From Chiloscyllium plagiosum (Eukaryota): DNA of 64,000 bases. The notes below the pieces were generated by a model. That model saw nothing but the letters and a program-made list of their open reading frames with translations, ran no database searches and was not told where the DNA came from. Of the stretch, positions 1 through 64,000 are shown piece after piece. Within the stretch, counting starts at the first letter, position 1, and each line of letters opens with the position of its first letter. The DNA lies in the NCBI RefSeq assembly GCF_004010195.1, contig NC_057760.1, forward strand, positions 426,408 to 490,407, written 5' to 3'. The position numbers and the translations under genes are program-made.

Positions 1-376
1 GTTAGGGTGGATTGGGCCATGCTAAATTGTCCCGTAGTGCCCAGGGATGTGCAGGTTAGGGTGGATTGGCCATGCTAAATTGTCCCGTAGTGCCCAGAGA
101 TGTGCAGGTTAGGGTGGATTGGCCATGCTAAATTGTCCCATAATGTTAGGTTCATTAGTCAGGGGTAAATACAGGGTAGGGGGATAGGTCTGGGTGGGTT
201 ACTCTTCAGAGGGTTGGTGTGGACTTGATGGGCCTGTTTGCATGTTGTACGGAATCTAAACATACCCCAGCGAGTTGTGACACAAAGTCATTTAGCAGCA
301 ACACTTGCGGCCATTACAAATTAACGTGTTTCACGAAGACCAGACTAACATGTATGTTATTTTGTATTCAATATAG

Positions 377-443
377 GTCGGACAGGATATAAACCCAGCT
401 TATGAAAATATCCTGAGGTACCTGGACTCTATAGCACATGCAG
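377..443 (+). CDS. CA14: Carbonic anhydrase 14, internal exon (67 nt; VGQDINPAYENILRYLDSIAHA)
   Basis: Boundaries are atatag|GTC and GCAG|gtaaga. The translation resembles the alpha-CA segment that precedes the GSLTTPPC exon, and it splices in frame to the exon at 3921. Confidence 0.85.
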
Positions 444-524
444 GTAAGACATCAGGAAGGGTTCAGGATTGACGCAGACCATGAACCAGATCCTCGCTAT
501 TAATCCTGTAGTCATCAGTCACTA

Positions 525-1180
525 TGATGTACAGCACAGAAACAGACCCTTCAGTCATAGAGTCATAGAGATGTACAGCACAGAAACAGACCCTTCAATC
601 ATAGAGTCATAGAGACGTACAGCACAGAAACAGACCCTTCAGTCATAGAGTCAAAGAAACGTACAGCACAGAAACAGACCCTTCAGTCATAGAGTCATAG
701 AGACGTACAGCACAGAAACAGTCCCTTCACTCATAGAGTCATAGAGACGTACAGCACAGAAACAGACCCTTCAGTCATAGAGTCATAGAGATGTACAGCA
801 CAGAAACAGACCCTTCAGTCATAGAGTCATAGAGCTGTACAGCATGGAAATAGACCCTTCAGTCCAACTCATCCGTGCCAACCAGATATCCTATATTAAT
901 CTAGTCCCATTTGCCAGCACCCGGACCATATCCCTCCAAACCCTTTTTATTCACGTCCCCATCCAGATGCCTTTTAAATGCTGCAATTGTACCAGCCTCC
1001 TCCACTTCCTCTGGCAGCTCATTCCATACACGCACCACCCTCTGCGTGAAAAAGTTGCCCCTCAGGTCCCTTTTAAATCTTTCCCCTCGCCCCCTACACC
1101 CATGCCCTCTGATTTTGGACTCTCCTCCTCTGGGGAAAGGATGTTCTTTGTTCACCCTATCCATGCTCCTCGTGGTTTCA
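525..1180 (-). mobile_element. HER1/CR1-type LINE 3' end with about 7 tandem copies of its terminal 44 nt
   Basis: ORF 901-1191 has the CR1 ORF2 C-terminal motif FFTQRVVRVWNELP. The unit catagagtcatagagatgtacagcacagaaacagacccttcagt is repeated. Confidence 0.85.
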
Positions 1181-1206
1181 GAAATCTCCATAACCAGTCA
1201 GACCCA

Positions 1207-2300
1207 CGTCTGTGGTGGGCAAAATTATTGGAGAGGATTCTGAGAGACAGGTTTTATGATTACTTGGAAAAGCATAGTTTGATTAGAGGTAGATGGAAAA
1301 TATTCAGCCTGGAGCTTGGTGACCAGTGATGTTCCACAGGGATCGGTTCTGGGAACCTCTGCTCTTTGTGATTTTTATAAACGACTTGGGTGAGGAAGTG
1401 GAAGGGTGGGTGAGTACGTTTGCCGATGACACGAAGGTTGGTGGAGTTGTGGATGGTCTGGAGGGCCGTTGTGGGTTGCAACGGGACATTGACAGGATAC
1501 AGAGCTCGGCTGATAATTGGCAGATGGACTTCAACTTGGAAAAGTGTGAAGTGATTCATTTTGGAAAGTCGAATTTGAACGCAGAATACAGGGTTAAAGG
1601 CAGGATTCTCGGCAGTGTGGAGGAACAGAGGGATCTTGGGGGTCCATAGATCCCTCAAAGTTGCCACCCAAGTTGATAGGGTTGTTAAGAAGGTGAACGG
1701 TGTGTTGGCTTTCATTAGCCGGTTGAGTTTAAAAGGCACGGGCTTACGCTGTAGCTCTCTAAAACCCTGGTTAGACCACACGCGGAATATTGTGTTCAGT
1801 CCTGGACGCCTCATTATAGGAAGGACGTGGAAGATTTAGAGAGGGTGCAGAGGAGATTTACCAGGATGCTACCTGGACTGGAGGGCACGTCTTACGAAGA
1901 AAGGGTGAGGGAGCTAGGGCTTTTCTCATTGGAGTGAAGAAGGATGAGGGGTGACTTGGCAGAGGTGTACAAGGTGATTACAGCCATAGATAGAGTGGAT
2001 AGCCAGAGACCTTTTTCCAATGGTGGAGATGTCTATCATGAGGGGGTATAATTTTAAGGAGATTGGAGGAAGGTTTAGGGGAGATGTCAGAGGTAGGTTC
2101 TTTACACAGAGAGTGGTGGGTGTGTGGAATGCACTGCCAACAGTGGTAGTAGAGTCAGAGACATTTGGGCACTTGAATAGGCACATGGATGATAGTACAA
2201 TGAAGGGAATGTAGGTTAGTCTGATCTTAGAGTAGGATAACAGGCCGGCACAACATCAAGGGCTGAAGAACCTGTACTGTGCTGTACTGTTCTACGTTGT
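1207..2300 (+). mobile_element. CR1-type LINE fragment, degenerate RT C-terminus
   Basis: PLLFVIFINDL...FADDTKVGG RT motifs with frameshifts; FFTQRVV tail. Confidence 0.9.
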
Positions 2301-3920
2301 ATAAAATCACCCCTCAGCCTCCAATGCTCCAGGGAAAACAGCCCCAGCCTATTCAGCCTCTATAGCTCTCAGACCCTCCAACCCTGGCCAACATCCTTGT
2401 AAATGTTTTCAGGTTGAACAACACTTTTCCTTTAGGGAGACCAGAACTGAACGCAGTATTCCAAAAGTGGCCTCTTGTTGACCTGGAAGGGCAGATGGAG
2501 GTGCCAGACGGAGATCTCCCCACTGGCAATGTAGCCCCCTCTCAGTACTGGTACTGGATGTGTGGGATAACAGGCTCCTGAGCAGGGGGGTCCTGTACCC
2601 GTCTAACTCAAAGAGGGGAATGGATAAAGAGAGAGTGCGGCCTACCGGCAATTAGAAGCAGGAGCAACAGTAGGCCATTCAGTCCCTCCAGCCTGCTGCA
2701 CTACTCGCTACGAATATGGCTCATCTGACATTCCTCCCACTTTCCTCCTCTTTCTCCCCGTAATCCTTGATTCCCCGACTCATCAAGAGTCAACACTCCT
2801 AAATATCCACACGGTCTCTGCACCCCATCACCCCACAGCTCTCTGTGGCAAGGTTCCATTCCCCCCTCGGGCGACTGTCTGTGTAGAGCTTACACATCCC
2901 CTCTCTTCCCCGTGTCTGCGTGGGTTCCCTCCGGGCGCTCCGGTTTCCTCCCACAGTCCAAAGATGTGCAGGTTAGGGTGGATTGGCCGTGCTAAATTGT
3001 CCCGTAGTGCCCAGGGATGTGCAGGTTAGGGTGGGTTGGCCATGCTAAATTGTCCCATAGTGCCCAGGGATGTGCAGGTGAGGGTGGGTTGGCTATGGGA
3101 ACTGCAGGGATAGGATCGGGGTCTGGGTCTGGGGTGGGATGTTCTTTGGGGAGGGCCGGTGTGGAATTGATGGGACGAAGGGTCTGCTTCCAAATTGTCC
3201 CATAGTGCCCAGGGATGTGCAGGTGAGGGTGGGTTGGCCATGGGAACTGCAGGGATAGGGTCGGGGTCTGGGTCTGGGTGGGATGTTCTTTGGGGAGGGC
3301 CGGTGTGGAATTGATGGGACGAAGGGTCTGCTTCCACACTGTCGGGATTCTACATTTCTGTGATGGTCTTCCAAAGATATCCAACGCTGTTCCCATGGCG
3401 TTGAGAGGGGAAAGATTGAAAAGGGACCTCAGGCAACATTTTCACGCAGAGGGTAGTTTGTGTATGGAACGGGCTGCGTGTATGGGCGAAGGTCGATACA
3501 ATGACAACATTTAACGGATGTTTGAAGAGGTACTTGGATGGGAATGGTTTCGAGCGTTTCGGGCCGAAAGCAGGAAAATTGGACCCGTTAGGTTTGGGAA
3601 TCCTGGTCGACATGGATGAGTTGGGCCGAAGGGTCTCCCTTCTGTGCTGTATGAGAGAAGGAATTCCTCTTCCACCTCAGTCGTACATTTATCCCGAGAC
3701 TGTTCCTGGACTCTTCCACAAAGGGAGAGAGAGAGACATCCTCTTAGCCTTGACCCTCAAGAATCCTCAGAGACGTCCTCTTAGCCTTGACCCTCAAGAA
3801 TCCTCAGAGACGTCCTCTTAGCCTCTTTCTCTTTCTTCGAAACTCCAGGGAGTAGAGGCCCAACCTATTCTAGCGTTTGCTCATCAGACTCAGTCGCTCC
3901 TCCTGTTCTTCTGTTCCCAG

Positions 3921-4078
3921 GTCAGGAGGTCACGATTCCTTCCTTCGATGTGCAGTCGCTGTTCCCCAAACAGTTGGACAAGTATTTCACGTACAGTGGC
4001 TCACTAACCACCCCACCTTGCTTCCAGCCTGTCCAGTGGATTGTTTTCCATCAGCTGGTGCGGCTCTCCCAGTCCCAG
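3921..4078 (+). CDS. CA14: Carbonic anhydrase 14, internal exon (158 nt; GQEVTIPSFDVQSLFPKQLDKYFTYSGSLTTPPCFQPVQWIVFHQLVRLSQSQ)
   Basis: Pyrimidine tract with ccag|GT acceptor and CAG|gtacgg donor. Contains the alpha-CA signature YxGSLTTPPC. The PKQL..YF.Y.GSLTTPPC.Q.V.W.VF pattern and the convergent position next to APH1A point to CA14. Confidence 0.9.
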
Positions 4079-4731
4079 GTACGGGTCAGCTATTGGCGGT
4101 GCAGCATTTTTAAGGCCAGTTCCAAAGGGATATCCATGTCATTACAGCCAGCCTGTCCAGTGGATTGTTTTCCATCAGCTGGTGCGGCTCTCCCAGTCCC
4201 AGGTACGGGTCAGCTATTGGCGGTGCAGCATTTAAGGCCAGTTCCAAAGGGATATCCATGTCATTACAGAGGTGTCCACGAGCCACTTCCTCACTGTGGG
4301 GGAAATAGCGCCCCAAGAGGAGATGTGTGGGGGTGGGGGGGGTGGAGTCTCAAGTAGCGTCCAAAGGCAGACTGATGTCTAGTGGTGGTGGGCTAATAAT
4401 GGCCGAGACCCCAGGCTAAGGCCAGGGGAGGTCTTGTGATGTTATCGCTGGGCGTTTAATCTAGAGAGGGAACAGGAATCGCTGGAAAAGCTCAGCAGGT
4501 CTGGCGGCATCTGTGGAGAGAAATCGGATTCACATTTACAGGTCCAGTGACCCTTCCTCAGAACTGGTGGTTTTTATGCGGAACGTAGGGTGCGGGGAAG
4601 GGACTAAGGAGAACAAAGCGAGAGAACAGTTGGGAAAACAGAGGAGTGGATAACCATCGTCCTGGGAGAAGGAATAGCTCCGAACGGGGACCATTAGTTA
4701 TCCGTGTTATCACATTCGCCCCATGTCTAGT

Positions 4732-5221
4732 GGTGACATGGTGGCTCAGTGGTTAGCGCCTCTGCCTCACGGTGCCAGGGACCTGGGTTCAATCCCCCCC
4801 TTGGGCAACTGTCTGTGTGGAGTTTGCACATTCTCCCCGTGTCTGTGTGGGTTTCCTCTGGGTGCTCCGGTTTCCTCCCACAGTCCAAAGATATGCAGGT
4901 TAGGGTGGGTTGGCCGTGCTAAACTGTCCCGTAGTGCCCAGCGATGTGCAGGTTAGGGTGGGTTGGCCATGCTGATTGTCCCGTAGTGCCCAGCGATGTG
5001 CAGGTTAGGGTGGATTGGCCATGCTGAATTGTCCCGTAGTGCCCAGCGATGTGCAGGTTAGGGTGGATTGGCCATGCTAAATTGTCCCATAGTGTCCGGG
5101 GATGTGCAGGTTAGATGGGTTCGCCATGGGATAGGGTAGTGGAGGTGGGTCTGGATGGGGTGATCACCAGAGGGTTGGTGTGCACTCGAAGGGCCTACTC
5201 CCACACTGTCGGGATTCTATG
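4732..5221 (+). mobile_element. HE1-like tRNA-derived V-SINE with an internal 53-bp module repeated about 4 times
   Basis: A box TGGCTCAGTGG, B box GGTTCAATCCC, V-domain (gtttgcacattctccccgtgtc...ccacagtccaaaga) and a LINE-like tail. Confidence 0.85.
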
Positions 5222-5426
5222 AAACATCGGAACAGGCCCTCGATGGGCTGTATTGTCTACTCCCGCTCCTTACTGGGCTGCTTAACCAAATATTATCGGG
5301 GAGAAAAATTCCAATAATCCAGTTATTTTCAGAACGCGGTTGGTGGGATCTTGCTGAATCCTGACTGGATGCGGAGGTGCTGTAGGTTTCCGGGCAGGAC
5401 TGACGCCGTTCTGTTCACCCCTTCAG

Positions 5427-5497
5427 GTTGGGCCGTCAACTTCCGCAGGGCCATGCGTAGCCTTCTGAGAACCCTAACGACAAAGTTCTACCAGTAA
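5427..5497 (+). CDS. Candidate CA14 terminal coding exon (phase 1: GWAVNFRRAMRSLLRTLTTKFYQ*)
   Basis: Good acceptor ttctgttcaccccttcag|. Phase 1 gives the longest frame and a strongly amphipathic helix. There is no transcript evidence, and the expected preceding exon is not visible. Confidence 0.4.
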
Positions 5498-8400
5498 ACC
5501 GCCACACCCCCCCACCCCCCCCCTCCAATCCCATTCCCCACCCACCCTCGACTTTGAAGCTCTCAGCGTTTACTCTGCCATGGCCGTGAAACGAGGAGAG
5601 CACTTTGTAGCCCACCGCCAATGATCCACACAGCAACAGCCATCTCCCCCCCCCCCACCACCCCACCCGGGCTCCGGTTTCTCCGTGGGGAAGCTCCCTA
5701 ATCCCGTCAACCTGCCCGCATGCCCCCCCTCCCCCGCCCCATCTTTCGGGGGAATATAAAAAGCGGAAAACGCCGCTGGGGAGCAACCCGGACTCCGATG
5801 GGACTTCGCAGGAGGAGATTCCATTCCGCGGGACTTGTGACCGCGGGCTTGGCACGCATCTCCTCGCCGAGGCGAAGCCGCAGCGGTGACAATTCCGGGT
5901 TACAGGCAGGCCCCGTCCGTTTCCCGGGGGTTGAGGCGTTTCGACTGGGGGAGGAATCGCGGCCCAACGTCCGTCTCCTCCAGAGGACGTGGGGCTCTGG
6001 GCTGCCTTCGATGGAACTTGGAATTTCGACATGGAAGCAACACCCTCATCTCGCCCTGGGGCCGCTCAGCAACCGACCGTGTTAAATCCAGCTTCAGTCA
6101 CAGAGCACAGAACGTAAGGAACGGGAGCAGGAGTAGGCCGTCTGGCCCCCTCGAGCCTGCTCTGCCATTCAATCAGATCATGGCTGATCTTTTCGAGGAC
6201 CCAGCTCCACTTACCCGCCCTCTCACCGTAACCCTCAATCCCTTTACCACTCCAAACTTGATCTTTGTCTTAAAAGCATTCAATGGGGAATCCTACAGAT
6301 TCCCAACCGTCTGGGTGAAGAGATTCCTCCTCAGCTCAGTCCGAAATCTGCTCCCCCCCCTTACGTTTGAGGTCAAGCCCCCCCCCCTCATTCTAGTTTC
6401 ACCCTCCAGCAGGAACAGCCTCCCTGTTACGATCTTATCTAGTCCCTTCGTCATTTTATAAGATCCCCCCTCATTCTTCTGAATTCCAATGAGCGCAGTC
6501 CCAGTCTATGTTTTATTTGGAATTTCCACCATGATATCTTAAATTAATCCAGAGTCCATTTGCCAACCTTTGGCCCATATCACTCCAAACCCTTCCCATT
6601 CATATACCCATCCAGACGCCTTTTAAATGTCATTGTACCAGCCTCCACCACTTCCTCTGGCAACTCATTCCATACACGTACCACGCTCTGTGTGAAAAAG
6701 TTGCCCCTTAGGTCTCTCATATCTTTCCCCTCTCACCCTAAACCTATGCCCCTCTAGTTCTGGACTCCCCTGCCCCAGGGAAAAGACTTTGCCTATTTAC
6801 CCTATCCATGCCCCTCATGATTTTGTAAACCTCTATAAGGTCAGCCCCACAGCCTCCGACGCTCCAGGGAAAACAGCCCCAGCCTCTCCCTGTAGCTCAA
6901 ACCCACCAACACTGCCTTTTAAATGCTGTAATGGTACCAGCCTCCACCACTTCGACTGGCAGCTCGTTCCATACATGCACCACCCTCTGCGAGAAAGAGT
7001 TACACCTTTTTAAAATCTTTCCTCTCTCACCTTAAGTCTATGCTGTCTTGTTTCGGACTCCCCTACCCTGAGGAAAAGAACTTGACGATATATTGATGGC
7101 CCCTTGGTGTGGTGCCTCTCATCTTCTCCATGCCACACATGAAGGCCTGTTGCACCTCTCCTGATAGTTGGCAGCTGTCTGTTCTGGTATCAGCCTCATA
7201 AATCTTTGCACCTCTCTCCAGTACGGCTGTGACAATGGGAAGACCAGAACTGTGCAGCATACGGGTATTTTATGACATACATAATCTGATGCCTTCTGAT
7301 TGCCACAGAAACACAAATAAAAGCTCATGTGAAAACAGTGGGAGGGGGTCCAAGTTTGTCTTTTGTCCCCTCGTCCCGGTCTCCAGACTTTCTGATCTTC
7401 AGCATTGGCAGCTCCCCTTGAGGACTGAGCAGGGGCAGATTTGCATTGCTGTAGCACCCCTGCCCAAAGACGCTCCCGCTACTTAACAACACAGCAGGGA
7501 GAAAGCTGGGGAACAGTCCTCAAGAGATCGTTCTTACAGAGGGGAGGTACAGACACAAGTCGAATGGCTGCGCTGTGGTTATTCTGTGAAGTTTATGACC
7601 TTTTGAAATTCTAGAACCCGACAGCTCCTGTTGTACAGGAAGTTGGCGAGGTCTCTTCAGGAGTAAAGTGCCCAGTTCTGGTCTCCCTGTTACAGGAAGG
7701 ATATTATTAAGCTGGAGAAAGTTCAGAAGAGATTTACCAGGATATTGCTGGGCATGGAAGGCCTGAGTTACAAAAGCTAGGTTGGGACTTTGTCCCCGGG
7801 GTGTAAGAGGTTGACAGGCAACCTTAATCAAAGCTCATAAAATCATGAGGGGTATTGAGAGAGTTGAAGCAGGTGTCCTATCCCCAGGATGGGGCGATTT
7901 CAAGACTAGGGGGCATACTTTTAAGTTGAGAGGAGAGAGACTTAAAAACAATGAGGGGCAATTTTTGAAAACACGTGGTTCCCGTGCGGAATGAACTTCC
8001 AGACGAAGTGGTGGATGTGGGTACAGTTACAACATTTAAAAGATATTTGGATGAGTAAATGGATAGGAAAGGTTTGGAAGGATATGGGCCAGGAGCAGGC
8101 AGATGGGACTAGTTTAGTTTGGGATTAGGTAGTGGTTAAGCGAAGTGTGTCTTTGCATGCAGGAGGTTTCATCTGAGCTCTGAACACGGTGACAGGGAAT
8201 TTGTACTGCAGTCGCCTGGTGGTACAGAACTTGAAGAGAGAACGAGAGAGAGAGAGAGAGAGAAAAAACAAGAAAACGAAAAAGAGAATGAGAAAGAGGG
8301 AGAACGAGACCAAGAGAGATAGAACGAGAAAATGAGAGACAGAAAACGAGTCAGTCAGACAGAGAGAGATGTCACTGAACCATTTTCCCCCTCATCAGGA

Positions 8401-9057
8401 CCAACACAAGAATACCAAATTCCAAACCATCACAACAATTTACACTATCAGGAGGATAAAGGTGCTGATTGGTTGGTAAGTTGACTCTGATTGGCCGGGC
8501 TGTTGACACGACAAAAGCAATGATCAAGCTCACAATGTGTCTTATTTACACTCACCCAGGGCGACACACATTTCACGCTCAGGGGCCAACTGTCTGCAAA
8601 TGAAAGAACTACGTTTGAGTCGCTAATTTTTTTTTAAACTACCCGGATGGTCGAGGCAAAAGGAGGGGGTGGTGGGGGATAGGCTGTGGTTGCTGTATCC
8701 AAAGCAACTGCTTTGGCCAATCAAGAGCCCCCCCCCCCCCCCCCAACAGGGTATAAATCATTGCAATCGTTTGAAATCTGGAATTCTTGCATTTGTCCTG
8801 ACGCCCTGAAGACAAAACTGGGGTTAAAAACCCTTCCGTTTTCAGCAAGATTTAAACAAGAAGGAGCAGGAAAACCGAACACGTGAAAGGAAGCTTTCGA
8901 GCACAAAAGCACTTCGGAAACGCGAAAGGGAAACACCTCAGCAAGCCCGCCATCATCCGTGAATTTCGAGAAGAGCTCACAGCCCTGAAACGCTCACTGT
9001 GTTTCTCACTCCCCAGACTCGCTGGTTATTTCCAAGCACTCTCGTGTGTGCGTGTTT

Positions 9058-9063
9058 TTTATT
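9058..9063 (-). terminator. Candidate APH1A polyadenylation signal (AATAAA)
   Basis: tttatt on + at the end of about 1.6 kb of repeat-free sequence after the APH1A stop. Confidence 0.5.
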
Positions 9064-10648
9064 GTTAATTTTATAGTATCCTTCGTGTGTTTTGGCTTGC
9101 AATGCTCGAGGAAGCCACCGCATGGGCCACTCGCACTTCCCCAATCCGGAAACAGAACAGGACAATGCCAGCCAAATAATTAAAGTATTGTATTTTTAAA
9201 TGAAATAACATTTGAGAGTAACGTGCAATGTCTTGCACAGAATCATCTTGTTACAACAAGACCCACATTATTCAAGCAAATACACAACGCCTCTTCGGTC
9301 ATTTGGAGTGGGCATTAAGAGAGTTCATCAATGCAGCTCTACAATTTAAAAAAAAAGACCTTATTTCCCAACCATTTGTGGTGAGGATGTTTCGCAATTT
9401 CTTTCCCCATCACGTACAGTGCTCACAGAACGATAGAAGGCTCTCTCCTTGCTTAATGTGTGACCACATTTCTCTCATGGGGCAGGATGACGCACAGGTC
9501 AGCAATCTCGGCCCTTTATCGGCTGAGGGAACCTGGGCTATTTACAGCTGCAACTCTCCCTTTCAAATGTCAGTCGTCCGTCTCACTAGGAGGGTCCGTG
9601 ACAAGCATCCTGAGGGAAAGCATTCCAGGATTGATGTACAGAAGCCTTTTTTTTGGGTGGGTGAGTGTTGGGGGGCAAAATGCTATTCTCGTTGCTTTTT
9701 AACCACCCCGGCCTGCCTTTAAACACAGCTCAGGGCTAGACACTGAGGTGAGGTCAGATATGGGGGGGGGGAAAAAACCTGCAAATTGTCAGGAGGTTCA
9801 GGCCTCGAGCAGTAGATAGAGAGAAACACTTGTAGATGACGGTTTTTTAAACTCCGCACAAGAGGGTAACAGTGGCCAACTTTTCTCTGTATAGTGAGAC
9901 CAACGCTTTTTATGGACCTCAGCACAGTACGGGAAAGAAACAGGGGATGACTTGGAAAACGGCTGTCCCGTCACACCTCACCCCCAAAACAGGTGGGGGA
10001 GAAGGATGGCAAATGCACCTTGCCTTTTAATTTTCAAACCCAGTGATTAGCTACCTACAAACATACGCTTCCTGCAGTAGTTTCGCTCGAAATGACGAGA
10101 GTTGGAGAGATCCACTTAATTAAGTTACACACAGGATAGAGAGAACCTTCCCTCTTGTTTGATCAGTCACAAAGTCCTGATAGGTTTAATTGGAATGATA
10201 TCGAAGTCCTATGGGAAAGCACAAAAGCAGGAGAGTAGCTCATGTGCTCGAGTCCAGCCCCTTGCCTTTTGGTTAAAGAGATTAGGAAATAATAAGAGAT
10301 GACAAAAACAAACATTGCACATGCGCACACCCATGCTAATGGAGTATTGCACCATAATGGGAGTTTGAAAAAAAAAATCAAAAAAGTTCCATAATGTGTT
10401 CAGTAGTCAATTTTGTTCCGCAAGACGTTCAATTTCTTCTTCCAGTGGACACACCAAGTCGGTTAACGTGAGGTAATCGCTACTGGGGCCTCTCCCGCTG
10501 TCTGCCTCACAACGAGCACCCCGTCTGACATGTGCAACAACTGACTGCTGTCCGAGCTCTGTGCTCGTCTGGCGGGCCAGTGCCCAGGGTAAGGCAGGGG
10601 GATGGGGTCTGAGCAGAGGGGGACGCTGCCGAGTGCTCGGACTGACCC

Positions 10649-10713
10649 TCAATCCTCCGCTGGTGGCTGGAGAGCTGAATAGACCAGAATGTGGGGGTCA
10701 GACTCCTGCTTGC
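10649..10713 (-). CDS. APH1A: APH1A exon 7 (long-isoform C-terminus CKQESDPHILVYSALQPPAED*)
   Basis: tttcag|GC acceptor; stop TGA at 10649-10651. Resembles the mammalian APH1aL tail (..VYSAL..P.ED). Confidence 0.9.
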
Positions 10714-10868
10714 CTGAAACACAAACAACGGGCTCAAATGAGAGAGTGAGCGAGCGAGCGAGAGAGCTCGAGAGAGAGCGACAGACGAAACAAAGAAACC
10801 AAGTCACGAAAGGCATGGGGCACGCAGGGGTACTGAGAGGGGAAAGCACAAGCACCAGGTGTACCTAC

Positions 10869-10992
10869 ATGTGGCACAGCGCCAGATATTCCGCATTGAT
10901 CCCCCTGCCGTCGAAAAGGCCCATCCTCCCGTGGCGATCGTGATGGCGTAGATCAGAGGGAGGCTCCACTCGTACCGAGGATTCAAGAATGT
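10869..10992 (-). CDS. APH1A: APH1A exon 6 (124 nt; TFLNPRYEWSLPLIYAITIATGGWAFSTAGGSMRNIWRCAT)
   Basis: cccag|ACA acceptor and T|gtaggt donor; APH1 TM7 similarity. Confidence 0.93.
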
Positions 10993-11208
10993 CTGGGAAC
11001 AACGGCAGGAAGGAGGAGAGGGGTCAGTTGCAGGGCTGTAGCACGGAGGTAGTGAGGAACACTTCACGCGTTCGCCCACCTGAGGTCTTTGCCCACAGGA
11101 TGGCCAGTCCTCGTCCGCAGTGAGGTTTCACTTCCACTCCGGAAACACGGTCTCAATTGATTCAAGCGATTACATTCTTATTGAAGAGTTAGAACATGGC
11201 GGGCAGGT

Positions 11209-12250
11209 TGGGCAGCACGGTGGCTCAGTGGTTAGTGCTGCTGCCTCACAGCATCAGAGACCAGGGATGTGCAGGTTAGGGTGGATTGACCATGCTAAAT
11301 TGTCCCGTCGTGCCCAGGGATGTGCAGGATAGGGTGGATTGGCCATGCTAAATTGTCCTGCAGTGCCCAGGGATGTGCAGGTTAGGGTGGATTGGCCGTG
11401 CTAAATTGTCCCGTAGTGCCCAGGGATGTNNNNNNNNNNNNNNNNNNNNNNNNNNNNNNNNNNNNNNNNNNNNNNNNNNNNNNNNNNNNNNNNNNNNNNN
11501 NNNNNNNNNNNNNNNNNNNNNNNNNNNNNNNNNNNNNNNNNNNNNNNNNNNNNNNNNNNNNNNNNNNNNNNNNNNNNNNNNNNNNNNNNNNNNNNNNNNN
11601 NNNNNNNNNNNNNNNNNNNNNNNNNNNNNNNNNNNNNNNNNNNNNNNNNNNNNNNNNNNNNNNNNNNNNNNNNNNNNGCAGTGCCCAGGGATGTGCAGGT
11701 TAGGGTGGATTGGCCATGCTAAATTGTCCTGCAGTGCCCAGGGATGTGCAGGTTAGGGTGGATTGGCCATGCTAAATTGTCCCATTGTGTCCAGGGATGT
11801 GCAGGTTAGGGTGGATTGGCCATGCTAAATTGTCCTGCAGTGCCCAGAGATGTGCAGGTTAGGGGGGATTGGCCATGCTAAATCATCCCGTAGTTCCCAG
11901 GGGTGTGCAGGTTAGGGTGGATTGGACGTGCTAAATTGTCGCGTCATGCCCAGGGGTGTGCAGGTTAGGGTGGATTGGACATGCTAAATTGTCCCATAGT
12001 GTCCAGGGATGTGCAGGTTAGGGCGGATTGGACGTGCTAAATTGTCCCATAGTGTCCAGGGATTTGCAGGTTTGGGTGGGTTGGACGTGCTAAATTGTCC
12101 CATAGTGCCCAGGGATGTGCAGATTAGGTGCATTACTCAAGAGTAATTGTTGGATAATAGGGTAGGGGAATGGGTCTGGGTGGGTTAGTCTTCAGAGGGT
12201 CGGTGTGGACTTGTAGGGCTGAAGGGCCTGTTTCCACACTGTAGGGAATC
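11209..12250 (+). mobile_element. HE1-like SINE with a large internal 53-bp tandem expansion (spans a 248-N gap at 11430-11677)
   Basis: SINE head at about 11209, many gatgtgcaggttagggtggattggccatgctaaattgtcc units, and a SINE tail near 12240. Confidence 0.85.
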
Positions 12251-13625
12251 TGTGATTCGACATGGTCTGCTATTGCACATCCCATCAAAAAGCGACCTGG
12301 TGCCCTTTAAGGAGGGACACAGTTGTCCGTACTTGGAGGGGCCTACACGTGACTCCAGACCTACAGCCGGGTGCTCAACTCTTAACGCTTCACAGTTAAG
12401 GCACTGGCCCAGCCAATGAGGTGAGCAGATTAAAAATACTCGTCACGGGTTCAATTCCCGCCAGGGTACCTCCCAGTATAGGATTCAAATTCACCAAATG
12501 GATCCTAGAATTGGTCTCCGTGACAACCGTCATCGATAAAGCGAAAAAAAAAACACATTGAGGCGGTGCGGGGTCACTCATGGGAGAATGGCATCTGCCA
12601 TCCTCAACCCTCGGTCTGGGGAGGCCCACACGCGACTCCAGACCCCACACACAGAGACGGGCATCAGCAAAGCCCCCTAGGGGTCAAAGGGCAACAATGC
12701 CAGCGATGCCCCACCTCCTGAAAGAATTGAGCAAAATGCCGGGGACCTGTTTACTCGAACCCAACCACGATACCAGGGTGGCGGGACGGAGGGTGGGGTT
12801 GGGGATGTTTTGGGGGAGGGGGCCGTAAAAGGGGCCTAGTTTCGATAGTTCAGACTCTGGAGATGCTTGAGTCATCTCTGAGGGACAAGATGATTATTGC
12901 CTCGCAATCTGCCGGATTCACGAGGGAGAGTGGGTCGCCGGCGTCTTTATTGGCGGGAAACCAGCCCGGAACCAGGCACTAGAGCAATTCAACCCTTCAT
13001 CTTCTCCCCCTTCTCCCACAGTTTGTGGCCTTGAAGACCAAATTGTTCAGCACAGGCCCCGACGCCACTCGGAAGCAACCGTTAGTGAATAACTTTCGAA
13101 AAGCACAGCCCCTCAACGACAGAAAGATCAGAGCTTCCTTCTCATTGGGTGAGTGATGAAATGATCCAGTAGATTTCTGACCAGATCATTGGCTTGGGTT
13201 ACTGGGTAGCACCCTCCATTGGCAGGCTGTCACAAGTCTTCAAGTGCGAGGGCAGAGGGGGCATCAGTGATGAGGGACAGGTTCTGTCGGAGGGGGATTG
13301 TCCGTGCTAAATTGTCCCATAGTGCCCAGGGATGTGCAGGTTAGGGTGGATTGGCCATGCTCAATTGTCCCATAGTGCCCAGGGATGTGCAGGTTAGGGT
13401 GGATTGGCCATGCTAAATTGTCCCGTAGTGCCCAGGGATGTGCAGGTTAGGGTGGATTGGCCATGCTAAATTGTCCTGTAGTGCCCAGGGATGTGCAGGT
13501 TAGGGTGGATTGGCCGAACCGGGGTACCGTGGGGGGGGCGGGCGGGCAACGCTCTCTCTTATTCATGAGCCTCCTGCCTCTCAGCCCCTTGGTCAGGGAG
13601 TAGGGGGCGGGGGGTTAAGACTCAC

Positions 13626-13753
13626 CAGGCCAGACATCAGCGCGTGAGACACAACGACCACGGCCAGCAGCAGCCACCTCCTCTTCTCGCAGGCGTCAAA
13701 GAACACGACCCCCCAGGACGTGTGCAAGAGAACCACGGCCGAGGTCACGAAAG
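13626..13753 (-). CDS. APH1A: APH1A exon 5 (128 nt; AFVTSAVVLLHTSWGVVFFDACEKRRWLLLAVVVVSHALMSGL)
   Basis: cacag| acceptor and |gtgagt donor; contains the conserved LLHTxWGVVFFDAC motif and both conserved His residues. Confidence 0.95.
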
Positions 13754-14986
13754 CTGTGCAGAGACAGGAATCACCTGGGTGACAGAGCCTGCACACACAC
13801 GCATGCGTGTCAGAGAGCTCGTGCGCGGCAGTCACTTAAACCGACAAGAAGCGGATTCCCCTTCCATTCAACCTTCTTGGGGCTTAGCTTTAAGAGACCT
13901 GGAGACTGCAGCGCAAAAAACTTAGAACCTCTTCTCTTCTGTGATTCACTCTTGGAACGAGGAGGGTCAGCTCCATCCATCGCTCACTGTCCCCACAGGA
14001 CTGGGAAGAGGAGGCAGATGGAGTGCTGGCCGTTATGTCCAAGGGAATGGGGTTTTGCTAAAACTCGACAAGGCACGAGTTAGACCACAGCTGCAATTCT
14101 GTCGATAGCCTGGCACCCCCCCCCCCTCCACCCCAACCCTGTATCCAAGGAGAGCTAGACTGGGCCTTGGAGCCAGTCCAGAGAAGGCTCACTCAGCTGA
14201 CCCTGGGGATGGAGAGACTCCCTGTGAGGAGAGGTCGGGTAGGTTTGGGGCTTGTCTTTCTTGGAGTTTAGAAGAACAGGCTATCTGAGTGAAACACACA
14301 AGATTCTTCAGGGAATATTAACAGGGGAGGTGTGGGGAGATGGATTCCTCCCGTGTGGGAGAGTCAAGGACCACACAGGTCTGCAACACGGAAACAGGCC
14401 CTTTGGCCCAGTTTTCACAATTAATCTAGCCCTATTTGCCTCCAATTTGGTCCCTATCCCATCCACGTGCCTGAGTAAGGTGTTACTAAACTAACAAAAT
14501 TGTACTCACTTCCACCACGACCTCTGGCAGCCCGTCCCAGACACACCGCCCTCTGTGTGAGAAAACCTGCGCCTCTGCACCCTCTCCCCTCATAAAATCT
14601 ATGCCCTCTAGTCTTCGACTCCCCGACCCTGGGGAAAAGCTGTGGGCTTATCGCTGCCTCTCACAAACTTACAAACCTGTCAGGTCACCCCCTCAGTTTC
14701 CGACGCTACAGGGAGAACTAAATGTCCCAGTCTCTCCTTATGGCTCAAACCTTCCTGTCCACGTAGCATCCTTAATAATAGAGGGCGTCATCTCAGAATA
14801 TGGGGTCGCTGAAGACGGAGATAGGGAGGAATCTTTATCACTCCAAGGAGAGAGAGTGAGAGTGAGTGAGAGAGGTCGGGGCTGGCTCATTCAGCACACT
14901 CAAGACTAAGGTGGATCTTTAAAATCTGTGATCACATGACATTTGGTAACGATGCAAAGGCCTGGCCCCTCATTTCGCCAACTGAC

Positions 14987-15109
14987 CTGAGGTAAGGAAG
15001 AAGTAGGGAGAGTCTCCGTGAATGCCCACCGCGCCTGGCCCCAGCGAGTCCGACAGTACATTGATGACAGAGAAGGCACCACTGGCAACGCCGAAGGCTA
15101 GACCCGAAA
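14987..15109 (-). CDS. APH1A: APH1A exon 4 (123 nt; VSGLAFGVASGAFSVINVLSDSLGPGAVGIHGDSPYFFLTS)
   Basis: ctcacag| acceptor and |gtcagt donor; contains the GxxxGxxxG TM4 motif and GPGxVGIHGDS. Confidence 0.95.
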
Positions 15110-15747
15110 CTGTGAGGGAAGAGACAGGCAGCGTGAGGGGAGGAATCGAAAGGACGTTCAGCAAACTCTATTCTCCTCCCCAGACGGGTAACGGAGAAGA
15201 ATTGGCCGAACCTCGCCAGCTCGTTTTAAATTGGACGCAAAACGCTGCGGATATCAAAAACAAACAAATGCAGGAGGTCTGGACGTGTTTGGGGAGAGAC
15301 AGAGAGAGAGAGAGAAAGAGCGCGCAGGCGTGAGAGGGAGGGGGAAGAGGACGTGAGAGGGAAAGGGCACGGGCGCGAGAGAAAGGGCGCGACAGAGAGA
15401 GAGAAAGAGTGAGAGCGCGCGAGAAAGCGAGAGTGAGAGCAAGACAGGACTGGAGGAGCAGCTCCTCACCGTTCCCTTTCACTCCACTTCTGGCAGCGAG
15501 CACAATCAGATCGATCAGAAACTTGTGGCCAAGCACATACAAAGGGCCCAATGGCCTACTCCTAATTCATACATGCGTTTTGGGTTGGGGGAGGCGGGGG
15601 GGGTGAAGGTGATCGATTCTCTCAATAGCCCAGTGCATATTGAGCAATCGGTATCAAATTCGCGATTGGACGGGACAACGGTGCCAGGAAGGGGAAAGGT
15701 TTGCCCGACGGAACATCCACGTGGCGGGCTGAAGCCGGTTCTTTTAC

Positions 15748-15821
15748 CATACGCCATCTGCCCGATGGAGATGGGCGACCTCCCATCTTCGCTTATCGCC
15801 GCGAGGCCCTGGTCAGCTTTC
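15748..15821 (-). CDS. APH1A: APH1A exon 3 (74 nt; KADQGLAAISEDGRSPISIGQMAY)
   Basis: cgcag| acceptor and |gtaaaa donor; phases are compatible with the flanking exons. Confidence 0.95.
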
Positions 15822-17083
15822 CTGCGGGTGGGACAGAGATATACAAAGGTCACAGGGGTCGCTGGGTACCACAGCTGACACATAATCCCGCACGCGGTCA
15901 GTCGGGCTCTGGACAGGGAACAGGAAGACCATGAAACCCTTGGGATTCCTCCCAGCTGCACTCACCCAGTTATCCTTACCAATAACACGCCTTCTGAAAC
16001 AACACAGTCAGACAACATGGAAACAGACCCTTCGGTCCAACTCGTCCATGCTAAATGGACATCCTAAATTCAGCTTGTTTCATTTGGCCAGCATTTGGCC
16101 CGTACCCCAGTCCCGATGAAAGGTCCTGCCTGAAATGTTCTCTCTCCTGAATTTGTGATGCTGCTTCATCTGTTGTGCTTTTTCCAGCTCCATATTCTAT
16201 CGACTCTGACTTTCCACCATTTGCAATCCTCACGATCTCCATATCCCTCCAAACCCTTCCTGTTCATGTCCCCCATCCAGATGCCTTTTAAATGGTGTCA
16301 TTGTACCAGCCTCCACCACCTCCTCTGGCAGCTCGTTCCATACACGTACCACCCTTTGCGTGAAAAAGCTGGAGAAAGTCTTTTTCTGCAGGGTAGGGGA
16401 GCCCAAGTCTAGAGGGCACAGATTTAGCGTGAGAGGGGAAAGATTTGAAAGGGACCCAAGGGGCAACGTTTTTCACCCAGAGGGTGGTGCGTGTGTAGAA
16501 TGAACTGCCAGAGGAAGTGGTGGAGGTTGGTACAATTTAAAAGACATCGTGATGGAGACATGAATAGGAAGGGTTTAGAGGGATGTGGGCCAAGTGCTGG
16601 CAAATGGGATGAGATTAGGTTGGGATATCTGGTTGGCATGGTCGAGTTGGACCGAAGGGTTTTGTTTCCGTGCTGCACATCTCTATGACTCTATGTTGGC
16701 GGCAATATTGATCAGGACGACAGAGACACACACACAGACTCTGGATGGTCCTGGCTCCCCCAGTGGAAGTGCATTTGTGTTGTTCTGTAGCGCACAGAAA
16801 GACCATGGGTGTACATGGCGGACAGTAAAGTCAGTTGCACTGCGTGGGGGTGGGGGTGAAACAGAGGATATGCATTGGACAACAATAATGGAGGGGGAAA
16901 CCTGCATTTACATTCATCAGACCTCAACCCCAGCACCCTCAGCTCATCCTATCCTGCACAGACAGACACACAGACAGGCTCCCTCTATTCCCGATCTACA
17001 GGATCTTTCACACACGGTGACAGTGAAGTCAGCCCGGATGGTTTCCCAGGGAGCGACGTGTCCTCTCTGGCCAGCGAGCTTAC

Positions 17084-17254
17084 TTGAGCAGCTTGTAGTA
17101 TGCGAACCGAAAGGCCTCTTGAAGCAAGACGGAGATCCCGGCTCCCATCATCAGCAGGCCGTGCTGAAGCCCAGCGTTCTCCTTGTTGCTGAGCTGTACT
17201 GCCACAAACCACAGCAGCGAGGAGAGGAGCAGTGATACCAGCCAGAAGAACGAG
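17084..17254 (-). CDS. APH1A: APH1A exon 2 (171 nt; SFFWLVSLLLSSLLWF...VLLQEAFRFAYYKLLK)
   Basis: ccacag| acceptor and AA|gtaagc donor; APH1 TM2-TM3 similarity. Confidence 0.95.
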
Positions 17255-18743
17255 CTGTGGGAGAGGGTTAGAAAGCGGTCACCGTTAGTCCAACACACGG
17301 CCACAGAAAGCCGTGCACACTCGCTACGCCGAGAGCTCTCTCGAGTTAAGAGAATGCCGAATTCAAAATATGTTCGGACATGGTCCCTGCCCCGATCGGC
17401 GACCCACATTTTAAAAAGTGCAGGCGCTTCCCAATGGATTAGAAAGCAGCTCAGGGCAGATTGCAATTTGAACAGCATTGTCGGGGAGCTCTGATTGTAG
17501 TGCCCTCACACTCCGACAGTGCCTTTCTTAACCCCAGTGCCCCCCTCCCAAAGCGCCTGGAGGCCAAAGAGCTACTTCTGAAGGGCAATGCAGGAAATAC
17601 AGCAGCCCATTTGTGCAAAGCCAGATCCCACAAAGACGCAAACCACCTGCTGTCGCAGAGACGTTGGTCGAGGGGTAAATAGTGGTCCCTGGCGCACTGG
17701 GAGAAATGTCGCCCCCCCACTGTGTTTCCACTGGAGGCTCTGTGAGCTTTAACCTCCATGCAAGCATTGGCCTTGGTTTAAGATGTTGGTCACAAAAACA
17801 TCCCCCCCCCCCCGGGTAGCTGCCCGCCCCCGCACTGGGAGCATCAGCCCAGACACTCGATCAAAAAAAAATCAAACCCCATAACATTCTGACTCAAAGG
17901 GCTCATCCCTCACAGCGAGTCGGTAGGTGGAAACGTACGCCAAGAAAATAAAAATCCTCAGTATTTTTTAAAATTTACAATTATTATTGTATAATTCTTG
18001 AAAATGTGTGTCACGTATAGACAGGAGGGTTAAGGAGGCATATAGCAGGCATGCCTTCATTGCTCAGACCTTCGAGTACAGGAGTTGGGGTTGTACAGGA
18101 TGTTGGCGAGGCCTCGTCTGGAGTAGCGTGCACAGCTCTGGCCGTGCTATTATAGGGAGGGTATTATTAAACTGGAGAGGGTTCAGAAGAGATTTACCAA
18201 GATGTTGCAGGGAGTAGAGGGTTTGAACTACAAGGACAGGCTGCGACGTCTTTCACTGGTGCATTAGAGGGTGAGGGGTGACCTTATAGAGGTTTATAAA
18301 ATCACGACGGGCATGGATAAGATGAATGGTGAGTGTCGATTCCCTAGGGCAGGGGATTTCAAGACTGCGGGCACATTCGTAAAGTGAGAGGAGAGAGATT
18401 TAAAAAAAGACACAGGGGAAAATTATTTTTAAAAAAAAAACACAGAGGGTGGTTCATGTGTAGAATGACCTTCCTGAGGAAGTGGAGGATGTGGGTACAC
18501 TGACAACATTTAAAAGACATTTGGATAAGTACATGAATAGGAAAGGTTTGGAGGGATATGGGCCAGGTGCAGGCAGGTGGGACTGGTTTAGTTTGGGGAT
18601 TATGGTCACATGGACCTACTGAAACTGTGCTGTATGACCCGATGACATTGTCCTCCCTTCAAGGCCAAATATATTCTTCCTGAGATATGATGCCCAGATC
18701 TCCTTACCAAGTAACAAGTCAAACCAGGGTTTTATATACCTGC

Positions 18744-18855
18744 GAGGAGAAAGTGAGGACTGCAGATGCTGGAGGGCTTATGCCCGAAACGTCGATTCTC
18801 CTGTTCCCTGGATGCTGCCTGACCTGCTGCGCTTCTCCAGCAACACATTTTCAGC
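18744..18855. mobile_element. Short inverted Penelope-like pLTR fragment with a 14-bp TSD
   Basis: ttttatatacctgc at 18730-18743 and 18856-18869; partial hammerhead gggcttatgcccgaaacgtc. Confidence 0.75.
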
Positions 18856-20930
18856 TTTTATATACCTGCAGCAGAACTTCTGCGCCCTTATACTCCAATC
18901 CTCTAGATTAATAGGCCAGCCTTCCATTAGCCAGAAGGATTATTTTCTGCATCTGTCTGTGGCGTTTCTAAGATTTGTGCACCTGAGCTCCCAGGTCTCT
19001 TTGGGTACCCACTGTACTGAACTTCACACCATCTGGAGATTATCGGGGGGTTTTTTTCTGAATTTCTGATACGGAAGTGACGACACTATGCTTCGAACAC
19101 AGAGGTGCGCGCTATCCACTGTTGTTGCGCAGAAACCTTTCCAGAAAGGCAAAGAAGTGGTCGATTTGACGTTACTCTGGTTTCCATTTCTTGACCTTTA
19201 CCTCTATGTGGTCCGTACCCCTCTACTCCCGGCTTATTCATGTATCTGTCATGTCTCTGAAAAGTTGCCATTGTATCTGTCTCCCTCTGGCAGCGTATTC
19301 CATTCACTTACCACCCTCCATGTAGGACAACTTACCTCTCACATCTCCTTTAAACTTTCCCGCCTTTTACCTTAAATCTGTGTCTCCTACTCGTTGACGT
19401 TTTTACCCTGGGGGTTAAAAAAAAACACTGTCTGTCCATCCTATTCACGTCTGAACCACTGGATTACTCGTCCCTCGGCATTACCTCATCTTTCACTGCA
19501 CAAAAAACCGAGAAACAGCCTACAGCATCAGGCGCTACAGGCCCTGACAGTATTCAGACAATAATACTGAATAGGTTGGGACTATTTTGCCTGGAACGTC
19601 AGAAGCCAAGGGCTTATGCAGATGTTTATGAGGAACATGGATGGAGTGAACAGCCAAAGTCTTTTTCCCAGGGTAGGGGAGTCCAAAACTAGAGGGGCAC
19701 AGGGGTAAGGTGAGAGGGGAAAGATTTAAAAGGGACTTAAGGGACAGTTTTTTTTCCCCACGCAGAGGGTGGTGCGTGTATGGAATGAGCTGCCAGAAGA
19801 AGTGGTGGAGGCTGTTACAATGACAACATTTAAGAGGCATTTGGATGGGTATATGAATAGGAAGGGTTTGGAGGGATATGGGTCAGGTGCTGGCAGGTGG
19901 GACTAGATGGGGTTGGAATAGCTGGTCGGCATGGACGGGTTGGACCGAAGGGTCTGTTTCCGTGCTGTACGTCTCTATGACTCTATGGTTGGCATGAACG
20001 AGCTGGACCGAAGGGACTGTTTCTGTGGTGTATATCTCTGTTACTCGACTGATGACCAGTGTCCTAGACAAGTTGTCCCAGTGCAGCTACAATCCTGGCA
20101 TTTAATACTTGGATCAGCAGCTCAATATAAGCTGGTCTGAAAGTTATGGTATAGCCTGATCTCCTGATTTTGGAGCACTCGAATACCTGCCCTCAAATGC
20201 CCAGCTGCGTCCCCTCAGCTCCTCTGGTACACGGCAGCATCTCATCTTGTTAATAGGGTCCAATCCCAGCACATCAGACAAAGCCAAACAGCACAGAAAT
20301 GGAGACAACCAGTCCACACAGACCAGTTTAATGATATCCTCCCTCTAGCAGGGCGACCAGAACTGGATACTACACTGCAGAAGAAATCTCATACATCCAC
20401 AATATGACATCTCACCTGTCATACTCAAAAGGTCTGAGGAATAAAGGCAAGCTTGCTAAACGCCTTCCCAGCCACCATACAGTATGTGATGCAAACTTCA
20501 AAGAATTACATTCTAGATTTAGCTCGAAGCTGGGGTGGGGCAGGGGAGGGTCAAACAGAGTGCAAATGCATGACACAGCCATCACCTTACTGATGAGCAG
20601 CGAAGTCTCGATGGGCCAGATAGCTTATTTCTCATGTTCTTACCACAGAGCAATTGGCGAGGCCTTAACGCAAGGTAAACATGCCGCAGGTGAGGTGGCA
20701 AAGGTTGAGAAGGAAGGCACCTTCACAGCAGCCTCAGCCAACACAAGAGGCCGAGCCACTCTGCTGGCATTGCTCAGGCAAACAAACATTCAGACACTAG
20801 AGTGGAAATCGCTGACAGAAAAACCTCAGCAGGGCTGGCTGCAGCTGCAGGCAGAAATCACAGTCAATATTTCAGATCCAGTCACTCTTCCTCAGAACAA
20901 GTAATCAGGTGGGCCACAATCACACCGAAT

Positions 20931-21532
20931 AATTTCCCACAGCCAATCCACCCTAACCTGCACATCCCTGGGCACTATGGGACAATTTAGCATGGCCATT
21001 CCACCCTAACCTGCACATCCCTGGGCACTATGAGACAATTTAGCATGGCCAATCCACCCTAACCTGCACATCCCTGGGCACTAGGAGACAATTTAGCATG
21101 GCCATTTCACCCTAACCTGCACATCCCTGGGCACTAGGAGACAATTTAGCATGGCCATTCCATCCTAACCTACACACCCTGGGCACTATGAGACAATTTA
21201 GCATGGCCAATCCACCCTAACCTGCACATCCCTGGGCACTAGGAGACAATTTAGCATGGCCATTTCACCCTAACCTGCACATCCCTGGGCACTAGGAGAC
21301 AATTTAGCATGGCCATTCCATCCTAACCTACACACCCCTGGGCACTATGAGACAATTTAGCACGGCCATTCCACCCTAACCTGCACANNCACACCCCTGG
21401 GCACTATGAGACAATTTAGCATGGCCATTCCACCCTAACCTGCACACCCCTGGGCACTATGAGACAATTTAGCATGGCCAATCCACCCTAACCTGCACAT
21501 CCCTGGACACTACGGTGCAATTTAGCATGGCC
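20931..21532 (-). repeat. SINE-derived 53-bp minisatellite, about 11 copies
   Basis: The unit ccaccctaacctgcacatccctgggcactatgagacaatttagcatggcca is repeated. Confidence 0.9.
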
Positions 21533-21817
21533 AGGGATGTGCAGGCTAGGTGAGTTAGCCATGGAAAATGCATGGTTACGGGGGATGCTCTTTGGAGGGT
21601 CAGGGTAGACTCAATGGGCTTCCATACTTGGGAATTGTATGAATGTCCTCATCTTCTGTGGTCTTACAGGAGTAACCAACCCCCCGCCACAAAAAAAAAG
21701 ACATCATGACCCCACGGTACAGACGGTTTCAAAAATAAAGCAGGGAACGTAGCGGTTGTCTGTTCAGCCTACTGCAGTTGAAAAGCCCCTTGAGTACAAT
21801 TGACCAGGCTCATGGGA

Positions 21818-22038
21818 GGAGAAAGTGAGGACTGCAGATGCTGGAGATCAGAGCTGAAAATGTGTTGCTGGAAAAGCGCAGCAGGTCAGGCAGCATCCAA
21901 GGAGCAGGCGAATCGACGTTTCGGGCATGAGCCCTTCTTCAGCGGCTCATGAAGAAGGGCGCATGCCCGAAACTTAGATTCTCCTGCTCCCTGGATGCTG
22001 CCTGACCTGCTGCGCTTTTCCAGCAACACATTTTCAGC
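21818..22038. mobile_element. Fold-back Penelope-like mini-element with hammerhead motif and a 14-bp TSD
   Basis: 89-bp inverted arms at 21853-21941 and 21950-22038; TSD ccaggctcatggga at 21804-21817 and 22039-22052. Confidence 0.8.
21915..21942 (-). ncRNA. Minimal hammerhead ribozyme motif (CUGAAGA-A-GGGC-UCAU-GCCC-GAAA-C-GUC)
   Basis: Intact CUGANGA and GAAA boxes, 4-bp helix II, palindromic ACGT in place of helix III, GUC triplet. Confidence 0.65.
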
Positions 22039-22714
22039 CCAGGCTCATGGGACTAACCAATGCCCCATCACGGAGCAGAATCACCCCGATGTGGACGGGG
22101 ACAGGATCGTCTGGAGGCTGCTGTCCATGCGATTTTCCTGCACCTCGGATGCTGTGCTTTTCCAGCGCCACACTCCCGACCGCTGTCCGCACAGCCTACT
22201 ACAGTCGAACAGCCCGTGGGGCACAACCGCCCGGGCGTACTGGATCCAGGAAGGGCATCAGGGCACCGCAGAGCTGAGGGTCTCACAAGGTAAAGCACGG
22301 GGTGGCATTGAGACTGCTATCCATCCAGCCTCCTGCAGTCGAATAGCCCAGTCAGACGTGATCTGGTGGGGCAGATTATAAATACTAGGGTCGGTGCTGG
22401 GGTTCGGGGAAAGGTGGGTAACCACCTTTTAAAACAAAAAGGAGAGAAGAAAAAAAAAAGTGATGACAGAGGATTGGACAGAAATGTTTTTTTTTGTCGG
22501 CCAAACACATGCCCCGCCCCCCATCCACGGGCGACGTTCCCTTTAAATCCTGGGGCAACGGCTCGCGGTGACTTTAATGATTGACAGCGGCGGCGGATGC
22601 GGGCGGTGCCGGTGAAGCGGGAGTGCGGTCGGGCAGGTTTAGTTTTTAAATTTTATAAACGAACGGAGGGTTTTGTTTTCCTCCTTTTTTATTTTTTTTA
22701 AAAAGAAAACTCAC

Positions 22715-22827
22715 CCGGCGACCAGGATGATCACCCGCAGCGGCTCACCGGCCACGGTGAACAGCAGCAGCGCGAACGCCGGCCCGAAGGCGATGAAGGC
22801 GCAGCCGAAGAAGACCGCCGCGCTCAT
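22715..22827 (-). CDS. APH1A: APH1A exon 1 coding part, proximal copy (MSAAVFFGCAFIAFGPAFALLLFTVAGEPLRVIILVAG)
   Basis: gccATG at 22827 and GG|gtgagt donor; 113 nt. The seven exons sum to 798 nt, i.e. 265 aa plus stop. Confidence 0.93.
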
Positions 22828-23511
22828 GGCGGGGAGGAGGGGCGAGGCGACCGCCTCAGGCCTTAAACCCGGTTTAAAAGTCCCACCGCCATCGGCCAGC
22901 CCTCCTCCTGCATCCCCCGCCCTTTTCCGACACTCCCGAGGGGCCGCCGCTGAGGGGAGGTCGCAGGCCCAACGGCCTGTCGCGGCGGGGGCACGCCGCG
23001 GCCAATCGGCGTCGGGCCAGGGGGTGGGGCCGCGGGGGGGGTTTGACGGGCGGTACGGCCAATCGGCTGTCGTGGCTGGGCGGGCGAAATGCTGATCGAC
23101 GGGCGGCTCGGCCATTCGGATTTATGTCCCCGACGGCCGGGCCGGTCGACGTCATGGGGAGGCGGGCCGCAGGGTGATCGACGGGTCGCCCCTCCAGTAG
23201 GAGTTTGACAGCCCGTCCGCATCGAGGACAGGCGGGTCGGGAGTTGATTGACGGAAGACTCGGCCAGTCGGATGTCGACAGCCGTTTTCTGCGTAGCCAG
23301 GGCGAGAATTGATTGACGTGCCAGTCGGATGTTGACGCTTCTTGACCGACTTGCCACACTACGTCGAGGGTTTGGTGGCTGATTGACAGGCCGCTCCACC
23401 AATTGGATATCACCACTCCCTTGAAGGCCTGACCACCTGATTGACAGGCCGCTCGACCACTGGGATGTCTGTATTCCAGTTGGTTTGCCCATCGGTGGGG
23501 CGGATGAAGAG

Positions 23512-23660
23512 GTAAAAACAATGACTGCAGATGCTGGAAACCAGATTCTGGATTAGTGGTGCTGGAAGAGCACAGCAATTCAGGCAGCATTCGAGGACAG
23601 GCAAAATTGACGTTTTGGGCAAAAGCCCTTCATCAGGAATAAAGGCAGAGAGCCTGAAGC
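23512..23660. mobile_element. Penelope-like terminal fragment between the two APH1A exon-1 copies
   Basis: Starts gtaaaaacaatgactgcagatgctgg, the same terminus as the copy at 53386-53474. A degenerate hammerhead lies on - at about 23609-23636. Confidence 0.75.
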
Positions 23661-23814
23661 GCTCGCGGTGACTTTAATGATTGACAGCGGCGGCGGATGC
23701 GGGCGGTGCCGGTGAAGCGGGAGTGCGGTCGGGCAGGTTTAGTTTTTAAATTTTATAAACGAACGGAGGGTTTTGTTTTCCTCCTTTTTTATTTTTTTTA
23801 AAAAGAAAACTCAC

Positions 23815-23927
23815 CCGGCGACCAGGATGATCACCCGCAGCGGCTCACCGGCCACGGTGAACAGCAGCAGCGCGAACGCCGGCCCGAAGGCGATGAAGGC
23901 GCAGCCGAAGAAGACCGCCGCGCTCAT
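23815..23927 (-). CDS. APH1A: APH1A exon 1 coding part, distal identical duplicate
   Basis: Exact copy of 22715-22827, offset by 1100 nt, with an intact ATG and donor. Confidence 0.8.
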
Positions 23928-25639
23928 GGCGGGGAGGAGGGGCGAGGCGACCGCCTCAGGCCTTAAACCCGGTTTAAAAGTCCCACCGCCATCGGCCAGC
24001 CCTCCTCCTGCATCCCCCGCCCTTTTCCGACACTCCCGAGGGGCCGCCGCTGAGGGGAGGTCGCAGGCCCAACGGCCTGTCGCGGCGGGGGCACGCCGCG
24101 GCCAATCGGCGTCGGGCCAGGGGGTGGGGCCGCGGGGGGGGTTTGACGGGCGGTACGGCCAATCGGCTGTCGTGGCCGGGCGGGCGAAATGCTGATCGAC
24201 GGGCGGCTCGGCCATTCGGATTTATGTCCCCGACGGCCGGGCCGGTCGACGTCATGGGGAGGCGGGCCGTAGGGTGATCGACGGGTCGCCCCTCCAGTAG
24301 GAGTTTGACAGCCCGTCCGCATCGAGGATAGGCGGGTCGGGAGCTGATTGACGGAAGACTCGGCCAGTCGGATGTCGACAGCCGTTTTTTGCGTAGTCGG
24401 GGCGAGAACTGATTGACGTGCCAGTCGGATGTTGACGCTTCTTGACCGCCTTTCCACACTACGTCGAGGGTTTGGTGGCTGATTGACTGGCCGCTCCACC
24501 AATTGGATATCACCACTCCCTTGAAGGCCTGACCACCTGATTGACAGGCCGCTCGACCAGTGGGATGTCTGTATTCCAGTTGGTTTGCCCATCCGTGGGG
24601 CGGATGAAGAGTCTGCTCATCCAATCGGATGCTGGTATTCTGAACGGCCTCAGCAGTCGGCAGGGGTGGACGGATGATTGACAGTCGCCAATCGAGCTTG
24701 GGATAAGGTCCGGGTAATGGGCGTGGATTACTCGTGTGACTGACAGGCGAACTGTCCAATACGGTGGCGGTGTGTCTTTTGGAACCATTCGGCGTTAAGG
24801 TCAGGGTGATTGATGTTTCCATTGACGAGTCAGATGTCGTCTCTGATGGATTAAGCAATCAACGACTCGGATAGGCGTGTGTGGGAAGGAATGACGTTAA
24901 TTTCGTCCAATCGGATGCCGACAGTTTTGACGCCTTATTCAATCGACACGGAGGGAAGGACGGCCAGGTGGCGATTTGTGTGATTGACGTCGTGTTTGGG
25001 CAGGTGGGCGTGGTCTCATGCTGACCGACATGCGAGATAACCAATGAAATGCTGGAACCCTCTCGACGAATCGCATTCTGGGCAAATGGGTGGAAAGCAG
25101 TTCAGTTCGTCGGTTACTGCGCGTGCGCACGGCGCGCAAGGCAACATGGGAGTTGTAGTCTTCCCTGTCTCTTGCTGCAGAGTCAAAAGAGAAAGCTAAA
25201 TGCTGAAACTCTTGAAATAAAAACAGAAGTTGCTGGTCACTGTTGTCGAGTAGAAAGCGGCCACTCAGCCCATTGGGTTTGCATTTGTTCTCCTGCATGA
25301 GCATTATGATTTAGTGCCAATCTCCTGGCCTGCAAACCTATACATTGTCTCAATTGAAATAACTTTCTTGTTGCTTTCTTTATTGTCTCAATTGAAATTG
25401 CCTTTAATTGCACCATATTCCTTTCAACTCAGCTCAACCACTGGCTGAGTTAAATTTTGTTTACTGCTATGCTTGTGCAACACGCCTTAAAACTGTGCTC
25501 TCTGGTTCTTGATTGATAAGAGCTGTTAAGAATAGAGAGTGGTGCTGGAAAAGCACAGCAGGTCAGGCAGCATCTAAGGAGCAGGAGAATCGACTGGCTG
25601 ATTCCTGGTGAAGCCCATTCCTGATGTAGGGCTTTTGCC

Positions 25640-26725
25640 TATCTTATACGTTGCAGGCAGGGATGCCCGGAGGCATGGTGCATTGGGGAAACCGAGCAAA
25701 GGCTACGACAACGGATGAATGGGCACCGCACAACGATCAACAGACAGGAGGGTGCCCTCCCAGTTGGGGAACACTTCAGTGGTCCAGGACATTCAGCCTC
25801 GGACCTTCGGGTGACCATCCTCCAAGGGGGACTTCGGGACAGGCAGCAGAGGAAAGTGGCCGAGCAGAGGCTGATAGCTAAGTTCGGTACCCATAGGGAG
25901 GGCCTCAACCGGGACCTTGGGTTCATGTCACATTACAGGTGATCACCATTGCACTACACACACACACACACACACTCCTACACACACTCCTACACACACT
26001 CCTACACACACTCTCACATACACACGGACATAGATACACACAGATGTGCACACAGACACCCACACACACCCTTATAGACACACAGACTCCCACACATGCA
26101 CCCCCTCACAGACTTAAGACACTCTGCACTCACTATACACACACACACACTTTCTCACTCACAACCCCCACCCCAGACAGACACACACACACAGACAGAC
26201 AGATAAAGACCCACATGCACACATATTTTGTGTGGTGAATTTTTTTGGTGCTTTCAGAGTTACATTGCACTTTGCTCAAAAACCACATACATTCATGTAG
26301 AACTCTGAGCTCAAAAACTGCATGAATTTATGTAAAATTCTGTCATCTCACTTTTTAGCTTGGAATCAATCTAAACATCAGGTCATAGACAGAGAACACA
26401 GGGGGCTAACACCTTCAACACATTGTCTAGCTATCACCGTTGTTAACAGCTAACCCGAGAATGCAACTTTAAAAAAAAGGGTTTTGTGATTTACACATGA
26501 AAGAAGTGAAACTATCACTGTATTCTAACAGATGAAAGACTTCACAGACAATCAGTTCTTCAATGTATAATTTCAGTTACATCACACTGCAAATTTTTGC
26601 TATAAATTCTGTGTTACGATCGAGCCCTCCACAATCACATGATGAAGGAGTGTCGCTCCGAAAGCTAGTGTGCTTCCAATTAAACCTGTTGGAATATAAC
26701 CTGGTGTTGTGTGATTTTTAACTTT
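25640..26725 (+). mobile_element. 5'-truncated Penelope-like element: GIY-YIG endonuclease C-terminus plus 3'UTR/pLTR
   Basis: YLIRC...WCIGETEQRLRQRMNGHR...VGEHF...EQRLIAKFGT..GLNRD* (stop at 25940-25942). CA-rich UTR; hammerhead-like tgatgaaggagtgtcgctccgaaagcta at about 26640. Confidence 0.88.
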
Positions 26726-27298
26726 GTGCACTTTTAATAGACAGTCTTGCTTCACTCGAGTAAATATCAAGCCAAATCTGTTCTCTGGAGGCTGTATATT
26801 TCAGAGGTTGTGGAAACATACAAGATTCTTTAAGGGACTTGATCTGAAGAAATGTTTCCCCACTCCATGCAGGACCAGAAAGCATAATCACCGAGTAAAA
26901 GGCTCACCATTCAAGGCAGATTTAATATTGTGTATCTGTGGAATTTTTTACCACAGAGGCTGGGTCACCAGGTATATTCATGGCAGAGATAGACAAATTT
27001 TCAATTATGAGGGAGATAAAGGTTATGGGGGAAAAGCAGGAGAGTTGGATTCAGGATTATCAAATCAGTCATAATCTTGCTAAATGGTACAGCATTATGA
27101 GGGGCTAAATGGCCGCCTTCTGCTCCTATCCCTTATGGTAAATATTTCCTTGTCTTTTCCCTCTGCTTCTTTGACCAGTATTCTTGGACTCCCAAACCTC
27201 CCAGCACACATTCGTGGGAGGAACCCAGCCATCCTCTTCTGCTCTGGGTCACCACATGACTCCCACTCCCAGATCAATGCCTGTTGACACTAGTGCTG

Positions 27299-27603
27299 AG
27301 ATTAGATTCCCTACAGTATGGAAACAGGCCCTTCGGCCCAACAAGCCCACACCAACCCTCTGAAGAGTAACCCACCCAGACCCATTTCCCTCTGACTAAC
27401 ATGATGGGCAATTTAGCATAGCCAATTCACCTGACATGCACATCTTTGGACTCTGGGAGGAAACCGGGGCACCTGGAGGAAATCCACACAGACACTGGGA
27501 GAATGTGCGAACTCCACACAGATAGTTGCCCAAGGCTGGAATCGAACCTGGGACCCTGGTGCTGTGAGGCAGCAGTGCTAACCACTGAGCCACCGTGCCA
27601 CCC
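27299..27603 (-). mobile_element. HE1-like V-SINE, near full length
   Basis: A/B boxes on -, V-domain, and (aatct)n tail. Confidence 0.9.
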
Positions 27604-27750
27604 ATTAAGTGCTGCAAGAACCAGTTGCAATACAAATGTCCGCTCTGTCACTGATAGCACCGAAAAAATAAACACTGAATTGAAAAAATAAACACTGGAA
27701 CCACGGAGATATCAAGAATCCTGTATCAAAGTCCACAGCAACCGCAAATC

Positions 27751-27756
27751 TTTATT
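27751..27756 (-). terminator. Candidate RAB13 polyadenylation signal (implies an ~2.8-kb 3'UTR)
   Basis: AATAAA on - at the end of a long repeat-free block (about 27730-30520) following the RAB13 stop. Confidence 0.5.
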
Positions 27757-30520
27757 ACATCAGCATTGCACAAGAGGTGCTAAATGCAGCTACAACACCA
27801 TCCTGGCAAAGACTGGCCAAGATTCACTTTCTGGAGGCTTCAGTCTTTCTAAACTTGGGGAAGGGGACAGTGGATTGGCACAACATAGGATGCAGAATCT
27901 GCTTTGCTCAAAAACACTGACTTAAACAGAGGTTAATCCCAACGCTGGAGTGGCGCTTGGTCCAGGCAGGCTGAGTTTCATTTTCTTTCTCATCTAAATT
28001 TTAGCTTGAGCAATGGTTGGCAACAGACATAGGTAAATAACAGGTGGATAGCATAGTGGTGTGCAGTGTGATAATAAAGCACACAGTGTCACAGAGGTGG
28101 TAGGGATACAAGCCCGATGCCCATGACTGGAATTCCCTCCCACTTCAACCCGGCCACTCAACTTACTTCCTGACTTTGCTTCTCAAGTGGCCTGCACCAT
28201 GTACTGGCAGGGTATCTGACCGACGAGAGGTGGCCACTGAGGCCCAAGCAATGGCGGTTCCACATCAGCTGATCTTCCACTTCCCTGTCCCCAAGGGGAA
28301 CTGAGTCAAATCAAACACCTCTGTTACCACCACGCTCCCTCCCCAGGTATGGGTATGGAACCTAGCAGCTCCCTACCTACATGACGGGCTACCACGTTGG
28401 ACAGTGTCGCTACCTCTCCTCAGCCACTGGGAAAGAATGCTGTAAAGACCCAAACACGCAGCACCTTCACTTCCCTCACTCATGCCCCACGAGCTCTTTC
28501 TAGGGATCTCTTGGTATCTCAGGATTGTTTGTTGCAATAAATTTAGTTTCGAATCAGGACGTGCTGCTACAAAGAATACTTCAATAGCATCATTTCCCCG
28601 ACCCCCATTCCACCCACACCCGAGCCTGGAGGAGCTTAAAATCGGCCACGCTCTTTGAGGTTGGATCAAATTCCTGGACGGGCCCAGCCAAAGAATCTAG
28701 GCATGGGCAATCAATCCAGCCTTGCCAACAGAGCCCAGATAAATCGACCAGAGGGGTCACTGGCCTCCGCAGTAGGTCAAATGGGATGAATCGGAGTGAG
28801 GCCATTCACACGTCGTGTCACTGATGGTCCTGAATCACGGTGGAAGGCTTCTCCTGTTCGTCCCACGACGGCCAGACAGCCCTGTGGCCTCCAACCTGCG
28901 CCCGTTCTCAATCTCTCGGCTCACCGAACGCAAACCACCCTGTCCTCCCAGCTTTCGTTCGCAAGTGAACAGGGGAGGCTAGGGTGGGTTGTAGTGCAAG
29001 GAATCAATCGACTGCCGCACAAAGAGGTGCTTGCAGGCAACCAGCACCCCTGATTACCAAAGAGCCTGGAGACAGGAGTTTGGGTAAGGGAGGGGAGGCA
29101 GTTTCCTGATGGACACCATCCATCCCACTCTTAGAACTGACCTGCAGGTGGTAAAGGTGGAGACCCTTGCTCGTCGATGTCACCCCGAGCAATTCCTGGC
29201 TTTTCTCTGCCCCCTTTTCAAGTTGCACTAGTGTGACCTAAGAGAGGCAAGTCACTGGCATTGTCCCCTGACTTGCTTCCTCCCAAACGTTCGCCCCCCC
29301 CCCACCCCCTCCCCCAGTGGTATGGTTTTGCATGCAGCTGTTCAACCACCAGGAGCAGCCCAGCCCCATTTGTCCTCACCTGGGATCAAGACTCCTCCAA
29401 TGGCCATGTCCCCTCTGCCAACCATCTCCAGTATCCCTCCTTCGGGATCAGTCAACCTAGGGAGGGGGGGATCTGGCTTTTTAGTTTTTTTTTCCTGCCC
29501 CTTGCTCCATCTCACTCAGTCTCGCGCCATTATCTAGTGGAGTAATCGTGGCTGGTGTTCAGAAATTCCACCATTCGAGTGCCTCCCCAACTCGTTCAAA
29601 ATCCTTGACCCATCCCTGGGATTAGCCCCATCCTGAATCTTTACACTGTTAGAACCAAAACATGTTGGGGACTGTGGGAACTTGAGAAATCCCAGCACCG
29701 TTTGACAGGGGTTCAATGATAAAATGAAAACCATCCCTTTAATTCCTGGTTTCTCCAAGTTTACTGTTGACTTCCTGACCAGCTGTCCCCTGGAATTTCA
29801 GAACTGAGACGGGGGGGAGGGGAGGGGCGGAGGGGGGTTTGATGGTGGGGGAGGGTGATTATACATTAGCAGAAACGCCCTCGCTGGCCTCAATTCCTGT
29901 AGGCCAACATCCGCCCCAATGCCTGACCTTTGACCTCCATCTTCATCCTGGCACCGGGGAATTCTGTCCTGTCAAGCCCCCTAAAACCAAAAGGGCAGGA
30001 ATCTTGTCCTTGAAGAACAAGCAAATAAAAATAAAGAACAAAAAAAAAGAATGAATAATACCATTGGCTCTGGCGAGAAAAGACTTGAGGTCTTCAACTG
30101 CTTGACAAAATGTCTGCCACCATTCCCTCTTTTCCTCCCCTCCATCATCCCGCCATTGCTACAGACCCATTGAGATTCAATACATCACCCTCTCACCCCT
30201 CCCACCCCAACCCACCTTCAAGCCCCGTATATTGTACAAATAAGCAAAGCTTAAATAAGTCCCAGATTTGACCTGCTGTGGGAGGAAGTTTCAGTCACAA
30301 AGAGGAACGTGGTTTAGTGTCTTCCCCTCCCGTCCAGGGAAGAAGGGGACGGGGGGAGGGGAGGGGGCTGTAGTGAAGCTAAACCAGGTATGAAGCTACG
30401 ATGACTGACCGCTGCGTCCCCAGACGGGTCCAGTAGTTGATTTCAATAAGTTATCCACACAATGGGTCTTCGTTGAGGAGGGTTACCTGGCTCTCTGTTG
30501 TGTGCGTCACGTTCTGAGTC

Positions 30521-30595
30521 TTAAACTAAGGAGCACTTGGAGCTTGACTTCTGTGGGCTTTCCAGAGGGGTCTTATAGCTGGGGGACCCAAAGCC
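30521..30595 (-). CDS. RAB13: RAB13 last coding exon (GFGSPSYKTPLESPQKSSSKCSLV*), CaaX-type prenylation motif
   Basis: ttccttcaaacctag| acceptor; TAA at 30521-30523; single-Cys KCSLx C-terminus typical of RAB8/RAB13. Confidence 0.85.
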   Translation of the reverse strand, partial: GFGSPSYKTPLESPQKSSSKCSLV

Positions 30596-30683
30596 CTAGG
30601 TTTGAAGGAAACAAATCGTCAAGTTAGACAAAAGCAAAATGAAGGAGGGGGAGAAATTGAGAGTAAAAGTGAGAGAGAGAGGG

Positions 30684-30715
<32 letters not shown>

Positions 30716-32060
30716 CGTGCATAATTTCTAATTCTCGAGACCACAAACTACACTTTTTACATCTTGTTTTCATAAATTTTACTTCAGTCAGAGGTGGCCT
30801 TCATTCTGCTACTAACACCCATCCTAGCACTGTCATCTCTCTCCAAACACTACAACCTTTTCCTTTTAAGGATTAGATTAGATTCCCTACAGTGTGGAAA
30901 CAGGCCCTTCGGCCCAACAACTCACACCGACCCTCCGAAGAGTAACCCACCCAGACCCACTTCCCTCTGACGAACGCATCTAACACTGTGGGCAATTTAG
31001 CGTGGCCAATTCACCTGACCCTCTTTTGTTCCATGATCCTTTTGATCTCTTAATCCTCCTTTGTCCTCTAGCCTGCTCTTCCCTCCTGTTTGTAGAAATA
31101 TAGATGCAGGAGGAGGCCATTCAGCCATTTGAGCCTGCACCACCATTCAATATGATCGTGGCTGATAGAGGCATCCAGCAGGGAAACAGACCCTTCGGTC
31201 TAACCAGTCCATGCCAAACATAATCCCCAAACTAAACTAAACTAAACTAGTCCCACTTGCCTGCTCCTGACCCATATCCCTCCAAACCCTTCCTGTTCAT
31301 GTACTTATCCAAATGTCTTTTAAACGTTGTCACTGTACCCACACCCACCACTTCCTCAGGAAGCCCATTCCACACACGAACCACCTGCCCCCCCCGCCAT
31401 TTTAAAATATATTTCCTCTCACTTTAAAAATGTCCCCCCCCCCCCCCGCAGTCTTGAAATCCCCTCCCTTAGGGAAAAGACACCTACCATTAACTTTATC
31501 TATAACCCCTCATTATTTTATAAACTTCTAGCAGGTCACCTCTCAACCTCCCATGCTCCAGTAAAAGAAGTCCCAGTCTAACTCAAGCTTTCCACACCCG
31601 GCAACATCCTGGTAAATCTCTTCTGAACCCTCTCCAGTTTAATAATCTCCTTCCTGTAACGGGGCGACCGGATCTGGACCCAGTACTCCAGACGAGGCCT
31701 CACCAATGTCCTGTACAACCCCATCATGTCGTCCCCAACTCCTGTACTCAAAAGGACTGAGTAATGAAGGCAGGCATGCTAAACACCTTTTTAAACCACC
31801 AGCCCCCCTCCATGTGAAATGAATAGAGGAGCTGAATAAAATAGAGAAACGCCACAGGAAAATACAACATAGCGGGATTTGAAGGTCCTTTTGTAGGAAT
31901 CACATAAAGCTAGTTTATAGTTTTAATAGGAAATAGGTAAGGCAAATGGAACGTTGGTCTTTATTTCAAAGGGGAATAGAGTATTAAAATGCGGAGCTCT
32001 TGTAAAACGAGACAAGGCGATGGTTAGACTACACTTACAATAGTGAACTGTTGGGTCCTA

Positions 32061-32268
32061 TAGTCAGTTCTGCTATAACATGGTAGGACTGTGCTCGTGC
32101 TATAAGCAAATCATGTAATAGCTGCACTGTTTAAACTAATGGGGCTGGAATTGTGTTATGTAGCCAAGACACGCTTTAAACGTCCGTGCTATAGAAACAC
32201 TATCCCCAATTCAATCGAGTTGCAGCGAATTTGCACTGACGAAACGCGTGTTATTGCAAAGCGACCTG
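32061..32268. mobile_element. Possible Tc1/mariner(Tigger)-type MITE remnant inside a LINE
   Basis: Imperfect terminal inverted repeats (tagtcagttctgctataac ... gttattgcaaagcgacctg), preceded by TA. Confidence 0.4.
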
Positions 32269-32371
32269 TGCAAGCACTGGAAGCAAGTGCAGAGATAGTT
32301 CACTGGATTGATCTTCAGAGACAGAGGTACTGCCTTATGAGGACTGGTTTGAGTAAGGACCCTACTTAACC

Positions 32372-33460
32372 AGCCCAAGCTTGCAAAAGTCACCACCAAA
32401 AACTGGTGGTGTGGTCAACATCGAAGAAGGTTACCTCCGATTACCACGGGATTTTGATCAGACGGGCCAATGGGCTGAGGAGTGGCAGGCGGAGTTTGAT
32501 TTAGGTAAATGCGAGGTGCTGCATTTTGGAAAGGGAAATTAGGGCAGGACTTAATGGTAAGGTCCTAGGGAGTGCTGCCGAACAAAGAGATCTTGGAGTG
32601 CAGGTTCATAGCTCCTTGGAAGCTGCAGGTAGATAGAATAGTGAAGGTGGCGTTTGGTATGCTTGCCTTCAGTGAACTGAGTATAGGTGCTGGGAGATCA
32701 TGTACAGAACATTGGTCAGGCCACTTTTGGAATACTGCGTTCAACTCTGGTCTCCCTGCTATAAGAAGGATGTTGTGAAACTTGAAAGGGTTCAGAAAAG
32801 ATTTCCAAGGATGTTGCTGGGGCTGGAGGGTTTGAGCTATAGGGAGAGGCTGAGGCTATTTTCCCTGGAGGGTCGGAGGCTGAAGGGTGACCTTTATAGA
32901 GGTTTATAAAATCATGAGGGGCATGGATAGGGTGCACAGTCAAGGTATTTTCCCAGGGTAGGGTCATAGAGGTCATAGGTCTAAGATGAGAGCAGAAAGA
33001 TTTAAAAGGGGCTCGAGGGGTAACTTTATCACACATGGTGGAGCAGATATGGATTGAGCTGCCAGAGGAAGTGGTGGAAGCTAGCACAATTCCAACATTA
33101 AAAGGCATCTGGATGGGGACATGAATAAGAAGGGTTGGGAGGGATATGGGCAAAATGCTGGCAAATGGGACTAGATGAATTTAGTTCAGAAAAGATTTAC
33201 AAGGATATTGCCAGGTTTGGAGGATTTGAGCTATAGGGAGAGGCTGAACAGGCTGGGGCTGTTTTCCCTGGAGCGTCGGAGGCTGAGGGGTGACCTTATA
33301 GAGGTTTACAAAATTATNNNNNNNNNNNNNNNNNNNNNNNNNNNNNNNNNNNNNNNNNNNNNNNNNNNNNNNNNNNNNNNNNNNNNNGTTGGGATATCTG
33401 GTCGGCATGGACGGGTTGGACCGAAGGGTCTGTTTCTGTGCTGTACATCCCTATGACTCT
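32372..33460 (+). mobile_element. CR1-type LINE 3' fragments (two abutting; 70-N gap at 33318-33387)
   Basis: YRTLVRPLLEYCVQLWSP and [30 protein letters not shown] motifs. Confidence 0.9.
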
Positions 33461-33789
33461 AAATTTTTCTCACACAGTAGCACACTGTGTTCCTTGTTAC
33501 ATTGGTATTCTTGCAAAGTGTCCTGATGAGTGAAAAACTTCCACAAAACATGCTTGTTTTATCCAGCAATACTCAATTTCTGTACTAACACACATGGCAT
33601 TACTTAGATTAGTCCCACAGACCCTCAAAGCAGCAGCATCAATCCTCCAAATACACCCATCAAAAGACTATTACAAAGCAAAGTCCAGCAACATAGGCAG
33701 GAGAGTAGAGATAGGTGACCCTTTTGGGCTTACTAACGAGGTAGTTCACTGTGGCCGGGACAAGGAAACCGATCTTGCAGTAAACTTAC

Positions 33790-33840
33790 TGATTTCTTGC
33801 TCGTCTTTATTAATATGTCATGGGCGAGTGCTCGGAAAGC
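33790..33840 (-). CDS. RAB13: RAB13 penultimate exon (51 nt; AFRALAHDILIKTSKKS)
   Basis: ttttccaacag| acceptor and |gtaagt donor; matches the AF..LA.DIL.K helix alpha5. Confidence 0.88.
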
Positions 33841-34061
33841 CTGTTGGAAAAGGAACGGACTTAAATTCAGCACAAACAGGCTAGCAGACAGGTCAGAGTA
33901 CGCTCAAAATCTTTCAACTGCACTGAAAAAGCATTTCACAGAATTACTGTCAAAGGCAAATTGCTAAAGACTGGTCCGATATGCATCACTCCTGACGTAG
34001 GAGAAACAGCAGAGGTGACAGGGAACGGCCTAGTGGTATTACCCCTGGACTGTTAATCCAG

Positions 34062-34283
34062 GGAGGCTGAAGTGGATACTTGCATATACTGGAGATCAGG
34101 GTCAAGGTGAGAGTGGCGCTGGAAAAGCACAGCAGGTCAAGCGGCATCCGAGGAGCAGGAAAATCGACGTTTCGGGCAAAAGCCCTTCTATCAGGAATGC
34201 CCTTTAGCCCCAAACGTCTACTTTTTCCCTGCTCCTCGGATGCCGCCTGACCTGCTGTGCTTTTCCAGCACCACTCTCATCTT
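34062..34283. mobile_element. Fold-back Penelope-like mini-element inserted in an older SINE
   Basis: Inverted arms; degenerate hammerhead; imperfect TSD gactgttaatccag / gactgtgaatctag. Confidence 0.65.
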
Positions 34284-35963
34284 GACTGTGAATCTAGAGA
34301 CCCGGGTAACATTCTGGGGACCTGGGTCACACCAAGCGGAATTTGAATTCATTTGTTAAAAAGGTGTGGAATTCAGAGTCTAACGATAAGCATTGTTGGA
34401 AAAAAAAACCCCATCCAATGTCCTTGAGGGAAGGAATCTGCCATCTCTTACCTGGTCTGGGCCTACACGTGACTCCAGACCCACAGCAATGTGGTTGAGT
34501 CGTAACTCCCTCTAAGCAATCAGGGATGGGCGATAAATGGTGGCTGGGGATCCCATGAACGAATAACAAAACTGGATTTCAACTAACAGCAGCATAACAC
34601 ATGACCAAATTTATTTTGCTTTATGTTAATTAACCAAAGCAAGACCTTGGTCTCAGGAGAGAACAGAGCCCAATCCTCCCTTTGTTATACTTTGACATCT
34701 GCCTGAACAGACACCTTTTTTGTTGGATTTGATTTATTATTGTCACATGCACCTACGTACGGTTTTGCATGTAGATTAGATTAGATTAGGTTCCCTACAG
34801 TGCGGAAACAGGCCCTTCGGCCCAACCAGTCCACACTGACCCTCCGAAGAGTAACCCACCCAGACCCATTTCCCTCTGACTAACGCTATGGACAATTTAG
34901 CATGGCCAATTCACCCTAACCTGCTCATAGAGTCATAAAGATGTACAGCATGGAAACAGACCCTTCGGTCCAACCCGTCCATGCCGACCAGATATCCAAA
35001 TCCAATCTAGTCCCACCTGCCAGCACCCGGCTCATATCCCTCCAAACCCTTCCTATTCATATACACATCCAAATGTCTCTTAAATGGTGCAATTGTACCA
35101 GCCTCCACCACTTCCTCTGGCAGCTCATCCCATTCACGTACCACCCTCTGTGTGAAAAAGTAGTCCCTTAGGTCTCTTTTATATCTTTTCCCTCTCACCC
35201 TAGACCTATGCCCTCTAGTTACATCTTTGGACTGTGGGAGGAAACCCACACAGACGCGGAGAGAATGTACAAATGCCACACAGACAGTTGCCCGAGGCTG
35301 GAATCGAACCTGGGACCCTGGTGCTGTGAGGCAGCAGTGCTAACCACTGAGCCACCATGCCACATAGTAAACAGATCAGACCATACAGAACAGAGCAAGG
35401 AATACAATGTCACGGCATGCAGAGAAGGTGCACAGAGAGCGAGATCAACATTAAAATTCAAATTTGAGTGGTCTATTCAGCACTAGGAAGAAGCTGCTCT
35501 CGAACCTGTTCATAAGGGTATACAAACTTCTATGTCTGCCTGACGGAAGAGGTTGGGATAAAGTCTAAACCAGGGTGGGGGAGGTCTTGGATTGCTCTAC
35601 CAAGGCAGCTGGAAGCAGAGATGGAGTCAACTTATGAAAGGCTGGTTTGTGTGAGTGTGGCGCTGGGAAAGCACAGCCGGTCAGGCAGCATCCGAGGAGC
35701 AGGAGCGTCGACATTTCAAGCGTAAGCTCTTTGTCAGCTCACGCTTCAAAGGTTGACCCCACCCCCCCCTGACTCGCCACACTTTTTGACTCGCACCTCC
35801 AGCGCCTGCAGTCCTCACTCTCTCCTAGATTGTGAGACGGACTGGGCTGCGTTCACGACTCGCCGTGGTAACCTGCGGACCTGGGCAGTGGGGTCAGGCA
35901 AAAATCAAGTTGGACAGAGGCCCTCCTCCCTTCCTGGTGAAACGGCGGAACCGGGAATCTTAC

Positions 35964-36029
35964 CTCTTCCACGTTCAAACTAGACTTGGCGCTCGTTTCA
36001 AAGAATCGGATCCCATGATCCTTTGCCAA
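35964..36029 (-). CDS. RAB13: RAB13 exon (66 nt; [22 protein letters not shown]), G5 box
   Basis: ctgcag| acceptor and |gtaaga donor; ETSAK G5 motif; [13 protein letters not shown] is RAB13-like. Upstream exons are not found in the window. Confidence 0.9.
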
Positions 36030-36222
36030 CTGCAGCGGGGAGAACAAACACAGACTGATCAACCTTTGAGCAGGTTATATGGAAACTACAGGTTTGCTGT
36101 ATATGACAGAAAGTGTATCTTTTATAAATGATACAGCGAGAGGTTGTTCAGCTCGTTACATCTCCACTGGCTCTTTGAAAATACACCCCCTCCCTATCTC
36201 TGTCACCCCCTCCAGTCCATAC

Positions 36223-36722
36223 NNNNNNNNNNNNNNNNNNNNNNNNNNNNNNNNNNNNNNNNNNNNNNNNNNNNNNNNNNNNNNNNNNNNNNNNNNNNNN
36301 NNNNNNNNNNNNNNNNNNNNNNNNNNNNNNNNNNNNNNNNNNNNNNNNNNNNNNNNNNNNNNNNNNNNNNNNNNNNNNNNNNNNNNNNNNNNNNNNNNNN
36401 NNNNNNNNNNNNNNNNNNNNNNNNNNNNNNNNNNNNNNNNNNNNNNNNNNNNNNNNNNNNNNNNNNNNNNNNNNNNNNNNNNNNNNNNNNNNNNNNNNNN
36501 NNNNNNNNNNNNNNNNNNNNNNNNNNNNNNNNNNNNNNNNNNNNNNNNNNNNNNNNNNNNNNNNNNNNNNNNNNNNNNNNNNNNNNNNNNNNNNNNNNNN
36601 NNNNNNNNNNNNNNNNNNNNNNNNNNNNNNNNNNNNNNNNNNNNNNNNNNNNNNNNNNNNNNNNNNNNNNNNNNNNNNNNNNNNNNNNNNNNNNNNNNNN
36701 NNNNNNNNNNNNNNNNNNNNNN
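36223..36722. other. Assembly gap, exactly 500 N
   Basis: Counted N run; the round size is typical of a scaffolding join of unknown length. Confidence 0.95.
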
Positions 36723-39700
36723 CCTGTGCTGACACATGATGCCTGTCTACACTGAAAGCCTTTTGCCTCCATGTGGCCCCCATCCCTCTGTTCCCTCCCT
36801 GTTCATGTCTCTATTCACCTCTGACACACTTTACCACCCTTTCAACTCCTTTAAATGTCCCCCTTTTGCCTTCATGTCCCCCAGTAATTGACATTTCTAC
36901 CCCTACCTCTTGTAATTTTGTAAATATCTGTCAGGCTCCCCCTCCGTCTCTGACGTTCAAATGGAAACAAACAGAGTCATACAGCTCAGAAACAGACCCT
37001 ACGGCCCAACCAGTCCAGGCCGACCATAATCCCAACCTAAACTAGCCCCACCTGCCTGCTCCTGGCCCACGTTCCTCCAAACCTTTCCTGTTCATGCCTT
37101 TTAAATGTTATAACTGCACCTACATCCCCATCACTTCCTCTGGGTGCCCTTCCCACTTGGGAACCACTCCGTGTAAAAATGCATTCTTAAAATTGTTCTC
37201 CTCTCGCCCTGAAAATATCACCCCTAATCCTGAGATCATCCGAGTAAAAACCACACCTGCCATTCACCTCTTCTGTGTCCCTCATGATCTTATACGGCTT
37301 GATAAGGTCACCCCTCAGCCTCCTCCGCTCCAGTGAGAAAGTTTGCAGCACCCGCCCCCCCCCCACCTTATAACTCAAACCCTCCACTCCCAGCAACATC
37401 CTGTTCAATCTCTCCTCACAGCTAATACTCTCCAAAATCAGGCAACAAACATCCTGACAAACCTTTTCTGTGCCCTCTCCACATCCTCCTGCTAGTGTGA
37501 TCACAGCTGTAGGCAAGATCCCAAATTGTGGAATATTGAAATTCACAATATCAAATGGCCTGAAGTTCTGTACAGCAGCAACATGACGTGCCAATTTTTA
37601 TACTCTGTGCCCTGACCAATGATGGCAAGTATGCGATAAGCAGCCTTGATCACCTTATGTTGCCACTTCAGGGAGCTGTGGACCCACATGCCTGTATCCC
37701 TCTTATGTCAATGCTTCTCAGGGATCTGCCATTTACGTATACTTCTCTCCTGCATTAGACCTTCCAAACTGTATCACCTCACATTTGTCCGTATTAAATT
37801 CCATCAGCCATCTCTCCGTCCAAAGTCCCCAGCCTACCTATAATCCTCGGACGATTCTCCTTATTATCTGCAGGTCCCCTAATCTTTGTGTCGTCTATGA
37901 ATTTACTAATCAGATCATCTACGTTCTCCTCCAAATCATTTATATAATTTTACAAGGGGGCCAGCACTGGACCCTGGGAAACACCACTGGTCATATCTCC
38001 AGTCAGGAAAAAAAACCCTTACCATTGCTACACTATCAGCTATGACTAAGCCAGTTCTGTCTCCCTCTTATGAGCTCACTGTGGATGTCCTCTTTTATCT
38101 ACCAGCCTGCCATGAGGGACATATCAATGGCCCTTGCTTTCCTTATCACTGACGTCAGGCTCACTGGCCTGTAATTTCCTGGATTGTTCTCAATAAACAA
38201 GAGAACACCACTGGCCATTCTCCATTCCTCTGGGCCCTCTTCTGGGACCAAACAGGATACATTATTCAGTTACAATATGGGATGATTAAAGGGTATGGGG
38301 AGAGAGTGGGGCAATGAGATATGTTTGGGGATTGTTTCGTGGGCAATGGCTATCCATTCCCAAACTAATCCCACTGTCCCCCTCTCTCCCCATAGCCCTG
38401 CGTCAATCTCCAAACCAATCCCACTGCCCTGCTGTCTCCCCATAGCCCTGTGAGCTACACACTGGCACTACCTTCCATAGCAATCCCCAAACTAATCCCA
38501 CTGCCCCGTTGTGTGTCAATCCCCAAACTAATCCCACTGCCCTGCTCTCTCCCCATAGCCCTGCATCGATTCCCGAACTAATCCCACTGCCCCCCCCTCT
38601 CCCCATAGTCCTGCGTCAATCTCCAAACTAATGCCACAGTCATTCCCCCTAGCTGTGAATGTGGACAGGGGTAGTGCCAGTGTGTACTGAGCTTTCTCAT
38701 GGTACTTTAGCCTTCTGGGTGTGCTATGCAGCAGTTTCAGAGCTGGCGTGGCATTGGTAGCTGGTGTTCTAACAAAAAAAAACCCCACCGTTCAAAAATA
38801 CCTGTGAGTCTTGAGATAAATTAGCCAGTGAGGGGAACATGCCAACCGCACGCATTATTTAAATGAAACATCTTGTACCAAAGGCTGAGAAAGATTGTAT
38901 TTCCTGGGGCCACTGTTAAGTAAAGACATCTTCTCTGAGCCCACGAATGAAGGCAGGAGATGGGGCTGTTTTAAATCGTGAGGGGCATGGGTAGGGTTAA
39001 TAGCCTGGGATAGGAGAGTCCAAAACTAGAGGGACATCGGTTTAAGATGAGAGGGGAAAGATCTAAAAGACACCCGAGAGGCAACTTTTTCACACAGAGG
39101 GTGGTGCGTGTATGGAATGAGCTGCCAGAGGAAGTGGTGGAGGCTGATACAATGACAGCATTTAAAAGGCACCTGGATGGGTATATGAATAGGAAGGGTT
39201 TAGAGGGATATGGGCCAAGTGCTGGCAAACGGGACTGGAATAATTTAGCATATCTGGTCAGCACGAATGAGTTGGACAGAAGGGTCTGTCCCCTGCTGTA
39301 CATCTCTCTGACTAAACTGAAGACCCTCACCCTGGCTCCCGTTCTGTGAAATTCCCCCCTGCACCTTCTCTATGGATCTCAACACCTTCCCTATGATGTC
39401 CAGAACTGGAAACAACACCCAGCCCAAGGGATTCAGCAAGGTTGAGTTTGGCACATTTCCTCTTGTACGCTCTGCCTCAAATAAAAGTGAGGATCCTGTC
39501 TGCTTTTTATTTAAAATATAAAATATTCCCACAAGAGCTCTGCAGTAAAAAATTCCAGATTCAATCCCCTTGGAGAGAAGGAGTTCCTCCCCATCTCTGT
39601 CTTCAATGGGGTAACCCTTACTGCTTGATGATACGCCCGGGTCCTAGACTTTACCCTCCCCCCCCCACCAATCCACATGGGAAACAACATCTCCACATGT

Positions 39701-40577
39701 CCCCTGTCAATTCCCCTCCCCAAGAATCTTGTATGTTTCAGAAATAATGAGGAGCAGCGTGGAGGACTCAACATTGAGTTCTCCAATTGCAAATAACCTC
39801 CCTTCCCAGCCCCTCCCCCTGCCTTCCACTCCTTCCTCCCATTGACCAACCAGGTCATACCCTCTACCTGTGTTCACCTATCCCCACTTCACCACCTTGT
39901 CCATGCCACCCCNNNNCGGTGTGGACTTGTTGGGCCGAAGGGCCTGTTTCCACACTGTAATGTAATGTAATGTAATCTCCTGATGCTGCCTGGCTTGCCG
40001 CGTTCTTCCAGCGTCCTGCCTGGCTACCTCAGATTATGAGGGGGCAGATTTACGCTGTTGAGGAAGGACTGTTCCCCTTGGTAGAGGGATCGGTTATGAG
40101 TAGGTGTAGATTTAAGGAAGATTTCGAGCGGGATGTGAGGCAATTCATTCTCACCCAGGTGGCGGTGGGAATCTGGAGAACACACAGTCTGTGAGGGTGG
40201 TGGAGGAAGAAAGTACATGAACAGGTTTTGGGGGGTATGGACCAAGAGCAGGGAGGGAGGTGGGATTGGTTTAGATTGGGATTATATTCGGTACGGACTG
40301 ATTGCACCGATGGGTCTGTTTCCGCGCTGTAAGTATGCCAGTGCTACGGGGCAAATGGGACTGGGATATTTGGCGGGGCGGGAGGGGGAATTTCAACTCA
40401 GTGGGCCGAACGGCCTTCGCCGGTGCTTTGTAGAACCTCTGACTCGGCCTTCGAAACGGCTTTGTAGAACCTCTGACTCAGAGGGTGGGGTGGGGAGGGG
40501 GGGGAAATACTGCCTCGCCACCTGGCCCAGGTCTTTGTGGGTGCCAGCCTCTAATTATCGCCCTCCCATGCCCACAG

Positions 40578-40660
40578 ATAAGCTGTGCCAGACCAAAGAG
40601 GAGAACATGAACATGCACCAGATGTTGGATCAGACTCTGCAGGAGCTTGACCATTTATGA
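40578..40660 (+). CDS. TPM3: Tropomyosin terminal exon 9d (DKLCQTKEENMNMHQMLDQTLQELDHL*), probably TPM3
   Basis: ccctcccatgcccacag| acceptor, phase 1, 83 nt to TGA. The KEEN..HQMLDQTL.EL pattern is that of tropomyosin exon 9d. The paralog is assigned from DKL..TKEE and proximity to RPS27/RAB13. Confidence 0.8.
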
Positions 40661-41314
40661 AGCGTTGCCATTCGCTTGGTCGCCGCGTCTGGCTTGCCCT
40701 GACTCCCCGCCCTGTACCTCAAACGCCAATGCCCCCTCACCTCCTACTCTCGCTTTCCCCGCTCTCTAACCCCCCTCCCCACCCCTCCCCGTGTCAAAGG
40801 TCACCTGCGTTGCCAAGTGGATCAGTGGGAGCTGGCTGGGGTTGTTGGCTGCGGAGCTGAGCAGGTCACCGGCTGCTGGATCTGTTTCGATAGCGCGGTC
40901 ATTTCTTCCCTTGGTTGTCGTTCATCTTCCACCCTCGTCTCAAACCTTCTTACGGGAGTGTGTCGACCCTGCCCTCCCACTCCACGTTCCCAGCAGGGGA
41001 ATGGGGAGGGTGGGTGGTGCTTTCGGGAAAGTCCCAGGGATGTGGATGGAAGGAAGGGAGACGAGATTTGAAAGGGTACAGTTCCGTGAAGAATTCCAGT
41101 CAGTCCATTGGCGCCGTTTCTCACTGAGTGGACTCTGCAGCGCTCCCCCCACATGAATTGATTTGGTTCTGAACATCTGTCTTCTTCCTCACACCCACCC
41201 ATTCCTGCTCTCCTTGGTGCAGAGACAGAATCTGAAGACGGAAAAATGGTGTGCCACCTTTTGGAATCCAGTTAACAGGCAGCTAGTAACAAACCGACCG
41301 CCAGTAACCTGCAA

Positions 41315-42385
41315 CATCAGCCCCTTGACTTACTGCCCAGATAGATGCCACCATCAGCCCCTTGACTTACTGCCCAGATAGACGCCACCATCAGCCCCTT
41401 GACTTACTGCCCAGATAGATGCCACCATTAGATCCTTGACTTACTGCCCAGATAGATGCCAGTGTCAGCCCCTTGACTTACTGCCCAGATAGACCCCACC
41501 ATTAGACCCTTGACTTACTGCCCAAATAGACGCCACCATCAGACCCTTGACTTACTGCCCAGATAGACGCCACCATCAGCCCCTTGACTTACTGCCTAGA
41601 TAGATGCCAGTGTCAGCCCCTTAACTTACTGCCCAGATAGATGCCAGTATCAGCCCCTTGACTTACTGCCCAGGTAGCTGCCACCATCAGACCATTGACT
41701 TACTGCCCAGACTGATGTCACCATCAGCCCCTTGACTTACTGCCCAGATAGACGCCACCATCAGTCCCTTGACTTACTGCCTAGATAGACGCCACCATCA
41801 GTCCCTTGACTTACTGCCCAGATAGACGCCACCATCAGCCCCTTGATTTACTGCGCAGATAGACGCCACCATCATCCCCTTGACTTACTGCCCAGATAGA
41901 CGTCACCATCAGCCCCTTGACTTACTGCCCAGATAGATGCCACCGTCAACCCCTTGACTTACTGCCCAGACTGACGTCACCATCATCCCCTTGACTTACT
42001 GCCCAGATAGACGTCACCATCATCCCCTTGACTTACTGCCCAGATAGACGTCACCATCAGCCCCTTGACTTACTGCCCAGATAGACACCATCATGAGCCC
42101 CTTGACTTACTGCCCAGATAGATTCCAGTGTCAGTCCCTTGACATACTGCCCAGATAGATGCCACCGTCAGCCCCTTGACTTACTGCCCAGATACACGCA
42201 CCATTAAACCCTTGACTTACTGCCCAGATACACGCACCATCAGACCCTTGACTTACTGCCCAGACTGACGTCACCATCAGCCCCTTGACTTACTGCCCAG
42301 ATAGACCCCACCATCAGCCCCTTGACTTACTGCCCAGATAGATGCCAGTGTCAGCCCCTTAACTTACTGCCCAGATAGATACCAC
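41315..42385. repeat. 37-bp minisatellite, about 29 copies
   Basis: Unit catcagccccttgacttactgcccagatagatgccac; period 37 (41315, 41352, ...). Confidence 0.95.
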
Positions 42386-43454
42386 ACCTGACAGCCAGAA
42401 CTTCAAACCGTCTCCAGCCCCTCTTGTCCCCTGTGCCAACAGCCCAGAGTCCGGTCCGGTGAGGTCTTCCAAAGTCGCTTTGTGTTTCAAGGGTCCACAG
42501 TGATTGCGGGGCGCCAGAGACCCAGTGGCTTGTTGGGTATAAACGGACTCTCTCCCAGCCCGATACACTGTGAGTGGATTATCGAGACCACCCCGTTTCC
42601 CCACCTTTCTCAACCTGCTCCTGCCAAAGCCAGTCTCTCGTTCTGCACGAGAGAACCCAGTGCCATTTCAACAGTCAGTATTGAGATGGTTAGCCAAGCC
42701 CACGCTCCCTCTGCTCTGCCCCCTGTTTGAGATGCAATTAGAGTCATAGAGATGTGCAGCACAGAAACAGACCCTTCGGTCCAACTCGTCCCGTGCCGAC
42801 CAGATATCCCTACCCAATCTAGTCCCATTTGCCAACACCTTGCCCATATCCCTCCAAACCCATCCTATTCTTGTCCCCATCCAGATGTCTTTTAAATGCT
42901 GTAATTGTACCAGCTTTCACCACATCCTCTGCGTGAAAAAGTTACCCCTCAGGTCCCTTTTAAATCTTTCCCCTCTCACCCTAAACCGATGCCCTCTAGT
43001 TCTGGACTCCCCCACCCCTTGTCTATTTACCCAATCGATGCCCCTCATGATTTTATAAACTTCTATCAGGTCACCCCTCTGCCTCTGACGCTCCAGGGAA
43101 AACCTACTAATGGAACCAGGTCTTCCAAACTGGACTGGACAGGAGCTGATCGCTTAACAGCACAGCCCCTACTGGGCAGACTTCACATTGCAGCTGTCCC
43201 TCTCATTGTCGCACTGGCATCCCGAATTCTGCAGGAGGTTCAGGGTGTTGCGGGCGCTGCTCAGCCTGGCCGGGAGGTTGACAGGACCTACCCCATTGCT
43301 TCTGGGTAAGTCGGTGGCTGCTGCCGTTCCTCTGAGCTTGCTGTGTGGCCAAAATGAAGGAAAGGATGGGGCTCCCAGTCTGAACCTTTCTGCACCCAAA
43401 CCTTGCTGAAGCACGGGTGCAAGTTGGGACAAATAATCAAAGAATCCCTCCAGT

Positions 43455-44212
43455 GCGCAATAAGGCCCTTTGGCTCAACAAGTCCACACCGACCTTCCAA
43501 GACCCCCCCACCCCCCCGCCATCCGATTATCTTATATTTACCCCCTGACTAATGCACCTAACCAACACATCGCTGGACACTATGTGACAATTTCCCATGG
43601 CCAATCCACCCTAACCTGCACATCCCTGGACACTACAGGACAATTTAGCATGGCCAACCCACCCTAACCTGCACATCCCTGGGCACTATGGGACAATTTC
43701 CCATGGCCAATCCACCCTAACCTGCACATCCCTGGGCACTATGGGACAATTTAGCACGGCCAATCCACCCTAACCTGCAAATCCCTAGGCACTACGGGAC
43801 AATTTAGCATGGCCAATTCCCCCCTAACCTGCACATATCAGGACACTATGGGACAATTTAGCATGGCCAATCCACCCTAACCTGCACATATCAGGACACT
43901 ATGGGACAATTTAGCATAGCCAATCCACCCTAACCTGCACATCTCAGGACACTATGGGACAATTTAGCATGGCCAATCCACCCTAACCTACACGTCCCAG
44001 GGCACTATGGGTAATTTACATAGTCAATCCACCCTAACATGTACATCTTTGGACTATGGGAGGAAACCGGAGCACCCGAAGGAAACCCACGCAGAAAAGC
44101 AAGGAGAATGTGCAAGCTCCAAACAAGACAGTCGGCTGAGGCTGGAATCGAACCCAGGTCCCAGGCGCTGAGAGGCAGTAGTGCTAATGATGGTGCCACG
44201 ATGCTGCCCTCC
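43455..44212 (-). mobile_element. HE1-like SINE with about 8 internal 53-bp repeats
   Basis: SINE head on - near 44200, V-domain, and tandem modules at 43588-44050. Confidence 0.85.
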
Positions 44213-44867
44213 AAGTCACCTGAATAGCAGCCAAAGCACCAAGCAACAGTGATGTAGTCCAGCTAGACTTCGATTGAGGAGGGAAGACTTTGAGGAAGAG
44301 GATTATAGTTGGAAGTATCCACCTTCTCACAGCATGAACCAAACCACACAGGGAAGAGGGATGTTTTACCAACTCTGTACTCCGGTGTCCTTATTAATTA
44401 AAGCAAGCCAATGGTGTCTGTGTTCCCCTCTCCCACCCATTGCTTTGCCACTATCCTTCCTGGTCTGCACCCACTGCCAAAGCTCTTGACATTCAAAGCC
44501 AAGCACCTGGTCAGGTCCTGAAAATTTTTTTTTTAAAAAAGCAGCTACGATATTTTTATACTTCAGGTCTTAAATATAAAAGAGAAGGTATTTATTTGAA
44601 ACTGTATGTAAAAATGAATTAAATTAGACCCATCCTCTGCAGGTAAGACATCAGGATTTTAAATGTGCACAATTTACTCATGGGCCAATCAACTGGATGT
44701 GTCCTCAGGAGAATAAAAATTGGTGTAATGATTTGTTTTTGTTTAAAAAATATAGTTTACAGGAGAGGACCAATCTCTGGTATTTGTTGCAATGTGTTCT
44801 AACAGGCTTTGAGTTTAATAAAGCATATCTGCTCTAGAGTGAATGTTCTTTCATTTCAGCTTATCTT

Positions 44868-45035
44868 TGGAAGCACTAGCTTTCAGAGCGCTGCTCCTTC
44901 ATCGTCCCTAGTTACCTGATGAAGGAGCAGTGCTCTGAAAGCTAGTGCTTCCAAATCGACCTGTTGGACTATAACCTGGTATTGTGTGATTTTCAACTTT
45001 GTCCATCCCAGTCCAACACCGGCTCCTCCACATCA
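44868..45035. mobile_element. Penelope-like pLTR fragment with an inverted pair of hammerhead motifs
   Basis: CTGATGA-aggagcagtgctct-GAAA-GCTA at 44916-44944, with its inverted copy at 44869-44903. Confidence 0.75.
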
Positions 45036-46183
45036 CACCTCTTTAGTTAGCTATACTTTCACTGCAGCAAGTTTACTATCAGACACTGATGTGTACCATT
45101 CTCAGCATCTTCTGGTCATCAGGTTTGAATAGGAACAGTCATTCACATGAAACCTATAAAATAGCTGCAGCATCACTCATAGAGGAAGGCTGCCTGTCCA
45201 CTGTCCCCCATCAAGCACACACACACAGGATGGGCAGAACGGGGTTAGATACAGAGTAAAGCTCTCTCTCTCAAACTGAAATTAAAGCTCCATCTAATCA
45301 CAACTGAATTGTAATTGAATAAAGACGTTCACAACCAGGGATGAGGAGCCTTCAAGTCATCAAACTATACAACGTCTTCACGATTAAACATTCTGTGGTG
45401 ATACATTCATGGTACTGTCTGATTGATTGCCAATTTCCTATCATTCAGGCACTGTCTGTGGCCAACACCACCAGCAGTAACTGGGTAGAATCGCATTGAC
45501 CCATGTCCCTCCTTTTAAGATTTGATTCCCTACAGTGTGGAAACAGGCCCTTTGGCCCCAACAAGTCCACACCGACCCTCCAAAGAGCAACCTAATGCAC
45601 CTAACACTATGGCAATTTAGTATGGCCAATTCACCTAACCTGCTCATCTTTGGACTGTGGGAGGCATGGGGAGAATGTGCAAACTCCACACAGACAGTTG
45701 CCTGAGGCTGGCGCTGTGAGGCAGCAGTGCTAACCACTGAGCCAAACCATAATCCTTTAAACTGAGTTGCAGATAGTTTTCCACACCCAGTAGCTAATGC
45801 TCATGGGATGGTGGAAATTAATGAATTGGATGTTGGAAAGTGATAATGTCAAGTTTACGAATGAACTTGCAAGTTGCATTTGGTGCTTTGCAGCAAATAT
45901 TTTCAGGGATTTCCATTGGACGTTCGTTTGTAAGAGGCCCACAGGTATGTTGATTCTTCCATGCCTTTACTGTGTGTGATAAAACGTGAAGCTTTGAGAC
46001 AGAAGCTGTCATGGAATTTGAGACTGCAACCATAACTGAAATACCAGCAGAAGCTGGCAACTTAAAGATCGGTGCAATTTTTTAAAAGCTGTGCAATAGA
46101 ATGCTGCTTTTCGAAAGGCACGAGGGGGTAAATTCACAACTGAGTGGCACATAGATTAAGGAAATGCTGCTTGCCAATACCTT

Positions 46184-46795
46184 CTGCAGACAGGCAGGAG
46201 GCTGGAAGAACACAGCAAGCCAGGCAGCATCAGGAGGTGAAGTCAATATTTCCCCTTCAGGACTGGGGCTGGGGATGAGGGGAGATGCAGATAAAGGGGG
46301 TGGAGGTGTGAGGGAGGGTTTGGGTTAGGAAAGGGGGGTAGGTGAACACAGGTAGAGGGCACAGCCTGGTTGCTCGGTGGGAGGAATGAATCAGGTTGGG
46401 AGCTGGAAGGGAGGGTTGGTCAGGGGAATGGAAGGGAGGGGGAGGGGCTGTTAGAAATAAGTCGGGGGATGGGAAGGGCGGTTATTTGAAACCGGATAAC
46501 TCAACGTTGAGTCCTGCAGGCCGTAGGCTGCCCAGGCTGAAGATGAGGTGTTGTTCCTCCAATTTGTGGTCTGATTTGCTGCGGTAGTGCAGGAGACTGA
46601 GGACAGTCATGTCAGAAAGGGAGTGGGAAGGGGAATTAAAATGGGTGCCCCTCTCCCTACCCCAAGCCCTTCTTCCCAGCCCTAAAGAAGGGTTACACTC
46701 CAAATGTCGACCTCTCCACCACCTGATGCTGCCCGGCTCACTGTGTTCTTCCAGCCTCCTGCTTGTCTACCTCGGATTCCAGAACCTGCAGATTT
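46184..46795 (-). mobile_element. Penelope-like fragment (second family) with GIY-YIG C-terminus and inverted ends
   Basis: ORF 46482-46703 reads HFNSPSHSLSDM..KLEEQHLIFSLGSL.PAGLN.E. Inverted terminal arms at about 46184-46240 and 46715-46770. Confidence 0.8.
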
Positions 46796-48889
46796 TTTTT
46801 TTACTCTTTTCCCTGCCAATAACTTCTGATCGGTTGAGTTATAGACCGAGTGTGTGTCTGGGTAGCTGAGAGACAGACTTCCAGAGCTTATGAACAGAAA
46901 GCATCGCTCTCTCTCTTTCTCTCCATCTGTGTGGGCAAAGCGAATTCACAGAAGAGCTGAACAGAAAGACTTTGAGCAAAAGAGGTCGGTCCACTTGGTA
47001 AACGATCAAGTTGAAGTGACAGAGGACAGCATGTCATGTTGCTCAATGAATAACAATGTCCAATTTTACGCTGGACTTCTGATCTTCAACATGTTTAGTC
47101 TGCCTACATTCTTCACTCTCCGTCGTGTGTGCGTTAAGCCATCCGTCTTAACTGTTGATTGCGTGTCTGGGGTTGTTACTTTTTCTCTTACTGACGAAAC
47201 TTGGTGTGAGTTGTTGTCCTGAACAACAGTCAGTCAGACAAACCAGTCATTTCGTTGGGTCTGATTAGGATTTTACACATTTGGTGATGGTTTGTGGAAC
47301 ACTGAATTTTAGAATGAGAAATAGCTTCAATTGTCATATGTACTCAAGTACAGTCTCACAACAATTGGCATACCCTTGCCAGTTAAGTTGTAACAGCTAC
47401 CAGCTCTCATGAATTTGAAAAGTGTCCTTTTGTCTCTTTCATTTGAAAGGAGTCAGGTCCTGCATTTTAAGTCTTGCATTAGCACGAATGTTTCACCAGA
47501 TGGCACTAGATAGCCAAAGATTCGTGAGTTAGGTATTTTCGTGGAACTGAATTGGTCATAGTCATAACAGCATAGAAACAGACCCTTCGGTCCAACCAGG
47601 CATAGAGCTGTCCAGCACGGAAACAGACCCTTCATCCAACTTGTCCATGCCGACCAGATATCCTAAACTAATCGAGTCCCATTTGTCCAGCACTTGGTGG
47701 CTCAGTGGCTAGCACTGCTGCCTCACAGGGTCACAGGTTCGATTCCAACTTTGGGCAACTGTCTGTGTGGAGTTTGCACATTCTCCCTGGGTGCTCAGGT
47801 TTCCTTCCACAGTGCACATTCTCCCTGGGTGCTCAGGTTTCCTTCCACAGTCACAAAGATGTGCAGGCCAGGTGAATTAGCTGTGCTAAATTGTCCATAG
47901 CATTAGGTATATCGGTCAGAGGGAAATGGGTCTGGGTGGGTTACGCTCCGGAGGGTTGGTGTGGACTTGTTGGGCTGAAGGGCCTGTTTCCACACTAAAG
48001 GGGATCTATTCAATATTCCTCTAAACCCTTCCTAATCATGTTCCCATCCAAATGCCTTTTAAATGTTGTCATTGTGTCAGCTTCCACCACTTTCTCTGGC
48101 AGCTCATTCCATACACGTATCACCCTCTGTGTGAAAGCGTTGCCCCTCAGGTCCTTTTTAAATTTTTCCCCTCTCACCCTAAACCTATGCCCTCTAGTTC
48201 TGGACTCCCCACCCCAGGGTAAACACCTTGTCTGTTTATCCTATCCTATCATGATTTTATAAACCTCTATAAGATCACCCCTCAGCCTCCGACACTCCAG
48301 GGAAAACAGTCCCAGCCTATTCAGCCTCTCCTGACAGCTCCAACCCTGGCAACATCCTTGTAAACCTTTTCTGAACCTTTCAAGTTTCACAACATCCTTC
48401 CGATAGGAAGACCAGAACTGCACATAATATTCCAAAAGTGGACTAACCAATGTCCTGTACAGCTGCAACATGACCACCCAACTCTTGAAATCCCCCATCC
48501 TAGGGAAAAGACAAGTACCATTAACCATATCTATACACCCTCATGATTTCATAAACTTCTATAAGGCCTGCAAAAGATTCCAAACTTCCCTGGCCACGTG
48601 TGTGTGTGTGTGTGAAAGTTTCCTCATCTCAGTCTCCCGCAGGGGCTTTTACACGTCGACTTTGCCTCAAAGTTTAAAATTCCCCAACCAGGCGAAATTA
48701 TTTCTCACTGCTCATCTCGATATCTTGCAATTAAATCACCGCTAAACTCTGCTGCACTTCAGGAAATACAAACCCAGCTTTATTTTGTAATCTCTTTTAA
48801 ATGACCTCCCGTGAGCACGTGCACCATTGTGGTAAGCATACACTGCATTTCCTCCAGGGTTAAAGTCTCCTTCCTAAGGTAGCCACGAT

Positions 48890-49545
48890 GTAGAGGTGCC
48901 GGTATTGAACTGGGGTGTTGTACAAAGTTAAAAATCACACAACACCAGGTTATAGTCAACAGGTTTATTTGGAAGCACTAGCTTTCGGAGCACTGCTCCT
49001 CCATCAGGTGGTTGTGGAGTGTAACATTATAAGACTGTAAGACAGAATTTATAGCAAAAGTTTACAGTGTGATGTAACTGAAATGATAAATTGAAAAGGA
49101 ATGAATATGTTGACTTCAGTTCTTTCACATGTAAATCCCAGAACTTTTTTTTAAAGTTACACTCTCAAGTGACTTCAACAATAGGTGCCATACCAGCCCA
49201 GATAATGCATTAAAGGTGTGAGGTGCCCTCTGTGAGGCTGTCTGCGCCCCAATCTTCAGATTGATTCCTTTTCTAGAAAAAAGGATTGACAGAATCTTAC
49301 ATGGATTTGTGCAGTTTTTGAGCAAAATAAAATGTAGTTTTGCAAGTACAAATTCACACCACAAACTTATATGCGTGTGCGAGTCTAAAGGGGTATAAGT
49401 CTGTGAGTGGGTGCATGTGAGAGTGTGGGAGTATATGTGTGAGCGTATGAGAGAGAGTTTGTGTATGAGAGTCTACGTGAGTGAATGGGTATGTAGGAGT
49501 GAGTGTGTGTGCACGTGTACGCGTGCGCTTGTGTACGTGTGTGTA
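48890..49545 (-). mobile_element. Penelope-like 3'UTR/pLTR, same family as 25640-26725
   Basis: Reverse-complement similarity to 26230-26725; hammerhead-like motif at 48979-49007. Confidence 0.8.
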
Positions 49546-49552
49546 CACAAAG

Positions 49553-51990
49553 AAAATTACAGCACAGGAACAGGCCCTTCAGCCCACCAATCCTGTGCTG
49601 ATCCAGATGCTCTATCTCAACCTGTTGCCTATTTTGTAAGTGTCTGTATCCATCTACTCCCCCCTGCCCATTCATGTATCTGTCTAGATACATCTTAAAT
49701 GACACTATCATTCCCACCCCACCACCTCCACTGACAACACATTCCAGGCATGCAACACCCTCTGTGTAAAGACCTTTCCACGCATATCTCCCCTAAACTT
49801 TTCCCCTCTCACTTTGAACTCAGGACCCCTTGTAATTTTGGGAAAAAGCTTCTTGCTTTCCACCCTGTCCACACCCCTCATGATTTTGTAGGGCTCTATC
49901 AGGTTCCCCCTCAACCTCCTTCTTTCCAATGAAAATAATCCTAATCTACTCAACCTCTCTTCATAGCTAACACCCTCCATACTCGGCAGCATCCTGGTGA
50001 ACCTCCTCTGCACCCTCTCCAAAGCATCCATATCATTTTGGTCGTGTGGTGACCAGAACTGTATGCAGTATTCCAAATGTGGGCGAACCAAAGTCTTGTA
50101 CAACTGTAACATGACCTGCCAACTCTTGTACTCAATACCCTGTCCGACGAAGGAAAGCATGCCGTATGCGTTCTTGACCACTCTACTGACTTGCGTTGGC
50201 ACCTTCAGGGTACAATGGACCTGAACACCCAGATCTCTCTGTACATCAATATTCCCCAGGACTTTTCCATTTACTGTATAATTCACTCTTGAATTGGATC
50301 TTCCAAAATGCACCACCTCACATTTGTCTGGATTGAACTCCAACTGCCACTTCTGTGCCCAAATCTCCAATCTATCTAAACTCTGCTGCATTCTCTGACA
50401 GTCCCCTTTACTGTCTGCGATTCCACCAATCTTATTGTCATCTGCAAACTTGCTAATGAGGCAACTTACACCTTCCTCCAACTCATTTATCACAAACAGC
50501 AGTGGTCCCAGCACGGATCCCTGTGGAACACCATTGGTCACAGATCTCCACTTTGAGAAACTCCCTTCTACTACTATTCTGACTTCTGTTGGCCAGCCAG
50601 TTCTCTATCCACCAAGATAAAACACCCTGGACCCCATGCGGCTTCACCTTCTCCATCAGCCTACCATGGAGAACCTTATCACACACCTTACTAAAATCCC
50701 ATCTATATGACATCTCCCAACACCATCTACATAGATGTCATATTAATCCCTTATCAATCAGCTTTGTCACCTCTTTAAAGAATTCCATTAGGTTTGTAAG
50801 ATACGACCTTCCTGCACAAAACCATACTGCTTATCACTGAGAAGCCCATTTTCTTCCAAATGGATATATATCCTATCTCTCAGTATCTTCCCTACCATTG
50901 ACGTCAAGCTCACAGCTCTGTAATTACCCTGCTACCCTTCTTAAACAAGGCAACAGCATTAGCAATTCTCCAGTCCTCTGGGACCTCCCCTGTGTTCAAG
51001 GATGTTGCAAAGGTATGTTTAAGCCCCAGCTAGTTCCTCTCTCACTTGCCTCAGTAACCTGGGGTAGATCCCATCAGGACCTGGGAACTTGTCCACCATA
51101 ATGCCTTTTCGAATGCCCAACACTTCCTCCCTCCTTATGCCAACTTGACCTAGAGTAATCAAAGATCTATCCCTAACCTCAACATCCACCATGCCCCTCT
51201 CCTCAGTGAATAGCGATACAAAGTAAGAATATCTGACTCCATGCATATCTTTCCTATTTTGTCCTTGAGTGGGCCAACCCTTTTCCTAGTTACCTTCTTG
51301 CTCCTTATATATGAATAAAAGGCTTTGGGGTTTTCCTTAACCCTGCCTGCTAAGAATATCTCATGACCTCTTTTAGCCCTCTTAGTTCCTAGTTTCAGAT
51401 TGGCCCTATAGTCCTGAAATTCTTCCAAAGCTTTGTCTGTCTTCAGTTGTCTAGACCTAATGTACGCATCCTTTTTCCTCCTAGCTAGTCTCACAATTTC
51501 ACCTGTCATCCATGGTTCCCGAAACTTGCCCTTTCTATCCCTCATTTTCAAAGGAACAGCTCTCTCCTGCACTCTAATCAACCTCTCGTTAAAAGCCTCT
51601 CATGTCGAATGTGGATTTTCCTTCAAACAACTGCTCCCAATCTACATTCCCCAGTTCCTACCGAATTTTGGTATAGTTGGCCTTCGCCCAATTAAGACCT
51701 CTTCGTTGAGGACCACTCTCGTCTTTGCCCATGAGTATTCTAAAACTTATGGAATTGTGATCACTATTCCCAAAGTAATCCCCTACTGAAAATTCAAACA
51801 GCTGGCCGGGCTCATTTCCCAACACCAGGTCCAGTATGGCCCCTTCCCAAGTTGGACTATTTACACACTGCTTTAGAAAACCCTCTTGGATGTTCTTTAA
51901 ATTCTGCTCCATCCAGACTAAGTGAATCCCAGTCAACGTTGGGAAAAGTAAATATCTCCAATCACTACCACCTTGTTGCTCAAACATCTA
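49553..51990 (-). mobile_element. Longest CR1-type LINE copy in the window (about 2.4 kb, frameshifted ORF2)
   Basis: GVPQGSVLGPLLF, FADD and LVRPHLEYC motifs (ORF 49708-50541), plus upstream ILDLVL/SDHN endonuclease-end motifs. Confidence 0.93.
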
Positions 51991-52382
51991 GAATGACCAT
52001 ATTCAATTCTTTCATACATAAATCCCAGAACATTTTTTATAGTGTACTGCAGTGAGGTCACTTGTAGTGTGACATGAACCTGAGCTCCCACTTGAGGCCA
52101 ACCTATGGGTACCAAAAGTAGCTATCAGTCTCTGATCGGCTACTTTACGTTGTTGCCTTTCCTGAAGCCCACCTTGGAGGATGGTCACCCAAAGTCACCT
52201 AGTGAGACAGCATGTAACTGTAAATGTGACACATTTGCTGCAGAAAAATGCAGGAAAGTACTTGTTCAGAGGAATTGGGGACATTTGTTCTAAGTTTCAA
52301 TGGATCAGTATAAATAAGGTAATAGCCTTTGATCACTTGTGGAACATGTGGCAGTACTTCCTTCTCATGTCTGTCTCACAAT

Positions 52383-52694
52383 AGATTAGATTAGATTAGA
52401 TTACTTACAGTGTGGAAACAGGCCCTTCGGCCCAACAAGTCCACACCGACCCGCCGAAGCGCAACCCACCCATTCCCCTACATTTAACCCCCCTACCTAA
52501 CACTACGGGCAATTTAGCCTGGCCAATCCACCCTAACCTGCACATCTTTGGACTGTGGGAGGAAACCGGAGCACCCGGAGGAAACCCATGCAGACACGGG
52601 GAGAACGTGCAAACTCCACACAGACAGTCGCCTGAGTCGGGAATTGAACCCGGATCTCTGGCACTGAGGCAGCAGTGCTAACCACTGTGCCACC
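52383..52694 (-). mobile_element. HE1-like V-SINE, young-looking
   Basis: Intact A/B boxes on -, V-domain, and (tctaa)n tail. Confidence 0.9.
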
Positions 52695-53385
52695 CACTAG
52701 GATGTAGAGTAACTAAATTGCTGGTTTATATCAAAGATTCTAAACAAAACTCATACTCAATAGGAAAAGAACTTGTAATTTAATAAGCTGAGTGGGATAT
52801 TCACGTAATAGAACAATCCTGATACATTTTCATGTATACCACTCTGAGCAGATTGCAGTTTATGAAGCTCATTTCCCCCTTCTTAACTGTTGCGGAATGT
52901 GAATGGCTCACTACCCTTACAGACTAGGAAAAAAAACTGACATAGGAAGTTTGAAGATGTGTGAGAGAGAGAAAATATTCTTCTGTAAACTACATACATA
53001 AGGGGGGAGGGCGGGGGGAGAAGAGGGGAAGGAGAGAGAGAGCGCGAGAGAGGTGGGGGCAAAAGAGAATGGAAGCTGGTGAAAAATTAACCCTTTATGG
53101 TCCGATTTGAGCAAATCACAGGCTTGCCGTAGATTGAATGTTTCTGCGATGTTCCTAGGAATGCAAGATCTGGGAATGTCATGAATTTAATTTAAAATTA
53201 TCATTGATTCCCCGAATGCAAAAGGAAAAGCCGTTTTGCAAGACAATGATATTGAACATGTTAGCTGAGCAAGGTTACCTCATGACCTTTTTGCTAGCCT
53301 CTGGTTATGATGTACTCACCAAAGCAAACTGACCATTTGGCCTGGCTGGGTCAAGGGTTCCCATTTTGATGTGCATGTAGCCTGA

Positions 53386-53474
53386 AGCTCCTCGGATGCT
53401 GCCTGAACTGCTGTGCTCTTCCAGCACCATTGATCCAGAATCTGGTTTCCAGCATCTGCAGTCATTGTTTTTAC
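53386..53474. mobile_element. Penelope-like terminal fragment with a 12-bp TSD
   Basis: catgtagcctga at 53374-53385 and 53475-53486. Confidence 0.75.
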
Positions 53475-56186
53475 CATGTAGCCTGATTAGTCAAGCGTGC
53501 ACAGCCCTGTCGATGAGTTTCTTTCCTCTGCAAACCTTTGACATTTTATTGCAGATCATCTAATTAAGGACATGTGGCACTTCTGCAATTTTAATACTAA
53601 ATTCTGTACAAAGACAGCTTGTTTGCAGCACTAAAGGGGAGTAGCTGAGAGAGGTCTGAGGGGTAAGAGCTGGTTCTGCTACTGGTTTTAGAACCTTAGC
53701 TCAAGCTTGGCTTGTCAGTGTCTGTGTAACACTTATTTATCAATGGCATTAAGATAATAATTTAAACTAGTCTGTAAGAGTTTTATATTCTAGACTGCCA
53801 CAGAGTACAATCTCTGGGACAAATCGAGAGAGGCTAAAGAGAGCCATCTCGAAAAGGTACTTTAACATTAGAGTCAGAGATGTACAGCACAGAAACAGAC
53901 CTCTTCAGTCCAACTCATCCATGCCAACCAGATTTCCTAACCTAATCTAGTGCCATTTGCCAGCACTTGGCCCATGTCCCTCTAAACCCTTCCCATTCAT
54001 GTCCCCATCCAGATGCCTTTTAAATGTTGCAATTGTACCAACCTCCACCACTTCCTCTGGCAGCTTGTTCCATACACATACAACCCTCTGCATGAAAAAG
54101 TTGCCCCTCAGGTCCCTTTTATATCTTTCCCCATCACCCTGTAATGTTTTCCTTAAACCAAAAATGCCACTCCCCCTCCTCTCTTGCCTTCCTTTCTGGT
54201 CCTTCCTATAGCATCTAAATCCCAGACCATCAAGATTCCAGACCTGTTCCTCCTTCAGCTAATGTTTCTGTAATAGCTATGATGTCCCAGTCCCATGTTC
54301 CCTTACATGCCCCACGTTCATCTGCCTTACCTGTAATACACCTTGCACTGAAATAAAGATAGTTTAATTCTTCAGAGTTACCTCATTCTCTGACTTGCTA
54401 TGGCCCACCTTCTCTCATCAGCTTGCTATTTTGACATTCAGCACCACCACCCATCTTGTTATTCTGACTACTACTTAGGAACTCCCGACCACTCCACTGC
54501 CGCCCTCCCCTCCCCAACTAGTTTAAAGGCTCCTGAACAGAACTAGCCAATTCCCCTTCCACCCCGATATTGGTCCCCTTCCAGTCCAGATATTGGTCCC
54601 CTTCCAGTCCAGATGAAACTAGTCTCTTTTAAACAGGTTCTTTCCACCCAGAAGAGTTTTCAATGACCCAAAAACCGGAATCCTTGGCCTTGCCCACTGC
54701 ACAATCTCCTCAGTCATTGATTTATCTGTCCGGTCTTCTTAGCCCGGTTCTCACTAGCACGTGGCACCGGGAGTAATCCAGAGATTATTACCTTTGAGGT
54801 TCCGCTCTTTGACCTTCTACCTAACTTCCTATATTCTGCAACTTCCTATATTGCTAAAGTTCACTTGAGAATGTAACTTTTTAAAAAGTTCTGGGATTTA
54901 CAGATGAAAGAACTCAGTTATCGAGATGGACAGCACGGAAACAGACCCTTCAGTCCAACCCGTCCATGCTGACCCAGATATCCCAACCCAATGTAGTCCC
55001 ACCTGCCAGCACCAGGCCCATATCCCTCCAAACCCTTCCTATTCATATACCCATTCAAATGCCTCTTAAATGTTGCAATTGTACCAGCCTCTACCACATC
55101 CTCTGGCAGCTCATTCCATATACGTACCACCCTCTGTGTGAAAAAGTTGCCCCTTAGGTCTTTTTTATATCTTTCCCCTCTCACTCTAAACCTATGCCCC
55201 TCTAGTTGTGGACTCCCTGACCCCAGGGAAAAGACTTTGCCTATTTACCCTATCCATGCCCCTCAATTTTGTAAACCTCTATAAGATCACCCCTCAGCCT
55301 CCAATGCTCCAGGGAAAAACAGCCCCAGCCTGTTCAATCCCTCCCTGTAGCTCAAATCCTCCAACCCTGGCAACATCCTTGTAAATCTTTTCTGAACCCT
55401 TTTAATTTCCACAACATCTTTCCGATAGGAAGAGACTAGAATTGCTGAAACCAACATGGTCATTTTAAAAGATGAGAGACTTGATAAACAATCCAAGTCT
55501 TTTTCAATTTATCATTTCAGTTGCATCACACTATAAACTTTTGCTATAAATTGTGTCTTACAATCTTATACTCCGCAACCACCTGATGAAGGAGCAGCAC
55601 TCCATTAAAACAGGGATCAGGACACTTTGTAGGATCTCTCATCGTTAAAAGGGAGTTGTTCACAATTAGCACAAATTGTATTAACCTGAAACATTAACTC
55701 CATTTCTAGTCTGGAAGGTCAGCTGGACATTTTCAGCACTATTATTCATCCTCATTTTAAAATCCCACTCCCTACTGCCTCACTCCTAGCTCTGTGACCC
55801 ACTAACTTTTCTGGCATATCTCCCCTCCCCTGCTGATTCCCCAAGCTCCACCATTGGCTGTTGTGCCTTCAATACCTGGGGCCTCAAACACCTTCCATAA
55901 ACCTCTGGTTTCTCTCTCTCTCTCACTAGCTCCGCCCCAGCCAAGACACTAACATTCTCATTACAGGTGCACATGCCCATTTGACCAATTATCAGCACGA
56001 TGACACAGAGGGTTTGATGTCGAAGTCTATGCTACCTCAGCTGATCTATGTCAATTGTACCCCTGGACAAAATCCTATTGGACAACACTCCCGAGGTGCC
56101 AAGGAGGTTTTAAATATATTGAAGGCTTTACATAAATGCAGGCCGCAACTGCATCAAGCGTACACCACAGCCAGGAAATTGGGTAC

Positions 56187-56947
56187 TGAATTGATTGTAA
56201 CAAGGACACCTCTTAGAATACAAGTTCCTTGGTTGAGACTGTTAACCTGTTCCAATCAAGGAGCCCTGGCTGACATATAAACAGGGAGTGCCTTTCCCCC
56301 TCCAACTCTATTTTGATTTGATCCCTGCCCTCCCCTTCACTGTTTGATCACACAGCACTGCCCTTTGATGTGAAGGGCACTGCTGGTCACTGGTTACTCG
56401 GGTGTTTTCCTATCTTCCTAGTGGTGGGAATTGAATAAAGATTCGTGCACCTTGTGTCTCAGTGTCTCACACCTGCACACACCATGGGTGCTGGGGAAAA
56501 TTAAGCACTACCGCAGTTAGGCGGTAGTGTGGGGGTTAATATAAAGAGAAAAAAAAAGAAAAAAGGAAAAAAAAGATAAACAGGGAGTGCCTTTCCCCCT
56601 CCAACTCTGATTTGATCCCTGCCCTCCCCTTCACTGTTTGATCACCCAGCATTGCCCTTTGGTGTGAAGGGCACGGCTTGTCACTGGCCACTCGGGTGTT
56701 TCCTTTCTTCCTGGTGGTGGATATTTGAATAAAGATTCGTACACTGCCTCTCACACACATGGGTGCTGGGGAAAAAATAAGCACTACTGCAGTTAGGCAG
56801 TAGTGTGAGGGGGGGAAAAAAAGAAAAGAAAAAAATAAAAAGGAGTGCCAGAGGCTCTGTTCACTCTGAGAACTGGGTCAGAGTCAACTGCTCTCCACGT
56901 GTAAATAAAGGGTGACCTGGTGACAGGATACCGGCCTGAGTATTTCA
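56187..56947 (+). mobile_element. Solo LTR (TGAA...TTCA, 5-bp TSD GGTAC) containing two nested A-tailed inserts
   Basis: GGTAC at 56182-56186 and 56948-56952; internal CCAAT, TATAAA and AATAAA. Confidence 0.7.
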
Positions 56948-58236
56948 GGTACCACTACCAGGTTTAGTGCAGCATTACAAGTCAGCAGGTCTGGCAGTAC
57001 CTCAGGAAAGAAATCTGACATGTTACTTGACGTCAAGTAACGCTTCCTCAGAGGTAGGTCACTTGACCAGAGAAGTCAACTGATTCCTCTCCACAGATGC
57101 TGCCAGACCTGCTGAGCTTTTCCAGCAATTTGTTTTTGATTTACAGCATCCGCAGTTCTTTTAGTTTTTAAATTACAGATCAGCTGCCTGATTCCCTGTT
57201 AAAGACACCAGCGTTCTCCCCACAGTATCCCAAGGAGTAAGCATACATTATGTTGATGCCTTCCATTCCCTCAGGTGTAGCTCTCTGGCTTGTTTTTGCT
57301 TCCATCACAGGAGTTCTCATTCCAGGTGCACGTTCCCATTTGGCCAATTAACAGCACAATGAGACACAGCATTTGATGTCAAGGTCTGTGCTCGAGCAGG
57401 CTAGAATTTACGACTACTCCAGCTGCTGTTAGCACCTGAGCACGTGAAAGCTGCTTAACATTACCTGGGAACTTTGTTAAGACAAAAGTGCACACATGGT
57501 TTACGACCTACAGCACAGGAACAGGTGTCAGTTTCATCATTCATCTGAAAGACAACAGGCACCTCCCAACAGGACAGTAGCCCTTCAGAACAGGCACCAG
57601 GGAGTGACAGTCACAATCCCATGCTGGTGTTGATAACAGTGAGATTCAAAAACCAGAGCAGGAAAGTCAATGCTGCTATTGGAACACCAGCTGACATTCA
57701 GGTTGAGGATGTTCATTTGCACATGAACACTTGACAGAGGTAGGGTTGGGAGAGCACGGACAGAACGTCTGAAGGCGGGTCACTGAATTTGAAACGTCAG
57801 CTCTGCCTTCTCTCCGCAGATGCCCGGGTTTCTCCAGCAATTCTGTTTTTGTTACATAGCCTTCCCACTCCGGCATCAAAAGAAGTCATAGGCGCTCCTA
57901 CAATCGACCGTACAAACTCACCGTGGAGAACGAGACGTCGTAAACAAGCCATTTTTTAAAAAAATACAAAACTACCTAAAGATGTTACAACATTTTATTT
58001 GACAATTCTTAACAAATAACCCAATACCACCAGAAGGTCCAAAAAGGTTGACATAAATCAGATGGGTAAGGCTATGGGACAGCGATGACAGCCTTCCCCC
58101 TCCCCCCCCACCTCCAGCTACATTTCTTTCCTCCTACCAATCAGATCTCAGGGAAGTGAATCAGTATCCCTTAGCCAGCATCCTGATGCTCAGCGGTGCA
58201 GGTAGTCTCACCCTTCCAGAGATGCCAACTTTCATT

Positions 58237-58265
58237 TTAGTGCTGCTTTCTTCTGAAGGAACAGC
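58237..58265 (-). CDS. RPS27: RPS27 exon 4 (GCSFRRKQH*)
   Basis: ccttctgcag| acceptor; TAA at 58237-58239; AATAAA (-) at 57994-57999. Confidence 0.95.
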
Positions 58266-60653
58266 CTGCAGAAGGGAGCGAGAGAGAAAACACAAAACTG
58301 TAAGACGGACAAGCTGCCTTAGAGAACAGTCAGCTTTGACAAAGGGTCAGCTGACTCGAAACGTCAGCTCTTCTCTCCTTACAGATGCTGCCAGACCTGC
58401 TGAGATTTTCCAGCATTTTCTCTTTTGGAGTCAGGTTGCACAGGGTGGTGTTTACACTTCACATACAGCATCTGGGTCTGCTTTGGTCTGGCTCGGCACT
58501 CTCACTCCACATCAGCATCCTGCTACCAGACCTGATCAAAGATCAGGAGAAAGTGAGGAATGAAGAGCTTATATGCTTGAAACGTCGACTCTCCTGCTCC
58601 TCAGATGCTGCCTGTCTGGCTGTGCTTTTCCAGAGCCACGTTTTTTTTTTTTTGAGTCTGATTCAACATTGGCACAGCCCACTCTCACTATCATTCTTCC
58701 TTCTGTATTTATCCAGATTCCCTTTTATTCTAACACTTGCCTCAATTACTCCCTCTGAAAGCATTCACCCCACTCTCTGGGTGAATCTCCATTGGTGATT
58801 CTTGGTGGTGGGAAAGAAATAACTGGAGGCGGTGGTGTGGCGATGAGAATTCCTGGGCTTCATAAACATTGGGAGGGAGCACAATAGGCCAGACATTAAA
58901 GTGAACCTGTATATGGGGCTGGGCATCAGCTGTGTACCTCTCTCAGCACCCATCTTTCACAAGGGAGTGTAAGCTTTGGAGAGAGCGCGAGCGTGCAGGG
59001 AAAGATTGACGAGTACAGTTCCAAGGCTGAGAACCCCAGTGATGAGGACAGACCGGACAAGCATGTCATGTTCTCCTTCGAGAACAGAGGTTTGAGATGG
59101 GATGTGCCACAGAAATGTTAAAATAGCAAGGGGTTTGGACAAAGGGAGAAACTGCCCAAGGTTATAGATGAAAGGAACCCAGGCAAACACAAGAAAAGCA
59201 TTTGATGCAGTGGTGGGGGGGGTCGAGAGTGCGCTGCATGAGCACATGGTAGAGGCAGAATTAATTGCGGCATTCAAAAAGAAAATTGAACAATTATCGA
59301 GCCAGAGATGTACAGCACAGAAACAGACCCTTTGGTCTAACCTGTCCATGCTGATCAGATATCCAAAATTAATCTAGTCCCATTTGACCCATATCCCTCT
59401 AAACTGTTCCTATTCATGTACCCATCCTGATGCTTTTTAAATGTTGTAACTGTACCAGCCTCCACCATGTCCTCTGGCAGCTCATTCCATTCACACACCA
59501 CCCTCTGCGTGAAAATATTGCCCCTTTAGTTCCCTTTTAAATCTTTGCCCTCTCAGCATAAACCTATGCCCTCTAGTTGTGGACCCCCTTACCCTGGGGT
59601 AAAAGGCCTTGATTCTTCACCCTATCCATGCCCCTCATGATTTTATAAACCTCGCTACGGTCACCCCTCAACCCCTGACATTCCAGGGAAAATAACACTA
59701 GCCTATTCAGCCTCTCCCATAATGCAAACCCTCCAACATCCTTGTAAATCTTCTCTAAAGCCTTTCAGGTTTCACCAACATCTTTCTGATAGCAGGAAAA
59801 CCACAATTGAGTGCAGTTCTCCAAGAGTAACCATTCTGAAGAGAAGAATCTTAAGGATACAGGGAAAGGGTGGGAAGACTGGGACTGGGACACAGAGTCA
59901 CAAGTGTAATGTAACTGTTCCAATGATTCGATGATCTGTAGGCCTCATGTTTTGACTCCTCCACACTTTTCAACTCAGCATCGAGGCTCCAGTGCAACTC
60001 AGCATTTATATCGTTTTAGATAATTATATGGTTTTAATTTAGACGTCTAGTCACCCCCACAAAGACCACCCGCTTGAGCTGTTCCAAAGCACGGTTACCA
60101 AAAGCTTGCCCCAACTTTATCTCAAGCCAAATAACTTCAGATCCCTTCTGGTGAAGGTGAAAATTAAATTTTTCAAATAGGCTACACTTTCTGGATTACT
60201 CTCCACACTTACACGCCTTAAAGTTGCTATTTCTCTGAACTTACTATTTTAGCATTTTAGTCATTTCCAGACAGTAATGGGAATTCAATTTAATTGGCAG
60301 TTAAAAATCAGTCCCAATGCAGCATAGCATCAATCATCCAAATTGATCCAATCATTTCTTTCTTATCACTATTGTTACATCTCCTTCGCCATCCCACGTT
60401 CTTCCAGCCCGTTTCCTTCTTAATTCAAAATTTTCCAGTGAAGGCAGTTCATTGGCAGGAATTATATGCTTCCCCAACATTTCCAGCAACCAACCGTCCA
60501 CTGAGAGAAAGATAACAGCTTTGGGAATAACACTGGGTGAGGGAATGGGTGCCATTTCTGTCCCTTGCCCATTCCCAGGTCCTGTTCAATCACTTTACAG
60601 CAGGATGAGCACTGGAGGAGATAATGACAGACGCCAGACCAGCCAGCACTCAC

Positions 60654-60764
60654 CTTCTGTTAGCCTGGCCTTTCCACCAGTGGGCTGGCAAAGTACAGTG
60701 GAGCATCCGACACATAGCACGACAGTCTGCGCGTGGCTGAACACTGTAGTGATTTTATAGCAAC
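60654..60764 (-). CDS. RPS27: RPS27 exon 3 ([37 protein letters not shown])
   Basis: tttcttag| acceptor and |gtgagt donor; 111 nt; zinc-finger cysteines. Confidence 0.97.
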
Positions 60765-61353
60765 CTAAGAAATAACAATCGGGAACAAACTATTCAAAAC
60801 AGAGCAAACTAGTATTTAACAAAGATCTACGTCAAAGAATAAAATTTACAGACGCATAATGAAAATATTAGGTGCGGAAAGGAATAGTCCCCCCATTACT
60901 TACAGGAACAAACCCAGGACAGCTCCAGCACGGGATCTGATATGGAGAAAAGCTCCCCTCTATGCTGGGACAATCAAACACCCCCAGGGCAGCCACAGTT
61001 CGAGCGGCAACACGACAGACATTTTGAATGTTTGCCACATTCTTGAGCTGATCAGAGATGAGTAACATTGATTTGAGACTGTTGCCTGAATGCAGACCGA
61101 ACGGGACCAGCCCCGTGCCAATGTTCCCAGTAAGCTGCACAGCCACAGAGGTTCCACATGTACTGACTGATGTGTCAATACATGGACCTCTGTGAGCAGA
61201 CACCAGTGCCATGCAGATTCCAGCAGCAGGAAAAGGAGACCACAGGGAACACTGGTGTTCCATTTGGCTAGTGATGAAACACAGAGGAGCCAGTAACATG
61301 CCTTACAGGGTCTACAGCCACCCCAACAGGAGGGTGCGGGAGGGAATACGCAC

Positions 61354-61462
61354 CAGGACATTTGACATCCATGAAGTAAGAGTTGGGGCTTTGCACCAAA
61401 CGTTTCTTCTTGTGTTTCCTCTTCTCCTCCTCGGGAGAGGGATGTAGCAGATCTTTCGCCAA
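61354..61462 (-). CDS. RPS27: RPS27 exon 2 ([36 protein letters not shown])
   Basis: ctgcag| acceptor and |gtgcgt donor; 109 nt. The K/P/R residues match RPS27 rather than RPS27L. Exon 1 is not confidently located. Confidence 0.97.
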
Positions 61463-62452
61463 CTGCAGATAAAACAAATGAGTGAGAGATTACAGACCTT
61501 CAGTCCCACACCCATCCCATACAACCAGCAGAGACCTTTAGATAACAGTAGTAGTACTTGCAAACCAAACAAAAAAAAAACACCAGGGTGAGAATTCATC
61601 TCGATTGCTACCCCCACTCCCGCACCAGCACACTCACAGTGAACAGGCTGGCCAACTGCTCACTGCTCCACCTGCCTGCACCTCTAACGGCAGAAGTGGA
61701 CATCTACTTGGAGTAACAGTATCTTTACCACAGCAAAAAGCTTCAAATGCCTGTCCTTTCTTGGGCAATTAACCACTCTGTGGGGCAGAGAGGTTTGAGC
61801 AACACAGGCTCAGCTTCAGAGGTGGAGGAAAGGATGCAAGCAGGTCACCCTCATCTCACAGCAAGAGGAAGAATGTGGATCTCTGCCATTTTAAACTTAA
61901 ATTATCCATTTGCCAGGCTTGTGGTAGATCACTTTCTGCACGGTCAGTGCCCCACCCCACCCCACCCCCAATACCAGGCCATTAATTGGGCATAGTGACA
62001 ATTACTTTTAGAGAGGAGAGCAGCTGTTTGCCAGAATTCAAAGGGTACCTTTTGAACATCATGGCCCAGACTGAGCCATCCATCCCGCAACACAGCAGAA
62101 GCAAGGCTTTTGAATAATTCTGAGCAGATAGAACTGCATTATCACATTTTTATGGGCTAGGAACATCCCAAATGATTTCATTATGACTGTACTAGTTCTG
62201 AATTGTGCAGTCACAGGCTGTGACTGAACAATGTCAGTACTGTAAAACTGGACAATGCAAATCCATGTGGCCAACCTACTGACAATGAACACTCTCACTG
62301 GCAAACCCCTTGAGGGGACAAGTCGTGGTAGTGCCATTTGGCCATTAATCCAGAGGCCTCAGTCTAATGATCTGAAGACAAGCTCAAATCCCACCCATGT
62401 GGAAAGCTGTGGAATTCAAATTTAACAAGTAAAACCTGGAATCTGAATCTGT

Positions 62453-62643
62453 ACAACAGATCAGGCAGCATTCGAGCAGCAGGAGAATCGATGTTTCGGA
62501 CATAAGCCCTTCATCATTCCTGATGAAGGGCCTATACCCGAAACGTCGATTCTCCTGCTCCTCGAATGCTGCCTGACCTGCTGTGCTTTTCCAGCACCGC
62601 ACTCTCGACTCTGATCTCTAGCATCTGCAGTCCTCACTTTCTC
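62453..62643. mobile_element. Fold-back Penelope-like mini-element with hammerhead motif and an 18-bp TSD
   Basis: CTGATGA-agggcctataccc-GAAA-CGTC at 62520-62547, with an inverted copy at about 62487-62516. TSD cctggaatct(g/a)aatctgt at 62435-62452 and 62644-62661. Confidence 0.8.
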
Positions 62644-64000
62644 CCTGGAATCTAAATCTGTCATGGTGACTATGACAGCCATCAACCGTCATAAAGGCTT
62701 GCCGTTAATGGAAGGAAACCTGCTGCTCCTTTGCAGTTGGACCCTACAGGTGACTCCAGACTCGTGTGATGACTCCAGACTCCTCTGAAGTGGCTGAACT
62801 AGTTTAAGCAGCAATTAGGGACAGGCAATAGATTACTGATTTACCAGTGAAAATGTTTTTTTTTTTAAAAATGCACACAGGACAGTAAGTGGATAACAAA
62901 ACACCCTCGGTTTGCTAAATTCCTTGTGTGTGGGGCAGAGGGCAAAGATGGATTGCCCACAGTTTACAAATGCCTTGGGCAATAGGGCAGAAAGCTTTTA
63001 CAAAACACTCCACTTTTTGTGCAAAACCTTCCTACGTGGGGCAGGAGATTTATGTAATGCCCCAGTTTGCACGAGGGGCAGGAAACTAAGTAGACCCCAT
63101 ATAGCAAATCCCAGAGGCAAGTGGGCTGAGGTTGTGAATAAAGGCCCCAATGCACAAAACCCACAGGCATGTGGGGACAGGCGACTTACAAATACCCCAG
63201 AGCCCGTGAAAGATAAAGTGCCACAGCTCGCAAAGCCCTTATGCAAAATGCCTCAATGGGTGGGTTGGAAAAAAAAAGTAAGAGGACAGGTAAACTCTCA
63301 TGCAAATGGTGTTGATGTTAAAATTAAAGCTGCAACTTGGAAGGAGAAGAATTCAATTTAGATGGGCCACCCATGGGAAATGCATGGTTACAGTGATTGG
63401 GTGGGGGAGGAGAGGGGGAGAACGGGTGGGGGAGGGATGCCCTTCAATGGATTGGCATGGAATTATTGGTGAAAATGTAGTATGGGTGTTTTATCCACCT
63501 TTAAGCTTCTTCAGCACCTTTGGCCACTTTAGTCACCTCGGCCCCTGACTATCATGAAAATCTGCTGTGTTATTGGTGTCTTCCATTTGGTAAAGCAAAA
63601 TCACATGTCCATCAAACTGAGTTGCATTGATGTGCCCTGGGAAACCTGTTAGAGGGGGTTTTCAGTTACGAATGTCTGACTTCGGAATGCTTGTACAAAT
63701 GAATGCGATCTCATACAAGGTGTAGTTGACATAGGAATGACCTGTTTTATGTAGTCCGACATTGTGTTCTGACTTGAGTACAAATCGAATTATGAACAGA
63801 CTCCTGAATGGCACCTATTTGCAACCCAGGGGACTGCCTGTGTGCAGTAATACCAATGCCTGGAATAAGAAACTAATCCTAGGCCATTGAGGACAGGTCA
63901 GGGTGGGAAGGCACCTGGTCTGTTTAGACTGGTTGTGTTAAACAAGTCCAAGCCCATGAATTCCAGTTCACGTTTAAGCTATGACTTTGGAAAAAATGAT

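Follow-up and report, generated by a model that had tools for sequence, protein, structure and literature searches.

Complex insertions have been described for Penelope-like elements (PLEs) that encode an endonuclease. In these insertions, an inverted 5'-truncated copy is located at the 5' end, and a tail of 30-40 bp is present at one end (PMC8557442). Rotifer PLEs with the same structure are flanked by 8-10-bp duplications and carry palindromes at their inverted junctions, which were read as signs of self-priming (PMC3846280). A PLE protein was shown to cut both target strands and to extend them, with synthesis starting at two RNA sites, one on either side of the tail (PMC11167929). PLE insertions with a median length of 128 bp, due to truncation, have been reported (PMC9977147), and the origin of tandem and inverted PLE structures was still described as undefined (PMC8557442).

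Hammerhead motifs of PLEs occur as opposite-strand pairs about 100-700 bp apart, and lone motifs come from truncated elements; these ribozymes did not cleave as monomers and cleaved to a low extent as dimers (PMC4209133). The hammerhead of the Poseidon element cleaved only when the protein was present and was not needed for insertion (PMC11167929). The animal non-LTR retrozymes, which are short, non-coding, hammerhead-bearing and pLTR-derived, were reported in the one cartilaginous fish sampled (bioRxiv 10.64898/2026.07.22.740005).

The DNA studied here (the window) is a stretch of 64,000 nucleotides from the shark Chiloscyllium plagiosum. Its inserts behave as endonuclease-positive PLE insertions, and two of their families, B and C, are members of this group. 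With the complex insertions of such elements (Arkhipova et al. 2013, PMC3846280; Craig et al. 2021, PMC8557442) they share a head-to-head copy, a one-end tail and a target-site duplication (TSD), as well as junction microhomology or palindromes, a pLTR hammerhead and, in longer copies, GIY-YIG remnants. Unlike in those elements, both parts are shorter than 140 nt here, so that the whole insert forms one hairpin; the TSDs are 12-18 bp long versus 8-10 bp in the rotifer examples (PMC3846280), and the density is very high. As in the minimal type I hammerheads of PLEs (Cervera and de la Pena 2014, PMC4209133), the cores combine CUGANGA, an extra base before G10.1, helix II and GAAA, and the palindromic 4-nt helix III and short helix I are likewise shared (PMC4209133; Lunse et al. 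as cited in PMC6765202). In contrast to the pairs described in PMC4209133, the excerpted text of which does not name cartilaginous fishes, opposite-strand cores lie 3-14 nt apart here and are predicted to bury each other.

The two starts of reverse transcription that bracket the tail of Anolis Poseidon in vitro (Frangieh et al. 2024, PMC11167929) fit the two 3' ends found here, although the host is different, the clade is probably different, and no inverted products are described in the excerpts of that source. The inserts are also similar to the retrozymes (bioRxiv 10.64898/2026.07.22.740005) in being short, non-coding, hammerhead-bearing and pLTR-derived; however, retrozymes are head-to-tail tandems with a complete ribozyme in each unit, whereas the copies in the window are single or head-to-head, and their ribozymes are mostly broken. 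Among the entries of the literature search, no paper dealt with these inserts in sharks or described twin priming for PLEs, and the retrozyme supplements may include shark families.

In LINE-1, 5' inversions arise by twin priming, in which two primings at one site give a head-to-head junction and a TSD, and these inversions are not known to duplicate sequence. The insert at 18744 resembles such an inversion. Unlike LINE-1 inversions, the inserts at 21818, 34062, 62453 and 44868 duplicate sequence, and there is no poly(A) tail.

Families of inserts and evidence for their origin

The coordinates of the inserts and of the neighboring exons are collected in Table 1. A BLAST comparison within the window, which is repeat-rich and 41% self-similar, revealed 16 family-A arms at 10 loci, 4 family-B copies and 2 further related families. 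The first-pass annotation had proposed a family of inserts at six sites, most of them formed of inverted arms and flanked by repeats of 12-18 bp. Several PLE families were found instead, and the insert at 44868, which had no BLAST match to the other five sites, was assigned to family B. Four of the six inserts (21818, 34062, 44868 and 62453) were indeed self-complementary, whereas the arms at 18744 did not overlap and 53386 was a plain truncated copy without a core. The flanking repeats held at four sites as well: the TSDs at 21818, 18744, 53386 and 62453 were each matched by none of 147-150 random flank pairings, but the repeat at 34062 (10/11) was not above chance (4/148 random flank pairings), and no TSD was found at 44868 (36/149 random flank pairings).

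Table 1. Positions of inserts, their parts and nearby exons in the window
Feature	Positions	Strand	Remarks
Focal fold-back insert, family A	21818-22038		221 nt; APH1A intron 1
Left TSD of focal insert, 14 bp	21804-21817		perfect repeat with right copy
Right TSD of focal insert, 14 bp	22039-22052		perfect repeat with left copy
Focal long arm, putative family-A PLE 3' end, C3 of CUGANGA to tail end	21818-21942	-	
Tail within focal long arm	about 21818-21852		
Focal minimal hammerhead core	21915-21942	-	5' strand of helix I lost; boxes and helix II retained
Focal junction filler	21943-21949		unique
Focal short inverted arm	21950-22038	+	ends at tail-less 3' end
Family-A inverted copy, 31-nt tail arm and 83-nt tail-less arm, non-overlapping	18744-18855		APH1A intron 1; no CUGANGA box; perfect 14-bp TSD (18730-18743/18856-18869)
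Family-A linear copy	23512-23660	-	G12 lost; between 951-bp direct repeats
Further family-A inverted composites	58545-58690 and 25529-25639		
Long family-B copy, C-terminal PLE endonuclease remnant, then hammerhead-bearing end	25640-26730	+	
Family-A fold-back, older copy	34062-34290		CUGANGA box with one extra base
Family-A inverted composite	35650-35826	-	
Family-B fold-back copy	44866-45034	+	core 44916-44944(+)
Family-C copy with endonuclease C-terminus (46485-46643) and inverted short arm	46188-46800	-	
Family-A plain 5'-truncated copy, no inversion, no core	53386-53474	+	perfect 12-bp TSD (53374-53385/53475-53486)
Related-family fold-back	56982-57165		
Family-A fold-back copy	62453-62643	+	18-bp TSD with one mismatch, 17/18 (62435-62452/62644-62661)
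APH1A exon 1	22827-22715	-	
Further APH1A exons	within 17083-17283, 14973-15167, 13596-13835		
Rab-type exons	35964-36029, 33790-33840		weak Pfam Ras match for the first
RPS27 exons	within 61271-61489 and 60598-60789, near 58263		

The 89-bp inverted arms noted earlier at 21818 were confirmed. Segments 21853-21941 and 21950-22038 are 89 nt each and 94% complementary (5 mismatches) and lie between perfect 14-bp repeats; the fold had z = -19.4, and none of 200 shuffles was equally stable. The core in the short arm is broken, with C3 absent and a mismatch in helix III. At the junction, 21944-21951 is an 8-nt repeat of the focal TSD, and its reverse complement is 8 nt of the helix II of the element; this filler repeat was likely templated. 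The target site 21804-21817 has 8 nt in common with the element's helix II and the junction filler.

Evidence on the origin came from the longer copies. Reading frame 46485-46643 gave 69 protein matches at E<=0.001, some of which were unrelated immunoglobulin-repeat proteins. Among 8 matched proteins that were scanned, four had GIY-YIG matches, which were sub-threshold, and one (P0070) had both RT and GIY-YIG; the window peptide itself had no Pfam match. The same proteins picked out a second endonuclease remnant at 25640-25939 (E=6e-15), which forms the start of the 1.1-kb family-B copy, the end of which matches 44914-45005 at 84%. In families B and C, the remnants are located upstream of the hammerhead-bearing ends. 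Of the named homologues found for a peptide derived from a repeat, five of six came from skates and rays, in keeping with a cartilaginous fish as the host. Pfam was run on 263 non-repeat reading frames (233 on the minus strand and 30 of 144 on the plus strand). Because the endonuclease remnants match proteins with PLE-type RT and GIY-YIG, there is direct evidence, at the level of sequence, that families B and C are PLEs.

For family A, no attached ORF was found within the 64-kb window. A PLE RT remnant was found nowhere in the window. Viral contigs and metagenome contigs, scanned for exact patterns, gave 0 matches each. Families A and C have in common a segment of 30-38 nt at about 80-90%. Since the parent ORF was not seen, the PLE origin of family A can only be inferred, from its core, its tail and this segment. 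The Penelope origin put forward in the annotation was thus supported directly for families B and C and is probable for family A, which is linked to them indirectly through family C. MITE-like DNA transposons with terminal inverted repeats would likewise be short, hairpin-shaped and flanked by TSDs, but the arms are asymmetric with a tail at one end, the TSDs measure 12 to 18 bp, the 5' truncation varies, and relatives carry PLE endonuclease remnants, so that the probability of this explanation was considered negligible.

Several other repeats in the window are arranged in a related manner. At 25529-26730, a family-A piece with a fragmented and multiply inverted 5' end lies head to head with the 1.1-kb family-B copy; the proposal that 25529-26732 is one chimeric family-A/family-B insertion was unsupported, as there was no TSD. 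The copies at 4480-4561, 20820-20898, 56982-57165 and 58336-58425 form a fourth family with hammerheads, in which helix II is longer; its cores are all decayed, and its copies also appear to start just upstream of CUGANGA. Inverted arrangements were also seen in other repeat families, with 68-nt arms at 16300/16469 (16239-16640) and several 39-51-nt arms near 38300-38600 (38284-38637).

Hammerhead cores and their predicted burial

A minimal-hammerhead descriptor applied to the window found exactly three cores (21942-, 44916+ and 62520+), compared with a mean of 0.015 and a maximum of 1 in 200 dinucleotide shuffles. All three combine CUGANGA-N-helix II-GAAA with a palindromic helix III and an NUH triplet. 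They were the only ones to pass among 19 core-like sites listed, as expected for decaying copies. Helix II is paired with different letters across family A, family B and the 4560/58336 family.

These are the same three cores that the annotation had called intact; however, this word is too strong, since each has a defect. In the 21942 core, the helix I 5' strand is lost and a G stands opposite a G beside the cleavage site (standard hammerhead numbering). The 44916 core carries G10.1-U11.1 in place of the G-C seen in two linear relatives, and the helix II of the 62520 core is reduced to 3 bp. In the latter two, helix I is also short, with 3 bp left at 44916 and 2 bp at 62520. An Rfam search gave no hammerhead match at E<=5, the only matches being sub-threshold and mostly to miRNA hairpins. 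The fold-back point lies beside CUGANGA at 21818, 62453 and 44868, as had been observed before, and also at 34062.

At most one core per insert passed the descriptor. The predicted cost of freeing the core was 29.5, 28.9 and 40.0 kcal/mol in the whole insert and 3.6, 3.5 and 8.2 kcal/mol without the antisense arm. In fold-back copies, pairing with this arm is predicted to bury the hammerhead and to leave the ribozyme inactive. The antisense arm is made before the focal core in the APH1A pre-mRNA; considering this order together with the burial energies, it may be concluded that the fold-back likely silences the ribozyme. The active hammerhead fold was not obtained in predicted minimum-energy homodimers, and no pile-up of read ends was found at the cleavage site in fragmented poly(A) reads, which are a weak test.

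The focal core is sense in the APH1A pre-mRNA and is the only one of the three on a pre-mRNA strand; the others are antisense to nearby genes, that at 62520-62547(+) to RPS27. As one core of three is sense, and as this core would be blocked by its hairpin according to the prediction, the suggestion that the inserts place self-cleaving motifs in pre-mRNAs is unsupported. The hammerhead appears to be a passenger derived from the pLTR.

Junctions, arm ends and formation of the inserts

All ten inverted junctions in the window differ in sequence and show microhomology or short filler; at 44868, the filler consists of 10 nt of unrelated bases. The focal junction was also examined in public data aligned on 21600-22125 at 82% likeness. 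From run X21, of which ~2% was examined, 3,597 of 12,955,460 RNA reads were drawn, and 102,761 (X1) and 87,484 (X5) DNA contig records were obtained, numbers that do not represent copy numbers. The RNA depth was 1,104 at 21929 and 3 at 21944, fifteen bases apart, and the summed contig depth in X1, also not a copy number, fell from 4.6 million to 2,212 at the junction. Past 21942, 563 reads continued into other sequence (consensus begins GAATGAGG, agreement 0.48), and the agreement of the loose-end consensus there was low, 0.37-0.48. Many reads and contigs stopped at the end of the focal tail arm, 21816-21819. The DNA contigs gave 279 joint rows, and the best 15 of 279 were scattered over both arms with 1-5 contigs each; the contigs are short, and junctions very near the focal one may score as mismatches. 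A moderately amplified junction family could therefore still exist elsewhere. Among the contigs of X1 and X5, none of which spans the stretch, no empty site was observed.

Considering that ten of ten junctions are unique, that the RNA depth is 3 versus 1,104 and that 279 different joints were recorded, it was concluded that the hairpin is not mobilised as a unit. An internal junction common to several loci, as in a SINE- or MITE-like unit, was not found. A non-autonomous ribozyme-hairpin element that is transcribed and mobilised whole, the bolder of the two readings offered in the annotation, would agree with the density (16 family-A arms in 64 kb), the similar size of the copies, their long TSDs and the position of the junctions in the same region. 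It is nevertheless very hard to reconcile with unique junctions that are nearly absent among family reads and contigs, with at least three unrelated or distant families of the same shape, and with a hairpin predicted to block the ribozyme, and it was regarded as highly improbable. The other reading offered there, inverted truncation products, is supported by the unique junctions, the PLE tail and the two-end pattern described below.

Arm positions were counted from C3 of CUGANGA. Family-A arms have two recurring 3' ends, at about +125 and at +85 to +94, ~35 nt apart. In four of six family-A composites with a tail arm (end at ~+125), the other arm ends at +85 to +94; the exceptions are 62453, the second arm of which extends to +65, and 58545, which is poorly aligned beyond +75. 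The features of PLE insertions, namely a tail of ~35 nt at one end, an inverted 5'-truncated copy and a TSD, were thus all found. The arms of 18744 span +97..+125 and about +5..+90; because each arm holds sequence absent from the other, this insert requires priming to have occurred twice.

It is therefore considered highly probable that the inserts are separately formed 5'-truncated PLE 3' ends with junctions of their own, most likely two cDNAs joined head to head. The GIY-YIG domain would nick both target strands 12-18 nt apart, and one nick would prime at the tail end, whereas the other would in most cases use the tail-less start. Synthesis of both cDNAs would end prematurely, in many cases close to the 5' edge of the hammerhead box, and end-joining would seal them head to head. 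Overlapping arms would give a fold-back, as at 21818 and 34062, and non-overlapping arms a simple inversion, as at 18744. In a minority of cases, such as 62453, a cDNA may fold back on a natural micro-hairpin. These steps are proposed because the structures and the cited PLE biochemistry fit them.

The last route, extended to the fold-backs in general, would mean that a nascent strand mainly primes itself, with a small palindrome at the edge of the hammerhead allowing it to fold and then copy itself. The junction of 62453 falls on a natural TCA-TTCC-TGA micro-hairpin and is the exact product expected from this hairpin, which was predicted by folding; moreover, the two arms of 62453 have a variant in common, and the short arm ends off the tail-less site. 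However, self-priming cannot make 18744 or 35650, in which the second arm carries sequence absent from the first, and it does not predict the fixed tail-less end of the short arms. Furthermore, the arms of 21818 differ at 21900/21991, where both letters are common in the family, which weakly suggests two templates. As the main route, self-priming was thus judged improbable.

The 5' ends of the arms were clustered. Nine of the 16 family-A arms end within -6..+10 of C3, versus 1.1 expected at a constant truncation rate, and by locus 6 of the 7 that reach +10 stop in this interval (P about 1e-4), which was chosen after seeing the data, with ends partly adjusted by eye and paired arms not independent. 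Random truncation does not explain this cluster, which is distinct from the cleavage site (+28/+29). A transcript start, a protein block or local micro-palindromes could each explain it.

The first of these options corresponds to a different template, in which the source of family A is a short non-autonomous RNA, or else a capped transcript of the pLTR, with its start ~5 nt upstream of CUGANGA. Both cDNAs would then run off one 5' end, and the fold-backs would therefore lie beside CUGANGA. Besides the clustering by locus, this possibility is consistent with the two arms ending within ~15 nt of each other at 21818, 34062, 62453 and 44868, with the low agreement of the loose-end consensus and with the lack of a family-A ORF in the window. 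However, the copy at 23512-23660 extends ~20 nt further upstream of the box, family B folds back at the same place although its copies extend into the ORF, and the aligned reads and contigs reveal no place where many molecules begin, the joints shown being spread over both arms. A short template is compatible with two priming events, since only the template changes, and it was considered rather unlikely.

Gene context and biological meaning

The genes of the window are on the minus strand. The hairpins had been placed in the pre-mRNAs of APH1A, RAB13 and probably RPS27. This held for APH1A, with 18744 and 21818 both in intron 1, and 34062 is located between two Rab-type exons of a putative RAB13; for RPS27 it is probable, as 62453 lies upstream of exon 2 and would be in intron 1, exon 1 not being securely located. 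The flanks of 44868 and 53386 yielded no exons. A motif and exon-size search did not find upstream Rab exons; those with the GTP-binding motifs may be in the 500-N gap 36223-36722 or may be missing (36030-58200). In the APH1A span, a minus-strand reading frame at 16715-16948 weakly matches carbonic anhydrase (E=1e-4, not reaching the Pfam cut-off) and may be a stray or degraded exon.

The 149-bp copy 23512-23660 lies exactly between direct repeats of 951 bp, 22561-23511 and 23661-24611, through which APH1A exon 1 is present twice, together with its CpG island. The repeats have 13 differences, all in the last 440 bp and none in the first 515 bp. They look like a very long TSD, and an assembly error could also account for them. 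Duplications with a median of 900 bp were described for a Dualen LINE, which is not a PLE (PMC9977147).

It was also considered whether the host has adopted the hairpins in introns of APH1A, Rab and RPS27 as signals for editing, small RNAs or cleavage. An 89-bp intronic duplex is a plausible ADAR substrate, and A>G and T>C changes were listed at 14 places each in the RNA run, versus 8 and 3 in one DNA run and 7 and 3 in the other. At 8 of 11 displayed sites, the strand pattern of these changes agrees with editing (p=0.23; library direction assumed), and control substitutions had strand differences of the same size. Against co-option, the reads concerned represent the whole family, the RNA depth over the unique flanks was 0 (in ~2% of run X21), and the cores are decayed and mostly antisense to genes. 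Such a role was therefore rated as very unlikely, and the system is most likely ordinary retroelement debris composed of dead-end copies.

A bolder reading, put forward tentatively and with considerable doubt, is that the template of the most abundant PLE family here is an RNA that either begins at the 5' edge of the hammerhead box or blocks RT there, and that the enzyme may also make kilobase target duplications. If this were true, the fold-backs would record both RT start sites and the stop and would provide a genome-scale readout of PLE inverted insertion. The hammerhead region would then set the boundary of the insert without cleaving there, and kilobase target duplications would copy promoters and first exons, as with APH1A. 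The abundant short copies offer material for separating the two-start route from self-priming by counting arm ends, and the intronic hairpins may be a source of dsRNA in these animals.

Follow-up and report, generated by a model that had tools for sequence, protein, structure and literature searches.

Does the APH1A gene of this shark have two promoters and two first exons, or does the assembly merely present it so? In the window (the whole 64-kb stretch of DNA that was analysed), self-BLAST finds direct repeats of 951 nt at 22561-23511 and 23661-24611 (98.63% identity, 13 mismatches, no gaps), which adjoin, exactly at both ends, a spacer of exactly 149 nt of Penelope-like sequence (23512-23660), all as the first-pass annotation had described. 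The pair is the longest match between distinct places returned by the self-BLAST and, among the matches listed, the only one above 98%.

Layout of the repeat and the APH1A gene

The features of the locus, and of the element copy with which it was compared, are:

10652-17505, minus strand: downstream exons 2-7 of APH1A, single copy, at about 17.3-10.7 kb; located as frames, with approximate exon ends
22561-23511: copy 1 of the repeat, made up of intron 1 sequence (154 nt), exon 1 and some 510 nt that lie upstream of the likely start; connected to the remainder of APH1A
22715-22827, minus strand: APH1A coding exon 1, copy 1; 113 nt of coding sequence plus donor, the whole exon likely extending to about 22998
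23510-23512: 3' junction, the element terminus; 1-2 nt common with the target
23512-23660, minus strand: 5'-truncated Penelope-like end, 149 nt, single arm, without a short target duplication
23601-23640, minus strand: minimal hammerhead-like motif, with an altered G at the first position of the core GAAA (23616)
23660-23661: 5' junction, from the truncated element to the start of copy 2; probably at most about 1 nt shared
23661-24611: copy 2 of the repeat, with 13 substitutions within the last 435 nt; connected to the upstream flank
23815-23927, minus strand: APH1A coding exon 1, copy 2; identical 113 nt of coding sequence, donor intact
53374-53486, plus strand: sister copy of the same subfamily (element 53386-53474), the comparison case

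Exon 1 has a Pfam Aph-1 match (E value 2e-11) in both copies, and its best PDB match is APH-1A (53.3 bits), by a small margin over APH-1B (49 bits). Pfam PF06105 (Aph-1) was found in 5 of the 8 pieces submitted; it was found in 3 of the 6 downstream frames, the other three being assigned by eye. By homology, the gene probably belongs to the Aph-1 family and is nearest to APH-1A. The X1 contig covers 22715-22998 at a depth of 308, versus 30 in the intron, which suggests that exon 1 extends to about 22998, its start being beyond what contigs can fix. Contigs that end at the donor suggest that X1 and X7 are RNA-like runs. Both first exons are predicted to splice to exon 2 and to yield the same protein and mRNA, with at most dosage or promoter interference altered.

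The octamer TGATTGAC, which we take to resemble a Pbx/Prep-type site, occurs 12 times in the 64-kb window (both strands), always on the plus strand and within 22578-24981 (7 times discounting the duplicate), among many CCAAT boxes. A CpG island reaches about 25200 and has the single GGGAGTTGTAGT motif (25148-25159), presumably of the ZNF143 type, at its far end. The upstream 1.4 kb is covered continuously by contigs of X1 and X7, which are RNA-like in appearance, and a divergent or upstream transcript is therefore possible.

The 13 substitutions are distributed as first reported: the first 516 nt of the repeat are identical between the copies, the first mismatch is at offset 517, and all 13 are in the remaining 435 nt. 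A terminal mismatch-free run of 516 nt has a probability of about 6e-5 if 13 changes fall uniformly (200,000 draws), and so their uneven spread is real. Methylation decay of one copy was rejected, only 2 of the 13 changes being CpG transitions and CpG o/e being above 1 in both copies (1.0-1.1 in copy 1). There is no N between 21390 and 33317, and so none within 1.1 kb of the repeat (the nearest are at 21388-21389 and 33318-33387); this rules out an assembly gap at the insert junctions, other than a gap since closed. A 27-nt word from the repeat end had no matches in the metagenome scan. The window also contains a 153-nt tandem duplication (96.7%) in a SINE-like repeat (3047-3343), a 37-nt minisatellite of more than 24 units (41201-42497), and, in several places, arrays of 53-nt and 44-nt units derived from repeat ends.

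The Penelope-like insert and its target site

The first 86 nt of the insert match 53474-53389 (95.3%), starting at the same terminal base as the sister copy, which is flanked by an exact 12-nt target duplication (53374-53385 and 53475-53486), again as first annotated. This subfamily terminus occurs only twice in 64 kb, and arms of the element are spaced a few kb apart across the window. Contigs with unrelated flanks before 23510/23511 number 238+116 in X2, 29+16 in X1 and 156 in X7; that hundreds of contigs end here with unrelated flanks identifies the position as the insertion terminus of the family.

The hammerhead of the family has CUGAUGA, a stem II and a GAAAC-type core, with an intact copy at 62520; the definition of a minimal motif was that of PMC4209133. 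With the first G of its core changed, the insert's hammerhead is likely inactive, as judged from sequence. At 23591, 23608 and 23616 the insert has letters other than those of the family majority, the changes at 23608 and 23616 being CpG transitions, and at 23578, where the family is split, it has the minority letter, for a total of 3-4 departures in 149 sites. It may therefore be not very young, or have been copied from an aged source. Rfam found no hammerhead in 21500-27000, the sole match there being mir-3127 at chance level (E value 0.62), and no significant structure emerged when the hammerhead regions were folded (z of -0.7 to -1.8), which has little weight for a motif presumed to act as a dimer. 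The insert has no ORF. A 94-codon fragment beside an element piece (25658-25939) resembles a terminal part of a GIY-YIG endonuclease, with a score of 0.95 to GIY-YIG clusters (atlas score) and no Pfam match.

From the base that follows the hammerhead CUGAUGA, it is 118 nt to the terminus of the insert. This distance matches the start of reverse transcription by a Penelope-like protein of anole, which is placed at 111-118 nt of an ORF opening with stem II (PMC11167929). The same source reports that the anole protein nicks and extends both strands, that an active ribozyme is unnecessary for insertion, and that the enzyme favours AT-rich DNA; the target here is GC-rich.

No exact direct repeat of at least 6 nt flanks the insert. 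When six loci were tested for flanking repeats, three neighbouring element copies had exact repeats of 10-14 nt (12, 16 and 18 nt if one mismatch is permitted) and two older element pieces had no notable repeat; random positions gave at least 10 nt in 2 of 150 cases. A further element copy near 18.75 kb has a 14-nt repeat by eye. The insert thus lacks the short repeat of its neighbours (12-18 nt), and the 951-nt repeat occupies the place of the usual short target duplication. Fold-back or single-arm Penelope-like insertions at 21804-22052, 62435-62661 and 18731-18870 have target duplications of 14, 10-18 and 14 nt, respectively. The 7 nt that end copy 1 (23505-23511) and those that straddle the truncated end of the element (23655-23661) match at 6 of 7 nt, a similarity noticed post hoc; the cDNA end may have been able to close an ordinary 7-nt duplication, or the match may be due to chance.

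Alleles and copy number in other samples

None of the 24 runs listed holds more than 0.69 of the sampled window words, and therefore no run is clearly from the source animal; as listed, the 24 include neither long reads nor a run designated as RNA. Four (X1, X2, X7 and X21) were compared over 22190-23660, which comprises the left flank, one copy and the insert. X1, X2 and X7 are three samples from three studies, used as assembled contigs (84/100 of X2 covered); X21 is a raw single-cell run, about 2/100 sampled, in which exon 1 has a depth of about 1 and no junction read was found, a result that is uninformative at such depth.

Contigs of X1, X2 and X7 traverse 22560|22561 unbroken (that of X2 starts at 22151, inside an element piece), and one contig in each reaches exactly 23511 and then departs for 976, 924 and 965 letters, respectively. 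If continued at 24612, these contigs would end at 25587 (X1), 25535 (X2) and 25576 (X7), all of which fall in the next element copy (25529-25594), where such contigs break. The lengths thus point to a single-copy path, the right flank beyond 23511 being deduced from them. The insert junctions are absent from the listed contigs of X1, X2 and X7, and the joint from 23660 to 22561 is absent among the joints listed (10 + 12). Depth over 23440-23489 equals that of the single contig in each of the three runs; in X2, mean depth at the start of copy 1 (22540-22589) is 14.6 versus 9.21 around it, an unexplained extra, as of an additional short piece that is unlisted. The word share of X2 (0.67, against a ceiling of 0.74-0.79 for a single-copy path) is consistent with one copy and does not separate the hypotheses.

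SPAdes-like simplification of an assembly graph can delete short links into high-copy repeats. The contigs used here come from Logan, which is described as applying simplification of this kind (10.1101/2024.07.30.605881). An empty single-copy site thus appears to exist in all three of the other samples, with the qualification that graph cleaning may hide a duplication, and the view that two first exons belong to the gene of the species is to the same extent unsupported. The word unfixed, as used below, rests on absence from simplified contigs, in which depth is not copy number.

At the 13 sites that distinguish the copies, the contigs of X1, X2 and X7 combine letters of copy 1 with letters of copy 2 as mosaics. 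Both letters are present among the other runs at 6 of the 13 (23289, 23297, 23299, 23309, 23349 and 23353), while the copy 2 letters at 23170, 23229, 23244 and 23388, and the copy 1 letters at 23077 and 23460, are in no run that covers them; site 23494 is unlisted and was left out, and it probably accounts for the single unlisted difference of each long contig. In the 393 nt that all of them cover, there is 1 difference between copy 1 and X2 and there are 5 between copy 2 and X7, versus 11 between the two copies and 7 between X2 and X7. The two copies look like two alleles.

Homogenisation or selection acting on the exon half had been proposed for its identity between the copies. Of the substitutions listed among the runs, none falls in the opening 472 nt of the repeat and 10 fall in the 479 nt that follow (Fisher P 0.002; X7 lacks coverage of 22801-23100, and one of its differences, in 22424-22744, is unlisted), and there are 11 substitution sites among the runs in 371 nt of left flank. 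Since the exon half is invariant also in single-copy contigs of other samples (0 in 472 nt), no process specific to duplicates is needed, and ordinary conservation among alleles suffices.

A plain giant target duplication, made on one chromatid and followed by drift, predicts differences private to the copies, and so it is insufficient where 6 of 13 are shared with other samples. The differences do not have the pattern of a one-chromatid origin, a signal that later exchange between alleles or switching during assembly could have erased.

Origin of the duplication

The best explanation is a real, unfixed, retroelement-bridged tandem duplication whose copies derive from different haplotypes, to which we assign a probability of about one half. 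The element would have nicked the site that is now 23511|24612 and primed reverse transcription there; the cDNA, only 149 nt long, would then have been joined to an end or template at a distance of 951 nt instead of 12-18 nt, with the result that the intervening stretch was copied twice. The copies could have become allele-like if the far end lay on the homologous chromosome, if part of one copy was exchanged in a subsequent crossover with a single-copy allele, or if the assembler took the letters of one copy from the single-copy allele of a heterozygote; these three routes can hardly be ranked. An insertion-associated kilobase duplication, as first proposed, thus stands as the likeliest single reading, in view of the family terminus, the 5' truncation and the lack of a short target duplication, but not in its plain one-chromatid version. 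Against it, no contig or read among those listed spans a junction, the target is GC-rich, unlike the DNA favoured by the anole enzyme, X2 has its unexplained extra depth, and allele-like differences would follow from a merge of haplotypes without extra steps.

Duplications of this kind have precedents in other retroelements. For the LINE Dualen-4b_cRei of Chlamydomonas, flanking duplications with a median of 900 bp are reported at more than half of the insertions (PMC9977147); these insertions resemble the present case in having duplicated host sequence on both sides of a retroelement, of similar length (951 nt here). According to the same account, Dualen-4b is a LINE with two endonucleases and its insertions are de novo, whereas here there is a single case of a Penelope-like scrap, with neighbours that have duplications of 12-18 nt and with copies that are allele-like. 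Tandem duplications bridged by L1 are described in tumours and cell lines (PMC7058536, PMC11702581), and account for 14 of 152 rearrangements in one report (10.1101/2024.08.27.596794); they share with this locus a short truncated cDNA at the junction of a direct tandem duplication, and in the published model the cDNA joins an end on the sister chromatid. The L1 cases described there are somatic and human, with sized examples of tens of kb to Mb, unlike the duplication considered here, which is putatively germ-line, 1 kb in length, without a poly(A) tail and possibly between homologues.

Penelope-like elements themselves offer a less direct parallel. Endonuclease-bearing insertions are reported to have target duplications of 8-10 bp (PMC3846280). 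The insert shares with ordinary Penelope-like insertions the minimal hammerhead, a terminus about 118 nt past it and 5' truncation (PMC3846280, PMC8557442, PMC4209133, PMC11167929); the available text of these four sources describes no target duplication near 1 kb. No kilobase target duplication by a Penelope element was found in a literature search that lay largely outside subscription papers and supplements.

The strongest competitor, which we consider unlikely but serious, is that the two alleles of a heterozygote were placed in tandem (a heterotype false duplication) and are joined by the element scrap, itself probably a real insertion on one allele. This alternative, mentioned in the first-pass annotation as merged haplotypes, gained weight from the allele-like copies and the single copies elsewhere and still ranks below a real duplication. 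Each copy is nearer to the contig of another sample than to its twin, one copy is present in 3 of 3 other samples, and diversity between samples in the flank is 1-2%; N gaps of 248, 2, 70, 500 and 4 in the window suggest a scaffolded assembly of short-read type. Heterotype false duplications are stated to be among the commonest assembly errors, and likewise consist of two allele-like tandem copies that can mimic an exon duplication (PMC8081667). In that account, tandem false duplications have a gap separating their copies; the join in this locus has none, and an element end bearing a canonical terminus fills it. The 5' junction shares about 1 nt, probably too little for an assembler to use as overlap, which favours a real duplication; an artefact would need a chimeric read or a blunt join at this point, and the element is not followed by an ordinary short target duplication and the right flank.

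An old, fixed duplication with paralogous differences, which is how the locus was first read, is improbable. It supposes that the popping of bubbles or the removal of links collapsed the loop in the other contigs, and is compatible with the Logan procedure of SPAdes-like simplification (10.1101/2024.07.30.605881), with letter switches in the contigs that follow clusters of 31-mer bubbles, with the extra depth of X2 at 22540-22589, and with an insert that departs at 3-4 of 149 family sites, an age compatible with 1.4% between the copies. Both junction links would, however, have to vanish in three runs, yet short, low-depth element contigs survive there. Further evidence against collapse is that depth over 23440-23489 equals the single contig's in each run, that the same choice was made in the runs at 4 of 6 bubbles (a P of about 0.04 under random picks), and that X1 and X2 share changes at 23033 and 23057 that are absent from both copies.

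The least probable origin is unequal crossover between two independent insertions from one subfamily, located at opposite ends of the 951-nt stretch and on different haplotypes, with a hybrid element as the product: it would give two allelic copies with no visible short target duplication in one step, in a window with element arms every few kb, but it needs two insertions in the same orientation from a subfamily with only two such termini in 64 kb, and both sites are empty in the contigs of X1, X2 and X7.

The preferred reading, a real retroelement-bridged duplication, can be extended to the bolder proposal that a Penelope-like cDNA bridged homologues out of register in the germ line. This would be an unequal crossover made by a retroelement, which doubled the CpG-island promoter and exon 1 of APH1A and left a segregating two-promoter allele, and Penelope elements of sharks would be a routine source of kilobase duplications. 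So extended, the proposal is speculative and rather unlikely to hold as a whole.

No protein change is predicted whether the duplication is real or artefactual. If it is an artefact, gapless joins filled by a repeat can mimic promoter duplications. If it is real, retroelement-bridged kilobase duplication would be extended from LINEs to Penelope-like elements and to the vertebrate germ line, the allele-like copies would record, as is seldom seen, which chromosome the end of a cDNA joins, and the locus would offer a natural allele with which to test the effect of a second promoter and first exon on the dosage of a gamma-secretase subunit.
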